Part shown: piece by piece, positions 1-64,000 of the stretch
Layout: the number at the start of each line of letters is the position of its first letter
How positions within the stretch are numbered: position 1 is the stretch's first letter
Source of the DNA: an uncultured Candidatus Saccharibacteria bacterium
GTDB taxonomy: Bacteria; Patescibacteriota; Doudnabacteria; UBA920
Reading direction: 5' to 3'
DNA: 64,000 bases
Assembly: GCA_964490395.1 (NCBI GenBank)
Contig: CAZBAS010000006.1
Coordinates: 8,081 to 72,080 of the forward strand
Notes under the pieces: generated by a model
What the model saw: only the letters and a program-made list of their open reading frames with translations
Told to the model about the DNA's origin: nothing
The model's database searches: none
Position numbers and translations under genes: made by a program

Positions 1-470
1 TGAGCCTGCATTGGGGTGGAAACTTTGAGCAAAAATATTTTCTTGAGCAGCCCGTACCGTCCAAAAGTGGCATAGAAACGTACAAGAGTCAGCGTTACCC
101 GTATCAATTTACGTATACGGCAAAAAATGGCTATGTCATTCACCGCACTAGTGCGGACGCAGACCATACCCCCACACTGGAAAGTATAGAAATGTATAAT
201 CCTACCTCGAACCCCATAGACGCGTTTGGTGTGCTCGTATACGCAAATCCAGATACACTTTCCGCTACAGAATTTTTAAAAAAGAATTATAGTTTTTGGG
301 CAGAAAGCTATGCAGGGCTGCACCCAAAGTCAGCTACATTCCTAAAGATGCCAGCAGTGCGGTTTGACCCCAGTGGCATAAGCCTTCGGACCATTATTAC
401 TCACGGCAGCTATGCGTATGTGCTCGTGGGGAATACCGCTGCTTTTAAAACGTTTAGTTTTAACGAATAG
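1..470 (+). CDS. hypothetical protein, C-terminal fragment (ORF open to the left window edge)
   Basis: Frame 3 is open with no stop from nt 3 to the stop at 468-470. A perfect hairpin terminator follows. No family recognised. Confidence 0.45.
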   Translation, partial: SLHWGGNFEQKYFLEQPVPSKSGIETYKSQRYPYQFTYTAKNGYVIHRTSADADHTPTLESIEMYNPTSNPIDAFGVLVYANPDTLSATEFLKKNYSFWAESYAGLHPKSATFLKMPAVRFDPSGISLRTIITHGSYAYVLVGNTAAFKTFSFNE

Positions 471-480
471 CACAAAAATA

Positions 481-520
481 AACAATCTCACATTCTGCGA
501 ATGTGAGATTGTTTATTTGA
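481..520. terminator. bidirectional intrinsic terminator (15 bp perfect stem AACAATCTCACATTC / GAATGTGAGATTGTT, then TATTTG)
   Basis: Perfect inverted repeat lying between convergent genes, with an A-run on one side and a T-rich tract on the other. Confidence 0.7.
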
Positions 521-534
521 TATGGGCGGGTTGT

Positions 535-1092
535 TTATTTGTTGGTAACTGGTTTTGGTTGCAGAAAGGGAATGCGTGTAAGTACAAAATGGTCTAAGCC
601 AAGCCAGCCAGCGGTGCGCCAGGAAAGCAGGAGCAGAAATTCTAACATTAGAAATATAGGGTTTACACTGACTGCACCAGCAAGAAGGTAGTTCATGTTC
701 ATAAACGCGCCAAAGAATGCAGCAAGGGCAGTGAATAGTCCTAGTATGAGCGCAATACCTACCAGAAGTTCGCCATACGCAACAAGGTAAGAAAACAGAA
801 CTGTGTGGTGGTCCACAAAACTTCTCAGAAAAGCGGCATACCAGTTTTGCACATCGGGATGTGCGCCGCTTGTTTTCTGAAGCGCGCCAGTGACAAAAGT
901 GTGGAGGGCGCTCCCTGCCTTGTCGCCAGTCCAAGCCGCGCCTGTAATTTTTCCCCAGCCATCAACTACCCATTGCCAGCCCACGTACACCCGGATAATT
1001 AACCAAAGCGGAGAAAGTTTTGTATTCGTAAATAAAAACGTAGTCCATGGAATGCGCAATGTGTGGGGAGAGGCTGCGGGCGGGGTAGTCAT
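535..1092 (-). CDS. small integral membrane protein, possibly DoxX-family
   Basis: 185 aa with several hydrophobic helices. There is loose similarity to DoxX-like proteins. The start codon is uncertain. Confidence 0.4.
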   Translation of the reverse strand: MTTPPAASPHTLRIPWTTFLFTNTKLSPLWLIIRVYVGWQWVVDGWGKITGAAWTGDKAGSALHTFVTGALQKTSGAHPDVQNWYAAFLRSFVDHHTVLFSYLVAYGELLVGIALILGLFTALAAFFGAFMNMNYLLAGAVSVNPIFLMLEFLLLLSWRTAGWLGLDHFVLTRIPFLQPKPVTNK

Positions 1093-1225
1093 ATGTGTAG
1101 TATTAATAACTTAAATGCTCCTAGTCTTATTGTACCAAACCTCCACCCGCCGAGTCATGTGGGTGGCGCCTTGTGAGTGCGTTGTATATTCAGTACAATA
1201 CAGTATTGGTTAACCTTTACTCCGT

Positions 1226-2062
1226 ATGTGGGCAACAAAAACAAAAAGATTTTTCATCCAGGCGGGAAAAAAGTGGAAAAGCGACAACGCAAGTACCCTC
1301 GCAGCCGCGTTAGCATATTACACCTTATTTTCACTTGCACCCTTGCTCCTCATTGTTATAGCCATGGCAGGTATTTTGTTCGGACGAGAAGCAGCAGAGG
1401 GCAGAATTATTGGCCAAGTACAAGGCGTGCTCGGGTATGATGGTGCGGTATTTATTCAGGACTTGGTACGGAATGTCCGGCACTCTTCAAATAACATTGT
1501 TGCTTCGGTTATTGGTGTGGGTGTGTTGGTGGTAGGTGCGACAGGGATTTTTTCACAGCTTCAAACTTCACTAGACACCATATGGAACGCTCCGGAGCGG
1601 AAAACGCACGCCCTCCTAAAATTACTGAAGCAAAAGACCTTATCATTTGGTATGGTGCTGGTAGTGGGTTTGCTGCTTACCATTTCACTCATCGCCAGTA
1701 CTATTTTGGCGGCGTTTAGTCCGTACCTCAATGAACTAGTGCCAGGAAGTGTGTGGGTGTTTCGCTTGGGCGAAGCACTGCTTTCTTTTTCTATAATTAC
1801 GTTTTTGTTTTCGTGCATGTTTGCTTTTTTGCCCAATGTGCACATTCGCATGCGCCATGCATTTGTGGGTGGGTTTATTACTGCTTGTTTATTCATGCTC
1901 GGCAAATACGCTCTCAGCTGGTACTTGGCATCTCGCGCCATAACATCTTCTTACGGCGCAGCGGGCTCTGTGGTGCTTATACTGTTGTGGGTATACTATT
2001 CGTCTATTATTTTTTACTTCGGTGCGGCATGTACCTATGTATACGTAGGTACCAAAAAATAG
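1226..2062 (+). CDS. YihY/BrkB family membrane protein
   Basis: Has the N-terminal motif AAALAYYTLFSLAPLLL and a multi-TM architecture typical of the YihY/virulence factor BrkB family. Confidence 0.8.
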   Translation: MWATKTKRFFIQAGKKWKSDNASTLAAALAYYTLFSLAPLLLIVIAMAGILFGREAAEGRIIGQVQGVLGYDGAVFIQDLVRNVRHSSNNIVASVIGVGVLVVGATGIFSQLQTSLDTIWNAPERKTHALLKLLKQKTLSFGMVLVVGLLLTISLIASTILAAFSPYLNELVPGSVWVFRLGEALLSFSIITFLFSCMFAFLPNVHIRMRHAFVGGFITACLFMLGKYALSWYLASRAITSSYGAAGSVVLILLWVYYSSIIFYFGAACTYVYVGTKK

Positions 2063-2077
2063 CCATTTATTTGTATA

Positions 2078-2121
2078 TAAAAAACAACTCCACATATTTC
2101 AATTGTGGAGTTGTTTTTTTG
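2078..2121. terminator. bidirectional intrinsic terminator (AACAACTCCACA...TGTGGAGTTGTT followed by T7)
   Basis: Perfect 12 bp stem followed by TTTTTTT, between convergent genes. Confidence 0.7.
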
Positions 2122-2131
2122 ATCGCAGGGT

Positions 2132-2827
2132 CTAGGCAAAAAACTTAGCAATGAGAAATGCAGCTGCTGCGGCAACTCCGCCAATAAGCGCTGTTTGCAC
2201 CATTCCTTTAAAAGGGTTTGCGCCAATGAATTTTGCTTTTACATACCCAAAGACAAGCAGCGCTGCTATGGTTACAACTACGGATGTGCCCAACGCAGCT
2301 GTGGGAGAGTGCATAAAGAAGTAAGGAGAGAGCGGTACAGCGCCACCTACCAAATACGCTGCTGCAATGGTCAAGGCGCTCGTACGAGCACGGTACGGAT
2401 CTGGTTTCTCTAGCTGCAATTCATGCTTCATCATGAATTCTACCCAGTGGTCCGGGTCTTGTTTGAACTGTGCTATAACTTGCCCGAGGTGCTGCTCCGA
2501 TAGCCCATAGGGTTTGAATATTTCTACTGTTTCTTCAATTTCTTTTTCTGGCACAGTGGCTATTTCTTCGTATTCTCGTTTCTCCTCGCTTGCATAGTGT
2601 TCGGCTTCGTTTTTTGCAGCAAGAAAACCACCCAGGCCCATGGAAATGGACCCTGCGGCTATTTCGGCAAGCCCTGCTACCATAATAAGCTCCATGTGGC
2701 TTCCTGCGCTGGAAAGGCCGGCAGCAAGAGCAAACGGTACAGTAAGACCGTCGGACATGCCTAGAATTATATCTCGTATAACTTCTTTGGAAGTAAAATG
2801 TTTTTCAGTATGCAATGGGTGTGACAT
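2132..2827 (-). CDS. VIT1/CCC1 family iron/manganese transporter
   Basis: Has the GMSDGLTVPFALAAGLS motif. An acidic central loop is flanked by TM segments. Confidence 0.8.
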   Translation of the reverse strand: MSHPLHTEKHFTSKEVIRDIILGMSDGLTVPFALAAGLSSAGSHMELIMVAGLAEIAAGSISMGLGGFLAAKNEAEHYASEEKREYEEIATVPEKEIEETVEIFKPYGLSEQHLGQVIAQFKQDPDHWVEFMMKHELQLEKPDPYRARTSALTIAAAYLVGGAVPLSPYFFMHSPTAALGTSVVVTIAALLVFGYVKAKFIGANPFKGMVQTALIGGVAAAAAFLIAKFFA

Positions 2828-2832
2828 ATGGG

Positions 2833-3420
2833 TTATTGAGTGTGTGACCAGTTCCTAAATAGTAGGTAATCGTAAAAGCCAACTATATCTCGCGCGGTGG
2901 AGTACGTGTCTCGTATCTCGTAAAAAGTGGCGTGCGCGTGGTACATGCGGGGGACGCCTGCTCGATGAAAAGCATATATACTCCGAAGAATGTGGTAGGG
3001 TTGAGTAACTACAATAACAGAATGCCAGTTTCTTTGTTTTGCCATGGCTGCGGTATGCTCTGCAGTGGCTTGGGTGTTAACGCCCGTGTCGTCTACTACT
3101 ATGTCGGTTGCTGGCACAGCATGCTCACGTAAATAGTTTTGCATAACTTGCGCCTCGTTGTATCCTTCTTTGCCCATGCCCCCGCTCACTACAAGTAAGG
3201 GGGCGTAGTGGGCCTGGTATAGTTCCAAGCCCTTGTCTATCCTGCTTTTGAGCCGGTCGGACATGCTACCATCGGGGTTGACCGTGTTGGCTAGTATTAC
3301 TATAGCGTCTGCAGCATGGGTTGTGTCGTGGAGGCCCACATACCAGAATACTACAACGTGTGCAACAGCGATGGCTACCAGGCTTGCACAAGCCAGAACA
3401 ATTTTCTTTTTTAAAGTCAT
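2833..3420 (-). CDS. YdcF/ElyC (DUF218) family protein
   Basis: Has an N-terminal TM segment and the VVSGGMGKEGYNEAQVM motif typical of DUF218. I chose the internal start MTLKKK (CAT at 3418-3420) to avoid overlap with the upstream gene. Confidence 0.6.
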   Translation of the reverse strand: MTLKKKIVLACASLVAIAVAHVVVFWYVGLHDTTHAADAIVILANTVNPDGSMSDRLKSRIDKGLELYQAHYAPLLVVSGGMGKEGYNEAQVMQNYLREHAVPATDIVVDDTGVNTQATAEHTAAMAKQRNWHSVIVVTQPYHILRSIYAFHRAGVPRMYHAHATFYEIRDTYSTARDIVGFYDYLLFRNWSHTQ

Positions 3421-3431
3421 GGTACGTATAG

Positions 3432-4670
3432 TTAGTGTGCGCTGTTTTCTCCAGCAAGGTAACCCGTGGTCCAACATATTTGCAAACTAAAGCCACCAGA
3501 TGGTCGGTCAAAGTCGAGTACGTCACCAGCAAGGTACAGGTTTGCATATAACTTTGACTGCATGGTTTTGAAATCTATTTCTTTCAAAGAAACTCCGCCC
3601 GAGGTAACCACTGCTTTTTCTACACCTAAAAATCCGGTTACGGTAAGAGAAAAACTTTTTAGTTGTTTTACCAGCAAGGTTCGTTCCGCTTGGGTTATGG
3701 CGTTGCAGGTTTTTTCTGGGTCAATGTGTACTAGATTTAAAAGCGTGGGAATCATTTTAGGTGGGACTACGTCGCCGAGATTGTTGCGCACTTTTTTATT
3801 GAAACCAGCAGACAGTACTTCCAGGATTTTTTTATCGAGTGCTACTACATCGAGCTCGGGAAATAAATCTAGGTCCAGTGTGACTGGCGCATAGAGGTGC
3901 AGCTCGCGTATGTTTTTGCTCATGTTTAGTACCAGCGGGCCACTTATGCCAAAGTGAGTAAACAGGAGTTTACCGGTTTTGCTTTCTACTTTCTTTCCGT
4001 CTTGAACAATGGTAAGTTTGGCATGGGTAAAGCTCAGGCCCGAGAGGTCTTTGAGCCATTGTTCTTGTATGGTAACTGGTACTAGCGCCGGATCGGATTC
4101 GCTTACGCTATGACCAAGGGTTTTCATCCATGCAAAGCCTTCGCCCGTTGACCCGGTTTCTGGCCTGGATTTTCCACCAGTAGCCAGTATGTATTTTTTG
4201 CCAACTACCACTCCCTGCTTGGTTTTTACGCCTGTTATAAGATTTCCACTATGGAGCAGTGCGTGTGCAGGGCAGTTATATACTATGTGTACACCGCCCT
4301 CACGCATATAATCTACGAGAACCTGCCACACATCTTGAGCTTTGTTGCTTTTGGGAAAGGCGCGTTTTTCTGCTTCTACTTTTGTTTCAAGATTCCTTGC
4401 GTGAAAAAACTCCAGACTCTCGGCTACGCCAAACCGGCTAAAAGAGCCAAAGAGTGCTTTGCCTTTTGGTCCGTATTTTGCCACCATTTTTCGCACTTCG
4501 AGTTCAGCATTGGTAATGTTACATCGGCCTCCTCCTGTGATGAGAAGTTTTTTACCGAGTTTGGCATTTTTTTCGAGCAGCACCACGTTTGCTCCGAGCT
4601 CAGCAGCTCTGCCCGCGGCTATCATTCCTGCAGGACCGCCGCCAATAACTACAACATCGTACATATACAA
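3432..4670 (-). CDS. FAD-dependent oxidoreductase, HI0933/aminoacetone-oxidase family
   Basis: Has an N-terminal VVVIGGGPAGMIAAGRAAELG Rossmann motif, GGGRCNITN, and the domain order of the HI0933-like flavoprotein family. Confidence 0.8.
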   Translation of the reverse strand: MYMYDVVVIGGGPAGMIAAGRAAELGANVVLLEKNAKLGKKLLITGGGRCNITNAELEVRKMVAKYGPKGKALFGSFSRFGVAESLEFFHARNLETKVEAEKRAFPKSNKAQDVWQVLVDYMREGGVHIVYNCPAHALLHSGNLITGVKTKQGVVVGKKYILATGGKSRPETGSTGEGFAWMKTLGHSVSESDPALVPVTIQEQWLKDLSGLSFTHAKLTIVQDGKKVESKTGKLLFTHFGISGPLVLNMSKNIRELHLYAPVTLDLDLFPELDVVALDKKILEVLSAGFNKKVRNNLGDVVPPKMIPTLLNLVHIDPEKTCNAITQAERTLLVKQLKSFSLTVTGFLGVEKAVVTSGGVSLKEIDFKTMQSKLYANLYLAGDVLDFDRPSGGFSLQICWTTGYLAGENSAH

Positions 4671-4672
4671 GC

Positions 4673-4722
4673 AGAATCTAGAATTAAGAATTATGAATCA
4701 AGAATATAGTAGTAAGAATATG
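4673..4722. repeat. heptanucleotide tandem repeat (AGAATYA)x7 in a 5' leader
   Basis: agaatct agaattA agaattA tgaatca agaatat agtagta agaatat lies immediately 5' of the start of the oxidoreductase gene. Confidence 0.5.
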
Positions 4723-4769
4723 GGTGTCGGGTGATGGCATATCGTAACTAGGTACAGACAACTGACTAC

Positions 4770-5351
4770 TTATCTTCCTGGTTTTTTTAAAATTTCATCG
4801 GTGAGCAAGCCTACATTTATTTTCTTTTCTGCAGAGTAGGGAATGAGTTTGTGCTCTCCAATTTCATCTTGTATGGCTGCAATTTGTTTTTTTGCTTCGC
4901 TTGGTTTTAGTTTGTCTATTTTATTGGCAACTATAACCACACGTCGGTCTGCTGCTTCGAGTAGCTCCACCATGGCAATGTCGTTATCGGTTAGGCCAAC
5001 TTTTGCGTCTATGATGAGTACGACTTTTTGTGGGTCAATGTCTGGGTTTTGAAGATACCAGTGGATGAGTTTGGTAATTATGTCACGGCTTTCCCAAGAG
5101 CCTTCTGCGTATCCATACCCAGGTAAGTCCACTAAGTAAAACGATTTATTTATAAGAAATAAATTTATTTCACGAGTCTTGCCAGGTCGCGGACTTGACC
5201 GTGCCAAGTCCTTCCGGCCCACGAGAGAATTTATAACGCTCGACTTGCCTACATTACTCCGGCCAATAAAAGCCACCTGGGGGGTGCCATCGTGTAGTAT
5301 TTCGTCATCGCCAGTAAGGCCTTTTTTAAAATCTGCGGATCGAATTATCAT
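4770..5351 (-). CDS. engB: ribosome biogenesis GTP-binding protein YihA/YsxC (EngB)
   Basis: Has the GRSNVGKSSVINSL P-loop and DLPGYGYA, matching the EngB family. The start is set at MIIRSADF to give the typical length of about 194 aa. Confidence 0.8.
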   Translation of the reverse strand: MIIRSADFKKGLTGDDEILHDGTPQVAFIGRSNVGKSSVINSLVGRKDLARSSPRPGKTREINLFLINKSFYLVDLPGYGYAEGSWESRDIITKLIHWYLQNPDIDPQKVVLIIDAKVGLTDNDIAMVELLEAADRRVVIVANKIDKLKPSEAKKQIAAIQDEIGEHKLIPYSAEKKINVGLLTDEILKKPGR

Positions 5352-5596
5352 GATGCGTATGTATGTTAATACCCAGTGCGCCCTAAGCCTTACACCCTTG
5401 AATTGCTTAAGTATACCAGAAAAGGCTCCCCTCATGTTAAATTTATTTTTTGCTCTATGCTTCAAGCTCCTTAACCTGTGCGCAATATGATGTACCATAT
5501 AGGTACTTCTGGTTGGTAATATAGCGACTGGAAACAATTTCACCTTCCTGAGCTGAAGTCGGCGCCTAGCATTACTGCAAGAAAATGTCTAAAGAA

Positions 5597-5623
5597 ATTA
5601 GTCCGCCATTGGCGGACTAATTT
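5597..5623. terminator. perfect palindrome AATTAGTCCGCCA-TT-GGCGGACTAATT, probable terminator of the minus-strand ABC exporter gene
   Basis: 13 bp perfect stem about 55 nt 3' of the ABC exporter gene stop, followed by a T-rich tract on the minus strand. Confidence 0.5.
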
Positions 5624-5678
5624 GGTTCTACATTGGTAATTGGAAATTCGGAATTGAATATTTGTGCTACTCGACTTA

Positions 5679-7454
5679 TCATAGCTTTTGTTTTTCCCAC
5701 AGTTCAAAGAAGCGCCCTTTCTTTTTATACAGCTCGTCAAAGCTTCCTTGCTCTATAAGTTTACCTTCTTCAATCACCAAAATTTTGTCCATCTCTTTTA
5801 TGGTGGTAAGACGATGGGCTATGACTATAGCAGTAACATTTTCAAAAAATAGGTGCAGCGAGTCTTTTATTTTTGCTTCTGACTCTATGTCTAGGTGCGA
5901 GGTAGCTTCGTCGAGCAAGAGAATTTGTGGCTCCTTAAATACTGCCCTGGCTATGCCAAGTCGCTGTTTCTCGCCCCCAGAAAGTTTTACACCTTTTTCG
6001 CCAATGAGGCTTTCTACGCCTTCAGGGAGTTTAGACAAGAAATCAGTTACGTGGGCTATGTCTAAAGATTTGGTAAGTAGATTGTTATTATCTTTCTGTT
6101 CGTCATTTGCTAAGACTATATTGTCTTTAAGGGAAAAATTAAACACCTCTGTGTCTTGCAACACTACTGCCACATATTTAAAGTAGTCAGATTTTTTAAT
6201 GTTTTGAAGGGTAGTGCCGTCGAAACTAATACTTCCATCAAAATTCTCATATTCTTTTAAGAGCAGTTTGAATAAGGTAGATTTGCCCGCCCCGGAAAGT
6301 CCGACAACACCAATCTTTTCGCCCCGGCGTATGGTAAACGAGATGTCCTGCAATACCACATTGTCTCCGTAGCTAAAAGTAACATGTGCCACATCCAACT
6401 GTTGCCAGTTTTGGGGAAATGCTATCTTGCCACTCATATCCTCTATAGTGGTTGGTGTCTTGAGCAGGGCTTGTAGTCTGCTTATGGAGAATTTCGCGAT
6501 GGTTATATCTTGGCCCAGGTCGGAGAGGTTGTTCGCTAGGTCGCGGATTGTGGTAAAGTAACCATTAAATAATATCAAAAACCCAATTTCGTACCGGCCG
6601 TGAATTACCCCAAAAATAATATAGATAAGTGTGGCAATGCGAATGGAATGCCCCCACAAGCCAAGCGCAGTCCCGCGTATCTGAAACAGTAATATTCTCT
6701 TTTTGACCTTCTGGTAGAAATTATCTATTTCATCGGATACTCTCCGGTGTAAGGGTCCTGCAAGTTCCATTACTTTTACTGTGCGAATATTACTTATGGT
6801 TTGCACTTCAAGCCCGTTCACGGTTTCCGATTGCACGCTGGCTGCGTGTGCACTTCGCGCTGCTGGTTTTGTAAGAAAATACGAGAGCGTATAGTGCACC
6901 GCAATAAATACTATAATAATTGCAGCGGTAAATGCGTTTACCTTCGCGACTATATAAATGGTTCCGCCGAACGTTACGAGTATGGTAATAATGGAATTTA
7001 GCCACAATCTTATAATTTGCTGAACGCCGTTTGTTCCATTGCTTATGCGCCGCAACTTATTGCCCGTGTTTTCTTTTTCATGCCAGGCCATGTCAATCCT
7101 GAACAGCTGCTGGAGGCTTTTTAGTTCCACATCAAAACCCATCCGTTCTATGGCATAACCACTATATATTCTGGAAAAATATACCGCGACAAATTCCCAT
7201 GCTACGGCAGCGATGAGTAACAGTAAAACGCGAATAATTTCTGATTCGTGTGCGGGTGCGTCTTTGCTGAGCAGCGTGACTACTTCCGCAAACGCATATA
7301 CGGGATAGAGTCTGCTCAGGTCGCGCGAAGCTATGAGCATGCTGAGGAAAAACAGTTTTATCTTAAATGGACGGGCAAAGACCCACACATCTCGTATGAG
7401 TTGAAGCAGGGGGTAGTCAGGGGCTTTTTCATCTGGGTTGGCGTATCGGGGCAT
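5679..7454 (-). CDS. ABC exporter, fused permease/ATPase (MsbA/MdlB-like)
   Basis: Six-TM N-terminal domain. The C-terminal domain has Walker A GLSGAGKST, the signature LSGGEKQRLGIARA, and Walker B ILLLDEATS. Confidence 0.85.
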   Translation of the reverse strand: MPRYANPDEKAPDYPLLQLIRDVWVFARPFKIKLFFLSMLIASRDLSRLYPVYAFAEVVTLLSKDAPAHESEIIRVLLLLIAAVAWEFVAVYFSRIYSGYAIERMGFDVELKSLQQLFRIDMAWHEKENTGNKLRRISNGTNGVQQIIRLWLNSIITILVTFGGTIYIVAKVNAFTAAIIIVFIAVHYTLSYFLTKPAARSAHAASVQSETVNGLEVQTISNIRTVKVMELAGPLHRRVSDEIDNFYQKVKKRILLFQIRGTALGLWGHSIRIATLIYIIFGVIHGRYEIGFLILFNGYFTTIRDLANNLSDLGQDITIAKFSISRLQALLKTPTTIEDMSGKIAFPQNWQQLDVAHVTFSYGDNVVLQDISFTIRRGEKIGVVGLSGAGKSTLFKLLLKEYENFDGSISFDGTTLQNIKKSDYFKYVAVVLQDTEVFNFSLKDNIVLANDEQKDNNNLLTKSLDIAHVTDFLSKLPEGVESLIGEKGVKLSGGEKQRLGIARAVFKEPQILLLDEATSHLDIESEAKIKDSLHLFFENVTAIVIAHRLTTIKEMDKILVIEEGKLIEQGSFDELYKKKGRFFELWEKQKL

Positions 7455-7535
7455 ATATAAAAGCGGAATTTAGAATGGCGAATGTAGAATAAAGAGTGTA
7501 GCAGATTAGAAGAGGGTAGCCCCTTTTGATTATCT

Positions 7536-8399
7536 CTAATGTACCTGCGACGTAGTGATGAGCCGTCTCCAGGGTCCAGTAGGCACTTCTGATTCTTCCA
7601 CGAATTGCCAGCTTACTGTATTTTCGTCGTTATTTAGTCCTTGGAATTTAAGGCAGTCACGTAGTGCAGGAGAGACGTCCATGCCCGCACTGTTTGCTTC
7701 CGTGTTTTTGGGTCGTTCGTCTTTACTCCCAAATACATATTGGGCGTCGCTATATTCATAAGGTCCTGCGTCTTCTATCTGTCCGTAGCAGGCAACGGTG
7801 CCATGAGTAATTTTTACCCATTGGTTTTTCATGAGCGATTCTTCCTTGCTCCAGCTCTTGTCTTTGGCCCATGGTACTACTTGCAGCGCTGTTGGTTTGC
7901 GGTCGCCCTCATCTGTAAAGTCATTATAGGGCAAGTCTAAGTAAAACGGATTTTCTTTGGGTATGCAACCAGCAGGGAAGTAGCCGTTTCGTTTTTCGGG
8001 ATTATCAAAACACCCAAAGTGGTCTTGCCATGCGTCGTCCCATGCGCTTACTGCGTTGTTTTCCGAAGATCCATTTCCCACTGGCTCGCCAATCCAAAAT
8101 ACGGTAGCGGTTATGTTGGTGTGGGCGGGATAGGTGGTAGGTTGCCCGCCCGAGGCGGGTCCGCCTTGGGCGGATAAGTTGTCAGTTGTAAGTTGTTCGG
8201 AAACAGGAGAAGGGGGTGGTACTTTTGATGGGGGAAGGGTAGTGGGGGCAATATCCTGCATGCCTGTACTTACTGCAGAGCTGCTATTTGTGGTCCCTGA
8301 GTTAGTGATAGTATTTACATGCCTCGAGTGTTTCCAAAAAGCAATACCCACAAGTACGGCTAGAAGTATTATGCAAATGAGCATCCATTTATTCCGCAT
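7536..8399 (-). CDS. hypothetical membrane-anchored extracytoplasmic protein
   Basis: Has an N-terminal TM helix, a Pro/Ser/Thr-rich linker and a Trp-rich globular domain. No family recognised. Confidence 0.5.
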   Translation of the reverse strand: MRNKWMLICIILLAVLVGIAFWKHSRHVNTITNSGTTNSSSAVSTGMQDIAPTTLPPSKVPPPSPVSEQLTTDNLSAQGGPASGGQPTTYPAHTNITATVFWIGEPVGNGSSENNAVSAWDDAWQDHFGCFDNPEKRNGYFPAGCIPKENPFYLDLPYNDFTDEGDRKPTALQVVPWAKDKSWSKEESLMKNQWVKITHGTVACYGQIEDAGPYEYSDAQYVFGSKDERPKNTEANSAGMDVSPALRDCLKFQGLNNDENTVSWQFVEESEVPTGPWRRLITTSQVH

Positions 8400-8453
8400 A
8401 TGATAATTGTAACTCTAGGTGCAGATGGGCACCATCCGTAGATTGTTTTGGTA

Positions 8454-9443
8454 CTAAACTAACTTATGTTTGATTAAAATGCTTTTTACCTCGTCGCTCG
8501 TTTTTGCAGTGTAGAGTTCTTCTCGAACCTCTGCTGCACCGTCGAAACCAGATAGGTAAATTTTGTAAAAACGTTTGAGCGGCTCAAAAGGTTTTATGCC
8601 GGTGAAGTGTTTTTCGTATTGCTCCGCGTGGAGGAGGAGTAGCTGCGCTCGTTCTGCTACTGTGTGCTCTTGGGAGCTTTTTTCAAATACCCAAGGATTC
8701 TGAAAAATACCCCGCCCTATCATAACCCCATCACAGCCTGTTGTTTTGGTTTTTTCGTTTCCCTCTGCTCTGGTGAGTACGTCTCCGTTGCCAACAATGG
8801 TTGGTCTTGTTTCGGGAGTTGTTTGGGCGTGTATAAATTTTACAATTTCTGGCATGAGCTCCCAGTGAGCTGGCACTTTAGACATTTCTTTGCGAGTTCG
8901 AAGGTGGACGGAAATGTTTGCTGGCTGCGCTTTTAGCAATGTTGCTATCCAGTTTTCCCAGTCTATTTTGGTGTCGCCAATGCGAATTTTAACCGATACG
9001 GGTATGGTGCTTAGGTTTCCATGGGCTTCTGTAGCGCCTTTCCATGTGGCCTCTACTATTTCCTTGGCAAGTTCTGGGTTTTTATAGAGTGCTGCGCAGG
9101 CTCCGCCTTTCATCTCCGCAGGCTTGGGGCAGCCCATGTTTATGTCTATGCCGTCAAAGCCTAGTTCACGTACGAACTTTGCGGTTTCGTAAAACTTTTC
9201 TGGTTTTGCTCCAAATATCTGTGCCACGAGGGGAGTGGGGCCAGCTTCCTTTTTTAGGTGGTACATAAGGCGCTCTCTGCCGGTAGTATTCATGAGACCA
9301 TCTGTGGAAACGAATTCCGTAAAATAGACGTCTGGTGCAGCTGCCTTGGAAACCACATGCCTAAAAGCGACGTCCGTGACGTCGTACATGGGCGCAAGTA
9401 TAAAAAATGGCCTGGGCAACTTCTCCCAAAAACCTCGGTTCAT
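8454..9443 (-). CDS. dus: tRNA-dihydrouridine synthase
   Basis: Has FFILAPMYDVTDVAFR and GFDGIDINMGCP, the TIM-barrel motifs of the Dus family. Confidence 0.85.
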   Translation of the reverse strand: MNRGFWEKLPRPFFILAPMYDVTDVAFRHVVSKAAAPDVYFTEFVSTDGLMNTTGRERLMYHLKKEAGPTPLVAQIFGAKPEKFYETAKFVRELGFDGIDINMGCPKPAEMKGGACAALYKNPELAKEIVEATWKGATEAHGNLSTIPVSVKIRIGDTKIDWENWIATLLKAQPANISVHLRTRKEMSKVPAHWELMPEIVKFIHAQTTPETRPTIVGNGDVLTRAEGNEKTKTTGCDGVMIGRGIFQNPWVFEKSSQEHTVAERAQLLLLHAEQYEKHFTGIKPFEPLKRFYKIYLSGFDGAAEVREELYTAKTSDEVKSILIKHKLV

Positions 9444-9488
9444 TAAGGTAGTATAATGTAAAGTCCGCTATCTTGTCACCGCGCATCC

Positions 9489-10175
9489 CTATTTTACAGG
9501 TTTAAGTTTTAGTTTAAATTTTCTACGATTTTCTGGCCCCAACTTTATTTCTTCGGCCAGGCCCTCTGCAATAAGATTGTCCCATGCGCCAACAGCAAGG
9601 CGGTTTGCCCCGACAGAGTGTAATTCTTTATTAAAAAATGCCAGGCTATATGCGCCCATCTCAAGTATTCTTTTTGTTCCATACTTTTGGCGAGTGAAGC
9701 TTTTTTCCTCATCGTCAGTTTCTGATATGTTGCCTATGGTTCTATTAAAAATAATGACCGGTAGGTGACTATATGGGTAGTCTTTTAGATATTCATCCTC
9801 AAGACTAATAGTGCCGTACCCAAGTTGGTCTTCTCCGAGCATCTCATAAAAGTAAACTTGTGTGCGTAAACTGCTACCAGGCTCAATACGGTGTTGGGAC
9901 GCCGTGTAGGTTGTTACCCCGTCATTGCGATCAATCTTATAATGAGAATCAAAATTGCCAGGAACATACGGTTCGTTTTCGGTCACAAAGTATCCGCTTT
10001 GCCATTCGAAAAAACTAATTGCCTGCTCAGGTATGCTGGTGCTGTCTATTTCAGTAATTTCGCCAGGAAAGTATGTCTCGAAGGTTGACTTCGAAGAATC
10101 CTTGTAGACCTCCCTAGGCTCGTATGGCTTTTCGCTTGTCTCTCTAGTTTGGTATTGATGTGGTTTTTCGGTCAT
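9489..10175 (-). CDS. hypothetical protein
   Basis: Intact 228 aa ORF. No recognisable motifs. Confidence 0.45.
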   Translation of the reverse strand: MTEKPHQYQTRETSEKPYEPREVYKDSSKSTFETYFPGEITEIDSTSIPEQAISFFEWQSGYFVTENEPYVPGNFDSHYKIDRNDGVTTYTASQHRIEPGSSLRTQVYFYEMLGEDQLGYGTISLEDEYLKDYPYSHLPVIIFNRTIGNISETDDEEKSFTRQKYGTKRILEMGAYSLAFFNKELHSVGANRLAVGAWDNLIAEGLAEEIKLGPENRRKFKLKLKPVK

Positions 10176-10370
10176 GGTGTAGTTGAAGCTTATTGCTGAC
10201 TTATATTATAACTATAATTGATCAGTTTGCCACCGACCTGTCTATTTTCCAGATTTGACTAATGCCATATTGAAAGGCACAATGGTAAGCAAACCACTGC
10301 ACGCGCAGGTAGGTTTTTAGTGGCCTTCTTGCCACTCGTTATCTTTGCCGAAAACTCATAGGGGGTTGAA

Positions 10371-11192
10371 ATGATAAAGGACGATGTCATATTCGCCTCA
10401 GATGAGAGGCGGAATGCGGTTGGTCGCGTTTTTCACGTTTTCTCTTGGTACCTTTTTGGGGGAGACATGCTCCCACATAATAGTAATGTTGCTGACTTGG
10501 TTGGCGCTAATGGTTTTCTTATTGATAGCAAATCCCGAAATGACTCGTGTGGCTTTCTTCATCCAGAAAGACAACTAATGGCACACGAGGCAAGCTTCCC
10601 GCAAGCTGTGTTGTATGCAGATTGGGGGTGGGTGGGGAGGTATCAGTCCCGCCGTCGAAAGGCGAACGGGCAGAGAAAGCGCCTCAGTGCATTAAAGAAT
10701 ATGCGTAACACGAGACAGCTGGTCCAGTATCTGAGCCAGCATACTACCCAACTGTATATCATAGATGGGAGTATATTGGCGCAGATGTGCCGACGTGCTA
10801 AACGGGGTAGGGTAAAAGGGGTAGGAAAAAAGAAATTGAAACCCCACCTTACTGATGCCTATTATGGCGAGAGGTCGCTAACGGTTTGCCGCTCATTATT
10901 ACAGGCGATTTGCGCTGATCCCAAGCTCCTCAAAATCTATGGACTAAGTCCAGATAATTTTGTTGCGTATCAGGAAAAGCAAAAACTTGACTGGGTAATG
11001 GCGTATGTCGACGATGGTGATCGGATTTTATACGAAGACCTTCTTTGTTTAGAATTAGACGTTTACTACATTGTGCGACCTACTTGGCTGCCCGAAATAC
11101 AAGCGATGATAGCTGGAGAGAGGGAATACCACAACCAGCTAGTGCAATTATTTAGGCAGAACCAGGATACGCGGACTACTGTGCCTTTTTAG
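10371..11192 (+). CDS. hypothetical protein (first gene of a GC-richer block)
   Basis: ATG preceded by GGGGG at -7. 273 aa with a basic region RRAKRGRVKGVGKKKLK. No family recognised. Confidence 0.45.
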   Translation: MIKDDVIFASDERRNAVGRVFHVFSWYLFGGDMLPHNSNVADLVGANGFLIDSKSRNDSCGFLHPERQLMAHEASFPQAVLYADWGWVGRYQSRRRKANGQRKRLSALKNMRNTRQLVQYLSQHTTQLYIIDGSILAQMCRRAKRGRVKGVGKKKLKPHLTDAYYGERSLTVCRSLLQAICADPKLLKIYGLSPDNFVAYQEKQKLDWVMAYVDDGDRILYEDLLCLELDVYYIVRPTWLPEIQAMIAGEREYHNQLVQLFRQNQDTRTTVPF

Positions 11193-11479
11193 CCTTCAAC
11201 GTACTCCTTGTGCGCTGTAGGCTGTTTTTATTTTCTAAACTTTTACTTTCTGCGGTGAAATTGTTACAGTAGTGGGTCTGCATGGTGCAGGCCAACCTAC
11301 TGCTGAAATGAGGCAGAATGAACACACCAGAGTCGAACTGGCTTAAGCGACTCAGTGGCAATGTTGGACTTGGTCTGACTGCTTCTTTGCTCGGAGACGG
11401 TATAGTTCGCGGGAATCAAACCAATGGGATGGACCTCTTCAGGGCTGTCCCTGGCGGCCAGTGAGGGATAGAATGCAAG

Positions 11480-12028
11480 ATGGCTCATACCGGGCGTTTA
11501 GAGTTAAGCGTTCCTCAATTCAGCCGGCACACAAAGAGTAGCTCTAGTTTTTGCATGTATGCAATGTATGAATATGATAGGAACACTAGGGGTCTAAGTA
11601 GGGTCGCTGGTTCGTATGAGAGTGCGGAGAGATTTGTTTTGCGGCGTATTCACTCAGGGTATTTTATTGCTGCTGATGTGATAAGCGCTGCGCGTACAAT
11701 TCATGGTACCCAAAAAATTTGGGGAAAATCATCTCCCGAATATATCTGCCTTAAGGCGGATATATTAAGATCCTTGTTTAATGATTTTCCAAGGTACTGT
11801 GTAGCTGGTTTGCTTAACCAGGGTGATTACGAGCTCTGTACTATCGAAGTACCTCGGATCAGTTTTCGTGGCGAGAGCCTTTCGGGTCTGCGTAAGATAC
11901 GCACCATCTTGCCGGCTTCCATTTCAGAACAGCTTGTTACCGAAGTTGAAGCGCGATTAGCGGTGGTGGCTGGTAAAGACCTGAGTGATGTGCTGTATCC
12001 ACTCTTTTGCCAACTCGATAAATCTTGA
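11480..12028 (+). CDS. hypothetical protein
   Basis: ATG preceded by GAGGGA. 182 aa, no family recognised. Confidence 0.45.
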   Translation: MAHTGRLELSVPQFSRHTKSSSSFCMYAMYEYDRNTRGLSRVAGSYESAERFVLRRIHSGYFIAADVISAARTIHGTQKIWGKSSPEYICLKADILRSLFNDFPRYCVAGLLNQGDYELCTIEVPRISFRGESLSGLRKIRTILPASISEQLVTEVEARLAVVAGKDLSDVLYPLFCQLDKS

Positions 12029-12156
12029 CTGCTTACATGCGAATGTGGGCAGTCTTTACTTTTTGTTATCAGTGTGAGTTGTTTACTTTATTGACTAATA
12101 TGCTACAGTACTAAGCTTTGCAATGGGGCAGAGTAAATACCAAAAAGGGAGGAGTT

Positions 12157-12822
12157 ATGGACGGAGCAAGTATGACCAAGCTGCGTTTTCTTGGCGGCAA
12201 GTATGGCCAGTCTTTGACCGCCTCCCTTTTAGGTGGTAAGTCAAAGTTTGGTAATGACAGCAATGGTGCTGACCTGTTTTGGTTTCCCACGACAGGCGAA
12301 AAAGTTGATGTTGAAATCAAGGTGTCACAATCCTATGGTTTCAAAATAGATGAAATCCAATTACTGCGATATGAGCGTAGACAGGTGTGTGGGGCTTGTG
12401 ATCATGTTCTGTACATGCTAGTAGAATATCATCCAGACCCTGTTATCCTACGAGAGCTGGAATTAACACAGCAGAATGTTTCGGCTTTTCTTTCACAGCG
12501 GGTCCATACTATATATTTATTAGACCTGGGTGCGGTGTTGGCCATGCGTGCCCTTGAGGGCAGTAAGAATGGCTATCATCCAGAGAAAAGAATGGTACGT
12601 ACAACGGCAACGTTTTTACGTTCCATCTTTGATTATTCTTCGGGTTTTTGCCAAAGAGGTGGTCTGAACCGTGATGAGTTTGTATCTCATAGCCTGGAGT
12701 TGGGCTCGCCTGGTTTGTGCGGGGAAAAATTGCCCCAGCTGAAGTCGCTGAGGTTTTTTCTGCCCGCTGCAGTGTCTAATGAGATTACAACCAACACATA
12801 TCACTATCTCATAAGCGAGTAG
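12157..12822 (+). CDS. hypothetical protein with a possible PD-(D/E)xK nuclease-like motif
   Basis: The ORF track begins at a TTG (12118). An ATG at 12157 lies 3 nt after GGGAGGAG. The segment GADLFWFPTTGEKVDVEIKV fits the D-x(n)-E-x-K restriction-endonuclease-fold pattern. This match is weak. Confidence 0.4.
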   Translation: MDGASMTKLRFLGGKYGQSLTASLLGGKSKFGNDSNGADLFWFPTTGEKVDVEIKVSQSYGFKIDEIQLLRYERRQVCGACDHVLYMLVEYHPDPVILRELELTQQNVSAFLSQRVHTIYLLDLGAVLAMRALEGSKNGYHPEKRMVRTTATFLRSIFDYSSGFCQRGGLNRDEFVSHSLELGSPGLCGEKLPQLKSLRFFLPAAVSNEITTNTYHYLISE

Positions 12823-12886
12823 TTTCTGTTTTTGGTTGTGCATGTATCTTGCCTGGCACATTTTGAGGCTGTCGACCGTAATTGGT

Positions 12887-12915
12887 TTGACAGTCTCTAC
12901 TTTTTATGGTACTAT
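12887..12915 (+). promoter_or_regulatory. sigma70-like promoter TTGACA-17 nt-TACTAT upstream of the DUF1003 gene
   Basis: Exact TTGACA, then a 17 nt spacer, then TACTAT. This predicts a 5' leader of about 135 nt. Confidence 0.5.
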
Positions 12916-13057
12916 GTTAAACAAGTTGGGTGCATTCGAATGATGCCATCCCTGGCGTTAGTCGATTACTCCTGACTTGAACTTAGTAATAGCACATACA
13001 TGATTGGCCTGTTTGCGCAGCCAGTCCTGTCTTTGCGTATGGAAAGGAATTACCAGC

Positions 13058-13618
13058 ATGGTAAAGAAACCAGAACCACAGTCCAAGTTCGAATTGGCTG
13101 CAGTAAAGTTTACTAATTGGGTTGGGTCTACGTCTTCGCTTGTCGTCCATACCTTAGCTTTTATAGCCAGTTTTATATTGGTTATATTTGGCGTGGCGTT
13201 AGATAAAGTACTCCTTGTACTTACGACCGCAGTGTCGCTGGAGGCAATTTATCTTGCTATATTCATTCAAATGACAGTGAACCGCAACACTGCAAGTTTG
13301 GAAGAAGTGGAAGAAGACATAGATGAAATCCAAAAAGACATTGATGAAGTCCAGGAAGACGTGGGCGAAATTGCCGAAGATGTAGGAGAAATTGAAAAAG
13401 ACGTTGATGAAATTCAGGCGGACATTGATGAAGTGCAAAAAGATATAGACGAAGTGCAAAAAGACGTTGACGAAATTCAAGAAGACGTAGAAGACATTAC
13501 AGAAGGCGAAACTGCAGAAGAGCTAGCCGACCGCAAAACTCGCGAGTCCTTAGATAACATAGAAGGCACCCTCGCAAGGCTCATAGAAGAAATAGAAAAA
13601 ATAAAAGCGCAGAAATAA
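13058..13618 (+). CDS. DUF1003 family membrane protein with C-terminal heptad-repeat coiled coil
   Basis: Has two TM helices and the SLEAIYLAIFIQMTVNRN motif characteristic of DUF1003/COG4420. The ATG at 13058 follows AAAGGA. The C-terminus is an acidic 7-residue repeat array. Confidence 0.7.
   Translation: MVKKPEPQSKFELAAVKFTNWVGSTSSLVVHTLAFIASFILVIFGVALDKVLLVLTTAVSLEAIYLAIFIQMTVNRNTASLEEVEEDIDEIQKDIDEVQEDVGEIAEDVGEIEKDVDEIQADIDEVQKDIDEVQKDVDEIQEDVEDITEGETAEELADRKTRESLDNIEGTLARLIEEIEKIKAQK
13301..13512 (+). repeat. about ten imperfect 21 bp tandem repeats inside the DUF1003 gene, encoding the heptads (D/G)E(I/V)(Q/E)(K/E)D(I/V)
   Basis: gatgaa(a/g)t(c/g)ca(a/g)aaagac(a/g)t(t/a) recurs head-to-tail. 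The protein repeat reads DIDEVQK / DVDEIQE. Confidence 0.7.
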
Positions 13619-13648
13619 GTAGTCAGTAGTAAGTTGTCTGTTGTAAGT

Positions 13649-13685
13649 AAAGCACTCTTTGCGTAGGCAAAGAGTGCTTTTATAT
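13649..13685. terminator. bidirectional intrinsic terminator (AAAGCACTCTTTGC-gtag-GCAAAGAGTGCTTT + TAT)
   Basis: Perfect 14 bp stem between convergent genes. Confidence 0.65.
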
Positions 13686-13724
13686 ACTGACTACTGATAA
13701 CTTACTACTGACAGCCTGTTCGGA

Positions 13725-15470
13725 TTATTCTCTCGCTGCTATTTGCTGCCTCCATAGCGCGGCGTAGAGGCCGTGTTGGTCAAGGAGTTGTTGGTGGCTA
13801 CCTGACTCGGCTACTTTGCCTTTTTCAAGTACAAATATAGTATCGCTGTGCACAATGGTAGAAAGACGGTGTGCAACGAGAACGGTAATAAGGTTTGGTC
13901 GCTCGTTCTTTATTTCTTTTATGGTATGGGTTATCTCTTCTTCTGTAAGAGAGTCGAGCGCGCTGGTTGCTTCGTCAAATATTATTAAGTCAGGGTTGCG
14001 AAGTAGGGCACGGGCAATGGATAGACGCTGTTTTTCACCACCAGAAAGCTTAAGGCCACCTTCACCGATAATTGTTTCAAGGCCCTTGCCCCCGCGTTCA
14101 ATAATTGGCAGTGCTGCTGCAGACTTAAGCGCGGCTATACATTCATCGTCAGTCGCGTTTGGTTTTACGAACTGGAGGTTGTCGCGAATAGTTCCGGCAA
14201 AGAGCTGGGTGTCCTGCGAAACAAACCCAATGCGGTTACGGTAGTATTCTGCATCCAGCTGCAACATGTTGGTTTCATTAACCGTAATGTTACCTTCGGT
14301 TGCAGGGTACAGGCCTACTATGAGTTTTATAATGGTTGTCTTACCGGACCCAGATGGCCCAGCAAACGCAACGGTCTGGCCAGCAGCTATGTTGAACGAC
14401 ACTTTTTCCAGGGCAGGCTCGTTTGCCGATTGGTACTTAAAGCTTACGCCATCAAATACAATATTTTTTACTTTATCTACAGATACCGCGCCTTTAGGTT
14501 TTTCTTCTTTTGGAGTTTTCAGAATTACATCCAGGCGTTCCATGCTGGCTTTTGTTTCCTGATATGCTGCGGCTACATTGCCCAGCTCGCCAAGAGGAGC
14601 AAAGATGGCAAACGAGTAGAATAGAAGGGTGAAGAATTCACCAAGGCTAATGCCGCCAATTAATATAAGCCACAGCATAAGGAGCATTAGTGCCGAACGA
14701 AGCGCATTCGTAAGTGTACCCTGAAGGAACGAAAGCTTGCGCACGAGACGTACTTTTTCAAGCTCAAGCTGGAGAATTTGCTCGTTAACGGTATTTAGTC
14801 GTTTTATTTCTTGCTGTTCAAGTCCGAGCGATTTAACTAACTCTACATTTCTTAAAGTTTCTGTAGTGCTTCCGGCAAGCGCGGAAGTTTGTTTAATAAT
14901 GCGCTGCTGTATAAGTTTTATCTTTCTAGAAATCCAGTAGGTAACAGCACCCAGCGTTGGTAGTATGAGGAAGTATACGAGTCCTACTAACCAGTGCACG
15001 TAAAATGCGTACCCAATAACTATGAGTATGCTTATGAGCGAAAGGAAGAGGGAGTTAATGCTTGTTTGAATAAGCTTTTGAGCATCGTCGCGAGCTTTTT
15101 GGAGTTTATTTAAAAACTCACCACTGCGTTGGTCCTCGAATACTGCGTAGGGGAGAGAGAAGGAATGATCTACGGAGTGGTTGTACATTTTTGCACCAAG
15201 GCGCTGCACTATAACGTTTACGTAGTAGTCCTGAAAGTTTTTTGCAACGCGGGAAACAAATGCCGTGCCCATGGAAGCAAGGAGGAGCAAGCCAACACCA
15301 CGCAAAAACTGGTTGTGCGGTATTTGCCCAACTTTAGACGCGTACTTGTCTACTATGAGTCTAAAAATTTGCGGATCAATTAAACTAAAAACTTGGTTTA
15401 CAGTCGCGAGGAGTAGCGCACCAATAAGAAGGTTGCGGTAGTTTTTGAGGTATTGCCAAAGTAATTTCAT
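13725..15470 (-). CDS. ABC exporter, fused permease/ATPase (MsbA/MdlB-like), second copy
   Basis: TM domain followed by Walker A GPSGSGKTT, LSGGEKQRLSIARAL, and Walker B IIFDEATSALD. Confidence 0.85.
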   Translation of the reverse strand: MKLLWQYLKNYRNLLIGALLLATVNQVFSLIDPQIFRLIVDKYASKVGQIPHNQFLRGVGLLLLASMGTAFVSRVAKNFQDYYVNVIVQRLGAKMYNHSVDHSFSLPYAVFEDQRSGEFLNKLQKARDDAQKLIQTSINSLFLSLISILIVIGYAFYVHWLVGLVYFLILPTLGAVTYWISRKIKLIQQRIIKQTSALAGSTTETLRNVELVKSLGLEQQEIKRLNTVNEQILQLELEKVRLVRKLSFLQGTLTNALRSALMLLMLWLILIGGISLGEFFTLLFYSFAIFAPLGELGNVAAAYQETKASMERLDVILKTPKEEKPKGAVSVDKVKNIVFDGVSFKYQSANEPALEKVSFNIAAGQTVAFAGPSGSGKTTIIKLIVGLYPATEGNITVNETNMLQLDAEYYRNRIGFVSQDTQLFAGTIRDNLQFVKPNATDDECIAALKSAAALPIIERGGKGLETIIGEGGLKLSGGEKQRLSIARALLRNPDLIIFDEATSALDSLTEEEITHTIKEIKNERPNLITVLVAHRLSTIVHSDTIFVLEKGKVAESGSHQQLLDQHGLYAALWRQQIAARE

Positions 15471-15586
15471 AGAGTATCGATGCTAATATACAAATAAATA
15501 CTAATTATACGAATAAAGAGTTATGCATAAGTATGCATAACTAAAATGAGTATATCAAAGGAGTTTAAAATAGTCGAGTCGTACTG

Positions 15587-15925
15587 CTACCGTGGAATTA
15601 TTTGCCAGCCTTTGGGTACGTCGCACGGGGTGGGGAAGTCGCGAATTTCTTGAGTGTCCGGGTTTTTAGCCGGAGTTATTACTTCGGCGCAGGTAGTCTG
15701 TTTAGGAAGGGTAGGACGAACGTATCCTTGCGGAGGTTTATTTATGTCCACACCGCCATCGTCTGAAGCCTGGGTGCCTGCGTCTATGGTTATGGGCGCA
15801 TCCTCTATAATTTGTGTTTTTAGTAGGTGGGGAGCAAAGATGTATGCCAGCAGTACTGCCACCACGAGGCATACTCCTATGCTACCAAGAAGATATGGGG
15901 TTTTTATTTCTTTTTCAAATTTCAT
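15587..15925 (-). CDS. hypothetical small membrane-anchored protein
   Basis: The start MKFEKEIK was chosen (CAT at 15923-15925). It has one TM helix and a Pro-rich tail. Confidence 0.45.
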   Translation of the reverse strand: MKFEKEIKTPYLLGSIGVCLVVAVLLAYIFAPHLLKTQIIEDAPITIDAGTQASDDGGVDINKPPQGYVRPTLPKQTTCAEVITPAKNPDTQEIRDFPTPCDVPKGWQIIPR

Positions 15926-15934
15926 ATTTGCGAC

Positions 15935-16024
15935 ACTAATATACGAATGCCACGCGAATGTCACGAATAATACCGGAAGAATTTACTTAATTCGTAATTC
16001 TTGATTCTTAATTCTATTCTTACA
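15935..16024. repeat. heptanucleotide repeat tract (CGAATG/GAATTAA/GAATCAA units) in a 5' leader
   Basis: acgaatg-cacgcgaatg-tcacgaata ... cttaattcgtaattcttgattcttaattctattcttac. This is the same unit family seen at 4673, 52245, 61143 and inside metG. Confidence 0.45.
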
Positions 16025-16706
16025 ATATATCCGACTTTTGTATATGCACGAACTGGCCCGGAGGAATGTCGGGAAGTTTTAGTTTATTAATGCGAATGCG
16101 TTTCAGGTTTTTCACTTTAAGGCCAACTGCTTCTATCATGCGGCGGACCTGGCGCTTTTTTCCTTCGTGGATGGTTATGAGTATGGTGGTGCCCTTATTT
16201 TTCACTTTAGCCGGGTACGTGGTGCCAGTGGCTATATCTACTCCTTCGCGAAGCAGCTGGAGTTGTTGATCGTTCGGCGCAAGGTTTACGAGGACCTCGT
16301 ACTCTTTTTGGTGCTCGAAACTTGGGTGGGCGAGCTGCTGCGTAAGCTCACCATCATTCGTCAAAATAAGTAATCCTTCGGTGTGGTAGTCGAGCCTACC
16401 CACATTCCAGACTTTGGTCTGCAATTCTTTTGGCAACAGTTTAAATATAGTACGGCGGTGCTGCGGATCGCTTTTGCTGACCACATACTCTTTTGGTTTA
16501 TTTAGCGCAATGTATATCTTCTCTTCTGTAGGGCGAATAACTTTTCCGTATACACTTACTACGTCTTTCTCCGGGTCTACTTTATCTCCCAGCTTTGCTC
16601 GTTTACCATTTATGCTGACCTGACCGCTTTGAATAAACTCCTCAGCTTTGCGCCGGGAAGCTATGCCGTGTTCACTAATGTATTTTTGTACGCGTATGGG
16701 TTCCAT
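16020..16706 (-). CDS. rRNA pseudouridine synthase, RsuA/RluB family (S4 domain plus catalytic domain)
   Basis: Has an S4 RNA-binding N-terminus (YISEHGIASRRKAEEFIQSGQVSINGK) and the catalytic motif GRLDYHTEGLLILTNDG. Start at MEPIRV. Confidence 0.8.
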   Translation of the reverse strand: MEPIRVQKYISEHGIASRRKAEEFIQSGQVSINGKRAKLGDKVDPEKDVVSVYGKVIRPTEEKIYIALNKPKEYVVSKSDPQHRRTIFKLLPKELQTKVWNVGRLDYHTEGLLILTNDGELTQQLAHPSFEHQKEYEVLVNLAPNDQQLQLLREGVDIATGTTYPAKVKNKGTTILITIHEGKKRQVRRMIEAVGLKVKNLKRIRINKLKLPDIPPGQFVHIQKSDIL

Positions 16707-16794
16707 ATGAATGTATTTTACCTTGTTTGGCATTTTATAGCTAGGTTTTGTGTGATAAACTTAAAACAACATAACTGCCAACTAAGACACATAT

Positions 16795-18489
16795 ATGGAC
16801 CAAGAAAACCAAACGCCTCCTTCTGCAGAGCCTGTGCAGGAAATAAAGCCAGTACGCAGCTGGCATGGTGCTGCCCTTTATATACTCATTCCGATAGTGG
16901 TAGTATTGCTCGGCGCTGCTGCATACATGGCCATGCAACTGAAAAATAATTCTACACATGTGCCAAGTGTTGGTACTGTTCAGCCTCCGGCGCCAACCCC
17001 TCCTACCGAAGTGCCGCCTACCCCAGCTCCAGAGCCCGATCACTCTGCTGGTACATGGGTTGGCGTAACGTGGGTTAGCCCATGGAAGCCAGTTGCGAAG
17101 GTGGATTGTGGGCCCGCTGATGCAATTACATGCGAAGCCGAAGCGACAAAACAATATAACGCAGGAACAATTATTGACGGGAAATATAAAGGGCAGACTA
17201 TCTACATACAGGAAGAGAGTATGCTCGGTAGTTCTTACCGATATTTTATAAAGGTGGATAGCAAAAATAAATATTTTGACGAGGCGAATATAAAAATAAC
17301 GGGCATAGACGACCTGCCGGAATATATCCAGCTTCCTGGTAGCGACCAGAAACTAAGACGGTTTACTACCCAGCAGTCGCTCTACAAAGACTTAAAACTG
17401 GCGAAGAAAATATTTACCGACCCGACTGTGGGCGATATCTACTTGTCCGATACTGGGGATTGTTTTATTGCTGCTTTGCCAAATGGTCTGGCAGTGTCGT
17501 ACAGTCTTGTTGTTCCGTTTGTAAACAAAGATACTGGTATCCCTCAAATATCTTTTGACACTGGCAAGGCAAATGCAGATACCTATAATTACATAGTTCC
17601 TTCGTGTGGCTGGCTGTGTGACCGTTTGGCATTGGTAGAAGAAAAAGATCTGAAGCCAGACACAAGGTTGGTTGTGGTGGGGGCAGCAGGCGGCCAAAAG
17701 ATATACGGAATAAAGGACCCGAACGATAAGGTGCTTAAGGATATTTATAACGACAAGAATACGGTGCCGTACTCGAGTAGTACTCAAAATCCTGACGGTA
17801 CCTATCAAAACTCAAAGAGTAAGTATACCTACGAACAATTTATAGCACTGCGCCCGCTTTTGTACTGGCAAGACGCACTTGGTCGCTGGATAGAATTTAG
17901 AAACGCACGCGTGGCAGTTGCCGCGGAAATGTGTAAGCCAGTTATTTATCTATACCCAACCAAAGATACAAACTTAAAAATAGAAGTGGCGCCAAATGGA
18001 GGCCTTACCAAAACTATTCCAGAGTACGGCAATGGCTGGGAAGTAACTGCGCATCCAACTGGTAAAATTACTGACAGAAAAACCGGTGAGGTGTATGACT
18101 ACTTGTTCTGGGAAGGTATAGGCATGCAGTATCCAAGCCCAACAGAAGGTTTTGTTGTGGCAACAAAAGATCTTTCTAAATTCTTTGATACTACATTGCC
18201 AAAGCTTGGTCTGGCAGGCAGAGAAATAACCGACTTTAAAGAATACTGGGTAGCTCGTTTGCAAAATACTGGTAAGGCATATGCGCTCATAAGCTTTATG
18301 AAACCTCTGGACTTTGCAGCGTTAGCGCCTGTTGCCATAACTGGTCAGCAGCCAAATTCAACCATTCGCGTTATGATGACTGCAAAAGCTCTTGATGCAA
18401 AAATTTCTATTCCCGAACAAAAACTTGCTCCAACACCAGTACGTAAAGGGTTTGTGTACGCAGAGTGGGGTGGAGCGCTGCTTCAGTAG
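16795..18489 (+). CDS. hypothetical membrane-anchored extracytoplasmic protein (564 aa)
   Basis: Has an N-terminal TM helix and a Pro/Thr-rich linker (PPAPTPPTEVPPTPAPEP), followed by a large domain with no recognised family. Confidence 0.55.
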   Translation: MDQENQTPPSAEPVQEIKPVRSWHGAALYILIPIVVVLLGAAAYMAMQLKNNSTHVPSVGTVQPPAPTPPTEVPPTPAPEPDHSAGTWVGVTWVSPWKPVAKVDCGPADAITCEAEATKQYNAGTIIDGKYKGQTIYIQEESMLGSSYRYFIKVDSKNKYFDEANIKITGIDDLPEYIQLPGSDQKLRRFTTQQSLYKDLKLAKKIFTDPTVGDIYLSDTGDCFIAALPNGLAVSYSLVVPFVNKDTGIPQISFDTGKANADTYNYIVPSCGWLCDRLALVEEKDLKPDTRLVVVGAAGGQKIYGIKDPNDKVLKDIYNDKNTVPYSSSTQNPDGTYQNSKSKYTYEQFIALRPLLYWQDALGRWIEFRNARVAVAAEMCKPVIYLYPTKDTNLKIEVAPNGGLTKTIPEYGNGWEVTAHPTGKITDRKTGEVYDYLFWEGIGMQYPSPTEGFVVATKDLSKFFDTTLPKLGLAGREITDFKEYWVARLQNTGKAYALISFMKPLDFAALAPVAITGQQPNSTIRVMMTAKALDAKISIPEQKLAPTPVRKGFVYAEWGGALLQ

Positions 18490-18501
18490 AATCATGTAAA
18501 C

Positions 18502-20289
18502 ATGAAAACATTTAAACATATAAACAAAAAATACTTAGTGGTAAGCGCGCTTGTAATTGCAGGCGCGCTTTTGGTGTGGAGTTTTTATTGGGTTGGGGTG
18601 TTTTCCGGTTCCCCTCCTAAGGTAGGAGGGGCTAGGGGTGGTATGAAAGAAAATGCTACCGTAATCCATCCTGCCACGGTCATGCAACCGGATCTGTACC
18701 CAACTTTGAATAAAGTGGATGAGATCCCTGCTGCTACTGAGAAAGTCTACGGCGGTATAGTATCCCACCATTTCTACATGGAAGAGGATATAGGGAAGCT
18801 GTTTTTACAGTTACGCCAGCAGAATCCATCTGTGGTGGTAATAGTGGGTCCGAACCATTTTAATGCAGGCAATGCAGACATACAAACTTCTACTGCTTCG
18901 TATACTACTCCCTTTGGTCAGCTCGATGGCGATCTGCCGCTCGTTAGTCGCTTGGTCGCAGACGGCGCTGCAACTCATGAGGAGCTCGCTTTTGAGCGCG
19001 AACATTCCATAGGGGCACTTGTTGGTTTTACAAAGAAAGTATTTCCAAATGCTAAATTACTTCCCATTATCATGCGTCGCAACGCAAGTCCTGGCCGTAC
19101 GGAACAACTTGCAGCTGAGCTTGAAAAAATACTTCCCCAAGATGCGCTCGTCCTGGCGAGTGTAGATTTTTCGCATCACTTGGATAGGTTTGCAGCTGGC
19201 TTCCACGATAGCCAGTCAGTGGCTGCGTTGCTTTCTGCGGACTTCAACCGCATTCGCAGTCTAGAAGTAGATAGTCCGCAGAGTTTAGAAGTGCTTATGC
19301 GCTACCTGGAGAGCCGGGGAGCACTGCATATGGAATATAAAAATACGAACCAGGCAGTGTATGGCGGTAACTTGATGTCCGATGACGTAACCAGCTATGT
19401 GTTCGCGAAATTTACGTCTTCTTCCAGCCCTCCCCCTCAAGAGGGGTCTCCCTCCTCTTCCTCCCCTAATATAGGGCCCGCTACGCCGGAGCGTAAGCGA
19501 GGCGAGGAGGCTAGGAGGGGTATAATTTCGAACATCGTACCACCCCTAACCCCTCCTATCCTAGGAGGGGGAAAAGACACAGCCACCCTCCTACATCTTG
19601 GGATATTCAATGCAGGCATGCTTGAATCTAACGAAGGCAAGGCCCTCTACGCACTTGGTGGCCCAGAAAATAATTTCCTCCGCGGCGGAGATTTAAAAGT
19701 TATTGGTACGAATAATAAAACAAGTTGTAACTCAGCGCGCATTCCAGCACTTGAGCGCTATAAGATCAATGTATTCAACTCACAGTCATGCGCAAATACC
19801 TTTGTGTTTGGCTCAGAAAATAGAAATTATAATGTAGGTTTTATTTCTATAGCTCAAGGTGAAAACGTAAGCAAAGCAGTAGCTATCCAAAAAAAGAATT
19901 ACGCTTACGTGGCTGTTCAGGTTCCCGCTAGTGCCGAAGCCCAAAGTGCCATCGATTACGGCGCAGATGCAGTCTTTATTCAAGACGGTGCAGCAAAAGT
20001 TGAACTATACAAAAACAAACCCATCATTCATCACCCGGCATCAAATACATCAGGTTTCAGTACTGGCGTAGTATTTAATCCAGCAGGTGCATCAAATATC
20101 GCAGAAGCTTCCTCTGATTCCTCCCCTAAAATAGGGGAGGCTAGGTGGGGTATAAAACTGTACACCTTCCCATACCAACTAAAAAACAATCAACTCACCC
20201 GCCTCGATATTTCTGCAAGACTAAAATCCTGTAAACAAATTTTAACCGGACTAAAAAATGTAGATGGTTGCTCTGCAAGTATCCAGTAA
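18502..20289 (+). CDS. membrane-anchored MEMO1-family (AmmeMemoRadiSam protein B-like) domain fused to a C-terminal domain of uncertain (possibly CapA/metallophosphatase-like) affinity
   Basis: Shows the N-terminal TM helix and the Memo-like motifs VIVGPNHF, TPFG, EHSIGA and SVDFSHH. The C-terminal segment AIDYGADAVFIQDG...LYKNKPIIH is CapA-like. The ORF is interrupted in-frame by three GC-rich palindromic elements. Confidence 0.6.
   Translation: MKTFKHINKKYLVVSALVIAGALLVWSFYWVGVFSGSPPKVGGARGGMKENATVIHPATVMQPDLYPTLNKVDEIPAATEKVYGGIVSHHFYMEEDIGKLFLQLRQQNPSVVVIVGPNHFNAGNADIQTSTASYTTPFGQLDGDLPLVSRLVADGAATHEELAFEREHSIGALVGFTKKVFPNAKLLPIIMRRNASPGRTEQLAAELEKILPQDALVLASVDFSHHLDRFAAGFHDSQSVAALLSADFNRIRSLEVDSPQSLEVLMRYLESRGALHMEYKNTNQAVYGGNLMSDDVTSYVFAKFTSSSSPPPQEGSPSSSSPNIGPATPERKRGEEARRGIISNIVPPLTPPILGGGKDTATLLHLGIFNAGMLESNEGKALYALGGPENNFLRGGDLKVIGTNNKTSCNSARIPALERYKINVFNSQSCANTFVFGSENRNYNVGFISIAQGENVSKAVAIQKKNYAYVAVQVPASAEAQSAIDYGADAVFIQDGAAKVELYKNKPIIHHPASNTSGFSTGVVFNPAGASNIAEASSDSSPKIGEARWGIKLYTFPYQLKNNQLTRLDISARLKSCKQILTGLKNVDGCSASIQ
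18607..18645. repeat. GC-rich palindromic element, short version, in-frame in CDS (encodes SGSPPKVGGARGGM)
   Basis: ggttCCCCTCCtaaggtaGGAGGGGctaggggtggtatg. Confidence 0.7.
19425..19572. repeat. composite GC-rich palindromic element cluster in-frame in CDS (CCCCCTCAAGAGGGG hairpin, then the long-version element, then a CCCCTCCTA-tcc-TAGGAGGGG hairpin)
   Basis: ccctccccctcaagaggggtctccc ... cctcccctaatatagggcccgctacgccggagcgtaagcgaggcgaggaggctaggaggggtat ... cccctcctatcctaggagggg. It encodes SSSPPPQEGSPSSSSPNIGPATPERKRGEEARRGI...PPILGGG. Confidence 0.7.
20119..20155. repeat. GC-rich palindromic element, short version, in-frame in CDS (encodes SDSSPKIGEARWGI)
   Basis: tCCTCCCCTAaaaTAGGGGAGGctaggtggggtataaa. 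Confidence 0.7.
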
Positions 20290-20401
20290 TGTAAACATTG
20301 TTTTATTAATCTATATGGTAGCCCTGGGTAATGGGGGTAGGAAGATAGGATAAATCATGGTTAGGGGGCGCTTTTAGAAACAAAAACTGTCGCCATACAA
20401 T

Positions 20402-20438
20402 CAAAGAGACTCTTTGCGTGGTGCAAAGAGTCTCTTTG
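20402..20438. terminator. perfect hairpin CAAAGAGACTCTTTGC-gtggt-GCAAAGAGTCTCTTTG next to the 3' end of tRNA-Arg(TCT)
   Basis: 16 bp perfect stem. The core CTCTTTGCGT.G..GCAAAGAG is shared with the terminator at 13649. The flanking T-run is weak. Confidence 0.4.
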
Positions 20439-20440
20439 AT

Positions 20441-20515
20441 TGGTGCCCTCGGAGGGAATCGAACCCCCATCAAGACCTTAGAAGAGTCCTGCTTTATCCA
20501 TTAAGCTACAAGGGC
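20441..20515 (-). tRNA. tRNA-Arg (anticodon TCT)
   Basis: The reverse complement is GCCCTTGTAGCTTAATGGATAAAGCAGGACTCTTCTAAGGTCTTGATGGGGGTTCGATTCCCTCCGAGGGCACCA. The cloverleaf folds with the anticodon loop CUUCUAA, and CCA is encoded. Confidence 0.85.
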
Positions 20516-20817
20516 TTACTTCTTCCCCAATTATTAAATTGCGCATAGGTCTTTCGCCGGTGGCAATTGGCGCATCGTATCTCACATTTTATCATTTCCT
20601 GTTCAATCGATTGCCAAGAATAATGACCGGAAAGCATGCGAGCAATATTTTTGAACTTAGCGCTGGGGTTGCTGTGATCAAATTCTAATACAACTGGATC
20701 TTTTTCGCCACAGTCTATGCAAGACTTACATGAGAGATACTCAAACAACTTGGCCCGTATTTTTACACGATGCCTCTTTTGTGCCAAGTATAGGTCCGCT
20801 CTATTTTTGTAAGGCAT
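20506..20817 (-). CDS. HNH endonuclease (small Cys4 zinc-finger HNH protein)
   Basis: Has CKSCIDCGE...EFDHSNP...CANCHRRK, that is CxxC...DH...N..CxxC. This matches the HNH nuclease motif with a zinc ribbon. The ORF sits between tRNA genes, and its 3' end overlaps the first ~10 nt of tRNA-Arg(TCT). Confidence 0.6.
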   Translation of the reverse strand: MPYKNRADLYLAQKRHRVKIRAKLFEYLSCKSCIDCGEKDPVVLEFDHSNPSAKFKNIARMLSGHYSWQSIEQEMIKCEIRCANCHRRKTYAQFNNWGRSKPL

Positions 20818-20904
20818 GTAAGGATTATAACAAATCGTTCTAACCCCTGTCCATCTTCTTTTTACAAAGTAAAACTCCCTATGACAGGGAGCTGACCGAA
20901 GCTA

Positions 20905-21021
20905 CTTACATTTTATACTCATGGTGATCTCGGCAGGAGTTGAACCTGCGACCTTCAGCTCCGCAAGCTGACGCTCTATCCAGCTGAGCTACGAGACCAT
21001 GCCATGAGTATAAAATGTAAT
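20905..21021. repeat. 19 bp perfect inverted repeats (TTACATTTTATACTCATGG / CCATGAGTATAAAATGTAA) bracketing tRNA-Arg(GCG)
   Basis: The left arm abuts the tRNA 3' CCA and the right arm lies 2 nt beyond the tRNA 5' end. In the precursor transcript they would form a 19 bp stem enclosing the tRNA. Confidence 0.6.
20922..20998 (-). tRNA. tRNA-Arg (anticodon GCG as read; D-arm identical to bacterial tRNA-Arg(ACG))
   Basis: The reverse complement is GGTCTCGTAGCTCAGCTGGATAGAGCGTCAGCTTGCGGAGCTGAAGGTCGCAGGTTCAACTCCTGCCGAGATCACCA. The anticodon stem is TCAGC/GCTGA with loop UUGCGGA, and CCA is encoded. Confidence 0.8.
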
Positions 21022-21031
21022 TTTGCAAATA

Positions 21032-21129
21032 GCAGGAGTTGAACCTGCGACCTGTCCGGTGCCGCATCGGACCGCTCTATCCAGCTGCCTCTCCGCCACA
21101 GCGTTAGCGACGACAGAAGCTACGAGACC
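21032..21129 (-). pseudogene. tRNA-Arg-like remnant (degenerate partial duplication of the adjacent tRNA-Arg)
   Basis: It shares the 5' leader and the GGTCTCGTAGCT start plus the T-arm GGTCGCAGGTTCAACTCCTGC with tRNA-Arg(GCG). It carries an insertion of about 30 nt in the D-loop, has a 9 nt anticodon loop, and lacks the 3' acceptor strand and CCA. Confidence 0.4.
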
Positions 21130-21377
21130 ATGCCATAGGTATGGAATATATGCGGGAAAAACACTAAAGCTAAACTAGTCTACCATGTTTACCAGGTTTT
21201 ATCAAGGTCGCGTGTGTGGTATTATAGTAGTACATATATTCTTTATAGACGGTTGTGTCGCCCCGACAGTGTATGGGGTCTAGAGTTGCCGCGTTGTTTG
21301 AACTCTGGTTTCTCGAGCTTTGAGAAAAGATCACATGACTTGCCTTCTACCAAGGCAATTTTTAGTGAGACACACCT

Positions 21378-22430
21378 ATGCAAGAACTATCTCTATACAA
21401 AAAACAATTTGACCGTAAACTGGCGGCCTTTTTTAATGCCCGCTTAAAAACCTATAACAAACTCGGAAAAGGTACCTTGGTGCCAAAGTTTATAGAGCAG
21501 ACTAGTGTCATTGCATTGGCGGGCGGTAAAAGGTTTAGACCATATTTAGCCGCCTTATCTCACGAGACGTTTGGGGGCACATCACCGATAATAGATGACT
21601 TGGGTATGGCCCTCGAGTTGTTCCATTTGTTTGGATTGACTCATGACGATATTGTGGATAAGGGTGCGAAACGACATGGTGTGGAGACAGTCCATATTTA
21701 TACTAAAAACAAATTGCAGGCGCATCGTCGCCTCGGCGAGATTGAACATATTGGAAAAGGACAAGCGATATTCGCGGGTGATTTGCTCTTTATGTGGTCA
21801 CAAGAGTTATTTATTGGATCTGGGAATATGGACACAGGGCGAAAGCTGGCACTGGATGCATTTCGGACTATGATGGACGAGGTATTTGTAGGGGAAATGG
21901 TGGACATAGATTTGACTACTCAGGCCAAGGCGAGTCGTGCAGATATTGAACGAAAAAATATCTTGAAAACTGCTCGATATACTTTTGTGTGTCCAATACG
22001 GGTAGGGGCTAGGTTGGCTACCAAAAATACTTCCGTAGACGTATTTTCAAAAAAATTTGGCGAGGCTTTAGGCTCCGCATATCAGATACAAGACGATGTG
22101 CTGGATATATTGAATGAGTCTAGCGATAAAACTAATTTGGTGGACATTTCAGGCCGCCAGCATACATATCTAACATATTATATGCAGGAAGAAGCAGCAC
22201 CTAAGTACCGCAAGCGCTTTAACCAATTGTTCGGAGCTCCTATTGAAACGCTGGATGCAAAGGTAGTTAAGTCGCTGTATGTTGAGTCAGGGGCTGTGAG
22301 TTATGCAAATCGAATAGCAAGCGTCCAGTTTAAAAAAGCCCACGCCGCATTGAAGGCCTATCCTATTCCCAAAAAATTCATTTCGGCATGGGAAACAGTA
22401 ATTGATATAATAGAAAATCGTAAGTCATAA
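21378..22430 (+). CDS. crtE: polyprenyl diphosphate synthase (probable geranylgeranyl diphosphate synthase)
   Basis: Has the two Asp-rich motifs LTHDDIVD and IQDDVLD of the trans-isoprenyl diphosphate synthases. It lies directly upstream of crtB and crtI. Confidence 0.75.
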   Translation: MQELSLYKKQFDRKLAAFFNARLKTYNKLGKGTLVPKFIEQTSVIALAGGKRFRPYLAALSHETFGGTSPIIDDLGMALELFHLFGLTHDDIVDKGAKRHGVETVHIYTKNKLQAHRRLGEIEHIGKGQAIFAGDLLFMWSQELFIGSGNMDTGRKLALDAFRTMMDEVFVGEMVDIDLTTQAKASRADIERKNILKTARYTFVCPIRVGARLATKNTSVDVFSKKFGEALGSAYQIQDDVLDILNESSDKTNLVDISGRQHTYLTYYMQEEAAPKYRKRFNQLFGAPIETLDAKVVKSLYVESGAVSYANRIASVQFKKAHAALKAYPIPKKFISAWETVIDIIENRKS

Positions 22431-23294
22431 ATGGATTTGAATTTGCAAGAAGGCTATGAAGCCTGTAGAAAAATAATGAAAGCGAGTGGTAAAAGTTATT
22501 ACTTTGCCACGAGTCTTTTTGGTGACGTGTGGATGAAGCGGTCTACGTGGGCGCTCTATGCATTTTTTAGGATTCCGGATGATATAGTAGACGAACAGTT
22601 AGACAAAGCGCCCGAAGCGTTAGATGCAGAGCTGGCTGACTTTGCCCAGGGTTGGCGAGCTGCACTGGCAGCAGGAACGAGTAAAGACCCCAAGATGGCG
22701 GCAATAGTAGACACATATAAAAGGTGTGCCATTCCTGTAGAGTATGGCGAGTCGTTTCTGCACTCTATGGCTTTGGATATTCATAAAAAACAGTATGCAA
22801 CGTACCAAGACCTAGAAGAATACATGTACGGCTCAGCAGGAACTGTGGGCATAATGATGGCAATGGTCATAGGCTTTGTAGACGCACAAGCCCCTGAATA
22901 CGCCAAAACCCTTGGCTATGCCATGCAACTTACAAACTTTTTGCGCGACATAGATAAGGACTATCAAGAACTAGGGCGTATATACATGCCACAGGATGAA
23001 CTTGCTAGGTTTAACCTGTCCAACGCAGATATAGCGAACCGGGTGTGGTCAGAAGAATTTAAAGCGTTTATGCAGTTTCAAGTGAACCGTGCTTGGACTT
23101 TATACGAAGAAGGTAACAAGTGCTTGCCGCTGCTAAACCCCAAGGGTCGCTTTGCATACAAAATGGCTAGTGTGTTGTATTCGCGCATACTTACAAAGCT
23201 CGCGCAGCAGGACTTTAATCCTTTTGTTGGGAGAGCCTCTACGTCTCTGGCTGAAAAAATGTGGCTATTGGCTAAAACTAAAGTACTGGGTTAG
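22431..23294 (+). CDS. crtB: phytoene synthase (squalene/phytoene synthase family)
   Basis: Has YYFATSLFGDVWMKRSTWALYAFFRIPDDIVDE and the second Asp-rich motif region. It overlaps the crtE stop. Confidence 0.85.
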   Translation: MDLNLQEGYEACRKIMKASGKSYYFATSLFGDVWMKRSTWALYAFFRIPDDIVDEQLDKAPEALDAELADFAQGWRAALAAGTSKDPKMAAIVDTYKRCAIPVEYGESFLHSMALDIHKKQYATYQDLEEYMYGSAGTVGIMMAMVIGFVDAQAPEYAKTLGYAMQLTNFLRDIDKDYQELGRIYMPQDELARFNLSNADIANRVWSEEFKAFMQFQVNRAWTLYEEGNKCLPLLNPKGRFAYKMASVLYSRILTKLAQQDFNPFVGRASTSLAEKMWLLAKTKVLG

Positions 23295-23415
23295 AGTACA
23301 ATTTTCAATTTTTAATTTTACAATTTTTAATGAATTAGCAAATATCTAAACATTGAAGTTTTAAAATGGTAAATTGGAGATTTTAAATTGATTGAAAATT
23401 GTAAAATTGAAAATT

Positions 23416-25035
23416 ATGGCTTCATCTAAACGCGTAATTATCATCGGTTCTGGTATTGGTGGGCTCGGGTCAGCGAACTTGCTGGCTAAGCTTGGCTATG
23501 AAGTAACGGTGCTGGAGAAAAATGACTATCTGGGTGGCCGCGCCGGCCTTATAGAGGAAGCAGGGTACAGGTTTGATAAGGGTCCTTCTTGGTACTTAAT
23601 GCCGGACGTGTGGGAACATTATTTTGGACTGCTTGGGAAAAAGGTAGAAGATTATCTTACTCTCAAGCAACTCAGTCCAAGCTATAGAATATTTTTTGAA
23701 AGCGATCGTCATTCCCGATCCAGTCGGGAATCCAGTGTCGCCATGTCAGCGACACAGCTTAACGGCCCCGATGTGAAATCGGGGCTGGATCCCCGCGGGC
23801 GCGAGGATGACAATGCTCACTTTGTAGACATGTATGCAGATGTAGAAAAGACTGCTGCGTATTTTGAAAGTCTAGAAGCAGGCGCAGGGGAAAAGTTTAA
23901 GGCGTACTTGAAAATGACAGCGCATGCCTATGAAACCGCAAAAGAGCTGTTCATGTACAAGAACTATGACTCCGTGTTTGACCTCTATGACAAGCGGGCA
24001 TCCAAAGCAAAGCTATCACCGCACCTTCTCGGTTCCATGCATCGCTACGTGAGCAAGGAATTTAAAAACGAACGCATACAAAAAATACTCCAGTACCAAC
24101 TAGTATTTCTTGGCGGCTCGCCCTATAACACTCCTGCGCTCTATTCCATTATGAACCACATAGACTTTAACATGGGCGTGTTTTATCCTATGGGTGGCAT
24201 TTATGAAATTATTAACGCCCTAGTCAACATTGGTCGTGAGTTTGGAGTTACGTACAAAACGAATGCAGCAGTTAAACGGATTGTGGTAACGGGAGGAAAA
24301 GCGAGTGGAGTAGAGCTTGAAGATGGGACCGTTATTGAATCCGACTTGGTTGTATCAAATGCAGACATCTACCACACAGAAACAGCGTTGCTTGCACCGG
24401 AGTATCGAGAACACACAGAAAAATACTGGCAGAAGCGCACGCTTGCTCCTTCGGCGTTCATTATGTACTTAGGCATTAAAGATAGGGTGCCTGAACTTAC
24501 GCACCACAATTTATTATTTGCCAAAGACTGGGCGCAAAATTTTGCAGATATATTTGACCATCCTAAATTTCCCGAAAAGCCTTCAGTATATGTGTGCGCG
24601 CCAAGCGTAACCGATGACACTGTAGCACCGGCAGGAAAAGAAAACCTCTTCGTGCTCGCGCCCATTGCCCCGGGCCTCGAATATACTTCTGAGTTTTTAG
24701 AGCAGTATGGAAATAATCTCCTTGACTGGCTTGGCCGCGAAATGGGCGTGGAAAATCTGCGAAGCCGAGTTGAGTATAGAAAAGAATATTGTGTAAAAGA
24801 TTTTGCTGCAGACTACAACAGTTTTAAAGGTACAGCCTTGGGTCTGGCTCATACGTTACGTCAGAGTGTATTTCTTCGGCCAAATAATATAAGCAAAAAG
24901 GTACAAGGGTTGTACTACGTTGGTGCTGGCACTAACCCTGGCATTGGTATGCCCATATGTTTAATTTCTGCGGAGTTGCTTGTTAAGCGACTCCTTGGTA
25001 ATGCAACTGCGGAGCCGCTCTTAAAACTTGAATAG
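23416..25035 (+). CDS. crtI: phytoene desaturase (CrtI-family FAD-dependent oxidoreductase)
   Basis: Has the N-terminal VIIIGSGIGGLGSANLLAKLGYEVTVLEKNDYLGGRAG dinucleotide-binding motif. The CrtI-family C-terminus is present (GLYYVGAGTNPGIGMP). The ATG at 23416 was chosen. It contains an in-frame GC-hairpin cluster. Confidence 0.85.
   Translation: MASSKRVIIIGSGIGGLGSANLLAKLGYEVTVLEKNDYLGGRAGLIEEAGYRFDKGPSWYLMPDVWEHYFGLLGKKVEDYLTLKQLSPSYRIFFESDRHSRSSRESSVAMSATQLNGPDVKSGLDPRGREDDNAHFVDMYADVEKTAAYFESLEAGAGEKFKAYLKMTAHAYETAKELFMYKNYDSVFDLYDKRASKAKLSPHLLGSMHRYVSKEFKNERIQKILQYQLVFLGGSPYNTPALYSIMNHIDFNMGVFYPMGGIYEIINALVNIGREFGVTYKTNAAVKRIVVTGGKASGVELEDGTVIESDLVVSNADIYHTETALLAPEYREHTEKYWQKRTLAPSAFIMYLGIKDRVPELTHHNLLFAKDWAQNFADIFDHPKFPEKPSVYVCAPSVTDDTVAPAGKENLFVLAPIAPGLEYTSEFLEQYGNNLLDWLGREMGVENLRSRVEYRKEYCVKDFAADYNSFKGTALGLAHTLRQSVFLRPNNISKKVQGLYYVGAGTNPGIGMPICLISAELLVKRLLGNATAEPLLKLE
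23706..23825. repeat. cluster of three to four GC-rich perfect hairpins inserted in-frame in crtI (a sequence family distinct from the CCCCTCC elements)
   Basis: ATTCCCGA-tccag-TCGGGAAT; GTGTCGC-catgtca-GCGACAC; GCCCCGAT-gtgaa-ATCGGGGC; CCGCGGGCGCG. Together they encode about 40 extra residues (SDRHSRSSRESSVAMSATQLNGPDVKSGLDPRGRED). Confidence 0.5.
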
Positions 25036-25866
25036 CGGATACACTATGTAGCAAAAGATGCTAAATCCGAGTATGGCATTGAGTAGTGGAAACCACGTAT
25101 ACACCCGAAATATTCGGGTGTTATTTTTCCCTTGAGCTGCAAGCGCAATCATAATTATATACAAGGCTCCCAGTATGACGCTAAGGATGTGTAGATAGGG
25201 AAAGGAGAGTATGGCGGCGCCTGCGTAACACAGGGCGCAAAAGAGAAGCGTGCCCATCCTTCCGAGTTTCGTGGCAATGGTGTGGAGCCCTACTTTTGCA
25301 TCGGATGCTATGTCGGGTATGGCAGAGAATGCATGCATGGCCATAACCCAGAGCGTTCCGGCTAAAAATATACTCCAGGTAAATTTTGTGCCGCCCCCAA
25401 GATAGTACGCAAACCATCCAGGGAATAAATAAAGTATGTTAAACATGCTGTCCAGTAGTGGTTTTGTTTTGGCGCGGATGGGCGGCGCGGAATAAAACAA
25501 ACTAAAGAGCAAAAAGCCAATCATGGCCAAAATGTTTCGGAGAGGCAGGCCAAACGCAATGATCCAAAAAGGTAGGTTGGTGTATACAATCCACTTCATG
25601 AGTGAGTCGTGCATGCTTGGCGAGACCAGTAGTTCGTAGTGTTGTTTCTTTGGATTCTGTTTGTCAGTTTCGTAGTCGTATGTATCGTTTACGCCGTATA
25701 TAAACAAATTGGCTGGAAACAAAAAATAAACGAGAAACAGTAGCACCCAACCACTGTGCAGGTCGTTCACCGCTCCTGCTGCTGCGGCAGTGCCAATTAA
25801 AAAAGGACCGGCTGTATAGAGCCAGAAACGGGGGCGACTTATTTTAAATACACTCGAGATTTGCAT
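25021..25866 (-). CDS. UbiA-family prenyltransferase (possibly a carotenoid-modifying prenyltransferase, judged from its context)
   Basis: Has the Asp-rich motif NDTYDYETD and 7-8 TM helices. It overlaps the crtI 3' end on the opposite strand. Confidence 0.7.
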   Translation of the reverse strand: MQISSVFKISRPRFWLYTAGPFLIGTAAAAGAVNDLHSGWVLLFLVYFLFPANLFIYGVNDTYDYETDKQNPKKQHYELLVSPSMHDSLMKWIVYTNLPFWIIAFGLPLRNILAMIGFLLFSLFYSAPPIRAKTKPLLDSMFNILYLFPGWFAYYLGGGTKFTWSIFLAGTLWVMAMHAFSAIPDIASDAKVGLHTIATKLGRMGTLLFCALCYAGAAILSFPYLHILSVILGALYIIMIALAAQGKNNTRIFRVYTWFPLLNAILGFSIFCYIVYPLFKF

Positions 25867-25880
25867 GCCTATAGTGTACC

Positions 25881-26633
25881 ATGCAAGGCTGCTATACTAC
25901 ATATATGACGCACTCAGTGACTATAGTTATTCCAACTTTGAACGAAGTCCATACTGTCCCGTCTTTGCTCGCAGACTTACGTGAGCAGACGCAACTGCCT
26001 GAGGAAATAATTCTCATAGACAGCGGGTCAAAAGATGGCACCGCAGAAATGGTAAAGAAGCAGTTTCCAGAAGTGCGCGTATTCCTGCACGACAAAGAGC
26101 CAGCATACAAGCGCAACATGGGCGGCTACTTGGCAAAAAGTGAAATCACCATTTTTTTAGACGCAGATACTAGACTAAAGCCAAAGTTCATAGAAAAAGT
26201 TGTCCGTGAGATGAGCCGCCGCAAGCTTGATATTGCATGCCCGTGGTATGTTCCGCACAAATCTACCGTGGTAATTCATGGTATTTACGGTCTCTTTAAT
26301 AGTATGTTTTACCTACTGCAAAAAATTCTGGCGAGCGGTGCGGGGAGTTGTGTTGTGGTACGGAGTTCGGTATTCCAAAAGAGTCGTGGTTACGACACAT
26401 CACTTAAATTTGATGATATAGAATTTATTCGCCGCATGTCATGGCGGCATTCATTTGGCATACTCCATACCACGGTGGGGGTGTCGGACCGCCGATTTAA
26501 AAAGCACGGCGCGCTACGGATGGGCCTTATGTATATGGTGCTCAGTGTGTTTTTTACCCTTGGTGCATTTCGGGCGGCAAATGTCATTAGTTACGAATTT
26601 GGTAGGTATGGCCACAACAGAAGAACAACTTAA
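25881..26633 (+). CDS. GT2-family glycosyltransferase (possibly a carotenoid glycosyltransferase, judged from its context)
   Basis: Has VIPTLNE...IILIDSGSKDGT...FLDADT, the GT-A fold with the DxD motif. Confidence 0.7.
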   Translation: MQGCYTTYMTHSVTIVIPTLNEVHTVPSLLADLREQTQLPEEIILIDSGSKDGTAEMVKKQFPEVRVFLHDKEPAYKRNMGGYLAKSEITIFLDADTRLKPKFIEKVVREMSRRKLDIACPWYVPHKSTVVIHGIYGLFNSMFYLLQKILASGAGSCVVVRSSVFQKSRGYDTSLKFDDIEFIRRMSWRHSFGILHTTVGVSDRRFKKHGALRMGLMYMVLSVFFTLGAFRAANVISYEFGRYGHNRRTT

Positions 26634-27210
26634 ACAAATACGTGACGAGGTCTGGGATTTGAAACAGTCTCCACTCTATACCTACCGCACAGAGAACAAA
26701 TATTACCCTGTGCTCGGAGAGGGTGGCCATACTGCGCGCGTAGTGTTTGTGGGCGAGGCTCCTGGAGAAAATGAAGCAAAAACCGGAAGACCATTTGCGG
26801 GCGCTGCGGGGAAAGTGTTGGATCAGCTACTGGCATCCATTAACTTAAAACGAGAAGATGTATACATTGCCAACTTGGTTAAGGATAGGCCTCCGGGGAA
26901 TCGAGACCCACAGCCTGAAGAGATAGAGCTGTATGGTCCGTTTCTTATAAGGCAACTTGAAGCAATACAACCAAAGGTAGTTGCTACGCTTGGACGGCAT
27001 TCGCTCCAGTATTTGTTGCAGTACTTTGGCGCACCCGAGTTTGGGCAAACCATAACAAAGCTTCATGGTAGGGTAATACCGGTAAAAGCATCCTACGGGC
27101 CTCTGACTCTTGTCCCGCTGTATCACCCTGCGGCTGCGCTTTACAACCCCAACCTTCGCGCAGTACAACTCGAAGATATAAAAGTTTTGTCTGGTATACT
27201 AAAGGGGTAA
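26608..27210 (+). CDS. uracil-DNA glycosylase, family 4
   Basis: Has the GEAPGENE motif, GRPFAGAAGKVL, and the HPAA(A)LYNP C-terminal motif typical of family 4 UDG. The start is set at MATTEEQ. Confidence 0.75.
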   Translation: MATTEEQLKQIRDEVWDLKQSPLYTYRTENKYYPVLGEGGHTARVVFVGEAPGENEAKTGRPFAGAAGKVLDQLLASINLKREDVYIANLVKDRPPGNRDPQPEEIELYGPFLIRQLEAIQPKVVATLGRHSLQYLLQYFGAPEFGQTITKLHGRVIPVKASYGPLTLVPLYHPAAALYNPNLRAVQLEDIKVLSGILKG

Positions 27211-27312
27211 TGACAAAAATGAACAAAAGTAAATAAAAATGACAGAAATATAAAACACAACTCTGAACAATTTTTGTCACTTTTGTCATTTTTTTAAATT
27301 TTGTCACTAAAC
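27211..27312. repeat. about 100 bp intergenic repeat element, copy 1 (termini AATGACAAAAATGA ... TCATTTTTGTCA; three TTTTGTCA direct repeats)
   Basis: The 5' end (22 nt) and the 3' end (37 nt, tttttgtcacttttgtcatttttttaaattttgtca) are near-identical to the copy at 59122..59228. It lies between UDG and dedA. Confidence 0.6.
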
Positions 27313-27314
27313 TT

Positions 27315-27938
27315 ATGCTTATAGACGTTCCACACTTAGTTAAGACTGCTGGGTACATTGGAGTTTTTGCTATTATTTTTGCTGAGACCGGCTTGTTTAT
27401 TGGTTTCTTCCTACCAGGAGACAGTCTTTTATTTACTGCCGGTATTTTAGCCTCTCAAGGGTATCTGAATGTAACCTGGCTCTGCATTGGATTGTTTATT
27501 GCAGTGTTCTGTGGCGACAATGTTGGTTACCTTATTGGCAAACATGCTGGCCCAAAGTTTTTCACAAGGCCAAAGTCTTTACTGTTTAATCCTGAACACT
27601 TAAAACGCAGTCATGATTTTTTTGAAAAGCACGGCGGCAAAGCAGTTATTATTGCTCGGTTCGTGCCAGTTGTGCGCACATTTAGTCCAGTAGTATCGGG
27701 TCTCGCTCGCATGCGATACGTAAAGTTTATGGTGTACAGCACCATAGGATCGCTCCTTTGGGCAGTGGGATTGACGCTTCTTGGCTACTGGCTGGGTCAA
27801 ACCGTGCCCAACGTAGAAAAATATATTATTCCTGGTGTTGTTATAATTATTTTGCTATCTATAAGTCCTGGTATATATCATGTACTTAAGACCAAAGAAA
27901 GCAGGGCGTCTTTCTTTTCTATATTCAAAAAAAAGTAA
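27315..27938 (+). CDS. DedA-family (SNARE-associated/TVP38) membrane protein
   Basis: Has GYIGVFAIIFAETGLFIGFFLPGDSLLFTAG, the DedA signature. Confidence 0.8.
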   Translation: MLIDVPHLVKTAGYIGVFAIIFAETGLFIGFFLPGDSLLFTAGILASQGYLNVTWLCIGLFIAVFCGDNVGYLIGKHAGPKFFTRPKSLLFNPEHLKRSHDFFEKHGGKAVIIARFVPVVRTFSPVVSGLARMRYVKFMVYSTIGSLLWAVGLTLLGYWLGQTVPNVEKYIIPGVVIIILLSISPGIYHVLKTKESRASFFSIFKKK

Positions 27939-27961
27939 CGCATTGACCAACCTTTTGTAGT

Positions 27962-29470
27962 ATGGTTCATCCTTCACGCGTAAGAAAATTGAACACAGCT
28001 GAAAGTGGTACGGAAGGTCCGGTTGTATATTGGATGAGCCGAGACCAGCGCGTGGCTCACAATGCAGCGCTGGCTTACGCAGCACAACTCGCCCGCGAAT
28101 ATAATCAGCCACTCATGGTGGTTTTTTGCCTACGCAAAAAATTTGCCCACGGAACAGAGCGCCTTATAGATTTCATGCTCACAGGCCTAGAGGAAGTGGA
28201 AGCAGACCTCGTAAAGAAAGATATCCCATTTTACTTTTTGCTCGGAAGGCCGGAAATAGAAATTCCAAAATTTATACACGAGCATAGTGTTTCTGCTTTG
28301 GTTTCAGATTTTTCTCCGCTGAAGACTAATCGTCAGTGGAAAGAGCATGTATCCGAAAGAATCAAAATTCCATTGTATGAAGTGGACGCCCACAATATAG
28401 TGCCGTGCTGGGCTGCAAGTCCTAAGCAAGAATTTGGCGCATATACCATTCGCCCAAAAATACATAGGCTCCTTTCTGAATATCTGCAAGATTTTCCAAG
28501 ATGGAATTATACCCCACCTAACCTCCCCTATATTAGGGGAGGAAAGAATGCCGATAGTGGATCCATTGATGCAGACGCCTCCTCCGGTACCCCTCCTAAG
28601 ATAGGACCCGCTACGCTGGAGCATAAGCGAGGCGAGGGAGCTAGGGGTGGTATGGATTGGAGCCACATTCGATCCCAAATAGAAGTAGATACTTCTGTGC
28701 CAAAAGTGGACTGGATTGTGCCAGGGGAAAAAGCAGCACATAAAATGGTAAAACATTTTATTGCCCATAAATTAAAAACCTATAACGAAAATAGAAACGA
28801 CCCCACTAAGGATGTTCAGTCCAATCTTTCTCCCTATCTTCATTTCGGCCACATATCGAGCGAGCAAGTAGTCTTAGAGGTTCTCAATGCCACAGGCCTC
28901 AGTCTTGCCGAAGTGCTAGAAAAACATACTGCAAGCACAGAGCCACTTAAGCTATCGGCCACATCGTTTATTGAAGAGCTTGTAGTGCGCAAAGAACTTT
29001 CCGATAATTTTTGTTTCTACAATAAATTTTACGATTCAACAAAGGGGTTTCCTGCGTGGGCGCTAAAAACTCTGAATGAACATCGCGGTGATGTGAGAGA
29101 ATACACATATACGCTCAAGCAGTTAGAAGAGGCGAGCACGCACGATGACCTATGGAATGCTGCGCAATTGGAAATGGTTAAGCGGGGTAAAATGCACGGC
29201 TACATGCGCATGTACTGGGCCAAGAAAATATTTGAATGGAGCAAAACACCAGAGAAGGCCGTAGAGCATGCTATATACTTGAACGACAAATATTTTTTGG
29301 ACGGACGTGATCCAAACGGTTATACAGGCATAGCCTGGTCCGTTGGTGGCGTGCACGACCGCGCGTGGTTTGAGCGGTCTATATTTGGTAAAATTCGCTA
29401 CATGTCTTACGGCGGCGCGAAAAGTAAATTTAAAATTGCTGAATATATACAAAAGATCAATGCACTATAG
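27962..29470 (+). CDS. phr: deoxyribodipyrimidine photolyase, class II CPD photolyase
   Basis: The N-terminus VVYWMSRDQRVAHNAAL and the C-terminus GYTGIAWSVGGVHDRAWFERSIFGKIRYMSYGG are class II photolyase signatures. It contains an in-frame insertion of GC-rich palindromic elements. Confidence 0.85.
   Translation: MVHPSRVRKLNTAESGTEGPVVYWMSRDQRVAHNAALAYAAQLAREYNQPLMVVFCLRKKFAHGTERLIDFMLTGLEEVEADLVKKDIPFYFLLGRPEIEIPKFIHEHSVSALVSDFSPLKTNRQWKEHVSERIKIPLYEVDAHNIVPCWAASPKQEFGAYTIRPKIHRLLSEYLQDFPRWNYTPPNLPYIRGGKNADSGSIDADASSGTPPKIGPATLEHKRGEGARGGMDWSHIRSQIEVDTSVPKVDWIVPGEKAAHKMVKHFIAHKLKTYNENRNDPTKDVQSNLSPYLHFGHISSEQVVLEVLNATGLSLAEVLEKHTASTEPLKLSATSFIEELVVRKELSDNFCFYNKFYDSTKGFPAWALKTLNEHRGDVREYTYTLKQLEEASTHDDLWNAAQLEMVKRGKMHGYMRMYWAKKIFEWSKTPEKAVEHAIYLNDKYFLDGRDPNGYTGIAWSVGGVHDRAWFERSIFGKIRYMSYGGAKSKFKIAEYIQKINAL
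28521..28655. repeat. GC-rich palindromic elements in-frame in the photolyase gene (CCTCCCCTA-tat-TAGGGGAGG hairpin plus the long-version element)
   Basis: acCTCCCCTAtatTAGGGGAGGaaag ... ccCCTCCtaagataGGAcccgctacgctggagcataagcgaggcgagggagctaggggtggtatg. It encodes ...SGTPPKIGPATLEHKRGEGARGGM. Confidence 0.7.
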
Positions 29471-29560
29471 GACTGGTCATTCTCTGGCAACGAAACAGAA
29501 AGACGCTTTTGCTACAACTATTGATAAGGTATACACTAAAAAAGAATTAATACATGAAGT

Positions 29561-30790
29561 ATGAAAAAGTATATAGCGTTGCTAATAACAGTGTTCAGTG
29601 TAGTTAGCGTGACGCCTTTTATAGCGATCCCGGCTCATGCTGCCCCTGGAGTGCGCGTGCCGCTCATTCGTTTATACAATGCGCGTACAAACGACCATTT
29701 GTATACAAGTAGTCGCGTTGAAGCTGTGCAGGCTGGTGCAGTCGGGTACCGCATCGAGGGCGAGATGGGTTATTTGTACGAACAAGGACAGTTTAACGGT
29801 CAGTATGAGGCAATGCTGTATCGTTTGCTCAATCCTAGAAATGGTAAGCATTTTTATACAACCAGTGGACAAGAAAACGCAGCGGCAACTGCATCCGGAT
29901 ATATTTTAGAGGGCATAGTCGGAGTACTACCAGGGTCTACAACCGAATATTCCTTAGATATATTCAGATTATATAATCGTAAACAAGACAACCATTTCTA
30001 CACCACAAATGTGTCTGAACGAGATACATTACTCAGTGCTGGGTTTATCTCCGAGGGAACGTTGGCGGGTGTATTATTTACTAGTTCAGCTGGAAGCTCT
30101 AGCAACGTCCCCATGCCCACCGTTCAAACCGATTTCATAATGACCTCATCGTCATTCGCTGTGTTTACCCCAGGTGTGTACCGGACAGTTAATTTCTCGT
30201 TTCAGTATAAAGGCCCAGATGGTGCACAGCCAGTCGCTACGTTCTCTGGTGTGCCCAGTGGCCTTGCGGGAGGTGTTGTCACACCTCGTGTTGTGAATAA
30301 CAATGACAGTTTTAGTATTTCTATTTCTGGTGCCCTAACGAGCAGCAACCCCGCAACCATACAGGTTACGCTCTATGCCGGTAATGGATACAATGAGACA
30401 TTTGGTATCGAAATAAATCCAGTTGCACAGGGTACTGTTACAACTGTTTTGTCGGCAAACGATACTAAGCGCGTTAGGGATGCAATCACAATACAAGATG
30501 CTATTAGTAGCTATTACTATAATCAACCGTATCAGGGTGGTGGCTATAACCCTTCCGTAGTGCCAGTACTACCCGCATCATTAGATGTCCTTGTGCCGTT
30601 GTATCTTTCTACCATTCCTGTCCCCCCAGCCCCAGAAGGTTCATGTACTGCTCAGCAAAATAATTACGTCTACAGGAAACTAACGTCGAATAGCTATTCC
30701 GTGTCGCTCTGTACGAGTGCTGCAGGCACGTACGATGGCGAATATATAACTGCTGGCTATCATGAGTTCGTGCTTACCATACACAATTAG
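29561..30790 (+). CDS. secreted protein with three tandem ~50 aa repeats (DUF5648-like RLYN..DHFYTT repeat)
   Basis: Has a signal peptide MKKYIALLITVFSVVSVTPFIAIPAHA. Three repeats follow the pattern LYRLxNpxxxxHxYTT...E......GY..EG. Confidence 0.55.
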   Translation: MKKYIALLITVFSVVSVTPFIAIPAHAAPGVRVPLIRLYNARTNDHLYTSSRVEAVQAGAVGYRIEGEMGYLYEQGQFNGQYEAMLYRLLNPRNGKHFYTTSGQENAAATASGYILEGIVGVLPGSTTEYSLDIFRLYNRKQDNHFYTTNVSERDTLLSAGFISEGTLAGVLFTSSAGSSSNVPMPTVQTDFIMTSSSFAVFTPGVYRTVNFSFQYKGPDGAQPVATFSGVPSGLAGGVVTPRVVNNNDSFSISISGALTSSNPATIQVTLYAGNGYNETFGIEINPVAQGTVTTVLSANDTKRVRDAITIQDAISSYYYNQPYQGGGYNPSVVPVLPASLDVLVPLYLSTIPVPPAPEGSCTAQQNNYVYRKLTSNSYSVSLCTSAAGTYDGEYITAGYHEFVLTIHN

Positions 30791-30836
30791 CTTTCAGCAA
30801 AACTCGCTCACTATAAAGACTGCGTTAAAGCAGCCT

Positions 30837-31823
30837 TTATTTTTTATCGTGGAATTTTTTGTGCACTTCACGGAGCTGCTCGTTGGTAACGTGAGTGTAT
30901 ATTTGCGTGGTGGTGATGCTCGCATGACCAAGCATAGTCTGTACACTGCGAATGTCTGCGCCGTTGCGCAGTAGATCTGTGGCGAACGAGTGCCGAAACA
31001 CGTGCGGGGTTACTTTAGTGGTGACCCCGGCAAGCATAGCGTACTTATGAACCATACGTTGTACAGACCGCGCCGAAAGGCCGGCAGCTTCGTGCTGGCT
31101 TGCAGTTTGTATTTTTCCTTGAGCATCCATTTGCGCCGTTACGCTTTGGCCAATACTGGTGTGTGCGATAAACAATGCTGGGTGGTTGTCGGTTCGTTTG
31201 TCTAGATACGCCTTCAGCGCTTTAACTGCATCGGGAGATAAAAACACCAGGCGAAGTTTGTCGCCCTTACCGCGAACGGTAAATTCACCTCGGTCCAGGT
31301 TTATCATGCGCTCGGTAAGTTGTACTAGTTCGGAAACACGAACGCCCGAAGCAAATAGGGTATGAAGAATGGCAGTGTCGCGCAGCCGAATAAGCTCGTC
31401 GCTTTCTTGCTCTACGGCTTTTAAAATTCGCGAGAGTGCATCGTCGTCTAGTGCGTGGACTTCGCGACTCGGGTTTTTAGCAAGCTCTATTTTTTCTGGA
31501 GACAGAGTGTCTATGTCGTGCTTCATTAAGTATTTTAAGAATGCCCGGAGCGCAATAACATGGTAGCTCTGTGTTATTTGTTTTAAGTGTCTACCCTTGT
31601 CATCTACAAACCGATTTAAGTATAGGCGGTATTTTCTAACCACGTCGAGAGTTATGTCGCTTGGTTTGCCAAGGCCTTCACTGCGCGCGAACCCAGCAAA
31701 ACGACCCAAGTAGTGGTCGTAGTTTTTAATAGTTTTAAGACTCTTGTTTTTTTCTATTTCGCAGTACTCCAGGAAGTCCTGGATATGGTTTTGGAGCGGG
31801 CTGCGTTTGGGTAGTTCTGACAT
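30837..31823 (-). CDS. site-specific tyrosine recombinase, XerC/XerD family
   Basis: The C-terminal catalytic region contains HVFRHSFATDLLRNGADIRSVQTMLGHASITTTQIYTHV, with the R...HxxR...Y residues. The N-terminus is a SAM-like domain. Confidence 0.85.
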   Translation of the reverse strand: MSELPKRSPLQNHIQDFLEYCEIEKNKSLKTIKNYDHYLGRFAGFARSEGLGKPSDITLDVVRKYRLYLNRFVDDKGRHLKQITQSYHVIALRAFLKYLMKHDIDTLSPEKIELAKNPSREVHALDDDALSRILKAVEQESDELIRLRDTAILHTLFASGVRVSELVQLTERMINLDRGEFTVRGKGDKLRLVFLSPDAVKALKAYLDKRTDNHPALFIAHTSIGQSVTAQMDAQGKIQTASQHEAAGLSARSVQRMVHKYAMLAGVTTKVTPHVFRHSFATDLLRNGADIRSVQTMLGHASITTTQIYTHVTNEQLREVHKKFHDKK

Positions 31824-31973
31824 ATATCTATAGTATACCGTATCTACAAATGAATTTGCTTATTTTAAAGCTTTTTTGTATAATGTAAGCACTATTATTT
31901 ACCCACGAGCACGCTTAAGCCGCGCGCTACGTGTAGACCCCGCCTTGCACCGCAGGGCAGAAAGTATAGACAT

Positions 31974-32306
31974 ATGCTTAGCAAACAAGAGAAAGACGCC
32001 CTCATAAAGAAGTTTCGTACTCACAAAGACGATACTGGTAGTCCAGAAGTGCAAATTGCTATTCTGACCAAAGAAATTGAGCAGGTAAGTGAGCACTTAA
32101 AAGTACACAAGAAAGACAATCACTCCCGCCGTGGTCTTTTGAAGATGGTAGGTAACCGCCGTCGCTTGCTCCGCTATCTTCGCCAAGAAGATGCAAAGCG
32201 TTTTGAAAAGCTAGTAGACCGCTTAAAGATTAAAGTTGCTATGACTGCTGCTCCAACAAAGCAGGTCGCAGTTAAGGCAGAACCACAAGAAGAAATAGAA
32301 GCATAG
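31974..32306 (+). CDS. rpsO: 30S ribosomal protein S15 with a C-terminal extension of about 20 aa
   Basis: Has [20 protein letters not shown], the S15 signature. A tail ([23 protein letters not shown]) is not found in the canonical 89 aa protein. Confidence 0.85.
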
Positions 32307-32311
32307 ACTGT

Positions 32312-32695
32312 ATGCCTGAAAGCACAGATCCAAAAGTACAAGATTTTGAATCCGAATGGTTCGAGTTCGCCACAAAGGTGGTGGACCGTATTGCCAAAGA
32401 CCCGGAAATTGTTGCCATGTGGGATCTTTATAAGGCAGGGAATAAATTGAGCTTGGAACAACGCAGCCAGTTTATCGCTGTAGCGAATCGGGTAAAAATG
32501 GAAGTGATGCACGAAACCTATGGAGTAGATGCGTCTGAAAGTTTTGAAACGTTTAAAGAACGCTGGAAACATTGGTACAACCACAAAGGTGTTGTATCGA
32601 CGAGTCAAATTGGCAGAAGGCTGACCAATGAAGAACATATTGTGTACAGTAGTACGCCTGAGGCTGAAGAGTTCTTTATAAATATGGAAAAATAG
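32312..32695 (+). CDS. hypothetical protein
   Basis: 127 aa ORF between rpsO and pnp, in the same orientation. No family recognised. Confidence 0.45.
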   Translation: MPESTDPKVQDFESEWFEFATKVVDRIAKDPEIVAMWDLYKAGNKLSLEQRSQFIAVANRVKMEVMHETYGVDASESFETFKERWKHWYNHKGVVSTSQIGRRLTNEEHIVYSSTPEAEEFFINMEK

Positions 32696-32931
32696 TGCAA
32701 CCCTAATCTGCGAATGTCCACGCGAATGACAAGAATAAAAGCCCCTAAGGCGTGAGTTCAGTCATTCCGTGTGATTCGGAGGTTAGGGTTCATTCGTAAT
32801 AAGTAATTGTTTTATTCTGGTATGCAGATACCACGACAGGCTTCTGAAAGTCTTCGTACATTTGCGTATCAGGAGAAAACACATTCGCCGCTGCCACGTA
32901 AGTGACTATGGCGTGACAAGGAAAGAAAGCA

Positions 32932-35184
32932 ATGTTAGAAAAAAAAGAAATATCATGTGATGTTGGTGGTCAAGCCATAAGTTTTGAAACAGGTCGCATG
33001 GCAAGACAGGCCGATGCTGCGGTGTTGGCAAGGCAAGGCGATACTGTAGTACTCGCAACTGCAGTTATGAGTGCAAAAGCGCGCGAAGGTATGAACTACT
33101 TTCCGCTCTTAGTTGACTACGAGGAAAGACTATACGCCGCGGGTAAGATAAAAGGCAGTCGTTGGGTAAAGCGCGAGGGGCGCGCAACTGACGATGCTAT
33201 TTTGACTGGTCGCGTTATAGACCGAACCCTCAGGCCACTGTTTAAAGACGGTATGCGCAACGACGTACAAGTGGTTGTCACTGTCTTGAGCGTAGACGGG
33301 CAAAACGATCCAGACATGCTAGCGGTAACCGCTGCCAGCATGGCTCTTATGCTCAGCGGTATTCCGTTCGATGGTCCTGTTGCTGCAGTGCGCGTAGGAA
33401 AAGTAGATGGTCAGTACGTCATAAACCCAACTCATGACCAGCGCGAGAAGAGTACCATGGAGCTGGTGGTTTCTGGGACTGGCGAGTACATTATGATGAT
33501 AGAAGCTGGTGCTCAGCTGGTAACAGAAGAAGAAATAATTGGCGGTGTAGAATTCGCACAGGGCTTTTTGAAAACATTGACTCAAGTACAGCACGACTTT
33601 AAGGCTCAGGCAGGCAAGCCGCTCCGTGAAGGTATTTATATGCTCCCGAACGAGCAAGTCATGGCCAAGGTGAAAGAGCTTGCTACTCCAGAGCTTATTG
33701 AACAGGCAGTATACGTAAAAAGCAAAGATGAACGCGAAGAGCGAATAAACGCACTTATTGCTACCATGCTGGAGCAAGTGAATGCTGCTTTCCCTGAAGG
33801 CATAGAAGGTGTAAAAATTGAGAAAGAAGTTAACGACTGCATAGACAAAGTTCTAAAGAAGTACCAGCAAAAGCAAATTCTTGAACACGATCGCCGCGTT
33901 GACGGTCGCCGCCTGGACGAGACACGCGAAATTACCTGCGAAGTCGGTATACTGCCACGCACGCACGGTTCTGCTTTATTTACTCGCGGTGAAACTCAGG
34001 TGCTTTCTGTGGTAACCCTTGGTAGCAAGAGCGACGAACAAATACTCGATGGTATAGAAGACCCAGTGGATGGTACGCCAAAGCGGTACATACACCACTA
34101 TAATATGCCAGGCTATAGCGTAGGCGAGGTGTCTCCGCTTCGTGGCCCTGGTCGCCGCGAAATTGGTCATGGCGCGCTCGCTGAAAAAGCAATTGAAGCT
34201 TCTGGCGTGTTGCCAAAGCAAGAAGATTTTCCGTACACCATGCGCCTGGTAAGTGAGGCCATTGCTAGTAACGGTTCTACTTCCATGGCTTCCACCTGTG
34301 GGAGCAGTCTAGCGCTCATGGATGCTGGTGTTCCTATATCCGATGTCATTGGCGGCGTTGCTATGGGTCTCGTTATGGACGAAGCGAATCCATCACACTT
34401 TAAGGTGCTCACTGACATTGCTGGTATAGAAGACTTTAACGGTCACATGGACTTTAAAGTAACAGGGAATGAAAAGGGCGTTAGTGCCATGCAAATGGAC
34501 ATTAAAGTCAAAGGTCTTACTCCAGAAATTCTTGCTAAGGCAATTATGCAGGCAAAACCTGGCCGCATGTTCATCATCGGTAAAATGAAAGAGGCGCTTT
34601 CTGCTCCACGTGCAGAGCTTTCCAAATATGCTCCACGCATAACCAGCTTCTTTATAAAGCCAGACAAAATTCGCGAGGTTATTGGTACTGGTGGTAAGGT
34701 GATTAACGCTATTATTGCTGCGACTGGTGTAAAGATAGATATAGAAGATAGCGGACAAGTTATGGTTGTGTCCACGGATGCTGCTGCAGCAGAAAAAGCA
34801 GTGCAGTGGATTCAGAATATAGTGAAAGAAGTAGAAGTTGGCGAAGTCTACGACGGAACTGTAACTCGTATAATGGACTTCGGTGCATTTGTAGAAGTAC
34901 TGCCAGGCAAAGAAGGTCTGGTACACATTTCGCAGCTCGCAAACTACCGGGTAAACAATGTAGAAGACGTAGTCAAAGTAGGGGACAAGCTTAAAGTGCA
35001 GGTGAGCGAAATAGACGATCAAGGCCGCACGAACTTGACCCACAAGCCATTTGCTCCAGCGCCAACCCCAGAACAACTTGCTGCAGGCGCTAGTGGTGGT
35101 GATCGTGGCCCACGCCCTTCTGGCCCACGCCGTCTGTTTAATGGCGGTGGCCGCGGCGGTGATAGATCGCACGGACACAGGTAA
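32932..35184 (+). CDS. pnp: polynucleotide phosphorylase
   Basis: Has two RNase PH domains plus KH and S1 domains. The C-terminus is an extra Gly/Arg-rich tail. Confidence 0.9.
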   Translation: MLEKKEISCDVGGQAISFETGRMARQADAAVLARQGDTVVLATAVMSAKAREGMNYFPLLVDYEERLYAAGKIKGSRWVKREGRATDDAILTGRVIDRTLRPLFKDGMRNDVQVVVTVLSVDGQNDPDMLAVTAASMALMLSGIPFDGPVAAVRVGKVDGQYVINPTHDQREKSTMELVVSGTGEYIMMIEAGAQLVTEEEIIGGVEFAQGFLKTLTQVQHDFKAQAGKPLREGIYMLPNEQVMAKVKELATPELIEQAVYVKSKDEREERINALIATMLEQVNAAFPEGIEGVKIEKEVNDCIDKVLKKYQQKQILEHDRRVDGRRLDETREITCEVGILPRTHGSALFTRGETQVLSVVTLGSKSDEQILDGIEDPVDGTPKRYIHHYNMPGYSVGEVSPLRGPGRREIGHGALAEKAIEASGVLPKQEDFPYTMRLVSEAIASNGSTSMASTCGSSLALMDAGVPISDVIGGVAMGLVMDEANPSHFKVLTDIAGIEDFNGHMDFKVTGNEKGVSAMQMDIKVKGLTPEILAKAIMQAKPGRMFIIGKMKEALSAPRAELSKYAPRITSFFIKPDKIREVIGTGGKVINAIIAATGVKIDIEDSGQVMVVSTDAAAAEKAVQWIQNIVKEVEVGEVYDGTVTRIMDFGAFVEVLPGKEGLVHISQLANYRVNNVEDVVKVGDKLKVQVSEIDDQGRTNLTHKPFAPAPTPEQLAAGASGGDRGPRPSGPRRLFNGGGRGGDRSHGHR

Positions 35185-35295
35185 GGGTTGTTAAAGAGTG
35201 TTAAAAGTCGAAAGTCATCATGTCTATAAAGCCAGCATGTACTATGTCTGGCTTTCGACATTATGGCTTTGGACGTGACGACTTGAGATACGTCT

Positions 35296-36462
35296 ATGGA
35301 TTATTTTGAAATTCTAAAAAAAGATGAGAAGTCATTTGCGCGGACTGGAGTTATTCATACCGCACACGGAGACGTACAAACGCCTCAGTTTTTGCCTATT
35401 GGCACGCGTGGCACCGTAAAAACCGTAACCAGTGAAGAACTTAAATTTTGGGGCGCTACCATGGTACTGGCAAATACCTATCACTTGTGGCAACGGCCAG
35501 GCGACGGGCTTATTTATAAAGCTGGTGGGCTGCATAAATTCATGAACTGGAAAGGGCCCATCTTTACCGACTCGGGTGGATTCCAGGTGTACAGCCTGGC
35601 AAAGATGCGCAAAGTCATGGAAGTGGGTGTGTATTTTCAGTTCGACCTAGATGGCAAACACGAAATACTTTCTCCGGAAAAATCTGTAGACATACAAGCA
35701 AACCTGGGGAGTGATATTTGTTTGATACTCGATGATTTTCCTGGTTACCCGTTTGAACATGCTCGCTCAAGCGAATCCATAGCGCTGACCAACCGCTGGG
35801 CAGAGCGCGCCATGCAGGAATATAAAAAAATAATTCTAGACGGCGACCCCGTAAACCCAGGACAAAAACTGTGGGGTATAGTTCAGGGCGCAAACTTTGA
35901 AGACCTTCGAAAACAGTCTGCCGAGGACATGGCTAAGCTTGGTTTTGAAGGATTTGCCATTGGCGGTGTGGCTGTAGGAGAACCGCATGTGGAAATGATG
36001 AAAGCCATAGACTATGCTGTGCCATATTTGCCGGAAAATACCCCAAAGCATTTACTCGGTGTGGGTACGCCATTCGACATAATTCAAGGTGTGGCCCGTG
36101 GCTGCGATACGTTTGATTGCGTTATTCCAACTCGCGAGGCGCGGCATGGTCGCTTGTATGTTGCCAAGCGAAATGAAGCAGGGGAAGAAGGCTACGAAAC
36201 CATCGACATACGCTTAGAAAAACACAAAGAAGATTTTGTGCCAATTGACGCTACCTGTAATTGTTATGCCTGTCTTCACCATACCCGGGCCTATGTACGG
36301 CACCTCTTCCAGACCGGTGAACCTTTGGGCGAGCGTCTTGCAACCATGCACAATTTACGGTTCTACTTGAACTTTATGGAAAAAATTCGCACTGCTATTC
36401 AGTTCGATTACTTCGACAAAATACTCACAGAATTTAGAGATTATACTGACGTAAAAGAATAG
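35296..36462 (+). CDS. tgt: queuine tRNA-ribosyltransferase
   Basis: Has the TPQFLPIGTRGTVK N-terminus, the zinc-site motif CNCYACLHHTRAY near the C-terminus, and the Tgt TIM-barrel motifs. Confidence 0.9.
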   Translation: MDYFEILKKDEKSFARTGVIHTAHGDVQTPQFLPIGTRGTVKTVTSEELKFWGATMVLANTYHLWQRPGDGLIYKAGGLHKFMNWKGPIFTDSGGFQVYSLAKMRKVMEVGVYFQFDLDGKHEILSPEKSVDIQANLGSDICLILDDFPGYPFEHARSSESIALTNRWAERAMQEYKKIILDGDPVNPGQKLWGIVQGANFEDLRKQSAEDMAKLGFEGFAIGGVAVGEPHVEMMKAIDYAVPYLPENTPKHLLGVGTPFDIIQGVARGCDTFDCVIPTREARHGRLYVAKRNEAGEEGYETIDIRLEKHKEDFVPIDATCNCYACLHHTRAYVRHLFQTGEPLGERLATMHNLRFYLNFMEKIRTAIQFDYFDKILTEFRDYTDVKE

Positions 36463-36774
36463 CCAATTTTTTCATTTTGACTACTCAGGCAACTAGGGTG
36501 TATCTTTAATTTACTACTATCCCCCATATATGCTGCAAGATATAAACTTTACTCCAATATTTGAATATATTGATGCAAAGAATGATGAACTGCTTGAAAA
36601 AATGCAGGGTATTTTTGCCACCAAAGAAGATGTAAGGTGTATTAATGATAGGCTTGCACAGATCAGTTTTTTTATATAATCTATAAGTAGCTATGAAGGC
36701 GGTGGCGCGCTGGAGCTGAATTGAATAAAGATGGTCCCGCTAAGCGGGACAAATAGGGTGGAACCGCGGGTGAA

Positions 36775-36822
36775 GACTCGTCCCTAGATATAAGTAATTA
36801 TATTTAGAGACGAGTTTTTTGT
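36775..36822 (+). terminator. intrinsic terminator (ACTCGTC ... GACGAGT stem with a 26 nt loop, followed by T6)
   Basis: gACTCGTCcctagatataagtaattatatttagaGACGAGTtttttgtatttt. It would terminate a short upstream transcript (a 49 aa ORF or an ncRNA). Confidence 0.5.
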
Positions 36823-36831
36823 ATTTTCTTG

Positions 36832-36923
36832 TCCCCCTCCTAAGATAGGAGGGGCTAGGGGTGGTATGAGTCATTCGTAATAAATTTCGTACCCCATCTG
36901 ACTTCCCCTATCTTAGGGGAAGG
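36832..36923. repeat. intergenic copies of the GC-rich palindromic element (a complete short version plus an inverted partial copy)
   Basis: tCCCCCTCCtaagataGGAGGGGctaggggtggtatg (near-identical to the in-gene copy at 18607) and cTTCCCCTAtctTAGGGGAAgg. Neither lies in a coding region. Confidence 0.7.
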
Positions 36924-36963
36924 ACAGGACAAACATATGTGCTATTAATAATCGTATATATCT

Positions 36964-38349
36964 ATGGCAAACAATACCGAAATGATGGATAAGATAATTA
37001 GCTTGTGCAAGCGTCGCGGTTTTGTATTTCCGAGCTCGGAAATATATGGCGGCTTCGCTGCAACGTATGATTACGGACCTCTGGGGTTCTTGCTTAAGAA
37101 AAATCTTGAGCAGGCTTGGCGCTATTGGAATACACAAAAGCGTGACGATGTAGTAGAAATAGAGGGCGCCATTTTTATGCATCCACGCGTATGGGAGGCG
37201 AGTGGCCATGTGGGTGGTTTTGCAGATCTTTTAGTGGAAGATCTTGTTACTCATAAGCGGTACCGGGCCGATCACTTAATAGAAGAGGCTGGGCTTATGG
37301 AGAACGCAGGCGGGCTTACCACCGACCAGGCAACCGATCTGATAAAAGCGAAGGGTCTTAAGAGTCCCGATGGCAATGCACTGTCCGATGTGAAAAAATT
37401 CAACCAGTTAGTGAAAACTCACCTCGGTGCTACCGAAGATGATACAACATTGGTGTACTTGAAGGGGGAGAGTTGTCAGAACATTTATCTAGACTGGAAA
37501 GCCGTGCAGGAGACAACTCGGAGAAAGCTGCCGTTTGGTATAGCACAAATAGGTAAGGCTTTTCGCAATGAAATTACCGTAAAGAATTTCTTGTTCCGCA
37601 CGCGCGAGTTCGAACAGATGGATGTGCAGTATTTCTGCAGGCCAGAGGATGCAGACAAGTATTATGAAGAGTGGAAAACGTATCGGATGGATTTTTATGC
37701 TGAGCACATAGGTTTCTCAAAAGAGAACTTGCGCTGGCGCCAGCACGATGACGACGAGCGCGCGTTTTACGCAAGGGATGCCTGGGATATTGAATATAAC
37801 TTTGCCGGTATGGGCTTTAAGGAAATGGAGGGCTTGCATAACCGTGGCAGCTACGATTTAGATCAACATTCTAAATTCTCTGGGCAAGACCTGACTTACT
37901 TTGATGACGCCACGAACGAAAAGTTCAATCCATACATTGTGGAAAGTTCGGCTGGTTTTAACCGATTATTCCTCTCAACATTGTTTGAGTTTTATCGCGA
38001 GGAAGAACGCAATGGTGAAACAAGAACATATTTGGCACTGCCTCCAAAACTTGCCCCGTATAAGGTTGCTGTATTCCCTTTGCTTAAAAACAAGCCAGAG
38101 CTAGTAGAGAAGGCACGAGGTATATACCAAATTCTACGCGAGGCCGGTATAAACGCTGCCTGGGATGACCGAGGAAACGTGGGGAAGCGATACTATAGCC
38201 AAGATGAAATAGGAACCCCATTTTGCATTACAGTAGATTTTGACACCTTGGAAAATGAGAGCGTAACAGTACGCGACCGCGATACCGCAGAGCAGGAGCG
38301 CATTGCTATTGCGGACCTTCCTGCTTACATTGCCAGTAAAATAAAGTAG
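36964..38349 (+). CDS. glyQS: glycine--tRNA ligase (dimeric class II GlyRS)
   Basis: Has the N-terminus FVFPSSEIYGGFAATYDYGPLG and the class II motifs characteristic of the alpha2-type GlyRS. Confidence 0.9.
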   Translation: MANNTEMMDKIISLCKRRGFVFPSSEIYGGFAATYDYGPLGFLLKKNLEQAWRYWNTQKRDDVVEIEGAIFMHPRVWEASGHVGGFADLLVEDLVTHKRYRADHLIEEAGLMENAGGLTTDQATDLIKAKGLKSPDGNALSDVKKFNQLVKTHLGATEDDTTLVYLKGESCQNIYLDWKAVQETTRRKLPFGIAQIGKAFRNEITVKNFLFRTREFEQMDVQYFCRPEDADKYYEEWKTYRMDFYAEHIGFSKENLRWRQHDDDERAFYARDAWDIEYNFAGMGFKEMEGLHNRGSYDLDQHSKFSGQDLTYFDDATNEKFNPYIVESSAGFNRLFLSTLFEFYREEERNGETRTYLALPPKLAPYKVAVFPLLKNKPELVEKARGIYQILREAGINAAWDDRGNVGKRYYSQDEIGTPFCITVDFDTLENESVTVRDRDTAEQERIAIADLPAYIASKIK

Positions 38350-38366
38350 TACTTTTGTTTTTTTGG

Positions 38367-38453
38367 TAAGCAAAATACAACGTTTTCCGCGTTCACGCTA
38401 ATCGTGACCCAAGCAACGCTTAGCGTTGCGGCCACGGAAAACGTTGTATTATA
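38367..38453. repeat. structured palindromic element (16 bp outer stem AATACAACGTTTTCCG / CGGAAAACGTTGTATT enclosing two small hairpins)
   Basis: aatacaacgttttccgcgttCACGctaatCGTGacccaagcAACGCttaGCGTTgcggccacggaaaacgttgtatt. It lies between glyQS and the downstream CYTH gene. Confidence 0.5.
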
Positions 38454-38492
38454 TAAGTTCCCCCTGTGGATATATCTAGCAGATTAAAACAT

Positions 38493-39074
38493 ATGGCTGT
38501 TCACGTAGAAGCAGAAGTTAAATACCACATATCAGAGTCTAGCTATGCACTCTTTCCTAAACTCATAGTGCAGCTGGGGTTTGTAGACGCAGGAGTATTT
38601 GCGCAGGAAGACCGGTATGTAACCTACGAACCCTCTCCTTTAGGGGGGTTCGATTTTGAGCGTATACGTAAGACTGTCGCAGATAATGGAGAGGCGCAGT
38701 ATTCCTGGGACAGAAAATATAGCGCCAAAGATGGTATGGGAAAAAAAGTTCGCTTAGAAGACACCCGTACCACAACAGAACTTGAATATGTTCAGGCCCT
38801 AGGACTTGCCTCAGAAGAGTGTCCTGTAGTACACAAGCGTAGGCATAATTTTACGGGGACTATTGCTCAGTGGCCCGCCACTGTGTCACTGGACATAGTA
38901 AACTTTGGTAGCAAACAGGAGCATTTTATTGAGGCGGAAATTATAACAGATGCTGAACATGGTAGGGAGGCGCGCCAGGTTTGTAAAGATTGGCTCGAGC
39001 ATAATTTAGGCGTAGACACCATACAGGAAGCGCCCGGGTACTTAAAACAGTATTTTGCGAGCATCCAGGAATAA
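38493..39074 (+). CDS. CYTH-domain protein (triphosphate tunnel metalloenzyme / class IV adenylate cyclase-like)
   Basis: Has the N-terminal ExExK motif (VEAEVKY) characteristic of CYTH. The ATG at 38493 is preferred over the GTG at 38466 given in the ORF track. Confidence 0.6.
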   Translation: MAVHVEAEVKYHISESSYALFPKLIVQLGFVDAGVFAQEDRYVTYEPSPLGGFDFERIRKTVADNGEAQYSWDRKYSAKDGMGKKVRLEDTRTTTELEYVQALGLASEECPVVHKRRHNFTGTIAQWPATVSLDIVNFGSKQEHFIEAEIITDAEHGREARQVCKDWLEHNLGVDTIQEAPGYLKQYFASIQE

Positions 39075-39173
39075 TGCGGGGGTTTGCGAAGTCCTATTTG
39101 AATTAGTATTATACATAAGCCAGTCAAAAGCATTGATGGGTCAATGCTCTTTTATTTTTATAGGTGTGCATGT

Positions 39174-40451
39174 ATGAAATTTACCAAACAAGTATTGCCC
39201 AATGGCCTCACTATTATCACTGTACCCAGCCACGACGCCGAGAGCGTAGTTGTGGATGTGTTTATTAAAACTGGTTCTCGAAGTGAGTCAGAAAAAGAGG
39301 CGGGCATTTCTCATTTCCTTGAGCACTTTTTGTTTAAAGGTACAAAGAAATATCCCACAGCACTCGCTATAAACGAAATTGTTGACGGTATTGGCGGGGA
39401 TATGAATGCATTTACCAGCAAGGAGTCTACGCAGTACTATATAAAAGCAAGAAGTAAATACCTGCCGTTAATTTTTGATATTTTAACCGACATGGTCCAG
39501 CAGCCTTTATTTGACCCCGCAGAGCTGGAAAAAGAGAAGGGTGTGATAGTCGAAGAGATGAACATGACCAAGGACAGCCCGCAGTGGGTTGTCGAAGAAG
39601 CATTGGACGTTTTAATGTGGCCGAAAGACGTACTGGGTCAGCCCATTATCGGCCGCAAAGAAACAGTTACTAGTTTTACCCCAGATGTATTTCGAAATTA
39701 CATGCATCGCCACTATCAACCAGGAAACATGATGATTGGCGTGTCCGGAAAGTTTAGCGCAAAAGAGCTACAAAAATTAGTGAAGCAGTCTTGGGGTCCG
39801 CTTAAAAAGCAAAAAGCGGGTGGCTGGCCGAAAGTCGGGGATGTACAAAAGAGTCCTCGTTTTAAATTAATTTTCAAAGAGACTGAACAAGCGCAAGTGG
39901 CTTTTGGTTTTAAAGGTTTTGCTAATAACGATAAACGCAATCCTATTGTGACGGTGCTTTCAACCATTCTTGGAGGCGGTATGAGTAGTAGGCTGTGGGA
40001 TGAGATTCGGGAAAAACGCGGACTGGCTTATTACGTGCGGTGCAGTGGGGGGTCGTATCAAGACACCGGCCAGTTTGTTGTCAGCGCTGGCGTGCAAATC
40101 CCAAAAGTGCAAGAAGCAATTGAGGTTATACTTTCCGAACTTAAACGCACTGTAGATGTTCTGGTGGATGAGAAGGAATTACTTAAGGCAAAAGAATATT
40201 TGAAAGGTAAAACAGCTCTGGCCCTGGAAGATAATCAAGTTCGCCTGGATTGGTACTTGGACCAAGTGGCGTTTAAGAAAAAAATTCTGACACCTCAAGA
40301 GGCATATGACCGCATAGATAAAGTAACCCGCCACGATGTGCAAGCGGTGGCGCGAGAGTTGTTTAAATCCAGCCAGGCTTCTTTGGCGGTATTGGGTCCG
40401 TACAAAGACGGCGGATTGGAAAAGTCTTTACAGAAAGTTTTAAGGTTTTAG
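39174..40451 (+). CDS. M16-family zinc peptidase (insulinase/pitrilysin-like)
   Basis: Has the inverted zinc motif HFLEHFLFKGT (HxxEH) and the GISH..EH region. Start at MKFTKQ. Confidence 0.8.
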   Translation: MKFTKQVLPNGLTIITVPSHDAESVVVDVFIKTGSRSESEKEAGISHFLEHFLFKGTKKYPTALAINEIVDGIGGDMNAFTSKESTQYYIKARSKYLPLIFDILTDMVQQPLFDPAELEKEKGVIVEEMNMTKDSPQWVVEEALDVLMWPKDVLGQPIIGRKETVTSFTPDVFRNYMHRHYQPGNMMIGVSGKFSAKELQKLVKQSWGPLKKQKAGGWPKVGDVQKSPRFKLIFKETEQAQVAFGFKGFANNDKRNPIVTVLSTILGGGMSSRLWDEIREKRGLAYYVRCSGGSYQDTGQFVVSAGVQIPKVQEAIEVILSELKRTVDVLVDEKELLKAKEYLKGKTALALEDNQVRLDWYLDQVAFKKKILTPQEAYDRIDKVTRHDVQAVARELFKSSQASLAVLGPYKDGGLEKSLQKVLRF

Positions 40452-40452
40452 T

Positions 40453-41382
40453 ATGTTCGACTATTCAAAAAGTATCGCATTATTTAGGGATGAATTTGTG
40501 CCGTTCAGTGAAGCCAACGTAAGTATTGCTTCCTCACCAGTTTTATATGGTTTGGCTGTATATACGGTTTTTAACGTAATCTGGAATGATACAGAAAAAC
40601 AGCTGCGTATATTCAGGTTGCGTGACCACTGGAAGCGCCTGTGTAACTCCGCGCGGATAATGGGCTTTGACGATTTTGCGGAGAGCCATCCGTATGAGGC
40701 ATTTGAGTCACGCATGAAGGAGCTGCTGCAGCGGAATAACATACAGGAGAACGTGCTCGTGCGTACCAGTATATTTATAGACGAGCTTATTGCCGGTACA
40801 CGCATTGCCGGCCTGGCTAATAGTTTTTCCGCGTATGTGTACCCCATGGGCCAGTTCTACAAAAAAGAGGGGGTTCATGTCTGTGTTAGCACCTGGCGAC
40901 ATGTAGAGGATGATGCTATTCCAGCTCGCGCCAAAGTAAATGGACTTTACGTGAGTAACAGCCTCATGAAGAACGAAGCATTACTCAATGGTTTTGATGA
41001 AGCTATTTGTTTAGACCGCGATGGACACGTGACCGAAGGTACAGTGGCAAACATTTTCATGGTCCGAGATGGAGTGCTTATAACCCCGGCCGTGACCTCA
41101 GACATTCTTGAAGGGGTAACCCGAGATACTGTTATTAAGCTTGCCGATCATCTAAGCATACCTGTTGCCATCCGCGCTATAGACCGCAGTGAGTTATACA
41201 TGGCTGACGAACTCTTCTTCTGTGGTTCTAGCGCACGCATAACTCCTATACTATCTGTAGACAAGCGTAAGGTGGGCCAGGGCGCCACTGGGCAAATTGC
41301 TCAAAAACTTTTAACCCAGTATGAGCTTTTGCAGTACGGGAAAATTGATATGTTCAATCAATGGCTTACTATTTTAGAATAA
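40453..41382 (+). CDS. class IV PLP-dependent aminotransferase (branched-chain/D-amino-acid aminotransferase or aminodeoxychorismate lyase family)
   Basis: Has a fold-type IV architecture and conserved segments (EGTVANIFMV, ITP....ILEGVTR). Confidence 0.7.
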   Translation: MFDYSKSIALFRDEFVPFSEANVSIASSPVLYGLAVYTVFNVIWNDTEKQLRIFRLRDHWKRLCNSARIMGFDDFAESHPYEAFESRMKELLQRNNIQENVLVRTSIFIDELIAGTRIAGLANSFSAYVYPMGQFYKKEGVHVCVSTWRHVEDDAIPARAKVNGLYVSNSLMKNEALLNGFDEAICLDRDGHVTEGTVANIFMVRDGVLITPAVTSDILEGVTRDTVIKLADHLSIPVAIRAIDRSELYMADELFFCGSSARITPILSVDKRKVGQGATGQIAQKLLTQYELLQYGKIDMFNQWLTILE

Positions 41383-41386
41383 CTAT

Positions 41387-42250
41387 ATGGATATAAAAAT
41401 TGGTTGTCATGTTTCTATTGCGGGAGGAATATTTAATGCACCAAAGAATGCGGCGGATTTGGGGTGTGAGACATTTCAAATTTTTAGCCGGAGTCCACAT
41501 GGGGGACCAGTAGCAGCGCTGACCCCAGAAATTGTAGAGCAGTTTAAGTCAGAAATGGCCAAGTACAAACTGAAAGAGTTTGTTATTCATGCTCCGTATA
41601 TACTGAACTTTGGCTCGGCTAAACCCAGTACTTTTCATGGGTCAATAGCCATTGTTCGCGGCGAGCTGGACCGAGGGAGTCTCCTTGGCGCGAGCTACGT
41701 TATGTTCCATCCTGGGAGCTTTAAAGACCTGGGTGAAGAAGCAGGCATGAAGCAGGCCCAGGAAGGCCTCTTGAAGGTCCTAGACGGCTATACAGGCTCT
41801 ACAAAGCTGCTCATAGAAATATCTGCCGGGGCAGGACAGGTAATAGGCGATACGTTTGAAGAATTGGAAGAGCTTATGAAGCCGCTCAAAAAACATAAGG
41901 GTTTTGGTGGTATTTGCTACGACACCCAGCACGCTTTTGCTTCGGGCTATGACATTCGCACAAAAAAAGACGCGGCCGCAACCTTTAAAAAGTTTGATGC
42001 AGTCATTGGCCTAAAAAACCTACACATGAGCCATGTAAATGACAGCAAACCAGAATTTGCTTCACACAAAGACAGACACGAGCATATAGGCGAGGGGAAT
42101 ATTGGTTTAGAAGGTTTTAAAGCTTTTTTGGGTGAACTCAAAAAGCACTACGCAAAAACCAAAGGAGTATTCCCACTTATTTTAGAAACCGAACACGACA
42201 AGGTGCAAGAAGACATTAATACTATGAAAAAACTGAGGGATGCAGCATAG
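41387..42250 (+). CDS. nfo: endonuclease IV (AP endonuclease family 2)
   Basis: Matches the Nfo TIM-barrel family along its whole length. Histidine clusters in HAPYILN and MFHPGS fit Nfo zinc-site residues. Confidence 0.85.
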   Translation: MDIKIGCHVSIAGGIFNAPKNAADLGCETFQIFSRSPHGGPVAALTPEIVEQFKSEMAKYKLKEFVIHAPYILNFGSAKPSTFHGSIAIVRGELDRGSLLGASYVMFHPGSFKDLGEEAGMKQAQEGLLKVLDGYTGSTKLLIEISAGAGQVIGDTFEELEELMKPLKKHKGFGGICYDTQHAFASGYDIRTKKDAAATFKKFDAVIGLKNLHMSHVNDSKPEFASHKDRHEHIGEGNIGLEGFKAFLGELKKHYAKTKGVFPLILETEHDKVQEDINTMKKLRDAA

Positions 42251-42398
42251 GTGTTATGTTGCTTATGGGCCATATGCTAATTCTAAAAAGTCAAACAGAT
42301 TGTAGGGCTGCGTTAGGCACTCTGATTGACAAAATAATTTTGTCTTAACCTAAACGTCTAAAATTAACTTTGATTATAAATAAAACAAAAAATACATC

Positions 42399-42427
42399 TT
42401 GACCTCTTGTCGTAGCAATGGTAAATT
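42399..42427 (+). promoter_or_regulatory. sigma70-like promoter TTGACC-17 nt-TAAATT upstream of two small ORFs
   Basis: A good -35 with a 17 nt spacer. A 55 aa ORF starts at about 42471, so it falls below the ORF-track cutoff. Confidence 0.45.
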
Positions 42428-42674
42428 CTATACACAGAGTTAAAATTCAGAACTAAGAAACAAACGAATTATGGAGAAAGGTATAGGCTCTAGAGAAAAT
42501 TTTCAAGCAGAATTTTCTGCCCCACACTCAGTCGAAGTGAGTGAGATGAAAACGTCAGAACTTATTGAATTGGTCAATGGAGTTAGGGCAATCCACGAGC
42601 TCAAAGAGCGGATGGGTAATAGAGAAAGCGCCGTTTAGGCGTCGAACGGAAGCGATAGTGTATAATAAATACAT

Positions 42675-42914
42675 ATGAACGAACAGGAACTACAGAGCGT
42701 GATAGATCTTATTTTGGCTTCCGCATTAGACCAAACCATAAAAGATATATTGATACGCGATCTAAAAACAGAAGGACTTACGGATTTTCTCCGTGAGCAG
42801 ATTATTGCTTATTGCGATGATGCATTACAAAAATTGGATGCTAAAGCAGAGGCAGCTAAAAAAGTGCTTGAAGAGCGGGGTGTTGATTATAATTCAGCGA
42901 CTACTGCTGCTTAG
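42675..42914 (+). CDS. small hypothetical protein (79 aa, helical)
   Basis: The ORF is followed immediately by a perfect intrinsic terminator. No family recognised. Confidence 0.4.
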   Translation: MNEQELQSVIDLILASALDQTIKDILIRDLKTEGLTDFLREQIIAYCDDALQKLDAKAEAAKKVLEERGVDYNSATTAA

Positions 42915-42945
42915 AAAACCGGCTTAGTAGCCGGTTTTTTCTTTT
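42915..42945 (+). terminator. intrinsic terminator AAAACCGGCT-tagt-AGCCGGTTTTTT
   Basis: Perfect GC-rich stem with a T6 tail. Confidence 0.75.
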
Positions 42946-42962
42946 GAGCGTATACTACAACT

Positions 42963-43988
42963 ATGAAATTTTCTGAACTCGAATACTCTACAAAAGTCAT
43001 ATTAAAGGTTGTGTTTGTTGTTTTGGCCTTGGCATTTATATGGGCTATCCGCGAAGTTATAGCCGTTTTTTTGCTAGCGGTTGTTTTGGCCTCCGCTTTG
43101 GACCCTTTGGCAGACTATCTAAGCAAACGAAAAATTCCTCGCGCTGTGAGTGTACTTGCGGTGTACGTGATTGTTTTTGGTATTGTGGGTCTGGTGCTGG
43201 CGACCATTGCCCCGTCGCTTGCTACTCAGTTCCATTTACTTAGCAGTAATTTTCCGGAGTATCTCAGCGAACTCCATGCGCGCTATCCAAGCTTCGCAAG
43301 CATTCTACCTGGGTCCAGCCTTGGTGAAATAGTAAGCGGTGTGCTTACGGGTAATGGCGGCGGTTCTGTGTTTACCCGCACGTTGGGCGTATTTAATGGG
43401 CTCCTAGGTTTTGTTACTGTGCTCGTTGTTTCTTTTTACTTAGTTGCTTCTCAGCAAAAGGGTATGAAAGAGCTTATTCGTTCCGTAGTCCCTGCTGGCC
43501 AACGAGAAATGACTATGGGCTTGGTGGAGAAAATCCAACGCAAAATGGGTTTGTGGGTGCTTGGACAAATTATTTTAAGCATTGCTATTTTCATACTTAC
43601 CTTTGTGGGGCTAACCGTGCTGAATGTTAAATATGCGTTGGTGCTCGCGCTCATGGCTGGCCTCTTAGAAGTGGTGCCGTATATTGGTCCCATTGTTTCA
43701 GCAGTTCCTGCACTGTTTTTTGCGCTCATACAAAGTCCTGCGCTTGGTGTGGGGGTGATAGTGTTGTATATAATTATTCAAAAAACCGAAGGCTATGTAC
43801 TTGTCCCGAAGATAATGCACAAGACTGTAGGCGTTTCGCCTTTGGTTGTTATACTCGCCCTCCTTACCGGGTTTAAACTCGCAGGCATAGTGGGTTTACT
43901 CCTTGCAGTGCCTATTGCCGCTGCCGCTACAGTGCTTATAGACGAGTTTTCTGGCGGGCCTTCCGAGCCGAAGTCCGCTCCGTTGTAG
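42963..43988 (+). CDS. AI-2E family transporter (PerM/UPF0118)
   Basis: Has an 8-TM profile and conserved segments typical of AI-2E/UPF0118 permeases. Confidence 0.75.
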   Translation: MKFSELEYSTKVILKVVFVVLALAFIWAIREVIAVFLLAVVLASALDPLADYLSKRKIPRAVSVLAVYVIVFGIVGLVLATIAPSLATQFHLLSSNFPEYLSELHARYPSFASILPGSSLGEIVSGVLTGNGGGSVFTRTLGVFNGLLGFVTVLVVSFYLVASQQKGMKELIRSVVPAGQREMTMGLVEKIQRKMGLWVLGQIILSIAIFILTFVGLTVLNVKYALVLALMAGLLEVVPYIGPIVSAVPALFFALIQSPALGVGVIVLYIIIQKTEGYVLVPKIMHKTVGVSPLVVILALLTGFKLAGIVGLLLAVPIAAAATVLIDEFSGGPSEPKSAPL

Positions 43989-44045
43989 TAAAAATTCAAA
44001 AAAGCTATACTAAAAGGGCTCAAACGAGCTCTTTTTCTTACATCT

Positions 44046-45524
44046 ATGTCTAAACCATTTTACATTACGACTACACTTCCATATGTAAACGCGAAACCCC
44101 ACATGGGTCACGCGCTGGAGTTTGTGTATGCCGATATTTTAGCTCGGTATCATAAGCTGTTGGGCGATGAAATATACTTCAACACTGGTACTGACGAACA
44201 TGGTTTGAAGATATATCAGAAGGCTATTGAAGAAGGTAAGGGGCCCCAAGCTTACGTAGATGAGTACGCAGCAAAGTTTAAGTCTCTACTGCCTCGTTTG
44301 GGAGTATCCGACGATATACATTTTATACGAACAACAGATGCCAATCATAAATCTGCTGCGCAAGAGTTTTGGAAGCGGTGCTTGGCGAATGATGATATAT
44401 ATAAAAAGATATATAAAGTTAAATACTGCGTTGGGTGTGAGCTAGAAAAAACAGATTCAGACCTTGTTGATGGATTCTGCCCATTGCACCCCGGAAAAGA
44501 GTTAGAGCTCATAGAAGAAGAAAACTATTTCTTTAAATTTTCGAAGTATCAGCAACCCTTGCTCGATTTGTACGATACAGCGAACCATGACTTTGTGGTG
44601 CCAAAAACACGTCTGCATGAGATACGCGAATTCGTATCAGCAGGTCTTAAAGACTTTAGCATATCGAGGCTCGCAACTAAGATGCCTTGGGGAATACCGG
44701 TGCCTGGCGACGAATCACAAGTCATGTATGTGTGGTTTGATGCACTCATTAATTACATTTCTACATTGGGCTGGCCAAGTACTTCCGAGCAGTTTGAAAA
44801 ATTTTGGGGAACAATTGATGCGCCAAACGGAATACAAATTGCAGGTAAAGACAACCTCCGCCAGCAGTCCGCAATGTGGCAGGCAATGCTTATGAGCGCG
44901 GGTCTTCCAAACTCTAAACAAATCTTAATCCACGGGTTCATCACGAGCGGCGGCCAGAAGATGTCTAAGAGTATTGGAAACGTCGTAGATCCATTTGATG
45001 TAATAGATAAGTTAATAGAAAAAGGTGTGGCAGAAGCTCAGGCAATTGACGCGCTTAGGTATTGGTTTGCGCGTGAGATGCCGACCTTTGAAGACGGTGA
45101 TTTTACTTGGGAACGTTTCGTAGAAAACTATACTGCTAATCTTGCAAATGGTTTGGGGAATTTGACGAGCCGTATTTTAAAAATGGCGGTGAATGCAGGA
45201 ATTACGAATTACGAATTACGAATTACGAATTTCAATTCTGAGTATGGAACCTGTCTAAACCAGTATGAAATACAGAAAGTAACAGACTGGGTGTGGGAAA
45301 AAATTAAAGCCGCAGATGAGTTCATAGCTAAAGAAGAACCATTCAAGAAAGTTAAAGTTGACCTTGAGGCAGGCAAGAAAGATATACAGTATTTACTTGG
45401 CCAGCTGGAGCTTGTTGCATATCACACGCAGCCATTGTTACCAGACTCATCACAAAAAATATTGGCAGCGTTACAAAACATAACTCTTGAAACTATTCCA
45501 CGGCTGTTTCCAAGGATTGCATAA
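44046..45524 (+). CDS. metG: methionine--tRNA ligase (short form)
   Basis: Has the HIGH-type motif PHMGHAL, the KMSKS motif, and a Cys knuckle CVGCELEKTDSDLVDGFCPLH. An in-frame heptamer-repeat insertion lies in the anticodon-binding region. Confidence 0.8.
   Translation: MSKPFYITTTLPYVNAKPHMGHALEFVYADILARYHKLLGDEIYFNTGTDEHGLKIYQKAIEEGKGPQAYVDEYAAKFKSLLPRLGVSDDIHFIRTTDANHKSAAQEFWKRCLANDDIYKKIYKVKYCVGCELEKTDSDLVDGFCPLHPGKELELIEEENYFFKFSKYQQPLLDLYDTANHDFVVPKTRLHEIREFVSAGLKDFSISRLATKMPWGIPVPGDESQVMYVWFDALINYISTLGWPSTSEQFEKFWGTIDAPNGIQIAGKDNLRQQSAMWQAMLMSAGLPNSKQILIHGFITSGGQKMSKSIGNVVDPFDVIDKLIEKGVAEAQAIDALRYWFAREMPTFEDGDFTWERFVENYTANLANGLGNLTSRILKMAVNAGITNYELRITNFNSEYGTCLNQYEIQKVTDWVWEKIKAADEFIAKEEPFKKVKVDLEAGKKDIQYLLGQLELVAYHTQPLLPDSSQKILAALQNITLETIPRLFPRIA
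45198..45239 (+). repeat. six tandem heptanucleotide units (CGAATTA)x6 = 42 nt, in-frame inside metG
   Basis: ggaatta cgaatta cgaatta cgaatta cgaattt caattct. It encodes GITNYELRITNFNS. This is the same unit family as the intergenic tracts. Confidence 0.7.
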
Positions 45525-45571
45525 TGGCCATATCTATACAAAGGTTTAAGTATTAATTATACGATTTTAAA

Positions 45572-46267
45572 ATGTTAGGCGAGCGTGGTGCGCATGAAAA
45601 TTTGAACTCGACCATCACTGGCGAGGGTACCGACCATAAGCGCGCTATGGCCTATACGAATGCGTTCAAAACTTTCGTACATGAACATCCGCATGTTTTA
45701 CGGCAAGTTGAAACGCAGATAGATGAGTTATATGCTCAAAACCCAAAACCTGGGGATGAATTATCAACTCCTGAATGCAAGGTTGTATTTTTAGATAGAG
45801 AACCTTTGCATGATTCCGATTATTTCTCGGTTCACGTGGCAGGTAGGGATTTCTTTGTGAAAGCTCCTGGGGTAAATGAAGATACTACGCCTGCGTATGC
45901 TGAGGTGGTCGCTGGTCATGCTCTACAGAAGAAGCTGGAAGGCCTGCATATTCCAAAACTGAAGGTTGTGAAATACCACTTTGGCTACACAGATTCAAAA
46001 GGCAGAAATATATTAGTAGCAGATTTAGCAGCAAAGCATTGGAGAATAGCGCAGGAGTACATGAACGAAATATCGAAAACAGATCTAGCTAAAGCCGACA
46101 GCCTCCAGCGTCGCACCGATTACGTAATGCAGGTGTTGGACCTTACGGAAGGAGAGGGGGAATTTCTAGATATCCAGCCGTATAATATGTTCTACGATCC
46201 AGATACAGACGAATTAATTCTATTTGATATAAGCTATCCAGATTCACTAGGCGATTATGCTCATTGA
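45572..46267 (+). CDS. hypothetical protein
   Basis: 231 aa ORF. No family recognised. Confidence 0.45.
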   Translation: MLGERGAHENLNSTITGEGTDHKRAMAYTNAFKTFVHEHPHVLRQVETQIDELYAQNPKPGDELSTPECKVVFLDREPLHDSDYFSVHVAGRDFFVKAPGVNEDTTPAYAEVVAGHALQKKLEGLHIPKLKVVKYHFGYTDSKGRNILVADLAAKHWRIAQEYMNEISKTDLAKADSLQRRTDYVMQVLDLTEGEGEFLDIQPYNMFYDPDTDELILFDISYPDSLGDYAH

Positions 46268-47282
46268 TACTCACGCACATATAAACTTACACGCATTTAA
46301 AGATGATGCAGATGAAGTGTTGCAGCGGTGTTTTGCCGCGGGTGTGACTGTTATAAATGTGGGCACAGAATACAATACGAGCAAACAGGCGGTGGATATG
46401 CTCAAGGAATATCCGCTGCGTGTATATGCAGCCATAGGTCTCCACCCTAGTCATACGTACGATAATCCGTATTTAGATGAGAATGAAAGCGCGTCGCGAA
46501 GTGGGCAGGAACAGTTCAATTACGACGCTTATAAAAAACTGGGAGCGCATGAAAAGGTTATTGGAATAGGTGAGTGTGGGTTGGATTATTATAGATTGCC
46601 AGATGATGCGTCTACTCATGAATCTATTAAGGCGTTGCAAAAAGAAGCTTTTCTGAAGCAGATTAAGCTAGCGCTGGAACTAGACAAGACTCTTATTATC
46701 CATTGTCGCCCAAGCAAAGGTACCAACGACGCTTATGAGGATGTCCTTGCTATAATTTCCAATTTCCCCGTTCGGCAGGCTCAGGGCCCTGAACTTCTTG
46801 AAGGGCAATTTCCAGTTTCCAATGAAGGAAGTTTTCTTTCCGGCACCCCTCCTCTGGAGGAGGGGCAGGGGGAGGTCATAGTGAAGAATGACGATGCATC
46901 AAAAGTTTCTATGACCCCCACTAACTCCCCCTCAAGAGGGGGAGGACAAGAACTTCGTTTCGAAGTTCATTCGTTTACGGGACCACTCGAAATAGCACAG
47001 AAGTTTCTTGCTCTCGGCGCTTACATTGGTTTAAACGGGATAATCACTTTCGATAAAACCGGGAACATGGAGCAAGTAGTAAAAGGTGTGCCGCTGGAAC
47101 GAATAGTGCTTGAGACAGATTCGCCGTACCTAGCGCCTATCCCATATCGTGGTAAGCGCAACGAGCCTGCATATATAGAGCAAGTGGCAAAGAAAATTGC
47201 TGAGTGGAAAAGCGTGGCTTGTGAAGACGTGGCCGCTACTACAACAGAAAACGCAAAACAATTATTTAAACTACCTTTATGA
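46257..47282 (+). CDS. tatD: TatD-family metal-dependent deoxyribonuclease/hydrolase with an in-frame insertion of about 45 aa
   Basis: Has LIDTHAHI, GECGLDY and the HCR motif of the TatD family. It is 341 aa against about 255 aa typical. The excess corresponds to a GC-rich palindromic element cluster. Confidence 0.85.
   Translation: MLIDTHAHINLHAFKDDADEVLQRCFAAGVTVINVGTEYNTSKQAVDMLKEYPLRVYAAIGLHPSHTYDNPYLDENESASRSGQEQFNYDAYKKLGAHEKVIGIGECGLDYYRLPDDASTHESIKALQKEAFLKQIKLALELDKTLIIHCRPSKGTNDAYEDVLAIISNFPVRQAQGPELLEGQFPVSNEGSFLSGTPPLEEGQGEVIVKNDDASKVSMTPTNSPSRGGGQELRFEVHSFTGPLEIAQKFLALGAYIGLNGIITFDKTGNMEQVVKGVPLERIVLETDSPYLAPIPYRGKRNEPAYIEQVAKKIAEWKSVACEDVAATTTENAKQLFKLPL
46840..46950. repeat. 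composite GC-rich palindromic insertion in tatD (CCCCTCCTC-tg-GAGGAGGGG; GGTCATAG...CTATGACC; CTCCCCCTC-aa-GAGGGGGAG)
   Basis: Three perfect hairpins lie within 110 nt. They encode GTPPLEEGQGEVIVKNDDASKVSMTPTNSPSRGGGQE. Confidence 0.7.
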
Positions 47283-47860
47283 GTGAACCCGAGGATTTAG
47301 TATATATAGACGAGCACGGTCTTATTGGCAGTAACTTCTACTGGCATAAGTACGAGTCAAAAGGTTTAACCAAAGAAGATATATTGGAGGCAGGTCTAAC
47401 GAGTGACCGTGTACAAGTCGCTCGTGAGATTGTTGAACCACTGCAGCGAGCAGAAGAAGCGCTACGCCCCTTCGGGTACCGCTTATACATTAAAGAAGGG
47501 TACCGTGCAAAGAGTTTGTATGAAATTGTATACAAACGTCGTGTAGAAAAATTTGGAAAAACAGAAACCGATTCATTGCTCAATATGGAAGGTATGCCGC
47601 ATGCGCAGGGCCTTTCTGTAGATGTTGCGCTTTGGAGCATTGCCGAAAATAAAGAAGTGTATTTACGAAACGGTGAAGATGGTACAGCGGCACTATTTAC
47701 GCATTTCTACCGAGATAAAGAAGGCGACACATCAAAACATTACCAAGAGTTACAAGACCTGCTCATAAATACCATGATGACTCAAGGTTTCCGCCTTGGC
47801 ACTAAAAATGAATATTTCCACTTTGATTATAGACCCGACATGTTGCCCAATTACGTATGA
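47279..47860 (+). CDS. putative M15-family zinc peptidase (VanX/D-Ala-D-Ala dipeptidase-like)
   Basis: Has the motifs GMPHAQGLSVDV (H-x6-D) and EYFHFDY (ExxH), as in VanX-like peptidases. Similarity is moderate. Confidence 0.5.
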   Translation: MSEPEDLVYIDEHGLIGSNFYWHKYESKGLTKEDILEAGLTSDRVQVAREIVEPLQRAEEALRPFGYRLYIKEGYRAKSLYEIVYKRRVEKFGKTETDSLLNMEGMPHAQGLSVDVALWSIAENKEVYLRNGEDGTAALFTHFYRDKEGDTSKHYQELQDLLINTMMTQGFRLGTKNEYFHFDYRPDMLPNYV

Positions 47861-48510
47861 GCTTAATAATATTTAACAAGCGGCAAGAGGTTACGTTTCA
47901 ACGGTTTGCCATATCCGTTCTTTCTGGGTCTGCATTTATGCTCATCTTAGGGGTGGTACATGGTTGGCTCCACCAAATGCATTACTTTATAGACATAGGT
48001 ACGCCGCTCGATGTGCGGCTGTTACTCATTGCATCTGTAGTAGGCATTATTCTTACTATAATTTATTTTTATCAAGGTGGTAGTGGTGCGTGGAGCGAGG
48101 AAATACGCAAGAGTGCTAAAAGAAGTAGCGGAGTCCCGGTGGGTTGGTACGCACATGCGAGCGACATTCGAAAACTATTTATCTATATGACGGTGGGGAA
48201 CGCCTTACTGCTCGCGGTGGGGTTGTACGCTTTTGTATGGCAAGGTATTGTGCTGCATCTGGATTTCATCCGTGCCTTGGCTAACATCGCTTTTGCTGGC
48301 GTGGCAGTTTTGTTGCCGCTTAACTATGCAGCGCTCCTACAGCTCGACAGCTATACGGAAACGGCTGAAGAGCCCCTTTGTGCATTTGCCCAAGAGCGCT
48401 TTTACAGGATATTATACTGGGTATTGGTGGCATATTGGGCTTGCCTTTTTGCCGCATATATCCTTTTATTGGTATTTAGTCAGGCATATTGCCGCTTTTT
48501 AGTTTGTTAA
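47857..48510 (+). CDS. hypothetical integral membrane protein
   Basis: Has five to six predicted TM helices. No family recognised. Confidence 0.5.
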   Translation: MSLIIFNKRQEVTFQRFAISVLSGSAFMLILGVVHGWLHQMHYFIDIGTPLDVRLLLIASVVGIILTIIYFYQGGSGAWSEEIRKSAKRSSGVPVGWYAHASDIRKLFIYMTVGNALLLAVGLYAFVWQGIVLHLDFIRALANIAFAGVAVLLPLNYAALLQLDSYTETAEEPLCAFAQERFYRILYWVLVAYWACLFAAYILLLVFSQAYCRFLVC

Positions 48511-48514
48511 TAGT

Positions 48515-49105
48515 ATGGCAGAAGCACAAGAAATAGAAATTCGGTACAAAGTGCAAGACCGGTCACAACTTGAAGCGGTGCTTATGGAGGTTGGGGCCGT
48601 GCTTGAAAGTACGAGCCGGCTCGTAGATCACTGGTTTATACCGGTTGAAGTTACCTCCGCCCAGGCTCAGGCTGAATGGTTCGACTCCGGGAGAGGTTGC
48701 AGCATACGTGTGCGCGAGAAGTACGAGGGAGAATCTGTGGTAGAGACAAGTCTTGGCACCAAACGCGTTACCGATCCATTAGGACATAAGGCGCTTAGTG
48801 AAGCAGAGGTACAGGTTGAAAGTTATGCAATAGCAAGACCGCTGCTAGCCATGATGGACCGGAAAGAATTTTTGACTATAGATAAAACTCGCACTACGTA
48901 CAGCAAAGACCAATTTGAAATTACCATAGACGACATACAAGGATACGGGACGGGAGCGGAGATTGAACTTAAAGAGAAGGTTACTGCTGAAGAAGGCGTT
49001 GAGGCTATACGTGCATTTGCTAAAACCCTAGGGCTTACTGAGGCAGACGAACACGAAAAAAGTATTACTGTTTCCGCCATGAAGGCCTTGGCGCACTATG
49101 AATAA
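48515..49105 (+). CDS. CYTH-domain protein, second paralog
   Basis: Has the N-terminal ExExK motif (EIEIRYKV) and a length and layout similar to the protein at 38493..39074. Confidence 0.55.
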   Translation: MAEAQEIEIRYKVQDRSQLEAVLMEVGAVLESTSRLVDHWFIPVEVTSAQAQAEWFDSGRGCSIRVREKYEGESVVETSLGTKRVTDPLGHKALSEAEVQVESYAIARPLLAMMDRKEFLTIDKTRTTYSKDQFEITIDDIQGYGTGAEIELKEKVTAEEGVEAIRAFAKTLGLTEADEHEKSITVSAMKALAHYE

Positions 49106-49121
49106 CTAATGAATTTGTTGT

Positions 49122-51581
49122 ATGAAAAAATATAACCCTAAGACAGTAGAAAAAAAGTGGCAGAAGATTTGGCAGGAGCAGGAGGTGTATAAGGCGGACC
49201 TGAATAGCGCCAAGCCAAAATATATTTCCATGAGCATGTTTAACTACCCCAGTGGGGCAGGTATACACATAGGGCATGCCATGAACTACACCATAAGCGA
49301 TGTACTGGCTCGGTTTAAACGCCAGCAAGGATATGAGAGCTATCATCCAGTTGGTTGGGATAGTTTTGGTTTGCCTGCAGAAAACTATGCCATTAAGGCC
49401 GGGGTGTCGCCACAGGAATCCATGGCAAAAATTATTCCGAACTACCACAAGCAGTACCAAGCTATGGGCTGGAGTAATGATTGGAGTAAGGAAATAGCTA
49501 CGCACACTCCGCAGTACTACAAGTGGACGCAGTGGATTTTTTCCGAAATGTACCGCGCAGGTTTAGCCTACCAAGATACCCGTCTCCAGTGGTGGTGCGA
49601 CAAGTGCCAAACCGTACTTGCAAACGAACAAGTTATAGACGGCAAGTGCTGGCGCCACGATGCTGCTACAGACCCTGAGGTGGTGCAGCGCGAAGTAAAA
49701 CAGTGGTTCTTTAAAATTACCGATTACGCAGATGAATTGTTAGAGGCAACCGATGCGCTCGACTGGACTGAAACCGTTAAGACTGCGCAGAAGAATTGGA
49801 TAGGCAAGTCTGTTGGGGCAGAGCTCGATTTTCCATTGGAAGGTCGAGAAGGAAAAATCACCGTCTTTACCACACGAGCGGATACTATTTTTAGTGGTGC
49901 ATTTATAGTGTTGGCCCCAGAGCATGCATTGGTAGAAAGTCTTACCATTCCATCTCAAAAAGAATTGGTGGAAGAATACGTAAATCGCAGTATCCGTAAA
50001 ACAGATGTAGAGCGTCAAGCGGATAAAGAAAAGAGCGGGGTATTCACTGGTTCATACGCTATTAACCCAGCGAATGGAGAAAAGATGCCAGTGTGGGTCG
50101 GCGATTTTGTGTTAGTAGCCTACGGTACCGGAGCGGTCTTTGGTGATATCCATGATGAGCGTGATTTTGAATTCATAAAAAAATTCAACATACCCGCAGA
50201 GCCAACAGTGTTGCCTGAGGACGAAGTTGAGGCACAAAAAGTTTTACATAAAGAATACCCGTATACGGGAGAAGGGGTATTGATAAATTCTGGTGAGTTC
50301 ACTGGTATGAGGAGTGAAATTGCTAGGGATAAGATAATTGCCTGGCTTGCTGGTAAGGGGTTGGCCAAAGAAAAAGTTAACTACAAAATGCGCGATTGGA
50401 GCGTGAGCCGTCAGCGGTACTGGGGTGCGCCCATTCCCATTATTTACTGTACTGAGTGTGGTCCACAGCTTGTGCCGGATAGTGATTTACCAGTTGTATT
50501 ACCAGAACTTAAAGACTTCAGCCCAAGCGGAGATGGCCGCAGCGCATTGGCAAGAGCAGAGGAGTGGGTAAAAGTGAAGTGTCCAAAATGCGGCGGCGAT
50601 GGCGAGCGGGAGACCGATACGCTTGATACCTACATTTGCAGTAGCTGGTACATGCATCGGTATTTTGACCCGACGAACAGTGAAAAGATTTTTGATAGCG
50701 CCACTATAAACAAGTGGATGCCCATAGACTTTTACAATGGCGCGGACCACGCAACTGCTCACATGCTGTACGCGCGCTTTGTAACTCGGTTCTTCTTTAA
50801 AAAAGGTTTGACCGAACACCCTGAACCGTTTAAGAAGTTTTTGTTTAACGGTAAGGTTACCGCAAGTGATGGTCAGATGTTCAGCAAGAGCAAGGGGAAT
50901 GGGGTAGACCCGCTCGAGATTATCGAGCAGGGGTACGGCGCAGATGCGCTTCGTACGTATTTGATGTTTGCCGCGCCTTTGGAATTGTGGATTAAATGGG
51001 ACCCGCAAGGTGTGCCAAGCGCGCTTCGGTTCCTGAACCGTATCTGGACTCTGGTGCAGGAGTTTATTGCTGCAGAAAATTCTGCTGAACAAAATGAACT
51101 AGTGCTGCGCGCTACACATAAGACTATCAAAAAAGTGACTGCAGACTTGGAAAGCCAAAAGTACAACACTGCTATTGCGAGTATGATGGAGCTAGTAAAT
51201 ACACTCTCTGCAGAAAAGAATGAACACGGGTTTGTAAGTACAAACGCATGGAAATTTGTCATGGACAGTTTAGTGCAGCTCGTTGCTCCGTTTGCGCCGC
51301 ACATGGCAGATGAACTGTGGGAAACGCTGGGGCATACCGATAGTGCACAAAAAGACCATTGGCCAAAGTTTGACGCAGCATTTGTGCAAGAAAGTACTGC
51401 TACAGTGGTGGTACAGATAAATGGAAAAATGCGTGGCAGGCTTGAACTGCCGGTCGGTACTTCAGAAGAAGAAGTCAAAGCTGCAGCTTTAGCAGATGAC
51501 AAAATAAAAACCGCTCTAGGCGGAAGTGAAATAAAGCGTGCGATCTTCGTACTGAATAAACTGTTGAATTTGGTTATATAG
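49122..51581 (+). CDS. leuS: leucine--tRNA ligase
   Basis: Has the HIGH motif (HIGHAMNY), the CP1 editing domain, and a KMSKS-like MFSKSKGN. Confidence 0.9.
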   Translation: MKKYNPKTVEKKWQKIWQEQEVYKADLNSAKPKYISMSMFNYPSGAGIHIGHAMNYTISDVLARFKRQQGYESYHPVGWDSFGLPAENYAIKAGVSPQESMAKIIPNYHKQYQAMGWSNDWSKEIATHTPQYYKWTQWIFSEMYRAGLAYQDTRLQWWCDKCQTVLANEQVIDGKCWRHDAATDPEVVQREVKQWFFKITDYADELLEATDALDWTETVKTAQKNWIGKSVGAELDFPLEGREGKITVFTTRADTIFSGAFIVLAPEHALVESLTIPSQKELVEEYVNRSIRKTDVERQADKEKSGVFTGSYAINPANGEKMPVWVGDFVLVAYGTGAVFGDIHDERDFEFIKKFNIPAEPTVLPEDEVEAQKVLHKEYPYTGEGVLINSGEFTGMRSEIARDKIIAWLAGKGLAKEKVNYKMRDWSVSRQRYWGAPIPIIYCTECGPQLVPDSDLPVVLPELKDFSPSGDGRSALARAEEWVKVKCPKCGGDGERETDTLDTYICSSWYMHRYFDPTNSEKIFDSATINKWMPIDFYNGADHATAHMLYARFVTRFFFKKGLTEHPEPFKKFLFNGKVTASDGQMFSKSKGNGVDPLEIIEQGYGADALRTYLMFAAPLELWIKWDPQGVPSALRFLNRIWTLVQEFIAAENSAEQNELVLRATHKTIKKVTADLESQKYNTAIASMMELVNTLSAEKNEHGFVSTNAWKFVMDSLVQLVAPFAPHMADELWETLGHTDSAQKDHWPKFDAAFVQESTATVVVQINGKMRGRLELPVGTSEEEVKAAALADDKIKTALGGSEIKRAIFVLNKLLNLVI

Positions 51582-51586
51582 AGGGT

Positions 51587-51630
51587 GGGGCGGTAGAGTA
51601 AGGTGTTACTCTACCGCCTATTTTATTTCG
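51587..51630. terminator. bidirectional intrinsic terminator GGCGGTAGAGTA-aggtgt-TACTCTACCGCC + TATTTTATTT
   Basis: 12 bp perfect stem between leuS and a convergent gene. Confidence 0.7.
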
Positions 51631-52009
51631 CTGCGAACTCGACATAGGTGCACCCTTTCATCCACGGGAAGCGTTCGTTGGGCTTGCCCGCAAGTAGGGA
51701 GAGAACTTCTTCTCTTCCTAATGCGATTCGCGCCCCCGAACTGTCGTTAAAGCCTAGCTTTAACGTTTGCATAAGTGTCCGGGCGTGATTCTCTGTTTCG
51801 TTAGAAACGCCACAGATTGCATGCGCGTACAGAATGCAAGCGAGCTGTGTGAGTGTCCATTGTAACTTCTCTCGTACTGTGAGTGTTGCAAGGTTATTGC
51901 GCACCTGTTGTACGAGAATGGTACTCACCCCTCTTTCTTCACCTAATATCTCGTCGAGCAGCTCTCCTAGTTTTACTGTTTCGTAACTTTTTGTGTCTTT
52001 GGCAACCAT
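51623..52009 (-). CDS. hypothetical protein
   Basis: 128 aa ORF. No family recognised. Confidence 0.45.
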   Translation of the reverse strand: MVAKDTKSYETVKLGELLDEILGEERGVSTILVQQVRNNLATLTVREKLQWTLTQLACILYAHAICGVSNETENHARTLMQTLKLGFNDSSGARIALGREEVLSLLAGKPNERFPWMKGCTYVEFAAK

Positions 52010-52244
52010 AGATTTACCTCCTATGGTGTTTTATGGATCATTGATGTGGCAACATAAATGATCGGTCCTAAGGCGTGGGTGGCTCATTGCTGTAGGAAGG
52101 TATATATAAATCCTGTTCATGCAGGCCTGGTGTTGCTATTAAAATGACGTACTTAGCCTATGATGTCAAATGAATAAGAAACAGGGAAACCTGTTATACT
52201 TAAATAACAGATGTTTTCTTGCAAGTCGATTGCGCTGAGTTGCA

Positions 52245-52275
52245 TGATTCGTAATTCTTCATTCTTGATTCTGTC
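52245..52275. repeat. heptanucleotide repeat tract (TGATTCG TAATTCT TCATTCT TGATTCT) in a 5' leader
   Basis: Lies immediately upstream of the ATG at 52281. Unit family GAATYAM (shown here as its reverse complement). Confidence 0.45.
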
Positions 52276-52280
52276 TTTTC

Positions 52281-53429
52281 ATGACTTTAAAACTCCGACT
52301 CCCACACTATTTTCTGTTTCACCTCAATGCTGAGGTAAAAGAACTCTATGTCGCTGCTGGTATTGCCGATGTTGCTTTGTCGGCGATGCTCGTGTTCGAA
52401 CCTATATATTTGTATCAGGCTATTGGGCTGACAGTGCCGATGGTGCTCATTTTTTTTGCTGCTGTGTATGCGTGGTATGCACTGCTTATTCCTTTTGGTG
52501 GAAAATTTACCGCTGCATTTGGCTATAAACGGGCCATGGCACTGAGCATATTTTTTCAGCTTGGGTATTGGGCGTGTTTGTTTTTTGCGGCAGGACACCC
52601 TGCGCTCTTGTGGCTTGCCCCGCTACTCTATGCCATAGAAAAATCTTTATATTGGCCCGCATTTCATGGTATAGTGGCACGGTTTGCAAATCAGGGGCAG
52701 GTAGGGAGAGAGTTCAGTATGCTTACCGCCATTATTCAAGCCGCGCAAATAATTGGCCCACTTCTCGGTGGCATCTTGGCACAGGTGAGCGGTAGTCAGA
52801 ATTTACTTGTGGCAGCGGGGGCAATATATGTAGTGGCTCTTATTCCTTTGCTTATTCATAAAGAGCGTTATCAAGAGAAACCATATTCATTCCGGGACAC
52901 CTGGAATTTGTATGGCACACAAATGAAAAAAAGCATTGGGTATTGGGGATTTGGCGAAGAACTGTTGGCGCTCACTGTTTGGCCTATTTTCATTTTCATT
53001 GTTCTTACTGGCTACCAGGAAGCGGGTATAGTTATAACCATTGCCTCCGCACTTTCCGCCGGTATTTCGTTGTACCTTGGAAAGCTTACCGATGGAGCAG
53101 CTAAAATGCCCATGCTTAAGCTTGGAGCGGTAGCAACTGCTCTTGGCTGGTTTGTGCGTCCACTGTTGCCAGGCGCCGGCGGAAGCCTCGCCGCAGATAC
53201 CACTGCCAGGGTAGGGAAAAATGTCTATTTTATTCCGCTTTCTACCGTAACGTATGAACGGGCAGAAGCAACGGATATAATTCCTTACATAGTATTTTTT
53301 GAGCAAAGCTTGGCCTTTGGCAAGCTCCTCACGGCTCTTGCGGCCGCGCTCTTATTTGCCGTAACAGGCAGTTTTCCGCTATTGTTTGTATTAGCAGGGC
53401 TCATGAGCCTTTTATACATTCTTCTATAA
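52281..53429 (+). CDS. MFS-type transporter (putative)
   Basis: Has about 10-12 TM helices, and GxLaD-like and MFS-like loops. The N-terminal boundary is uncertain. Confidence 0.5.
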   Translation: MTLKLRLPHYFLFHLNAEVKELYVAAGIADVALSAMLVFEPIYLYQAIGLTVPMVLIFFAAVYAWYALLIPFGGKFTAAFGYKRAMALSIFFQLGYWACLFFAAGHPALLWLAPLLYAIEKSLYWPAFHGIVARFANQGQVGREFSMLTAIIQAAQIIGPLLGGILAQVSGSQNLLVAAGAIYVVALIPLLIHKERYQEKPYSFRDTWNLYGTQMKKSIGYWGFGEELLALTVWPIFIFIVLTGYQEAGIVITIASALSAGISLYLGKLTDGAAKMPMLKLGAVATALGWFVRPLLPGAGGSLAADTTARVGKNVYFIPLSTVTYERAEATDIIPYIVFFEQSLAFGKLLTALAAALLFAVTGSFPLLFVLAGLMSLLYILL

Positions 53430-53529
53430 TAATTCCATGCGAATTTCTTCACTTTTTCTAAAACTAAGGGGGTTCGTAAGCTAAGCAACTCCGCTTAGTT
53501 TGATTTTGTTGTTATTAAAACCCTCATTT

Positions 53530-54861
53530 ATGAATATATCATTTATAAAAAAAGAAGATTCAGAGTTGGCGAATCTAATAGAGCTGGAGAATCAACGCCA
53601 AAAAGAAGGGCTTGAGCTGATACCGTCCGAAAACTATACTTCGGCGGCGGTAATGGAGGCCATGGGGAGTGTTCTCACAAATAAATATTCCGAGGGCTAT
53701 GCTGGTAAGCGTTATTATGGAGGCAATGAATTTATTGATGGGGTAGAGCGGCTGGCTATTAATCGGGCAAAAGAATTATTTCACGTACCTCACGCAAATG
53801 TCCAAGCGTACTCTGGTAGTCCGGCCAATCTTGCTGTGTATCTAGCGGCCTGCAATCCTGGCGATGTAATTATGGGTCTCAATCTTCCTGATGGAGGACA
53901 TCTTACGCATGGATGGAAAGTATCTGCAACGGCTATCTATTATAAGAGTGTCCCGTACCATGTTACCGAAGATGGTCGGATTGACTTTGATGAAGTACGA
54001 CGTTTAGCTGAAGAGTACAGGCCCAAGCTGATATGGGCTGGTGCCACCGCATATGTATATGCGTATGATTATGAAAAGTTCGCAAGCATTGCTGAAAGTG
54101 TGGGCGCGTATTTTGCGGCAGACATTGCACATGTGGCCGGGCTTATAGCAGCAGGTGTGCACCCAGATCCTGTTCCTCACGCTCATATAGTTACATCAAC
54201 TACACACAAAACTCTTCGTGGTCCGCGTGGGGGAATTATCATGGTGACTGAAAAGGGTTTGGCTAAAGATGCAGAGCTTGGAGATAAAATAGATAAGGCT
54301 ATATTTCCAGGTTTGCAAGGTGGGCCACACGACCACCAAACAGCGGCAATTGCAGTTGCGCTTAAAGAAGCTGCTACTTCTGATTTTAAAGAGTATGGTA
54401 ACCAAGTTGTAAAAAACGCAAAGGCCCTCGCTGCAGGCTTATTGTCCCGAGGTATAAAGTTGGTTGGTAATGGTACAGAGAACCATTTATTGCTTATGGA
54501 TTGTATTCCACAACTGGGTTCGGGCGGAGGGGTGTTTGCTCAAGAGGCTCTGGAAGCCGCAGGTATGACTGCAAATAAAAACACAATCCCTAAAGACCCA
54601 TCCTCCCCATTCTATCCAAGTGGGCTTCGTTTGGGCACGCCCGCAATAACTACGCGAGGCATGAAAGAGCACGAGATGGAAAAAATAGCGGAATGGATTG
54701 CGGAGGTGGTGGAAATAATAAAAGATGATCATCTGCCTGAAGTAAAAGAACAGCGTCAGCAGTATATTTCCGAATTTAAAAAACGAATGCAAGAAGATGC
54801 ACGCATAAAAATAATTCGCAATTTGGTCAAGGACTTGTGCGCGCAGTTTTCTTTAAAATAA
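53530..54861 (+). CDS. glyA: serine hydroxymethyltransferase
   Basis: Has GLELIPSENYTS and the PLP-lysine motif region VTSTTHKTLRGPRGG. Start at MNISFIKK. Confidence 0.9.
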   Translation: MNISFIKKEDSELANLIELENQRQKEGLELIPSENYTSAAVMEAMGSVLTNKYSEGYAGKRYYGGNEFIDGVERLAINRAKELFHVPHANVQAYSGSPANLAVYLAACNPGDVIMGLNLPDGGHLTHGWKVSATAIYYKSVPYHVTEDGRIDFDEVRRLAEEYRPKLIWAGATAYVYAYDYEKFASIAESVGAYFAADIAHVAGLIAAGVHPDPVPHAHIVTSTTHKTLRGPRGGIIMVTEKGLAKDAELGDKIDKAIFPGLQGGPHDHQTAAIAVALKEAATSDFKEYGNQVVKNAKALAAGLLSRGIKLVGNGTENHLLLMDCIPQLGSGGGVFAQEALEAAGMTANKNTIPKDPSSPFYPSGLRLGTPAITTRGMKEHEMEKIAEWIAEVVEIIKDDHLPEVKEQRQQYISEFKKRMQEDARIKIIRNLVKDLCAQFSLK

Positions 54862-54877
54862 CAAACCAAATAAACAC

Positions 54878-55186
54878 ATGACTGAATTTATAAAATTAAT
54901 TAAAATATACAACTGGTTCGGTGTTGTTGTCAGTGCAGGAATTATTTTACTTTTCCTAGTTGTTGAGGGTAATCCTTTTTTGTGCGTTAAGCACGATTGT
55001 TCGGGTAGCTTGACTTATTTTTTTCTCAGCTTTATGGCAGTGCCGTATGGTATATTTGGTGCTATAGTGTCTGGTATAGCAGTGTGGAAAAAACAATTAT
55101 CTTGGATTTGGGTGCTGCTGAATTTAATCGTAGGTGGTATTTTCCCTTTACTAATTTGGCTCGGTGCGCTTATTTACCTGGACTAG
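54878..55186 (+). CDS. small hypothetical membrane protein
   Basis: 102 aa with three hydrophobic helices. Confidence 0.4.
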   Translation: MTEFIKLIKIYNWFGVVVSAGIILLFLVVEGNPFLCVKHDCSGSLTYFFLSFMAVPYGIFGAIVSGIAVWKKQLSWIWVLLNLIVGGIFPLLIWLGALIYLD

Positions 55187-55222
55187 TATTCTTAATTCAA
55201 TTTTATTGGTTAGTAGAATAAT

Positions 55223-56026
55223 ATGTTTGAAGCTTTCATTTTAGGGTTGGTACAAGGGTTGGGGGAATTTCTACCAATATCATCGTCTGCGCATTTAATT
55301 ATTACTCCGTGGCTGTTTAATTGGCGGGACCCAGGGCTGGGGTTTGATGTAGCACTGCATTGGGGGACACTCCTTGCTGTGGTGGTGTATTTTAGAAATG
55401 ATATATGGCTCCTCGCAAAAGGGTTTGTACACTCGTTGTTCAAGTCTACACGCAACTTTCAGGGGAATGTATACCAGAAACTTTCGTGGCTCATTATTCT
55501 TGCTAGTATACCCGCGGCCCTCATAGGCAAGCTTTTAGAGAAACAGGCAGATGAAGCATTGAGAAGTCCACTGCTCATAGCATTTACTATGCTTGGGTTT
55601 GGTATTGTGTTGGCGCTTGCAGATAGATTTGGAAAAAAGCTGAAGAATTTAGACCATATAAAACCAGGGCATGCCTTACTCATTGGCTGTAGTCAGGCTT
55701 TGGCACTTATTCCTGGTGTCTCTCGCAGTGGCAGTACCATGACCACAGGGCTCATCCTTGGGCTAAAACGAGCAGATGCAGCACGTTTCAGTTTCCTCAT
55801 GGCCATACCGATAACATTTGGTGCGGGCCTCCTTAAAATAAAAGATTTTCACAACGGAGTTACTACACCCGAGCTAATCGTAGGTTTTATTACTTCGGCC
55901 ATTGTAGGTTTTCTTTCCATACGTTTTTTGCTTCGTCTGCTGGCAAAGAAAGACTTTACTCTGTTTGTGGGGTATAGAATTGCATTTGCAGTATTAATTC
56001 TTGCCGTGTATTTTTTAAGAAAATAA
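55223..56026 (+). CDS. uppP: undecaprenyl-diphosphatase
   Basis: Has the GLVQGLGEFLPISSSAHL and SRSGSTMTTGL motifs of the UppP/BacA family. Confidence 0.9.
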   Translation: MFEAFILGLVQGLGEFLPISSSAHLIITPWLFNWRDPGLGFDVALHWGTLLAVVVYFRNDIWLLAKGFVHSLFKSTRNFQGNVYQKLSWLIILASIPAALIGKLLEKQADEALRSPLLIAFTMLGFGIVLALADRFGKKLKNLDHIKPGHALLIGCSQALALIPGVSRSGSTMTTGLILGLKRADAARFSFLMAIPITFGAGLLKIKDFHNGVTTPELIVGFITSAIVGFLSIRFLLRLLAKKDFTLFVGYRIAFAVLILAVYFLRK

Positions 56027-56060
56027 TCTGACTCTACCAGAAGGGCATCTTCTGCGGCGG

Positions 56061-56633
56061 TTGCAAAAGATGCCTTTCTGTGACGTCCGTTCCATGTCTA
56101 AAGACCAATACAAAGATATACATACATACCTTTCTTCAAGACGTGCGCTGGTAAGGTTGCTCGACTTTTTTGCGACTAAAGTTGTGTATGCGTATGTTGC
56201 CTTGCCTTTTTGCGTTGCCTGGTTTAAAGAGGGAAGACAGTTCATTGCCATGGCGGGGGTGGCGCTCGTGCTTGGGTGGGGCGTGCTGGTGCAGCTCATA
56301 GCGTATCTTTTTCCGCATAAACGGCCTTACCAGCAGTTCGCATTTAAGCCTCTCGCAGGGAAAGGATTGTTCTCACGCATAGATACCCGCTACGACTCTT
56401 TTCCATCTGGGCACACAACGGCTCTGACCATTCTTACTCTTATTATGGCTTTGTACAGCATTCCTCTGGCAATAGTAAGTGTGGCGGTGGTATTGCTCAC
56501 CATGGCTTCCCGGGTCTTGCTTGGGTATCACTACCCCACAGACACTGTAGGAGGGTTTTTTATTGCAGCATTTGTAGTGCTCTCTTTGCAATATAGTGGT
56601 TTTTTTGGGCTAATAATGACCCTTGTTAAATAG
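56061..56633 (+). CDS. PAP2-family phosphatase
   Basis: Has KxxxxxxRP (HKRPYQQ), SFPSGHTT and SRVLLGYHY(P)TD, the three PAP2 motifs. Confidence 0.75.
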   Translation: MQKMPFCDVRSMSKDQYKDIHTYLSSRRALVRLLDFFATKVVYAYVALPFCVAWFKEGRQFIAMAGVALVLGWGVLVQLIAYLFPHKRPYQQFAFKPLAGKGLFSRIDTRYDSFPSGHTTALTILTLIMALYSIPLAIVSVAVVLLTMASRVLLGYHYPTDTVGGFFIAAFVVLSLQYSGFFGLIMTLVK

Positions 56634-56710
56634 CTGGGCTATTTGCGCTTGGGGTGTTTAGTCTGCTAAAATATGAGGGCTTTAGTTGCCTCTTCTGTGT
56701 GATTTAAGAG

Positions 56711-56795
56711 GCCGGTGTGGCGGAACTGGCAGACGCGCACGACTCAAAATCGTGTATCGAAAGATGTGTGGGTTCGACTCCCACCACCGGCACCA
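56711..56795 (+). tRNA. tRNA-Leu (anticodon CAA)
   Basis: GCCGGTGTGGCGGAACTGGCAGACGCGCACGACTCAAAATCGTGTATCGAAAGATGTGTGGGTTCGACTCCCACCACCGGCACCA. It has a long variable arm and the Leu-type D-arm, and CCA is encoded. Confidence 0.9.
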
Positions 56796-56939
56796 GCCTT
56801 CCCAAAGCTACGGCTGGCTTACGCCAGTATGTAGTTATGCGATTACGGCGTTCTAAATATATTTTCCTTACTGCGCACTCTTGCAAGCGAGTGTTTTGAT
56901 ATAAAACAATGCTGGACTCATATCCAGCACTTTTCAAAT

Positions 56940-57995
56940 ATGTTAGACGGTATTATCGGCCAACCAACACAAAATAACACAGACTATAACTCAGCTCAAC
57001 CAGTTTTGGATGACGATGTTTTTGCGTCTATCTTGGGTTACATGGCGCCTATTCCTGTAGCGCCTGCACCAGAAGTTCTGACCCCTGAGAAAGAAGAAGT
57101 CTTAGCACACAGTTTTGATGCTGAACCTGTTGTTGCAGCTGAACCAACAGAGCGAGTTTCTTATGCAGATGCGCAAATAGAAGAAATAGAAGTTACAAAA
57201 ATTGTTCCCAATCCATTTCAGCCGCGTAAAATTTTTGACCCAGAAGGGCTAAAAGAACTTTCCAAGTCTATTCGCGAGCATGGTGTTATACAACCGCTTG
57301 TGGTCACAAAAACCGCTGCAGGGTATGAACTAGTTGTGGGAGAGAGACGTTTCCGCGCATCTATTTTGGCAGGACTTGCCAAAGTGCCCGCCATTGTAAA
57401 GCAAACGTTAGAAGACCAAACCAAGCTCGAAGTAGCGCTTATTGAGAACATACAGCGCCGAGAGCTCAATGCCATTGAAGAAGCACGGGCCTACGACAGG
57501 CTTATAAAGACGTTCAACCTTACGCAAGAGCAGGTGGCGCAAAAAGTCGGGAAGTCTCGTCCCTCTGTTACTAACACACTTCGTTTACTAAACTTGCCGG
57601 TAGAAGTACAACGCGCGGTTATTGAGAATAAAATTACGGAAGGTCATGCGCGAGCACTGCTTTCGGTTCCAGAAACAGAAAAGCAGCTAGTACTGTTTAA
57701 GGCGATAATAGATCAAAACCTTAACGTGCGCCAAGTGGAAGCAAAAGCACGCGAGCTCTCTTTAAAGAGGCAACTCGATGCAGCTGCGCCAGACCCGAAG
57801 CTTATGGCCATAGAAACCGAGCTTCGTTCTCGCTTGGGTACTCAGGTAAAGGTACAACGCCAGGGCCGCGGCGGCCGCATTACCATAGAGTTCTTTAGTG
57901 ACGAAGACCTGCAAGACATAGTAAGCAAGCTTGAGCATTCAGAAGATTTACCCACCAAACAAACTGGCCCAGCCGACTCTTACTTTACGGTATAA
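56940..57995 (+). CDS. parB: ParB/Spo0J family partition protein (N-terminally extended; no adjacent parA)
   Basis: Has IVPNPFQPRK, GVIQPLVV, LVVGERRFRA and the HTH region. An extra N-terminal stretch of about 80 aa is present. Confidence 0.8.
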   Translation: MLDGIIGQPTQNNTDYNSAQPVLDDDVFASILGYMAPIPVAPAPEVLTPEKEEVLAHSFDAEPVVAAEPTERVSYADAQIEEIEVTKIVPNPFQPRKIFDPEGLKELSKSIREHGVIQPLVVTKTAAGYELVVGERRFRASILAGLAKVPAIVKQTLEDQTKLEVALIENIQRRELNAIEEARAYDRLIKTFNLTQEQVAQKVGKSRPSVTNTLRLLNLPVEVQRAVIENKITEGHARALLSVPETEKQLVLFKAIIDQNLNVRQVEAKARELSLKRQLDAAAPDPKLMAIETELRSRLGTQVKVQRQGRGGRITIEFFSDEDLQDIVSKLEHSEDLPTKQTGPADSYFTV

Positions 57996-58007
57996 GCCAA
58001 AGTCGTG

Positions 58008-58043
58008 TGTTCGCAATGTAAGCGGCCGCTTACATTGCGAACA
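58008..58043. terminator. 36 bp perfect palindrome TGTTCGCAATGTAAGCGGCCGCTTACATTGCGAACA after parB
   Basis: Perfect 16 bp arms around a GCGGCCGC centre. No clear T-run follows. Confidence 0.5.
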
Positions 58044-58111
58044 TGTGCATGGTGATGGAAGACCTGTGTTTGATAACGCTATGGTCGGGTCAGTGAGTAG
58101 TAATGGTTTTT

Positions 58112-58219
58112 CTCACACTAACTTTTGGTCTATCGGGATATCGTATACCGGTAGTACGCGCCCATGGGGTGGGCGTAGACTGGGTTCAATTCCCAGTATC
58201 CCGACCAAAAGTTAGTGTG
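58112..58219. repeat. 17 bp perfect inverted repeats (CACACTAACTTTTGGTC / GACCAAAAGTTAGTGTG) bracketing tRNA-Pro
   Basis: The left arm ends 5 nt before the tRNA 5' end. The right arm overlaps the tRNA 3' GACCA. Together they would form an extended precursor stem. Confidence 0.6.
58134..58207 (+). tRNA. tRNA-Pro (anticodon GGG)
   Basis: CGGGATATCGTATACCGGTAGTACGCGCCCATGGGGTGGGCGTAGACTGGGTTCAATTCCCAGTATCCCGACCA. The anticodon stem is CGCCC/GGGCG with loop AUGGGGU, and CCA is encoded. Confidence 0.85.
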
Positions 58220-58387
58220 GGATACGTAAGCTAATACTGTATCGTTGTAAATGAGCTATAAAATTTTCAATTTCCGATTTACACTTTTTAGCTTTAGAAG
58301 GCCGGGTCTTTTGTGATACTTGTATTGGGAGTATTAACAGACCTGGCCTGTGCGGGTCTTTTATATTTAATCTATTGATGTAATTAT

Positions 58388-59125
58388 ATGGAACCAACCA
58401 AATTAGTATATTTAGAAGACATGCATACGCTGACTGGCGATGCAGGTGTGGTAGAAGTAGGGGAGATGGAAGGCAGGCAGTACATAGTGCTTGACCAAAC
58501 TATTTTGTATGCGCAAGGGGGTGGCCAGCCTGCAGACCATGGGGTTATAAAAAATGATGCTTCAGTTTTCATGGTAACGGATGTACGTTTCAAGGATGGT
58601 ATTGTCTATCACTATGGCGAACGGGAGGGTGCTCCATTATCCGTTGGTGATAAAGTAGTTATAGAAGTGGATGGCGAGCGAAGGCAGTTGCACAGGCGGT
58701 TGCATTCTGCTGCGCACGTGCTAGACATGGTAGTGGCAGAAATGAATCTACCCTGGGTACCTGGTAAAGGGTATCATTTTCCCGATGGTCCCTATGTAGA
58801 ATACGCCGGGTCGCTGGACGGCTTGAACATAGAAGAGCTAAAAGAAAAAATGGAGAAAAGAATACATGAGATAATTGCTTCGGATCTTCCGACGCGTACT
58901 GTGTTTGTGAGTAAAGATGAAATGGCACAGCTCTGCAGATTTGTACCAGAACACTTGCCCGAGGGGAAACCAACACGCGTAGTTCTGTATGGCCAGTTTG
59001 GTGTGCCGTGCGGGGGTACGCATGTGGCGCATTTAAGCGAAATAGGCTCTGAAGCTATACGTAAGATAAAAGTGGAAAAAGGCAACGTTAGAGTAAGCTA
59101 TACTATAGATACCAATGCTCAATGA
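58388..59125 (+). CDS. AlaX-type alanyl-tRNA editing protein (tRNA synthetase second additional domain)
   Basis: Has the HxxxH motif (HSAAHVL) and CGGTHV zinc-binding motifs of AlaX/ThrRS editing domains. Confidence 0.7.
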   Translation: MEPTKLVYLEDMHTLTGDAGVVEVGEMEGRQYIVLDQTILYAQGGGQPADHGVIKNDASVFMVTDVRFKDGIVYHYGEREGAPLSVGDKVVIEVDGERRQLHRRLHSAAHVLDMVVAEMNLPWVPGKGYHFPDGPYVEYAGSLDGLNIEELKEKMEKRIHEIIASDLPTRTVFVSKDEMAQLCRFVPEHLPEGKPTRVVLYGQFGVPCGGTHVAHLSEIGSEAIRKIKVEKGNVRVSYTIDTNAQ

Positions 59126-59228
59126 CAAAAATGAGCAAAATTGAACAAAGGTGAAAAAATTAAAATATATTCGGTTTTCATTTTTGTCACTTTTGTCATT
59201 TTTTTAAATTTTGTCAATCTAAAATAAA
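59122..59228. repeat. about 100 bp intergenic repeat element, copy 2 (the same termini and TTTTGTCA triple repeat as 27211..27312)
   Basis: aatgacaaaaatgagcaaaa ... tcatttttgtcacttttgtcatttttttaaattttgtca. It sits between the AlaX-like gene and the next gene. Confidence 0.6.
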
Positions 59229-60050
59229 ATGAAATACGTTAAAGCACTGATAGTTTTTATTGGCATTGTATGGCTGGCTACTGCGCCTATTGCTATGCAT
59301 GCACGACCTGGTAGTATTTTGCATAGGGTAAATAGTATTGTAAACGAGCCTGTATGGGCCTGGATTCACATTACCCAAGATGGCCGGGCCGATACCGTGG
59401 AAAAACAGCTCGAGCAGCGGTATACAGACATAGAACATGCCTGGAATAGCAAAGAGGCGTGGCAAGAGCCGTGGGCGTATAAAGCTGAAGATGCCACTGC
59501 GGGAAGAGTAATTGCGCAAATACATAGCGCCATAGCGGCTCAGGACTTTAAGGTAGCGGACACGCTGACTGCACATGCCCTTGCCCTGTCCCGCGGACAT
59601 AAACAAGTTATGCTTGGCTTAATTACTAAGCCTGGCATAGGGAAAACTGCGGCAGATGTTACCTTTATGGATACGCGCATAAACGCACTTACCGAGCTCC
59701 GCCAGAGTATTGCCCAGAAATTTGCTACGGCATACAGTAGAACGGAACTGGTAAAAGGTATAGATGATAAACTTATACAACTAGATACCTACGTCGCCAC
59801 TGCAGATACTGACTTCCAAGTTGCGGACGCGGTAGTAGGGGATACAGAACGGCTGGCCATACAGAACACTCTCAAATACGCTAAAACATTGCAGGCCGCG
59901 GCAAAAGACAAGCTCGCCAATGACCAGTATGTAGATGCCTACCGCTATGCAAACGATGCAGAGGGCTATGCGAAAGAGGTTTCTATAGTAGTAACAGCCG
60001 CACAAGAGTTTTCCATCCACACTCCCACCAGTTTCCTTCCTGTGCAATAG
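59229..60050 (+). CDS. hypothetical secreted protein
   Basis: Has an N-terminal signal/TM segment (ALIVFIGIVWLATAPIAMHA). No family recognised. Confidence 0.5.
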   Translation: MKYVKALIVFIGIVWLATAPIAMHARPGSILHRVNSIVNEPVWAWIHITQDGRADTVEKQLEQRYTDIEHAWNSKEAWQEPWAYKAEDATAGRVIAQIHSAIAAQDFKVADTLTAHALALSRGHKQVMLGLITKPGIGKTAADVTFMDTRINALTELRQSIAQKFATAYSRTELVKGIDDKLIQLDTYVATADTDFQVADAVVGDTERLAIQNTLKYAKTLQAAAKDKLANDQYVDAYRYANDAEGYAKEVSIVVTAAQEFSIHTPTSFLPVQ

Positions 60051-61147
60051 TGGTAGCGACAGGAGCCAAACGCATGCAGATACAACCAGAAGACTACAAT
60101 TTTGAGTTTCCCGACTCTCTTATTGCCCAAAGCCCTGCGCATCCTCGTGATAGTGCGCGGCTTTTGGTTTACGACAGAAAAACCAGCACAGTTGCATTGG
60201 ATATATTTAAAAATCTGGTACAGTACCTACCTCCCCGCGCAGTTATTGTATTTAATGAAACCAAAGTTATTCCGGCGCGTTTCTATGCGTATAAGCCCAC
60301 TGGCGGTAAGGTGGAGTTGCTATATACAGGTAAATCGGAAAAAACTTTTGACGCCCTTGCAAATAGATCGCTAGTAGTCGGTGATGTACTTTGTTTTCGA
60401 TCCGGTTCCTCCCCTAAGATAGGGGAGGCTAGGAGGGGCATGAACCAAGAGCACGATATTACCGTTACGAAAAAACTATCCAAAGGATACCGTTTTACAT
60501 CGTCATTCCCCATTTCTCAGTTATTCTCTATTCTCGACAGGCACGGTGTTACACCTATACCGCCGTACATAAAAAATAATACATTTGCGGAAAAGAAACT
60601 TCGCACAGAGTATCAGACTGTGTTTGCGAAGTCGCAAGGCTCAAGCGCAGCACCAACTGCGAGTCTACACTTTACGAAAAACCTTCTGGCGAAATTTGAG
60701 AAAGCGGGAATAGCTACCGAGTATGTAACATTGCATGTGGGGCTCGGCACCTTCGCACCGCTCACGGAGAAACATCTGAAAACCAAAAAACTTCATAGCG
60801 AGTACTATGAAATTACGCCATCTGTTGCAAAGCGGCTGGAGCGCTATAAAAAACAGGGCAGGCCAATAGTTGCTGTGGGGACGACCGTGGTCCGTACACT
60901 CGAGTCCGCTGCTTCGCGTGCGGGAAAGCTTGGTAAGCTTTCCGGAAAAACTGAAATATTTATTTACCCGCCGTATAATTTTAAATTTGTAGACAGCCTC
61001 ATTACCAACTTTCATGTACCCAAGTCCAGCCTTATGATGCTGGTAGCAAGTTTAATTGGTCGTGAAAAGCTGCTTGAGTTGTACGTCTTGGCGGTAAAAA
61101 AGAAGTTTAGGCTGTTTTCGTTTGGTGATGGCATGCTCATAAGATAG
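60050..61147 (+). CDS. queA: S-adenosylmethionine:tRNA ribosyltransferase-isomerase
   Basis: Has QSPAHPRDSARLLVYDRKT at the N-terminus and conserved QueA motifs throughout. One GC-rich palindromic element is inserted in-frame. Confidence 0.85.
   Translation: MVATGAKRMQIQPEDYNFEFPDSLIAQSPAHPRDSARLLVYDRKTSTVALDIFKNLVQYLPPRAVIVFNETKVIPARFYAYKPTGGKVELLYTGKSEKTFDALANRSLVVGDVLCFRSGSSPKIGEARRGMNQEHDITVTKKLSKGYRFTSSFPISQLFSILDRHGVTPIPPYIKNNTFAEKKLRTEYQTVFAKSQGSSAAPTASLHFTKNLLAKFEKAGIATEYVTLHVGLGTFAPLTEKHLKTKKLHSEYYEITPSVAKRLERYKKQGRPIVAVGTTVVRTLESAASRAGKLGKLSGKTEIFIYPPYNFKFVDSLITNFHVPKSSLMMLVASLIGREKLLELYVLAVKKKFRLFSFGDGMLIR
60407..60443. repeat. GC-rich palindromic element, short version, in-frame in queA (encodes SSPKIGEARRGM)
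   Basis: tCCTCCCCTAagaTAGGGGAGGctaggaggggcatg. Confidence 0.7.
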
Positions 61148-61178
61148 GATCAAGAATTAAGAATCACGAATTGGGTAC
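61143..61178. repeat. heptanucleotide repeat tract (GGATCAA GAATTAA GAATCAC GAATTGG) followed by a degenerate GC-rich palindrome
   Basis: Lies directly after the queA stop. It is followed by gggtacccccgggttCCCCTCCCCaggcGGGGGGAGagg (61178..61225). Confidence 0.45.
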
Positions 61179-61230
61179 CCCCGGGTTCCCCTCCCCAGGC
61201 GGGGGGAGAGGCCAGGAGAGAGGTTGAATC

Positions 61231-62292
61231 ATGCTTACACAATCCAAAGTTACAACTTTAACCAAAACTTTTTGGATATCTGGAACAGTAATTATTTTAA
61301 TTGCTATTGGGTTGGTAGCATGGCGTGTGTGGCCTACGAAAAAATCTGATTTTGCTAATGGCGCACAGGTTGCTGAACAAACAAAGCCAAAACTTGAGGC
61401 GACTATTAGCGGGCAGTTAGTAGCGCCGGAAATAGCTGCGCGAAGACCCATGGCAGTTATGGTAGAAAACCACCCGGATGCCAGGCCACAAAGCGGCCTT
61501 TCGCAAGCAGAGGTAGTGTATGAAATGATGGCTGAGGGTGGTATAACCCGGTATGTTGCAGTCTTCCAGAAAGATACAGGCGCCATAGGTCCGGTTCGTT
61601 CTGCGCGTGACTATTTTGCGGAACTTGCAGATTCATGGGGTGCGATATATGCCCATGTAGGCGGAAGCCCAGAAGCATTGGAACAAATAAAGAATGGCGT
61701 GTATAAAAACCTTACCGACATAAACGAATTTTACCAAGGTAACTATTTTACGCGCATCAAAACAAGAGTCGCCCCGCACAATACCTATATCTCCACAAAC
61801 AAACTACTCGAATACGAAGCAGTAATAGATAAGGCTCCAACAACTCCACCGCAGCCGTTCACTTTTGCAGACACGCCAGGAGTAGCACCTGAAGTCGCAC
61901 GTAGTATAGCCATAGATTTTTCCTTGCCTAGCTACAAAGTCCTATTTACCTACGACCCCGCAACGCAAAAGTATTTACGCTCTGTTGCCGGCAAAGCCGA
62001 CACCGATGCAGTAACCAAAACCCAACTTTCTCCAAAAACTGTAATAGTACAGGAAACAGATATAAATCCTATACCAGGCGATGATAAATTCCGCGTAAAC
62101 CTCCGCACCACTGGTACCGGCAAGGCCTACGTCTTCCAAAATGGCTACGTTGCCACTGCCACCTGGAAACGCGAACCCGGCAAACCAATCCAATACCTCG
62201 ACGCCCAAAATAACCCCATCTCATTCACCCCCGGTCAATTCTGGATCGCACTTGTTTCTAAAAATAATCCCTCAGCCGTAACTTGGCACTAA
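61231..62292 (+). CDS. DUF3048-like secreted protein (YerB-like)
   Basis: Has an N-terminal TM/signal and the segment MAVMVENHPDARPQSGLSQAEVVYEMMAEGGITRYVAVF, which resembles DUF3048. Confidence 0.5.
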   Translation: MLTQSKVTTLTKTFWISGTVIILIAIGLVAWRVWPTKKSDFANGAQVAEQTKPKLEATISGQLVAPEIAARRPMAVMVENHPDARPQSGLSQAEVVYEMMAEGGITRYVAVFQKDTGAIGPVRSARDYFAELADSWGAIYAHVGGSPEALEQIKNGVYKNLTDINEFYQGNYFTRIKTRVAPHNTYISTNKLLEYEAVIDKAPTTPPQPFTFADTPGVAPEVARSIAIDFSLPSYKVLFTYDPATQKYLRSVAGKADTDAVTKTQLSPKTVIVQETDINPIPGDDKFRVNLRTTGTGKAYVFQNGYVATATWKREPGKPIQYLDAQNNPISFTPGQFWIALVSKNNPSAVTWH

Positions 62293-62352
62293 TGTTGAAG
62301 TGCCACTTCAACATAGACGTATTAATATTGTTTTATAAATCTAGTCTTAGAA

Positions 62353-62482
62353 ACACTAATTACGGTTTTACTCACAATTGTGAGTAAAACCGTAATTTTA
62401 AATTCAAAACCCTAAGCTTATTAGTTAGGTCGTAATTATTTATAAAAATGTATGCGACAACTTTGGGACGGCCGTCACAAAG
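62353..62482. terminator. two large perfect palindromes (40 bp AATTACGGTTTTACTCACAATTGTGAGTAAAACCGTAATT and TGCGACAACTTTG-N13-CAAAGTTGTCGCA) between convergent genes
   Basis: Perfect arms of 18 and 13 bp. They lie at a compositional junction. Confidence 0.5.
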
Positions 62483-62615
62483 TTGTCGCAGGGTTTATAA
62501 AAAAAATAATGCAAAAATGAATATAAAAAAACAGAGCCGGGCGAGAACTGAAGTAAGGATGCTATCCTGTCTTCGTTCTCGCGCGGCCTGCGTTACCCCC
62601 CCCTGTTTCCTCGTG

Positions 62616-63242
62616 TTATTTTTCTTGCCTGCTCTTCCTCCATACAAGTTGAGACAGCATTTTTAGAGTTGTCGAGACCTCGATGTTGTGGCCCCAAGCC
62701 GCTTTAAATGAGGTATCGAAAACTTCATCATCGGTGTCGGTTATGGATTGTGCCCGTCCTCCGTGATAATCGAAGCCAGGTTCGCGCTTCCAAAGCAGGT
62801 AGTTAGCGCCAGGATCGTATTTCCCGTACCGCACTTCGAATTTGTAGTTTCGGTCGCCATCTCTAGTTGGGATACTGACGTCCTTTGCTAAGAAAGCGGC
62901 CCATCCTACAGTCTCGTCCTTCCATTGCACCACAACCCCCGAGTATGTTGGTTTGGGGTCATGCGCCCAGTCCGGTAATTCCGGGTGCTGAATCTGCAGT
63001 TGGTTGACGAGCGGCAGTAGTGCCCATGCCTTAGTGGGTAAATCGCGCGGGAAATTTTTAGGTTTACGCCCGGTGAGGCGCAACATTTCCTTCATGTATT
63101 TCACCGCCAGTTGTCGGTCTTCAATTTCGACCCAGCCTTCGCCGACTTTATTAGTAACGACGGGAAGATTTGGGATATCTTGTGCCTGAATTCCGATTGC
63201 GAGTAGGATCATCGCAAGGAAAGCTAAAATGATTCGTTTCAT
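62616..63242 (-). CDS. hypothetical secreted protein
   Basis: The start MKRIILAFLAMILLAIGIQAQD (a signal peptide) is preceded by CAGGAGA. The local GC content is higher than the rest of the window. Confidence 0.5.
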   Translation of the reverse strand: MKRIILAFLAMILLAIGIQAQDIPNLPVVTNKVGEGWVEIEDRQLAVKYMKEMLRLTGRKPKNFPRDLPTKAWALLPLVNQLQIQHPELPDWAHDPKPTYSGVVVQWKDETVGWAAFLAKDVSIPTRDGDRNYKFEVRYGKYDPGANYLLWKREPGFDYHGGRAQSITDTDDEVFDTSFKAAWGHNIEVSTTLKMLSQLVWRKSRQEK

Positions 63243-63309
63243 TCGTGATCTCCTGATTTTTGTTTGTGTACGTGTACGAGCTTCGTCGTACGGTGTAGAT
63301 AAAAACATG

Positions 63310-63340
63310 AGAGAATAGAGGGGGCCCCTATTCTCTCTGT
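63310..63340 (-). terminator. hairpin GAGAATAG-agggggcccc-CTATTCTC after the upstream minus-strand gene
   Basis: Perfect 8 bp stem with a GC-rich loop, downstream of the stop at 63365. Confidence 0.45.
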
Positions 63341-63364
63341 GGTTATAAATTTGTTGTGGTCGCG

Positions 63365-64000
63365 CTATTTCTTAAGCTTCACGTTATACCTTTGTTTCAA
63401 AACCTCTTCATATAAAGAAAGGAAGTCTTTAAAACGCGGGTCATTTGCGAAAACCTCATAGTAGCGTTCGCGGAATGGGTTGTAGGAAAGATATCTTTTC
63501 TCCACTGTGTTACCAGTGGGGGCTTCGGCCATTGAGGCGTCGGCCCAGTTTTCTTTCTTCCAATGTTTGAAAAATCCTTGCGGGGGCTTGTAGATGATCT
63601 GTAGTCCCCCGGTGAACGGCATGGGTAATTCCGAATGCTTGCTTTTGACCGCTTTTTCCCACAAAACATCTACGATACCCAACGTCCATGTCTTGGTGCC
63701 GTCTGGGGCCGTGTTTATGAGCAAGATCGCTGACGGTTCTGTATCGGACGTATCCCAGTCGTCTAGAATCATCGTTCCTTGCTTTTTGTACTTCAAAGGG
63801 ACGATTCCTGACAGATAAACCCAGTACGCTTCCTGGACTGGAGGAATAGGACGCTGGCCTTCGATTCGCTCGTTGACTAACTTGGCTGCGTCAGCGAATT
63901 TATCTTCTGGTATTGGTTCAAAAGCCGGTGCGGCTTTTGTCGATAACGGGGTTGCTACTGGTAAACTTGCAGCATTTTGCCCGTAAACTAGCATCGAAAG
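63365..64000 (-). CDS. hypothetical protein (the N-terminus may lie beyond the window edge)
   Basis: The ORF is open to within 6 nt of the window end. No family recognised. It lies in GC-richer sequence. Confidence 0.4.
   Translation of the reverse strand, partial: LSMLVYGQNAASLPVATPLSTKAAPAFEPIPEDKFADAAKLVNERIEGQRPIPPVQEAYWVYLSGIVPLKYKKQGTMILDDWDTSDTEPSAILLINTAPDGTKTWTLGIVDVLWEKAVKSKHSELPMPFTGGLQIIYKPPQGFFKHWKKENWADASMAEAPTGNTVEKRYLSYNPFRERYYEVFANDPRFKDFLSLYEEVLKQRYNVKLKK

Follow-up and report, generated by a model that had tools for sequence, protein, structure and literature searches.

In-frame DNA repeats with the mirror symmetry of intrastrand triplexes, probably of the BoxC/PIT/TMECO kind, in a Patescibacteria genome and in distant phyla

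Four genes in the window, which is the whole 64-kb stretch of DNA that was analysed, carry short repeats within their reading frames. Pfam identifies these genes as Memo, DNA_photolyase, TatD_DNase and Queuosine_synth, in agreement with an earlier note on this sequence (MEMO1-like, photolyase, tatD and queA), and all four ORFs are intact. The database entry for the window QueA has a different start codon. The closest named homologues belong to Doudnabacteria, Levybacteria and Patescibacteria, and the host was therefore assigned to the CPR. The genome has a G+C content of ~45 % and is not AT-rich as had been stated.

The repeat family that had been proposed from the sequence is real. Copies were confirmed at 18611, 19420-19580, 20120, 28505-28653, 36823-36933, 46834-46953 and 60408, and chance is excluded: the hairpin pattern has 4 matches in the window versus 0.06 expected, and a class II triplex finder identified 9 perfect motifs (at least 7 triads) versus 0 in 100 first-order Markov simulations. 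Nine copies in the inventory (Table 1) are complete; two others are long and contain an internal module of 31 nt, one is partial, and one is degenerate and doubtful. Nine of the 12 clear copies are in frame within the Memo-like, photolyase, TatD and QueA genes, and seven of the nine perfect copies are inside ORFs, in frame. The Memo-like gene has four copies and a fragment, rather than the three copies first counted. The degenerate copy at 61178-61225 is visible by eye, yet is too degenerate for recovery by the HMM (nhmmer, E>10) and was not found by the triplex finder.

Table 1. Repeat copies in the 64-kb window. Arms are given as pyrimidine arm / purine arm / third strand.
Location	Position	Strand	Copy	Arms	E value	Encoded peptide
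Memo-like gene, directly after N-terminal hydrophobic segment	18598..18650	+	Complete single copy; perfect triads; loop AGG, loop2 CTA	CCCCTCC(TA) / (TA)GGAGGGG / GGGGTGG+T	4.7e-14 (nhmmer)	GSPPKVGGARGGM
Memo-like gene	19420..19446	+	Partial copy or hairpin remnant (CCCTCCCCCTCAAGAGGGG); weak, mostly by eye		0.33	
Memo-like gene	19454..19528	+	Long copy, type CCTCCCC; purine arm split by 31-nt module at 19477-19507			SSSPNIGPATPERKRGEEARRGI
Memo-like gene	19534..19580	-	Complete copy; inverted partner of the 19454..19528 long copy		2.7e-12	VPPLTPPILGGGK
Memo-like gene, near 3' end	20109..20158	+	Complete single copy	CCTCCCC / GGGGAGG / GGTGGGG	1.2e-13	SSPKIGEARWGI
Photolyase interdomain linker	28505..28547	-	Complete copy	CCTCCCC / GGGGAGG / GGTGGGG	6e-12	YTPPNLPYIRGGK
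Photolyase linker	28582..28653	+	Long copy; module CCCGCTACGCTGGAGCATAAGCGAGGCGAGG (31 nt) at 28607-28637			SSGTPPKIGPATLEHKRGEGARGGM
Intergenic, glyS T-box terminator to glyS start codon	36823..36872	+	Complete copy; left half of inverted pair		8e-15	
Intergenic, glyS pair	36885..36933	-	Complete copy; right half of pair, unlike stem type	CTTCCCC / GGGGAAG / GATGGGG	1.8e-12	
TatD	46834..46953	+	Composite pair			SGTPPLEEGQGEVIVKNDDASKVSMTPTNSPSRGGGQ
TatD composite	46834-46882		Forward copy, then conserved spacer	CCCCTCC / GGAGGGG / GGGGAGG		
TatD composite	46907-46953		Reverse copy	CTCCCCC / GGGGGAG / GTGGGGG		
QueA	60396..60445	+	Complete single copy	CCTCCCC / GGGGAGG / GGAGGGG	1.6e-13	SGSSPKIGEARRGM
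Spacer, queA to DUF3048 gene	61178..61225	+	Doubtful degenerate copy; hairpin pattern with 2 mismatches, by eye only			

The unit is 36-50 nt long and pairs occupy ~110 nt. Its stem, previously given as 7-9 bp, has 9 bp and encloses a loop of 3 nt (CCYCYCCTA-NNN-TAGGRGRGG). On one strand the blocks are ordered as a pyrimidine arm (CCYCYCC-TA), a 3-nt loop, a purine arm (TA-GGRGRGG), a second 3-nt loop (YTA), a G-rich third strand and a T; this order is common to all nine complete window copies and to 224 copies in multi-phylum loci. The element should not be seen as the simple palindrome first described, since its defining feature is the third G-rich strand mirroring the purine arm. In the motif sequence TTCCCCTCCTAAGATAGGAGGGGCTAGGGGTGGTAT the third strand is GGGGTGG, a tail that repeats the hairpin's purine arm in mirror image, with G opposite G and T or A opposite A, which is the rule of a class II purine-motif intrastrand DNA triplex.

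This mirror rule fits 186 of the 208 copies with an asymmetric purine arm, which come from many phyla, whereas a direct-repeat rule fits 2; the exceptions are mostly register errors from mini-hairpin linkers. Six stem variants comply (GGAGGGG, GGGGAGG, GGAGAGG, GGAGGAG, GGGGGAG and GGGGAAG). The T after the third strand is present in 206 of 224 copies and lies opposite the A in the TA pair that closes the stem. Loop 1 is variable. The second loop is TTA in 119 copies and CTA in 36, with CCG, CTG or GCAG in partner copies (L042, L043, L065); in Prevotellaceae a mini-hairpin can take its place. Each of the four window pairs combines different stem or loop types. It is the fold rule that stays conserved across copies, stem variants and phyla. 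Through six stem variants the third strand tracks the purine arm, which is evidence from comparison for the triplex in vivo, or at any rate for a mirror constraint. ViennaRNA folding captures only the 9-bp hairpin (-9.0 kcal/mol for the 18598..18650 copy), with the third strand left unpaired. The module interrupts the purine arm of both long copies, one of them at the photolyase site to which the earlier note drew attention (fold z-score -0.59), and so compromises their triplex potential.

Very probably, these sequences belong to the intrastrand-triplex kind of dispersed, non-autonomous DNA repeat, to which BoxC, PIT or TMECO of E. coli also belong. The single-stranded motif would fold into a 9-bp hairpin, with the third strand running back into the major groove to form the G*G.C, T*A.T and A*A.T triads of the class II purine motif. 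A G-quadruplex/hairpin switch, in which the G-runs (at least 4) of the purine arm and tail (GG-A-GGGG-CTA-GGGG-T-GG) give a two-tetrad G4 that competes with the hairpin and is selected in DNA or RNA, is quite unlikely. It would suit the retention of at least four GG runs by every variant and the presence of A, T or C at non-G tail positions that never need to pair. However, a quadruplex does not require the mirror register, to which 186 copies conform against 2 for the direct one, and leaves the conserved T after the tail (206/224) unexplained. The related TMECO single strand, moreover, was demonstrated to be a triplex by CD and NMR (PMC4666352).

Intergenic copies and the presence of both orientations within ORFs bear out the suggestion that this is a DNA-level element rather than a selected peptide. 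Relative to host genes the two orientations number 22 and 20 in ORFs of at least 300 aa, with no bias. This equal frequency, and the position of most window copies deep in coding sequence, make a structured RNA or cis-regulatory motif acting on host mRNAs, such as a sequestered Shine-Dalgarno-like GGAGG hairpin, very unlikely, even though the hairpin is CCUCC/GGAGG-like and the glyS leader has a pair downstream of its T-box terminator. In Rfam searches, only tRNAs in the window reached the gathering score, and E-value mode on the intergenic pair gave generic miRNA-like hairpin matches only. It has also been reported that RNA does not form purine-motif triplexes and that PIT elements lack promoter or terminator activity (PMC4666352).

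Judging solely from the intact ORFs, translation of the inserts presumably yields G/P/S/R-rich peptides of 12 to ~40 residues. The inserts map to variable or linker regions; in the photolyase, 37 extra residues correspond to the 28505-28547 copy, a spacer and the 28582..28653 long copy. The AlphaFold model of the photolyase has pLDDT <50 and no secondary structure over the insert region, residues 176-229. This model has a mean pLDDT of 64, is based on a 10-sequence alignment and has other segments that are also <50; it is poor overall and its support for an unstructured insert is therefore weak. The earlier proposal that the inserts are tolerated in surface loops is supported by their location in variable or linker regions. 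Very similar peptides are found in CPR and Prevotellaceae proteins, as would be the case if proteins had repeatedly taken up a selected peptide module S-P-P-K-I/L-G-G/E-A/V-R-G-G, the symmetry of the DNA being incidental. This is scarcely credible, as the opposite orientation of the motif DNA, in two reverse frames, gives the unrelated peptides TPPNLGGE and PPLTPPILGGG, and intergenic copies exist; the unstructured photolyase insert, for what the poor model is worth, points the same way. The earlier note regarded the same peptides without a DNA palindrome in distant lineages as evidence against a DNA element, and these were not found: the motif is always present, including with the Prevotellaceae peptide SPPKLGGVRGGLN.

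Copies are abundant outside the window, with ~29 % of those in multi-phylum loci inside ORFs. Further in-gene hosts include a GH2, a GH31 and a TPP enzyme in Prevotellaceae and PolA in Saccharibacteria. The TatD composite is also present within QueA of locus L116 and in protein P0246, the latter being the one convincing further host when the 42-aa TatD insert peptide was compared with 1.84 billion representatives. Other matches to this short, low-complexity query are unrelated repetitive proteins and were rejected. Scanning metagenomes for the 31-nt module added a single locus. Carriage by phages was rejected, the core pattern having 0 matches in 2.9 million viral contigs. L074, a CPR locus, has an exact TMECO-pattern copy that matches E. 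coli genomes at ~91 % over 43 nt, at a median of 19 places per genome.

Literature searches by motif sequence strings, and on CPR together with palindromic elements, found no relevant report. The earlier impression that no such family had been described is correct for the stem variant, the phyla and the in-frame habit, although the kind itself is known as BoxC/PIT/TMECO (PMC4666352). What is new here is the occurrence of the CCYCYCC-TA stem variant across Patescibacteria, Bacteroidota, Desulfuromonadales/Geobacter-type genomes, Nitrospirota and others, and the frequent in-frame residence within genes. The cyanobacterial repeats HIP1, STRR and SDR were considered and rejected, there being no GCGATCGC sites and the closest homologues being CPR.

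The flanks of the copies differ between phyla, while the core is common to them. The nine aligned window copies have a pyrimidine-rich 5' flank (TTYCYKSDTT), a 3' flank of TATGA, TACGA or TCAT, and no GTAG or CGTC tag at either end. These features bear on whether the repeats are palindromic MITE or REP-like (REPIN) elements moved by a RAYT or IS200-type Y1 enzyme that recognises the hairpin, with the G-rich tail as the recognition sequence. Y1 transposases act on single-stranded hairpins. The inverted pairs with short spacers do resemble REPINs and BIMEs, and in Saccharibacteria two cores lie within a ~150-nt element that has terminal inverted repeats (TAGGACTTACGC...GCGTAAGTCCTA) and unrelated flanks. 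Such an origin is nevertheless unlikely: the tags are missing, a common core with varying flanks is the opposite of a MITE defined by its terminal inverted repeats, and a recognition sequence is not expected to shift in mirror-register with the stem through six variants. In E. coli, no transposase was found associated with BoxC (PMC4666352).

The insertions are lineage-specific, as had been suspected and as orthologue alignment confirms. Inserts are missing from 73–83 % identical orthologues; the photolyase insert is missing from 73 % identical orthologues, while that of QueA is present down to 73 % identity and missing beyond. P0250, P0251 and P0253 carry the TatD composite, which is missing from the closer P0255 and P0256. 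No motif was found in ~49 kb of a relative's DNA. Comparison of the photolyase linker and the glyS leader with the relative gave no clean filled/empty pair from which a target-site duplication could be read, the regions being too diverged or replaced; the only conserved flank that could be aligned, in the glyS leader, shows replacement. For the QueA pair in L116, the insertion boundaries are placed only to within a few bases. Orthologous QueA copies in the window and L117 are identical at 21 of 21 stem bases, in genes that are 76.5 % identical (chance ~0.004), a conservation that could be partly due to gene conversion between copies. The insert DNA is 100 % identical in three independent assemblies, so it is not an artefact, and the complete photolyase copy (28505-28547) is identical in L121-L123; the further concern that the copies might be confined to this window is answered by their abundance elsewhere. 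The copies are multi-copy, often inverted pairs of unlike partners, and present or absent among close relatives.

On the triplex-repeat explanation, copies would spread as DNA, probably via a mechanism acting on single-stranded DNA. In a gene-dense genome most insertions would hit genes. Copies would survive only where they are read in the single open frame of the forward orientation or in one of the two that are open in reverse, where their overall length is divisible by three, and where the linker or loop region is tolerant. A broader reading is put forward only tentatively: that this is a family defined by its triplex fold and not by its sequence, spread over distant phyla and habitually in frame in essential or metabolic genes of Patescibacteria and Prevotellaceae, where the fold constraint dictates protein sequence. 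If true, it would imply that the elements are copied or maintained by some machinery that works on single-stranded DNA, and that CPR genomes have an unrecognised general source of loop insertions in their proteins.

In the 25 years since intrastrand triplex repeats became known, neither a function nor a mechanism of spread has been assigned to them, and descriptions have placed them strictly between genes and essentially in Proteobacteria or Cyanobacteria. Here, very distant phyla share a variant of this fold. Its intragenic residence, like that of the Rickettsia palindromic elements (RPE), provides natural experiments on insertion-tolerant protein sites, and such in-gene repeats may help to account for some of the insertions in CPR proteins that lack an explanation. 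Annotators should treat the G/P/S/R-rich segments of the host enzymes as derived from repeats and not as functional motifs.

The resemblance to RPE (Ogata et al. 2000, summarised in PMC10969869) that was noted earlier is one of behaviour, not of membership. Both are short in-frame repeats in unrelated housekeeping genes of a small, gene-dense genome, both add peptide segments in tolerant regions, and both have intergenic copies. RPE, however, are palindromes of ~100-150 bp without a third mirror strand and are confined to Rickettsia; the window repeats are set apart by size, fold and host, and a sequence relationship is not expected. ERIC/RU-1 to RU-3, RUP, Correia/NEMIS and Coxiella QMITE (PMC2759123, PMC10969869) are likewise small open-frame repeats that can be fused into host ORFs, but what defines these MITEs of 100-170 bp is their terminal inverted repeats, in no case a triplex fold. 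REP/BIME/REPIN sequences (PMC3733652) share the G+C-rich hairpins of 20-40 nt, the frequent inverted doublets and the many copies, yet REPs are extragenic and species-specific, whereas the window core is common to phyla.

The closest known system is E. coli BoxC, the PIT (potential intrastrand triplex) elements or TMECO (Holder et al. 2015, PMC4666352, citing Bachellier et al. and Hoyne & Maher), for which evidence of a stable triplex was reportedly found neither in vivo nor in duplex DNA. The order of pyrimidine arm, loop, purine arm, 3-nt loop and reverse-Hoogsteen strand is the same, as is the triad rule. The second loop is TTA (type A), or CCG (type B) or CTG in partners, and inverted pairs consist of two unlike types; both are dispersed and multi-copy, with copy numbers that differ sharply between close relatives. 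The exact TMECO pattern with 9-nt stems, CCCTCNCCC-N3-6-GGGNGAGGG-N3-GGGNGAGGG, matches no window copy, only that in L074, and the window copies are therefore a variant and not strict TMECO: their stem is CCYCYCC with a TA closing pair, giving 7-8 triads, as opposed to the 9 of TMECO (CCCTCNCCC), and some carry the nested 31-nt module. Hosts are Patescibacteria, Bacteroidota, Desulfuromonadales/Geobacter-type bacteria, Nitrospirota and others, as against Proteobacteria. TMECO in E. coli is reported to be always intergenic (PMC4666352), whereas seven of the nine perfect window copies are in frame within genes.

Searches by repeat finding, by pattern and with an HMM trained on the copies recover the dispersed, multi-copy repeat family that the earlier note described in the window, and the host genes are those it named: Memo, class II photolyase, TatD and QueA. 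There are nine complete copies, two long copies, one fragment and one copy too degenerate to score, with a reverse complete copy and a forward long copy making up the flagged site in the photolyase gene. The hairpin pattern alone occurs 4 times in the window, against 0.06 expected. The genome was taken to be AT-rich, which does not hold, as the window has a G+C content of ~45% throughout. Cyanobacterial HIP1 sites are absent from the window. The nearest homologues of its proteins are from Candidatus Doudnabacteria, Levybacteria and "Patescibacteria group" MAGs, and the host is therefore a candidate-phyla-radiation (CPR) bacterium.

Copies of the repeat in the window
Feature	Position	Orientation	Remark
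Complete copy	18598-18650		
Fragment	19420-19446		
Long copy	19454-19528		
Complete copy	19534-19580	(-)	
Complete copy	20109-20158		
Complete copy	28505-28547	(-)	Flagged site
Long copy with 31 nt module	28582-28653	forward	Flagged site
Complete copy	36823-36872		
Complete copy	36885-36933	(-)	
Complete copy	46834-46882		
Complete copy	46907-46953	(-)	
Complete copy	60396-60445		
Copy too degenerate to score	61178-61225		

The unit has the order TT, CCYCYCC-TA, NNN, TA-GGRGRGG, YTA, GGNGNGG, T. The Watson-Crick arms form a 9 bp hairpin around a 3 nt loop of variable sequence, and the last block is no free tail, being the mirror image of the purine arm. Purine arms GGAGGGG, GGGGAGG, GGAGAGG, GGAGGAG, GGGGGAG and GGGGAAG are accompanied by the third strands GGGG[T/A]GG, GG[T/A]GGGG, GG[T/A]GAGG, GAGGAGG, GTGGGGG and GATGGGG, respectively. 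G is always opposite G, A is opposite T or A, and the conserved T 3' of the third strand lies opposite the A of the TA closing pair. A purine-motif (reverse-Hoogsteen, antiparallel) triple helix demands exactly these pairings. A class II intrastrand-triplex finder (perfect Watson-Crick arms, each 7 nt or longer, loops of 3–9 and 1–6 nt, perfect triads) returned the nine complete copies and no other match in the window, and no match in 100 first-order Markov simulations. The earlier note, reading the elements as palindromes only, overlooked this architecture. A G-quadruplex switch would be a rival explanation.

Copies beyond the window were found. In a scan of 185,579 species genomes, with two diagnostic third-strand positions left free in the pattern, at least 115 stretches matched. 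The matches listed include Patescibacteria (Saccharibacteria, Komeili-, Kerfeld-, Peri-, Doudna- and Jacksonbacteria), Prevotellaceae, Muribaculaceae, Spirosomataceae/Emticicia, Geobacter and other Desulfuromonadales, Nitrospirota, Marithrix and others. Together with the window these give 224 oriented copies. The purine arm is asymmetric in 208, of which 186 follow the mirror rule and 2 a direct-repeat rule; T stands 3' of the third strand in 206 of the 224, and loop 2 is TTA in 119 and CTA in 36. Most apparent exceptions to the mirror rule are Prevotellaceae copies in which a small G+C hairpin (e.g. TGCCGACAGGC) replaces the 3 nt loop and is followed by the correct GGGGTGG. The flanks of the core differ by lineage, and in one Saccharibacteria MAG a ~150 nt element with terminal inverted repeats TAGGACTTACGC...GCGTAAGTCCTA holds two cores of unlike type. 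The core pattern had no match in 2.9 million viral contigs. For a repeat of this kind, a REP/RAYT-like element is a further rival.

Orthologue comparison agrees with the proposal that the copies are lineage-specific, the QueA, photolyase and TatD inserts being absent from some relatives. In QueA, the window and relatives of 73% identity or higher (P0001–P0004) have the segment SGSSPKIGEARRGM; it is decayed in P0005 and absent from P0006–P0015. Directly upstream of it, P0004 (locus L116) and P0003 (locus L117) carry an additional insert. In L116 this is the composite of the window TatD gene, reused in a different gene: a forward copy, the spacer TCATAGTGAAGAA.GA.GATG.ATCAAAAG and a reverse copy. 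Its stem types are unlike those in the window TatD, with the mirror rule still obeyed. The TatD composite is present in P0250, P0251 and P0253 and absent from the closer P0255 and P0256; TatD residues 160–231 stand in place of ~10 residues of the solved structure 2gzx. The window photolyase has 37 residues more than the 73% identical P0122 and P0123, all in the interdomain linker. In an AlphaFold model of mediocre quality from a shallow alignment (mean pLDDT 64), residues 176–229 have pLDDT below 50 and are without secondary structure; because other segments are also below 50, this hints weakly that the insert is a disordered loop. The photolyase region is 100% identical across three independent assemblies, and the assembly artefact that the earlier note had allowed for is therefore excluded.

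About 49 kb of sequence from a relative genome (L119, L120, L124), syntenic with the window over much of its length, has no motif. No transposase or target duplication came to light, nor did a clean empty site for the window copies in the relatives compared. In the glyS leader of a relative, the conserved T-box terminator is followed by unrelated sequence up to the start codon. The window T-box leader upstream of glyS (36623-36822; RF00230, 49.4 bits, E 4.9e-10) is below the Rfam gathering score of 93 and was missed by a gathering-threshold scan. It carries a terminator hairpin and T-run, and the triplex pair lies between terminator and glyS ATG. The leader is ~91% conserved in L124, with entirely different sequence after the terminator.

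Among the copies inside ORFs of 300 aa or more, the G-rich strand is coding in 22 and non-coding in 20. One orientation is translated as SPPK[IL]GG[AV]RGG, the other as TPPNLGGE or PPLTPPILGGG. That the same DNA is read both ways, into unrelated peptides, argues against an RNA motif carried by the mRNA and against a selected peptide module. The element is open in one forward and two reverse frames, because the loop region holds TAA and TAG in the remaining ones. Intact host ORFs are therefore the expected outcome of filtering random insertions. Reading frame and protein tolerance would act as this filter, and the structure would matter while the DNA is single-stranded, during replication or repair or in a copying intermediate. 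In this part the earlier note was correct: the element is a DNA repeat, selfish or structural, that is tolerated in frame and behaves like the Rickettsia palindromic elements.

In-frame residence is not peculiar to the window genome: ~29% of the 224 copies from the matches listed and the window fall in open frames of 120 aa or more. In-frame hosts in Prevotellaceae are a GH2 glycosidase, a GH31 glycosidase and a TPP enzyme (TPP_enzyme_N match) that looks MenD-like, as well as BT4734-like mobile-element proteins with up to five copies; one Saccharibacteria PolA has two. Some Prevotellaceae ORF copies have a 2 nt loop 2 in place of 3 nt, consistent with frame adjustment. Three Prevotellaceae proteins of mobile-element type (L037 1086-3701, L095 3-1403(-) and L096 1882-4408(-)) each contain 3–5 triplex copies in frame, frequently in clusters; L095 matches the BT4734-like N-terminal domain, and L037 has no Pfam match. 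Insertions may build up where a copy is already present next to them or where a site is very tolerant. In QueA, the window copy and its L117 orthologue agree at 21 of 21 stem bases, differing only in the loops and trailing base, in genes 76.5% identical at the DNA level; by our arithmetic the chance of this is 0.765^21, ~0.004. Either the three strands are constrained or they have been homogenised from other copies.

In both long copies the module interrupts the purine arm at one and the same point; the host motifs differ in stem type. On folding it becomes an extra hairpin branching off the stem, and the triplex potential of the long copies is impaired. Apart from these, the metagenome collection has a single exact match to it, on a Hainich groundwater contig (L126 1040-1140, intergenic), where the module lies in loop 2 of another triplex-rule motif, CCCTTCTCTCC...GGAGGAAGGG-CTGG-module-GGGATGGAGG. 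From this the module appears tied to triplex-rule motifs.

Other repeats were seen in passing. CPR TatD genes carry further families in frame, at two hot spots of the TatD alignment (P0252, P0253, P0254, P0258, P0266, P0278). The peptides there, ..DSRLHGNDK.. and ..VIP....AGMT, resemble what a GGGAATGAC-type palindrome would encode; the same DNA (CCCGTCTGCACGGGAATGACAG) is intergenic in L124 at about 12380-12420. CPR genomes in general may be colonised in frame by palindromic repeats. A tRNA-like sequence in the window (21029-21145, - strand) shares 5' and 3' parts of the adjoining tRNA-Arg(gcg) gene (20922-20998) and has ~30 additional bases in the D-loop region; called by neither ARAGORN nor Rfam, it could be an interrupted tRNA gene or a pseudogene. 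Two intergenic sites (27209-27306 and 59121-59216) hold an identical 37 nt AT-rich sequence, ATTTTTGTCACTTTTGTCATTTTTTTAAATTTTGTCA, each with a related inverted block (AATGACAAAAATGA...) upstream. This second repeat or regulatory motif, built on TGACA/TGTCA, is unrelated to the triplex repeats. Short runs of GAATTA[AC]-type heptamers stand at gene ends (4673-4719, 45198-45223 with GAATTAC four times in tandem, and 61146-61171; on the complement 15983-16024 and 52240-52281), and one of them separates the queA stop codon from the degenerate triplex copy. The ORF at 13004-13618 contains a coding tandem repeat (13299-13529) of at least nine 21 nt units, encoding an acidic, heptad-like E/D-rich peptide.

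The claim that such a family was undescribed overlooked the BoxC literature. Holder et al. 2015 (PMC4666352) describe "intrastrand triplex motifs", among them TMECO, which is identical with the E. coli BoxC repeat known earlier and with Hoyne and Maher's PIT elements. TMECO has the class II purine-motif pattern CCCTCNCCC-N3-6-GGGNGAGGG-N3-GGGNGAGGG, with loop 2 being TTA in type A and CCG in type B; inverted pairs are frequent and always combine both types. E. coli K-12 has 23 copies, intergenic without exception, and copy number is strongly unequal among close relatives. CD and NMR showed a stable triplex for the strand in isolation, whereas no sign of a triplex came from duplex DNA or from footprinting in vivo; PIT elements are without promoter or terminator activity, and RNA is stated to be unable to form purine-motif triplexes (PMC4666352). 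The window element shares with TMECO its architecture, triad rule, loop 2 sequences and habit of pairing unlike copies, but fails the literal TMECO pattern, being a variant with a 7 nt C/T core and a TA closing pair. At the CPR locus L074, CCCTCTCCCTTTCAGGGAGAGGGTTAGGGTGAGGG adjoins a CCTCCCC-type copy and matches E. coli chromosomes at ~91% over 43 nt, at a median of 19 places per genome (e.g. ACCCTCTCCCTTGAGGGAGAGGGTTAGGGTGAGGGGG in the nrdG-nrdD spacer). A direct link exists here between the CPR repeats and E. coli TMECO. What is new relative to the known family is the stem variant, the phyla and the residence in frame, which contradicts the description of these elements as always intergenic.

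Follow-up and report, generated by a model that had tools for sequence, protein, structure and literature searches.

The palindromic element in the leader of the glycyl-tRNA synthetase gene glyQS is a single discrete, non-coding, hairpin-forming inverted doublet of ~100 bp. It is probably a MITE- or REPIN-like, non-autonomous derivative of a cassette encoding a DUF559 nuclease, one that no longer carries an ORF and sits in the glyQS leader as a recent passenger (36827-36929 of the window, by which is meant the whole 64-kb stretch of DNA analysed here). The units from which the doublet is built belong to a family present in many phyla, and the flanks of DUF559 genes show that the inverted ends of DUF559 cassettes are drawn from this family. 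The regulator of glyQS is a conserved T-box, not the palindromic element.

An inverted doublet between tgt and glyQS

Both genes that bound the spacer are confirmed by Pfam, namely the upstream neighbour tgt (queuine tRNA-ribosyltransferase; 35296-36462, plus strand; PF01702, E 7e-137) and glyQS itself (36964-38349, plus strand; PF00587 and PF03129), which encodes an alpha2-type, class II glycyl-tRNA synthetase whose homologues in Patescibacteria are named glycine--tRNA ligase. The spacer measures 501 bp (36463-36963), and the element, tCCCCCTCCtaagataGGAGGGGctaggggtggtatg, occupies 36832-36868, 132 nt 5' of the glyQS ATG at 36964, in agreement with an earlier sequence-only reading that had put a complete element about 130 nt upstream of glyQS in a spacer of ~500 bp. 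The same reading had described a second copy as inverted and partial. The copy is inverted, but it is not partial, since a complete, diverged unit is found at 36887-36926 (nhmmer E 2.9e-11).

The whole doublet, to which no strand is assigned, spans 103 bp (36827-36929) when its limits are those of the long hairpin, and ~36830-36927 as a consensus element. Arm A (36830-36869, plus strand; nhmmer E 7.5e-13) reads TT/GT, CCCCTCC, TAAGATA, GGAGGGG, CTAGG and GGTGGTATG, and includes a small hairpin at 36834-36854. It is followed by an AT-rich centre of ~17 nt (36870-36886, unstranded), characterised by alignment to the ends of a cassette in another genome (L207, discussed below), and then by arm B on the minus strand, which reads CCTTCCCC, TAAGATA, GGGGAAG, TCAGA and TGGGGTA, with a small hairpin at 36902-36922 and TTCCCCTAtctTAGGGGAA at 36903-36921; both arms were also detected as inverted repeats. 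Each unit of ~40 nt combines a C-rich/G-rich hairpin of 9 bp with a G-rich tail, the two being joined by a short linker (YTAGG). The sequence-only reading had suggested that the two opposite copies could form a larger hairpin or cruciform, and this is borne out by the predicted fold: a 116-nt region folds at -52.7 kcal/mol (z -5.67), a stability reached by 0 of 200 shuffles, and the two arms pair into one long hairpin extending over the full 103 bp. At E-value thresholds, the only Rfam matches of the element are to plant and animal miRNA hairpin models, and these were dismissed as generic long-hairpin matches.

It is scarcely credible that the copies are part of a small protein-coding gene that had gone unrecognised, or that they are low-complexity palindromes arisen by chance. 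The edges of the doublet are overlapped by a 44-aa ORF (36740-36874, minus strand) and a 98-aa ORF (36913-37209, minus strand), but neither spans the element, the former overlapping the T-box terminator and the latter lying antisense to glyQS. Whichever unit and frame are considered, the longest span without a stop is 55 codons, and the sequence of this stretch is not conserved in relatives (see below); thus, the glyQS-leader copies are non-coding, and a search for an unrecognised coding region in frame with them, the check proposed with the sequence-only reading, found none. With respect to chance, the core palindrome pattern has four matches in the window against 0.06 expected from shuffled sequences, which is ~70-fold over chance, and the stability of the fold (z -5.7) likewise argues against it.

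A T-box upstream of the doublet

A scan of the window against Rfam at gathering thresholds returned tRNAs only. Under the gathering score of 93, a glycine T-box leader is matched by RF00230 at 36623-36788 on the plus strand (49.4 bits, E 7.3e-10); its Stem I is very short, and the core that is conserved in relatives begins at ~36688. The T-box sequence, AAAUAGGGUGGAACCGCGGG, is found at ~36752-36771 and, together with the antiterminator helix, aligns to the RF00230 model. Two candidate Gly specifier codons, GGC (36698-36700) and GGA (36712-36714), are both conserved in relatives. An intrinsic terminator with a ~21-bp stem followed by a U-run is present at 36772-36821 on the plus strand, and its 5' half overlaps the antiterminator, an arrangement of T-box sequence and antiterminator competing with a downstream terminator that is characteristic of RF00230 leaders. 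The terminator was located by folding and as an inverted repeat, a simple terminator/promoter scan having missed it owing to mismatches in the stem. The leader is nearly identical in five relatives (L001, L003, L005, L007 and L008), and the terminator is likewise conserved. Neither the T-box leader and its terminator nor the identity of the pair as a single cross-phylum element apparently related to DUF559 cassettes had been noticed in the sequence-only reading.

Because the T-box and terminator end at ~36821, the palindromic element sits in the read-through 5' UTR, between the terminator and the start codon. The 3' end of the doublet lies 34 nt before the glyQS AUG and is not followed by a U-tract, from which it follows that the hairpin leaves the start site accessible and is not a transcription terminator.

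A variable slot in the glyQS leader of relatives

By its GlyRS homologues, the window belongs to Patescibacteria. Comparison of glyQS loci at GlyRS protein identities of 99, 96, 95, 90 and 84% shows that the terminator-to-ATG stretch (130-500 nt) is unrelated among relatives, while the T-box core and terminator are nearly identical. At 99% identity (L006), the same element is present with one substitution, the edge of the contig falling inside it. At 96% (L001 and L002), the slot is filled by an AT-rich imperfect long hairpin, which is also found at 90% (L007), whereas at 95% (L003, L004 and L005) it contains a cluster of four other small hairpins. In the case of the 84% relative (L008), the slot is occupied by a GIY-YIG gene (Pfam E 2e-15) with inverted repeats of its own, TGTCATCCCGACTGAA...GGAGGGATCCCT. 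Slot content that differs wholly at 84-96% GlyRS identity marks the slot as an insertion hot spot and the element as recent and unconserved, which in turn counts against a selected regulatory role at glyQS. The element is a recent, strain-polymorphic passenger in the glyQS leader. None of the relatives has an empty slot with nucleotide-level similarity, each carrying a different insert, and there is accordingly no empty site with which to compare a target-site duplication; only TT...AA is shared, and it continues the palindrome. The relatives at 95-96% have two additional genes between tgt and glyQS that are missing from the window.

A role for the hairpin as a functional part of the leader, selected for stabilising the mRNA, for processing by RNase III or for modulating translation, is very unlikely. 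The fold is that of a very stable stem-loop in a read-through 5' UTR, some structured insert is present in the slot of every relative, and RNase III cleaves Correia elements in the transcripts that contain them, changing mRNA levels (PMC10969869), all of which would suit such a role. However, the slot conserves neither sequence nor structure over the same range of GlyRS identity in which the T-box and terminator are nearly invariant, the position of the hairpin permits neither occlusion nor termination, and identical elements occur in unrelated places, ORF interiors included. The regulatory structure that the sequence-only reading had proposed for the glyQS leader is not supported by these comparisons, since the element is downstream of the conserved T-box and terminator in a slot that varies between relatives. 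The effect of the element on glyQS is most likely neutral and at most modulatory; by analogy with the Correia elements that RNase III cuts, a modest influence on the stability or processing of glyQS mRNA is possible.

Sibling units in the window

An HMM of the units identifies nine copies in the window, seven short and two long (the long version having a nested hairpin of ~29 nt), in three paired arrangements and three solos. Seven of the nine are inside three long ORFs (Memo-like, photolyase and QueA), which are kept open, and the glyQS-leader pair alone is non-coding. The Memo-like ORF (18502-20289) contains a plus-strand unit at 18607-18647, identified with the unit HMM, that is identical to the 36832-36868 copy at 35 of 36 positions (18611-18646), as the sequence-only reading had seen in calling the two near-identical. 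It also contains a doublet of opposite orientation on the minus strand (19458-19574), made up of a long B arm with the nested hairpin (19458-19525) and an A arm (19535-19574), and a B-type unit on the plus strand at 20117-20155, again recognised by the HMM. In the photolyase ORF (27962-29470), a divergent pair (28507-28654, unstranded) consists of a minus-strand unit at 28507-28545 and a long plus-strand unit at 28586-28654.

For queA (60050-61147), the plus-strand unit at 60404-60443 encodes SGSSPKIGEARRGMN in a loop for which homologues at or below 70% identity have just 2-4 residues. At 79% identity, a degenerate form of the insert is seen, and further inserts are present in the same loop at 82-85%. 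Judging from these homologues, the QueA copy is a lineage-specific loop insertion, and the in-gene copies are therefore insertions tolerated in permissive loops. The insert-free relatives, at 70% identity or less, are too diverged to show its nucleotide boundaries.

No transposase, DUF559 or GIY-YIG gene was found in the 64-kb window, either by tblastn with DUF559 and GIY-YIG queries or by Pfam over ~55 ORFs. The sole recombinase found there is a Xer-like tyrosine recombinase (30837-31823).

Distribution and structure of the unit family

A degenerate unit pattern, CCYCYCCTANNNTAGGRGRGGYTAGG, scanned over one genome per species, yielded at least 116 genome blocks. Among the matches listed, these derive from Saccharibacteria and other Patescibacteria, Geobacter and other Desulfuromonadia, and Prevotella and other Bacteroidota, with further blocks from Marithrix, Nitrospirota, Chloroflexota, Lysobacteraceae and others. 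In the blocks listed, 85-96% of the units are outside long ORFs and 4-15% inside. Convergent doublets, divergent doublets and solos all occur, with preferences that are lineage-specific: among the blocks listed, Patescibacteria have 23 convergent doublets, 7 divergent doublets and 19 solos, and 22 of the 23 arrangements in Desulfuromonadia are divergent. The exact unit pattern has no match in 2.9 million viral contigs, and blastn of the element against plasmid and phage collections likewise gave no match.

The window element can be aligned over its full length with ORF-less convergent doublets from several classes of Patescibacteria and from Prevotella. As a rule, a doublet is heterotypic and combines a CCCCTCC/GGAGGGG arm with a CCTCCCC/GGGGAGG arm. 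RNAalifold predicts three hairpins for the doublets, formed by the left arm, by tail-tail pairing and by the right arm. In the doublet alignment, compensatory changes are seen in 9 of 30 pairs, for instance C-G to U-A at 6:6 and 8:4. Changes on both sides that keep the pair indicate that base-pairing itself is under selection. On the strength of these alignments, the family is shown to be structurally constrained and multi-phylum rather than genome-specific. The view put forward in the sequence-only reading, that the element is defined at the level of DNA and not by the peptide it may encode, is thus supported, for DNA or structure, given the non-coding copies at glyQS, the 85-96% of units that are extragenic elsewhere, the compensatory changes and the insertion in the QueA loop.

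An ATG directly follows the tail in 16 of 135 units against ~2 expected. Although enriched, it is confined to these 16, and the idea that it represents a universal vestigial start codon was dropped.

The units as ends of DUF559 cassettes

Every ORF within 1.2 kb of a unit in the blocks listed (at least 116) was clustered without bias as to function. Among these blocks, the only small family that recurs across phyla at 0-34 nt from units is a protein of ~110-125 aa, and this family is DUF559 (PF04480), which is Vsr-like (Pfam E 1e-25 to 1e-30). The 5' geometry of the cassettes, seen in several phyla, is a plus-strand unit, a few nucleotides and then the ATG, with the G-rich tail at the Shine-Dalgarno position. 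At the 3' end, the last codons of the DUF559 gene run into an inverted unit, and the stop codon is often in the loop (...ACC ACC CCT AAC CCC TCC TAA). About one third of the 120 closest database homologues of the DUF559 protein have C-terminal tails encoded by the palindrome, such as TTPNPS and LPPLTPPYKGGE.

An independent sample of 68 DUF559 loci was taken from metagenomes without regard to units, and hairpins, defined as a perfect stem of at least 7 bp with a C-rich 5' arm, were scored between positions -45 and +60 relative to the stop codon, as well as up to 110 nt upstream of the start. A hairpin was present near the stop in 45 of the 68 genes (66%) and upstream of the start in 46 (68%). 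For control ORFs of at least 150 aa, the corresponding values were 0% and 2-4% in the window together with L001-L008, and 8.7% and 8.0% in blocks that had been selected for units. Moreover, when upstream flanks were compared with reverse-complemented downstream flanks, the mean score was 19.4 within the same cassette versus 12.9 between cassettes. That flanks of the same cassette match best indicates that each cassette carries its own matched inverted repeats.

Two loci make this link specific to the window element. In L207, a contig that also encodes a SASP and is probably from a Firmicute, the arms of a DUF559 cassette are heterotypic in the B/A manner of the window doublet. Both cassette ends, together with the start of the coding sequence, can be aligned with the window element in reverse complement. 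Read on the minus strand, the centre of the window element has TGGGGTAcGAA-ATTTAT, as compared with TGGGGTAtGAAcATTTAT in the first codons of the L207 DUF559 gene; the match is a short one, of ~11 nt. The centre thus looks like it carries a vestige of a DUF559 start-codon region. The second locus, L205 (Andersenbacteria), brings together within 20 kb three elements that share a single arm type, namely a cassette, a solo unit and an intergenic ORF-less doublet. In L047, truncated gene remnants adjoin a unit.

In 30 DUF559 sequences, the catalytic residues D51, E62, D64, H68 and D77 are invariant, and activity of the cassette nucleases is accordingly probable. Homing endonucleases such as I-Bth0305I are known to be built on the Vsr fold (PMC3239194; PMC3424549). 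It is accordingly conceivable, if unlikely, that the doublet is not a deletion derivative at all and instead represents the empty target of a free-standing DUF559 homing endonuclease gene, with the nuclease cutting the centre, repair inserting the gene, and the doublets spreading by other means. A cassette has the form of a doublet with an ORF at its centre, a single genome can carry both cassettes and ORF-less doublets, the active-site residues are intact and the fold is one that EDxHD homing endonucleases use. However, the apparently decayed start region in the centre of the window element and the gene remnants in L047 point to loss of an ORF, and homing would not account for how units reached unrelated loci, the QueA loop among them.

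Several points count against derivation of the window element from a DUF559 cassette, the reading that we favour. A DUF559 gene is present in only 7 of 116 unit-selected blocks, among the blocks listed, and the YTAGG linker is not universal in DUF559 flanks. In addition, DUF559 is, to our knowledge, a nuclease only, and we know of no strand-transfer activity or transposition chemistry for it. The flanking hairpins could also be expression or stability signals of the DUF559 gene rather than transposition ends. The literature, as far as it was covered, contains no description of DUF559 genes with flanking repeats of this kind, nor of the repeat in Patescibacteria, and the coverage was incomplete enough for an earlier account to be possible. 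A resemblance of YTAGG to the Vsr site C^T(A/T)GG, with the linker as a mimic of that site, was considered and is retained only as weak speculation, other DUF559 flanks having TAGG, CTGG, ATCAAGG or a single C.

Comparison with known repeats and homing genes

The window element has most of the attributes of a MITE: it is small (103 bp, where the limit is <~300 bp), its terminal arms are inverted and it has no coding capacity. The family is multi-copy, with nine units in 64 kb and at least 116 genome blocks, and larger gene-carrying elements with the same ends exist in the form of DUF559 cassettes, in other genomes and not in the window. An attribute that is lacking is a transposase partner, the partner here being a PF04480 (DUF559) nuclease, with no transposase domain in the cassettes or in the window. 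The element also resembles the Correia/NEMIS elements of Neisseria, which are likewise ORF-less, ~100 bp long and bounded by terminal inverted repeats, and which descend from a larger parent element that carries a gene and shares their ends; they also insert near gene starts and are co-transcribed as hairpins, the Correia hairpin being an RNase III substrate. They differ in that the gene-carrying relative here encodes a nuclease and not a DDE or other known transposase, and in that each arm of the window element is itself a hairpin with a tail, resulting in the three-hairpin fold.

The REP, BIME and REPIN sequences of Enterobacteria and Pseudomonas are short, G+C-rich imperfect palindromes, often in inverted pairs that form a larger hairpin, and are high-copy, mostly extragenic with a minority in genes, and commonly co-transcribed (PMC3733652). 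The units described here are likewise imperfect palindromes of 20-40 nt, often in inverted doublets. A REP palindrome is, by definition, tagged on one side with a conserved tetranucleotide, GTAG or CGTC (PMC3733652), whereas the units read TT-CCYCYCC...GGRGRGG-YTAGG with no adjacent GTAG or CGTC. Nearly the same unit of 26-40 nt is found in many phyla, whereas REP families are usually restricted to a species or genus. No Y1 gene is flanked by units in the window or recurs near them in the blocks listed (at least 116), and the gene that is flanked encodes a DUF559 PD-(D/E)XK nuclease instead of the Y1 transposase of REP-RAYT systems.

Mobilisation of the element as a REP or REPIN by a RAYT (Y1 HUH) or an IS200/IS605-like transposase encoded elsewhere in the genome, with DUF559 as a mere neighbour or cargo, is for these reasons quite unlikely. 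The architecture of two inverted short palindromes forming a long hairpin would fit, covariation in the hairpins is what transposases recognising single-stranded DNA hairpins would select, the units are mostly extragenic in other genomes, and some REP superfamilies are without a known dedicated transposase (PMC3733652). However, in addition to the missing tetranucleotide, no transposase-like family recurs near units in the blocks listed (at least 116) and none is found in the window. Furthermore, the start and stop codons of DUF559 genes are built into the units in several phyla, for which neighbourhood alone is insufficient.

Rickettsia palindromic elements (RPEs) offer a parallel for the sibling units, being palindromes of a reduced genome that insert in frame in housekeeping genes and add a peptide loop. 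In-frame insertion is seen for the units in the Memo-like, photolyase and QueA ORFs; the glyQS-leader copy is itself non-coding. RPEs, compared here by description only, are longer, at ~100-150 bp against ~40 nt for the present unit. They are confined to Rickettsia, whereas the host here belongs to Patescibacteria and the unit is spread over many phyla; and they are not known to have a partner gene, whereas the unit has a link to DUF559.

With the EDxHD homing endonucleases (I-Bth0305I) and free-standing homing genes, the DUF559 cassettes share a small, apparently selfish Vsr-like nuclease gene with conserved E, D, H and D residues, insertion between or inside host genes, and variable presence. 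The catalytic motif of these homing endonucleases can be recognised in the predicted DUF559 proteins of the cassettes, and is not applicable to the ORF-less window copy. Known EDxHD enzymes, which possess NUMOD domains for DNA binding, reside in group I introns or in the genomes of phages. The cassettes described here differ in encoding proteins of ~110-130 aa, in being chromosomal, in their hairpin inverted-repeat bounds and ORF-less copies, and in the absence of the unit from the 2.9 M viral contigs.

A nuclease-driven cassette as the source of the element

Under the favoured reading, the units would serve as the matched terminal inverted repeats of small selfish cassettes encoding a DUF559 nuclease (Vsr-like, PD-(D/E)XK fold), and the window copy would be what remained of one such cassette once its ORF had been lost, the ancestral gene presumably having been on the minus strand. 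The element would have landed in the only roomy non-coding slot of a compact locus, the glyQS 5' UTR between the T-box terminator and the start codon. Transcripts that read through the T-box would include it, in the form of a stable stem-loop that ends 34 nt before the AUG. The spread or maintenance of units, doublets and cassettes may depend on the action of DUF559 in trans at the hairpin ends, the copying itself being left to replication or repair by the host. As no DUF559 gene is present in the 64-kb window, a partner in the source organism is unproven.

A broader proposal, which we put forward tentatively, is that DUF559 genes with matched hairpin-plus-tail inverted repeats are an unrecognised, multi-phylum class of nuclease-driven mobile cassette, neither a classical IS nor a homing gene borne by an intron or intein. 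ORF-less doublets and solos of this class may seed REP- or MITE-like repeats in Patescibacteria, Bacteroidota, Desulfuromonadia, Firmicutes and others, including in-frame insertions in housekeeping genes and insertions in riboswitch leaders such as that of glyQS. If the nuclease does drive the repeats, the arrangement would represent a host/parasite pair similar to REPIN-RAYT that relies on a different enzyme.

For the glyQS locus, the consequence is that a false regulatory lead is removed, control being assigned to the conserved T-box and the palindrome to a passenger. More generally, the link ties abundant orphan DUF559/Vsr-like genes to the C-rich/G-rich palindromes that litter uncultivated genomes, and the same link covers in-frame loop insertions in essential genes of the reduced genomes of Patescibacteria. 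Such palindromes create spurious peptides in predicted proteins, for instance SPPK.GGARGG and TTPNPS. On a practical level, the repeats inflate ORF calls, add variable structured RNA to 5' UTRs and break assemblies, as evidenced by the contig of the closest relative (L006), which ends in the element.

Content of the tgt-glyQS spacer

Upstream of glyQS, the window carries a glycine T-box leader and its terminator (36623-36821), both of them nearly identical across five relatives. Stem I of the leader is very short, and the Rfam score lies below the gathering threshold (49.4 bits versus 93). The glyQS leader may represent a compact Patescibacteria variant of the T-box; GGC (36698) and GGA (36712) are the two candidate specifier codons.

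The inverted doublet of units (36827-36929) lies in the slot between this terminator and the glyQS ATG codon (36964). In L008, the glyQS locus of a relative whose GlyRS is 84% identical, the same slot (region 1960-2500) is occupied by a 107-aa GIY-YIG gene, which has inverted repeats of its own at its two ends (TGTCATCCCGACTGAA..GGAGGGATCCCT). Such an arrangement is a second type of nuclease-plus-palindrome cassette, with a landing site in common with the window element. In three other relatives (L001, L003 and L005; GlyRS 95-96% identical), two additional genes of 355 aa and 246 aa, neither belonging to a Pfam family, are found between tgt and glyQS (~1555-3520). No trace of these genes was found at 36463-36690 of the window, which instead has an unconserved 49-aa ORF (36530..36679) with no Pfam match. 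For the 99% identical strain (L006), position 1 of the contig falls within the element, as expected if the unit repeats break short-read assemblies.

Units and cassettes inside reading frames

In the window queA gene, one unit (60404-60443) is positioned in a surface loop of QueA. The same loop in two homologues (P0243 and P0244, 82-85% identity) has one or two further unit-like inserts, amounting to at most ~45 extra residues. At the protein level, this QueA loop is a hot spot where the repeats collect. In L115 (~5630-7999), a locus of a Bacteroidia MAG, an entire DUF559 cassette (a small Vsr-like nuclease ORF with both flanking units) sits in frame and stop-free within a long ORF that bears an NPPY methyltransferase-like motif. 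Apparently, a host reading frame can carry a whole cassette, beyond a single unit.

Variant units and other window features

The 'long version' units contain a nested hairpin of ~29 nt, CCCGCTACGCCGGAGCGTAAGCGAGGCG, at 19477-19506 and 28606-28636. Only two positions differ between the copies, one changed from C to T and the other from G to A, and these changes look compensatory within the nested hairpin. Comparable additional hairpins between arm and tail are found in metagenome DUF559 flanks (L138, L142, L181, and L205). A degenerate sequence resembling a unit, CCCCTCCCCAGGCGGGGGGAG AGGCCAGGAGAGAGG, occupies 61183-61230, directly 5' of the point where the DUF3048 gene begins (61231). It was recovered by a pattern search with 2 mismatches, and was not matched by the unit HMM.

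A tRNA-Pro(GGG), absent from the Rfam output at the gathering threshold, was called by ARAGORN at 58134-58207. The window also includes an isoprenoid/carotenoid-type gene run (21378-25866), encoding a polyprenyl synthetase, a squalene/phytoene synthase, an amine-oxidase-type desaturase and a UbiA prenyltransferase, with a photolyase gene nearby (27962-29470), a gene content that is unusual for a reduced Patescibacteria genome.

Follow-up and report, generated by a model that had tools for sequence, protein, structure and literature searches.

A repeat with a unit length not divisible by three shifts the reading frame whenever it slips, and such repeats should therefore be eliminated from essential genes. 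How, then, does the gene for methionyl-tRNA synthetase (MetRS) come to carry a translated heptanucleotide array, and is this array a recent arrival or an old part of the gene? The locus lies within a stretch of 64 kb (64,000 nucleotides), referred to here as the window. Its features are as follows.

44046-45524, plus strand: metG, class I MetRS, short form, 492 aa (from the ORF, homologues and PDB matches)
45195-45236, plus strand: codons of MetRS residues 384-397 (AGITNYELRITNFN), a coil in the AlphaFold2 model
45199-45231, plus strand: perfect heptanucleotide array, (GAATTAC) x 4.7 (from Tandem Repeats Finder, direct reading and shuffles)
45198-45239, plus strand, 42 nt: the perfect array with one mismatched unit (GAATTTC) and a decayed remnant (AATTCT) (from the letters and a 14-mer match)

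The tract reads GG, then AATTACG four times, then AATTTCAATTCT. Tandem Repeats Finder places the array at 45199-45231 with period 7, 4.7 copies, 100% matches, a score of 66 and the unit GAATTAC. An earlier note on this DNA had described six near-perfect units over 42 nt; the tract is real, but its perfect part is limited to 33 nt and 4.7 copies. In the CGAATTA register, 45198-45239 contains three perfect units and two with one mismatch, while the sixth (CAATTCT) is essentially no unit. The tract lies far above chance expectation, and it is the sole perfect tandem of at least three copies at periods 4-12 within the window. Perfect tandems of at least three copies at periods 6-12 were absent from all 20 shuffles of the window, and perfect period-7 runs in shuffled sequence reached 17 nt at most.

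Metagenome bins can mis-assemble short tandem repeats, and mis-assembly was one way in which the earlier note thought that the tract might be explained away. A Logan contig (SRR24788853) is 100% identical to window positions 42765-45561 (2797 bp), tract included, which makes an assembler artefact unlikely, although this other assembly collection may derive from the same reads. The 33-nt tract is also below read length, and arrays of the same size occupy the same site in assemblies of many other samples, which leaves an assembly or sequencing artefact with next to no probability. Neither RNA structure (fold z = -0.64) nor an Rfam family was found at the tract. A programmed ribosomal frameshift site was considered and rejected: GAATTAC does not match X XXY YYZ, no downstream structure was found, and the metG ORF stays continuous in frame 0 through the tract.

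The identity of the host gene is clear. The domains PF09334 and PF19303 are present in homologues of its product, which are annotated as methionine--tRNA ligase of Candidatus Doudnabacteria or Patescibacteria, matches to MetRS structures in the PDB reach E = 3e-95 (4dlp), and the protein has the class I catalytic core and the helical anticodon-binding domain of MetRS. The tract lies in frame in the C-terminal, anticodon-binding part of this protein, as the earlier note had stated, and its peptide GITNYELRITNFNS corresponds to residues 385-398. In an AlphaFold2 model built from alignment A1 (mean pLDDT 85, pTM 0.86), residues 384-397 form a coil that links helix 355-383 to helix 398-405 within the anticodon-binding domain. 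Confidence in the alignments to solved MetRS structures (4dlp, 2csx) drops precisely at this loop.

It had been claimed that homologues have no such segment, and that the tract was inserted or captured. An alignment of 30 MetRS proteins is gap-free at the tract site, and in other Patescibacteria non-repetitive DNA encodes a loop of similar length, which is the observation that the earlier note had itself named as counting against its proposal. The tract is thus the coding sequence of a MetRS surface loop and not an insertion. The period-7 score is 7-12/21 at all loci of non-clade Patescibacteria except L073 (16/21), vs 17-21/21 in the Doudnabacteria clade except L001 (14/21). Approximately four heptamers with the same boundaries were present in all but one of the close (Doudnabacteria-clade) orthologues examined, and the orthologous arrays listed below begin after AATGCNGG and stop at a Phe codon.

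Window: GAATTAC
L008 and L085: GAATTAT, with unit 3 GAATTAG
L086: GAATTAG, with unit 2 GAATGAG
L084: CTTACAG
L170: ATTGCAA
L171: ATTGCAG
L166: GTTACAA/GTGACAA
L083: GTGGACA
L175: AAGATAC

Arrays of the GAATTAN type occur at the exact metG site in orthologues down to ~60% identity, which speaks against a recent capture. These arrays also show that the frame is not kept by 6 x 7 = 42 nt, as had been supposed; they hold ~4-4.7 units, and partial units at the fixed boundaries keep the frame. All variant segments at metG are multiples of 3 nt inside intact ORFs. No copy-number polymorphism was found among the orthologous metG arrays, all of which have ~4 units; their sequence varies and their length is constant. 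A longer loop in P0103 was considered as a three-unit expansion, an idea rejected on its DNA, which again holds four units (AAGATAC) and has the extra length downstream. The contig scans with MetRS returned, among the matches listed, mostly distant Patescibacteria and few close loci, and close relatives were collected singly by exact protein sequence match. Identical arrays in several samples (L166-168, L171/172) are therefore no evidence of stability, because exact-sequence matching misses length variants.

The units of the metG array evolve in concert. Mean unit identity is 0.86 within an array vs 0.57 between orthologues at the same unit position. In L171, L173 and L084 the flanking DNA is 92-100% identical, yet all four units differ; MetRS proteins that are 94-96% identical elsewhere bear different units, and unit types are distributed across strains in a way that does not match the protein tree. 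Deviations from homogeneity avoid in-frame stops: the sole non-consensus unit stands where an in-frame TGA would arise in the GAATTAT arrays (L008, L085), and where an in-frame TAG would arise in the GAATTAG array (L086). GAATTAC is stop-free in every phase, and its array is the perfect one. The ~27 nt downstream of the array are likewise hypervariable between close strains, so recombination between old alleles may contribute as much as turnover in situ.

The metG array belongs to a wider pattern. Period-7 tracts number 16.1 per 100 kb in clade loci vs 3.6 per 100 kb in loci of other Patescibacteria, and every period other than 7 stays at or below 1.3 per 100 kb. The over-representation of period 7 applies to both the window, with five tracts vs 0-2 for the other periods in 4-12, and the clade loci. 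The lengths of perfect runs are bimodal rather than geometric, with one mode at 27-33 nt and none longer. Among the clade arrays in long ORFs, 23/30 have exactly four units and 0/30 have six or more. Copy number in coding arrays appears constrained, as the earlier note had suspected, but not to multiples of three; the most that can be said is "1 + 3". Array-bearing genes encode MetRS, LeuRS, an aminoacyl-tRNA synthetase of the tRNA-synt_2b family, TatD and Sua5. The arrays of L083 use diverse units (TCTCTAT, GCATTCA, GTGGACA and AATTTCC), AATTTCC is common to tatD and leuS, GTGGACA occurs at two metG sites, and the GAATYAN family is found at several loci and in several genomes. The literature collection searched contained no report on heptanucleotide repeats in Patescibacteria.

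Within the window, the 14-mer GAATTACGAATTAC has 11 matches at up to two mismatches vs 0.44 expected, including one at 45220-45233 in metG with one mismatch. Seven matches lie outside metG (4681, 5636, 15987/15994, 52244/52251 and 61154), which bears out the earlier observation that a GAATYAM family recurs next to gene starts. These and other arrays of the window are listed here.

4673-4709, no strand assigned: degenerate GAATYAM-family array AGAATCT AGAATTA AGAATTA TGAATCA AGAATAT (14-mer match, Tandem Repeats Finder), directly upstream of the start (4666) of a minus-strand oxidoreductase-like gene, 3432-4666
15986-16016, minus-strand units: GAATYAM-family array AGAATTA AGAATCA AGAATTA CGAATTA (14-mer match, Tandem Repeats Finder), between two minus-strand genes
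52245-52272, no strand assigned: GAATYAM-family array, in plus-strand letters ATTCGTA ATTCTTC ATTCTTG ATTCTGT (14-mer match), ending 9 nt ahead of the ATG of gene 52281-53429
61152-61172, plus strand: three GAATYAM-family units AAGAATT AAGAATC ACGAATT (14-mer match), abutting a GC-rich palindromic element at 61173-61222, upstream of gene 61231-62292
46754-46820, plus strand: a second in-frame array, of AATTTCC, in a TatD-family gene, 46257-47282
13616-13712, no strand assigned: terminator-like hairpin between convergent genes, with inverted arrays (TAAGTAG/TCAGTAG ... TACTGAC) on either side
7466-7501, 8175-8196, 23299-23331 and 23391-23415: further heptamer arrays

The arrays at 4673, 7466, 23391 and 52245 end 6-12 nt ahead of start codons, and arrays are oriented both ways relative to genes. 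Several intergenic arrays also have ~4-5 copies, where frame is irrelevant. GC-rich palindromes insert in frame in this genome, in three cases into or adjoining heptamer arrays; one of them, a 39-nt insert at 46768-46806, divides the tatD array 2 + 2. The four-unit tatD arrays of L083 and L001 are uninterrupted. Since the window array has no extra unit around its insert, a model in which insertion and excision of an element leave a 7-bp target-site duplication as a footprint is not supported. A Y1 transposase (RAYT-like) adjoins tatD in L083, L165 and L169; it was rejected as a mobiliser, as the window holds no homologue.

The best explanation of these observations is that the metG array is orthologous across a Doudnabacteria-like clade and is one of many four-unit arrays, both intragenic and near gene starts. 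We assign a probability of roughly 60% to the reading that the tract is a heptanucleotide microsatellite that is translated, evolves in concert and encodes a tolerant inter-helix loop of MetRS. A repeat-homogenising DNA process would keep restoring a uniform array, which would thereby persist; candidates for this role are slippage during replication, repair out of register within the array, and the import of alleles by recombination. Purifying selection on MetRS would pass only those variants that keep the frame, the loop length and freedom from stops in the three phases, and it would hold the anchoring residues, N-A-G before the loop and Phe after it. We infer slippage or conversion as the process that homogenises the units, and the metG array itself is probably selectively neutral or slightly costly. 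That a change of one unit shifts the frame of metG, as had been pointed out, follows arithmetically; in an essential gene, simple slippage is therefore not a viable route to homogenisation. A frame-preserving route from four units to one and back to four predicts alleles that are 7 aa shorter, and their absence among 120 homologues counts against it. That units recur across unrelated genes and genomes may point to a more specific cause than random slippage.

Another possibility, which we consider unlikely, is that a dedicated DNA process, found in this CPR lineage and specific to the period but not to the sequence, produces the four-unit arrays. It could take the form of a repair or retro-element activity that generates or resets repeats, or it could work together with the tiny GC-rich palindromes that insert into arrays. 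It would create and remake arrays of ~28-33 nt at set positions, among them loops of essential enzymes. If it exists, it would explain why copy number hardly departs from four, why near-identical strains differ in their whole set of units, why unrelated genes share units and why inverted array pairs flank hairpins. Functional cis-elements are an unlikely alternative, in which the arrays would be tandem DNA- or ssNA-protein binding sites or modulators of translation, with the metG copy tuning expression or elongation. The four arrays that end just ahead of start codons and the uniform array size of ~4-5 units fit such a role, and a role in regulating translation or transcription has been suggested for comparable heptamer arrays close to start codons in Beggiatoaceae and Nostoc (PMC4679880; bioRxiv 10.1101/2022.06.06.494920). 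Those published roles are themselves speculative, however, and units that differ wholly between orthologous arrays and within one genome are hard to reconcile with one sequence-specific partner; the use of both orientations and the lack of a structure or Rfam family at the tract also weigh against it.

That metG recently captured a dispersed mobile repeat in frame, much as genes of this genome take up GC-rich palindromes, is in our view quite unlikely. This reading could draw on the five other GAATYAM-family loci of the window, on identical units in unrelated genes and genomes, and on true in-frame insertions nearby, namely the tatD palindrome and, in relatives, 10-23 extra residues at a second metG site, which follows LGWP. 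Against it stand the zero net insertion relative to array-less homologues and the same-position arrays, many of them GAATTAN, which mark the array as old; moreover, the copies have only the heptamer unit in common, with no shared flanking sequence or element ends, and the tract has no hairpin potential. Very unlikely, too, is adaptive hypervariability, with the arrays acting as a device that diversifies protein surface loops under diversifying selection. Sharp, cassette-like variation at both metG sites and at two tatD sites, in strains otherwise 92-100% identical, and the incongruence of unit types with the protein tree would be expected of such a device, but the targets are cytosolic housekeeping enzymes with no evident antagonist selecting for diversity. 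The array-encoded peptides, such as ITNYELR, IADCRLQ, SGQWTVD and KQETRNK, have no common property, and a search of the 64 kb window for a further copy of the tract region, as a possible template repeat of a DGR, found none. Differences between metG alleles are not restricted to adenines. A phase-variable contingency locus, in which slippage toggles metG, is highly improbable. A heptanucleotide tract in a coding region is indeed the architecture of neuO from E. coli K1 phage CUS-3, where the full-length protein is made only if the repeat number is divisible by 3 (PMC13001214), and in metG, too, the 7-nt unit is translated in three phases and the frame depends on copy number modulo 3. Yet neuO is an accessory gene with a tract at its 5′-end, 3-53 repeats and 66% of genomes out of frame (PMC13001214), whereas metG is an essential aminoacyl-tRNA synthetase gene with ~4-4.7 units at codon 385 of 492, in frame in every orthologue examined.

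The preferred reading, a homogenised microsatellite in a tolerant loop, has partial parallels in known systems. According to the accounts of Mrazek et al. (2007) in PMC4679880 and PMC4692102, heptanucleotides are the most over-represented long SSRs in many prokaryotes, and polymerase slippage was proposed as their source. Examples include the cyanobacterial STRR heptamers, the GGGAATC-type repeats of Xanthomonas and Nostoc (PMC4692102) and the TAACTGA repeats of Beggiatoaceae and cyanobacteria (PMC4679880). The arrays described here share with them the favoured period of 7, head-to-tail units in few copies per array, many arrays per genome, positions just upstream of start codons in several cases, and high variability at the same locus between related genomes. 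The published families are described as largely intergenic, and each genome usually favours a single unit. Of the arrays sampled here, in contrast, most are found within ORFs, some of them in essential genes; many different units occur side by side, the copy number of arrays in ORFs is nearly constant at four, and the arrays occupy orthologous positions throughout a wide clade.

Small palindromic repeats have inserted in frame into protein genes of Rickettsia, and the small dispersed repeats of Nostoc, the subject of work by Elhai and colleagues in 2008, are reportedly another example of in-frame palindromic insertion. As in those cases, repeat DNA in metG is tolerated and translated in a loop of a housekeeping protein, but the metG tract is not palindromic, adds no net length and lacks element-specific ends. 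Like minisatellites, rDNA and repeat proteins that undergo concerted evolution, the metG units resemble each other more closely within than between orthologous arrays, and a unit variant is replaced across the whole array. In contrast to those systems, the array comprises just four 7-nt units in an essential ORF, and because single-unit steps are lethal in metG, the usual route of unequal exchange is largely closed.

Throughout a whole lineage, uniform arrays of four heptamer units persist in genes for aminoacyl-tRNA synthetases and other housekeeping proteins, at sites that are constant over deep divergence and with unit sequences that turn over faster than the surrounding gene. This provides a compact natural system for array homogenisation where single-unit steps kill, and it bears on why seven should be the favoured prokaryotic repeat length, as observed in 2007. 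Repeat-encoded peptides in CPR proteins should not be taken for functional motifs or insertions, and the loops that heptamer arrays encode are hypervariable strain markers.

The heptanucleotide tract (unit GAATTAC) lies in the following gene of the window:

44046-45524, plus strand, metG, a 492-aa ORF containing the tract

This ORF encodes a short-form methionyl-tRNA synthetase (MetRS). PF09334 and PF19303 occur in its homologues, which their sources label methionine--tRNA ligase of Candidatus Doudnabacteria or of the Patescibacteria group, and a MetRS of solved structure matches the product with E = 3e-95. Read directly, window 45198-45239 is GGAATTACGAATTACGAATTACGAATTACGAATTTCAATTCT. Tandem Repeats Finder reports 4.7 copies of the 7-nt unit at 45199-45231 (100% matches, score 66), while the final nine bases comprise a one-mismatch unit and a decayed remnant. 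Direct reading and Tandem Repeats Finder thus bear out the array that the earlier note placed in metG, although its description as six near-perfect units over 42 nt was overstated, the perfect part being 33 nt. It is the sole perfect tandem of at least three copies at periods 4-12 in the window; shuffled sequence contained no perfect tandem of at least three copies at periods 6-12.

The tract had been read as an in-frame capture of a dispersed repeat, in a place where homologues have no such segment. Both statements proved wrong: an alignment of 30 MetRS is gap-free at the tract, and about 60 other Patescibacteria loci have a matching inter-motif segment of similar or greater length whose DNA is non-repetitive, a pattern that the earlier note had itself named as refuting its reading. 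The best period-7 score is 7-12 of 21 matches outside the clade of Doudnabacteria-like relatives (one exception, locus L073, at 16) versus 17-21 within it (except locus L001, at 14). In an AlphaFold2 model (mean pLDDT 85), residues 384-397 (AGITNYELRITNFN) form a coil between helix 355-383, in which the conserved GNLxSR motif is located, and helix 398-405; all three elements belong to the anticodon-binding domain. Alignments to MetRS in the PDB lose reliability precisely at the residues of this loop. Because there is no alignment gap, the model places a coil here and the PDB alignments become unreliable, the tract is coding DNA of a variable loop that connects two helices.

The site was extracted from fetched DNA of close relatives, whose loci carry L-numbers. 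Orthologous arrays have about four units, starting directly after AATGCNGG (Asn-Ala-Gly/Glu) and ending at a conserved Phe codon.

Units at the metG site in the window and its relatives
Window: GAATTAC x4
L008 and L085: GAATTAT, GAATTAT, GAATTAG, GAATTAT
L086: GAATTAG, GAATGAG, GAATTAG, GAATTAG
L169: GAATNAN, decayed
L081: AATTTCT/AATTACC
L166-168: GTTACAA/GTGACAA
L084: CTTACAG x4
L170: ATTGCAA x4
L082 and L171: ATTGCAG
L083 and L001: GTGGACA, with one or two additional codons
L175: AAGATAC x4
L165: array replaced by a GC-rich palindrome, +7 codons

Among the loop peptides of 120 homologues, the GAATTAN-type translation (I-x-N-Y/E-E-L-R/G-I-x-N) occurs in many from proteins only 60-68% identical to the window MetRS. 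The array is therefore of long standing here, and metG of the window has retained the widespread unit family. A second hypervariable metG site, at about 44766-44790 (residues 241-249, LGWPSTSEQ), has no insert in the window; in relatives, in-frame inserts at this site span 10-40 aa. Those of L083 (10770-10860) and L084 (10740-10820) consist of two inverted heptamer arrays around a short spacer, such as (AATGCAN)n ... (GCATTCA)n and (CAGGGNA)n ... (ACACCCT)4.

Among tandem repeats of the clade, those with period 7 predominate. The window has five period-7 tracts versus 0-2 for each other period; per 100 kb, clade loci have 16.1, a density somewhat inflated since loci were picked via metG, versus 3.6 in other Patescibacteria loci, and remaining periods reach at most 1.3. 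Most arrays in the sampled loci lie inside long ORFs, including the second metG site (after LGWP), the TatD-family gene tatD, leuS, a tRNA-synt_2b-family aminoacyl-tRNA synthetase gene and a Sua5-family gene. Exactly four in-phase units were counted in 23 of the 30 in-ORF arrays, five (four plus a partial) in six, three in one and six or more in none, and intergenic arrays have 3-8 units. The length distribution of perfect runs has two modes, one of them at 27-33 nt, and no run is longer. Adding three units to one, for a total of four, is the first expansion that leaves the frame intact. Copy number in coding arrays thus looks constrained, as had been proposed as one option, but not to multiples of three units; partial units at fixed boundaries keep these arrays in frame. 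The leucyl-tRNA synthetases of L169 (13541-16432) and L170 (5364-8279) are about 140 aa longer, with a NUDIX domain (PF00293) listed between the editing and catalytic parts, and L081 has a separate NUDIX gene directly upstream of a normal-length leuS (compare 15995-18908). In the same leuS genes, an (AATTTCC)x4 array encodes KFPISNFQFPI ahead of the TTRPDT motif.

Placed in a single register, metG units change in steps of one to three substitutions, and mean unit identity is 0.86 within an array versus 0.57 across orthologues at equal unit position. Different units occur in MetRS proteins that are 94-96% identical outside the variable sites. In L171, L173 and L084, flanking DNA is 92-100% identical and all four units differ (ATTGCAG, GYGACAA and CTTACAG, respectively), as do the roughly 27 nt after the array; the tatD array is AAACAAG x4 in L171 and L173 versus AAATCCG-like x4 in L084. 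A uniform GAATTAT array would give TGA in the third unit, where the actual unit has G, and a uniform GAATTAG array would give TAG in the second, where the actual unit is GAATGAG. GAATTAC is stop-free in all phases, and it is the GAATTAC array that is perfect. Since the non-uniform units sit where a uniform array gives a stop, a homogenising force acts on the DNA, with selection on the translated product halting it only where it would be lethal. Across the metG-tatD region, blocks in which L173 equals L084 (not L171) alternate with blocks in which it equals L171 (not L084). This mosaic identity indicates that homologous recombination is frequent in these populations and, together with the hypervariable flank, shows that recombination of diverged alleles has a share in metG array variation.

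The evidence best supports a translated microsatellite located in a tolerant loop, with a repeat-specific DNA process that would homogenise it and selection that would set its bounds. This account agrees with prokaryotic heptanucleotide repeats as known (PMC4679880; PMC4692102). It has to reckon with single-unit slippage being lethal in metG, and the 7-aa-shorter alleles predicted by a 4-to-1-to-4 unit route were absent from the loop peptides of the 120 homologues. A contingency locus is contradicted by in-ORF arrays being mostly of four units and never of six or more; a frameshift signal and an RNA structure at the tract are also contradicted, and an assembly artefact is contradicted by a contig of the separate assembly collection Logan that is identical to window 42765-45561, tract included. 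The tract is real and is a heptanucleotide simple sequence repeat, a known class; new here are fixation at four units within essential genes of one CPR lineage, positional conservation and concerted evolution. Only a demonstrated, dedicated array-writing mechanism would make it highly important. Identical units in unrelated genes and the association of GC-rich palindromes with arrays both fall outside the microsatellite account.

That association is seen in the window at tatD 46768-46806, 8136-8196 and 61152-61222, and also in L165 and the MetRS homologue P0120. In window tatD (46257-47282), an in-frame (AATTTCC) array is cut 2 + 2 by the 39-nt palindromic insert 46768-46806. The four-unit array is intact in L083, which lacks the palindromes, and is accompanied in L001 by the first downstream palindrome. 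A model of arrays as target-site-duplication footprints is unsupported, given two plus two units around the window insert versus four in L083 and L001. Two further GC-rich palindromes lie in the tatD region 46754-46950, at about 46843-46877 and 46915-46950; the former matches Rfam whalefall-1 below threshold (25.7 bits, gathering score 37). Y1 transposase-like genes (PF01797, IS200/RAYT-type), possible mobilisers of the palindromes, are syntenic just downstream of tatD in L083 (13226-13870), L165 (4595-5245) and L169 (13091-13504); tblastn found no homologue in the window. At 8136-8196, in minus-strand ORF 7536-8399, TAAGTTG TCAGTTG TAAGTTG comes directly after the GC-rich palindrome GCCCGCCCGAGGCGGGTCCGCCTTGGGCGG, and both lie within an open frame for a putative membrane protein.

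The dispersed relatives of the tract unit that the earlier note described are real, with 11 GAATYAM-family matches in the window versus 0.44 expected. Its arrays are:

4673-4709, minus strand, ending 6-9 nt before a start codon
52245-52272, ending 6-9 nt before a start codon
15986-16016, between two minus-strand genes
61152-61172, adjoining a GC-rich palindrome that precedes a gene

Both orientations are represented among them, as are untranslatable GAATTAA variants; the family is also found in leuS and the Sua5-family gene of L169. Those ahead of starts are like arrays of heptamers close to start codons in Beggiatoaceae and Nostoc, for which a function has only been conjectured (PMC4679880; bioRxiv 10.1101/2022.06.06.494920). 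An 11-nt direct repeat, CGAATGCCACG CGAATGTCACG (15944-15965), sits right beside the 15986-16016 array and upstream of where a minus-strand gene starts. A degenerate (GAATGTA)x5 (7466-7501) precedes minus-strand gene 5679-7454, at a distance of 12 nt from the gene start at 7454. Intergenic 23299-23415 holds (CAATTTT)x4.6 and, about 60 nt away, its reverse complement (ATTGAAA)x3.4, which extends to the start of gene 23416-25035. Between convergent genes at 13616-13712, inverted arrays (TAAGTAG TCAGTAG TAAGTTG ... TACTGAC TACTGAT AACTTAC TACTGAC) border the perfect hairpin AAGCACTCTTTGC-GTAG-GCAAAGAGTGCTT, forming a terminator-like palindrome with repeat arms; the unit resembles, with one mismatch, the reverse complement of the Beggiatoaceae TAACTGA repeat. 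The 21-nt x 8.8 repeat at 13314-13498 (ORF 13004-13618) encodes acidic heptads (EDIDEIQ KDIDEVQ ...) and is a genuine protein heptad repeat rather than a heptanucleotide array.
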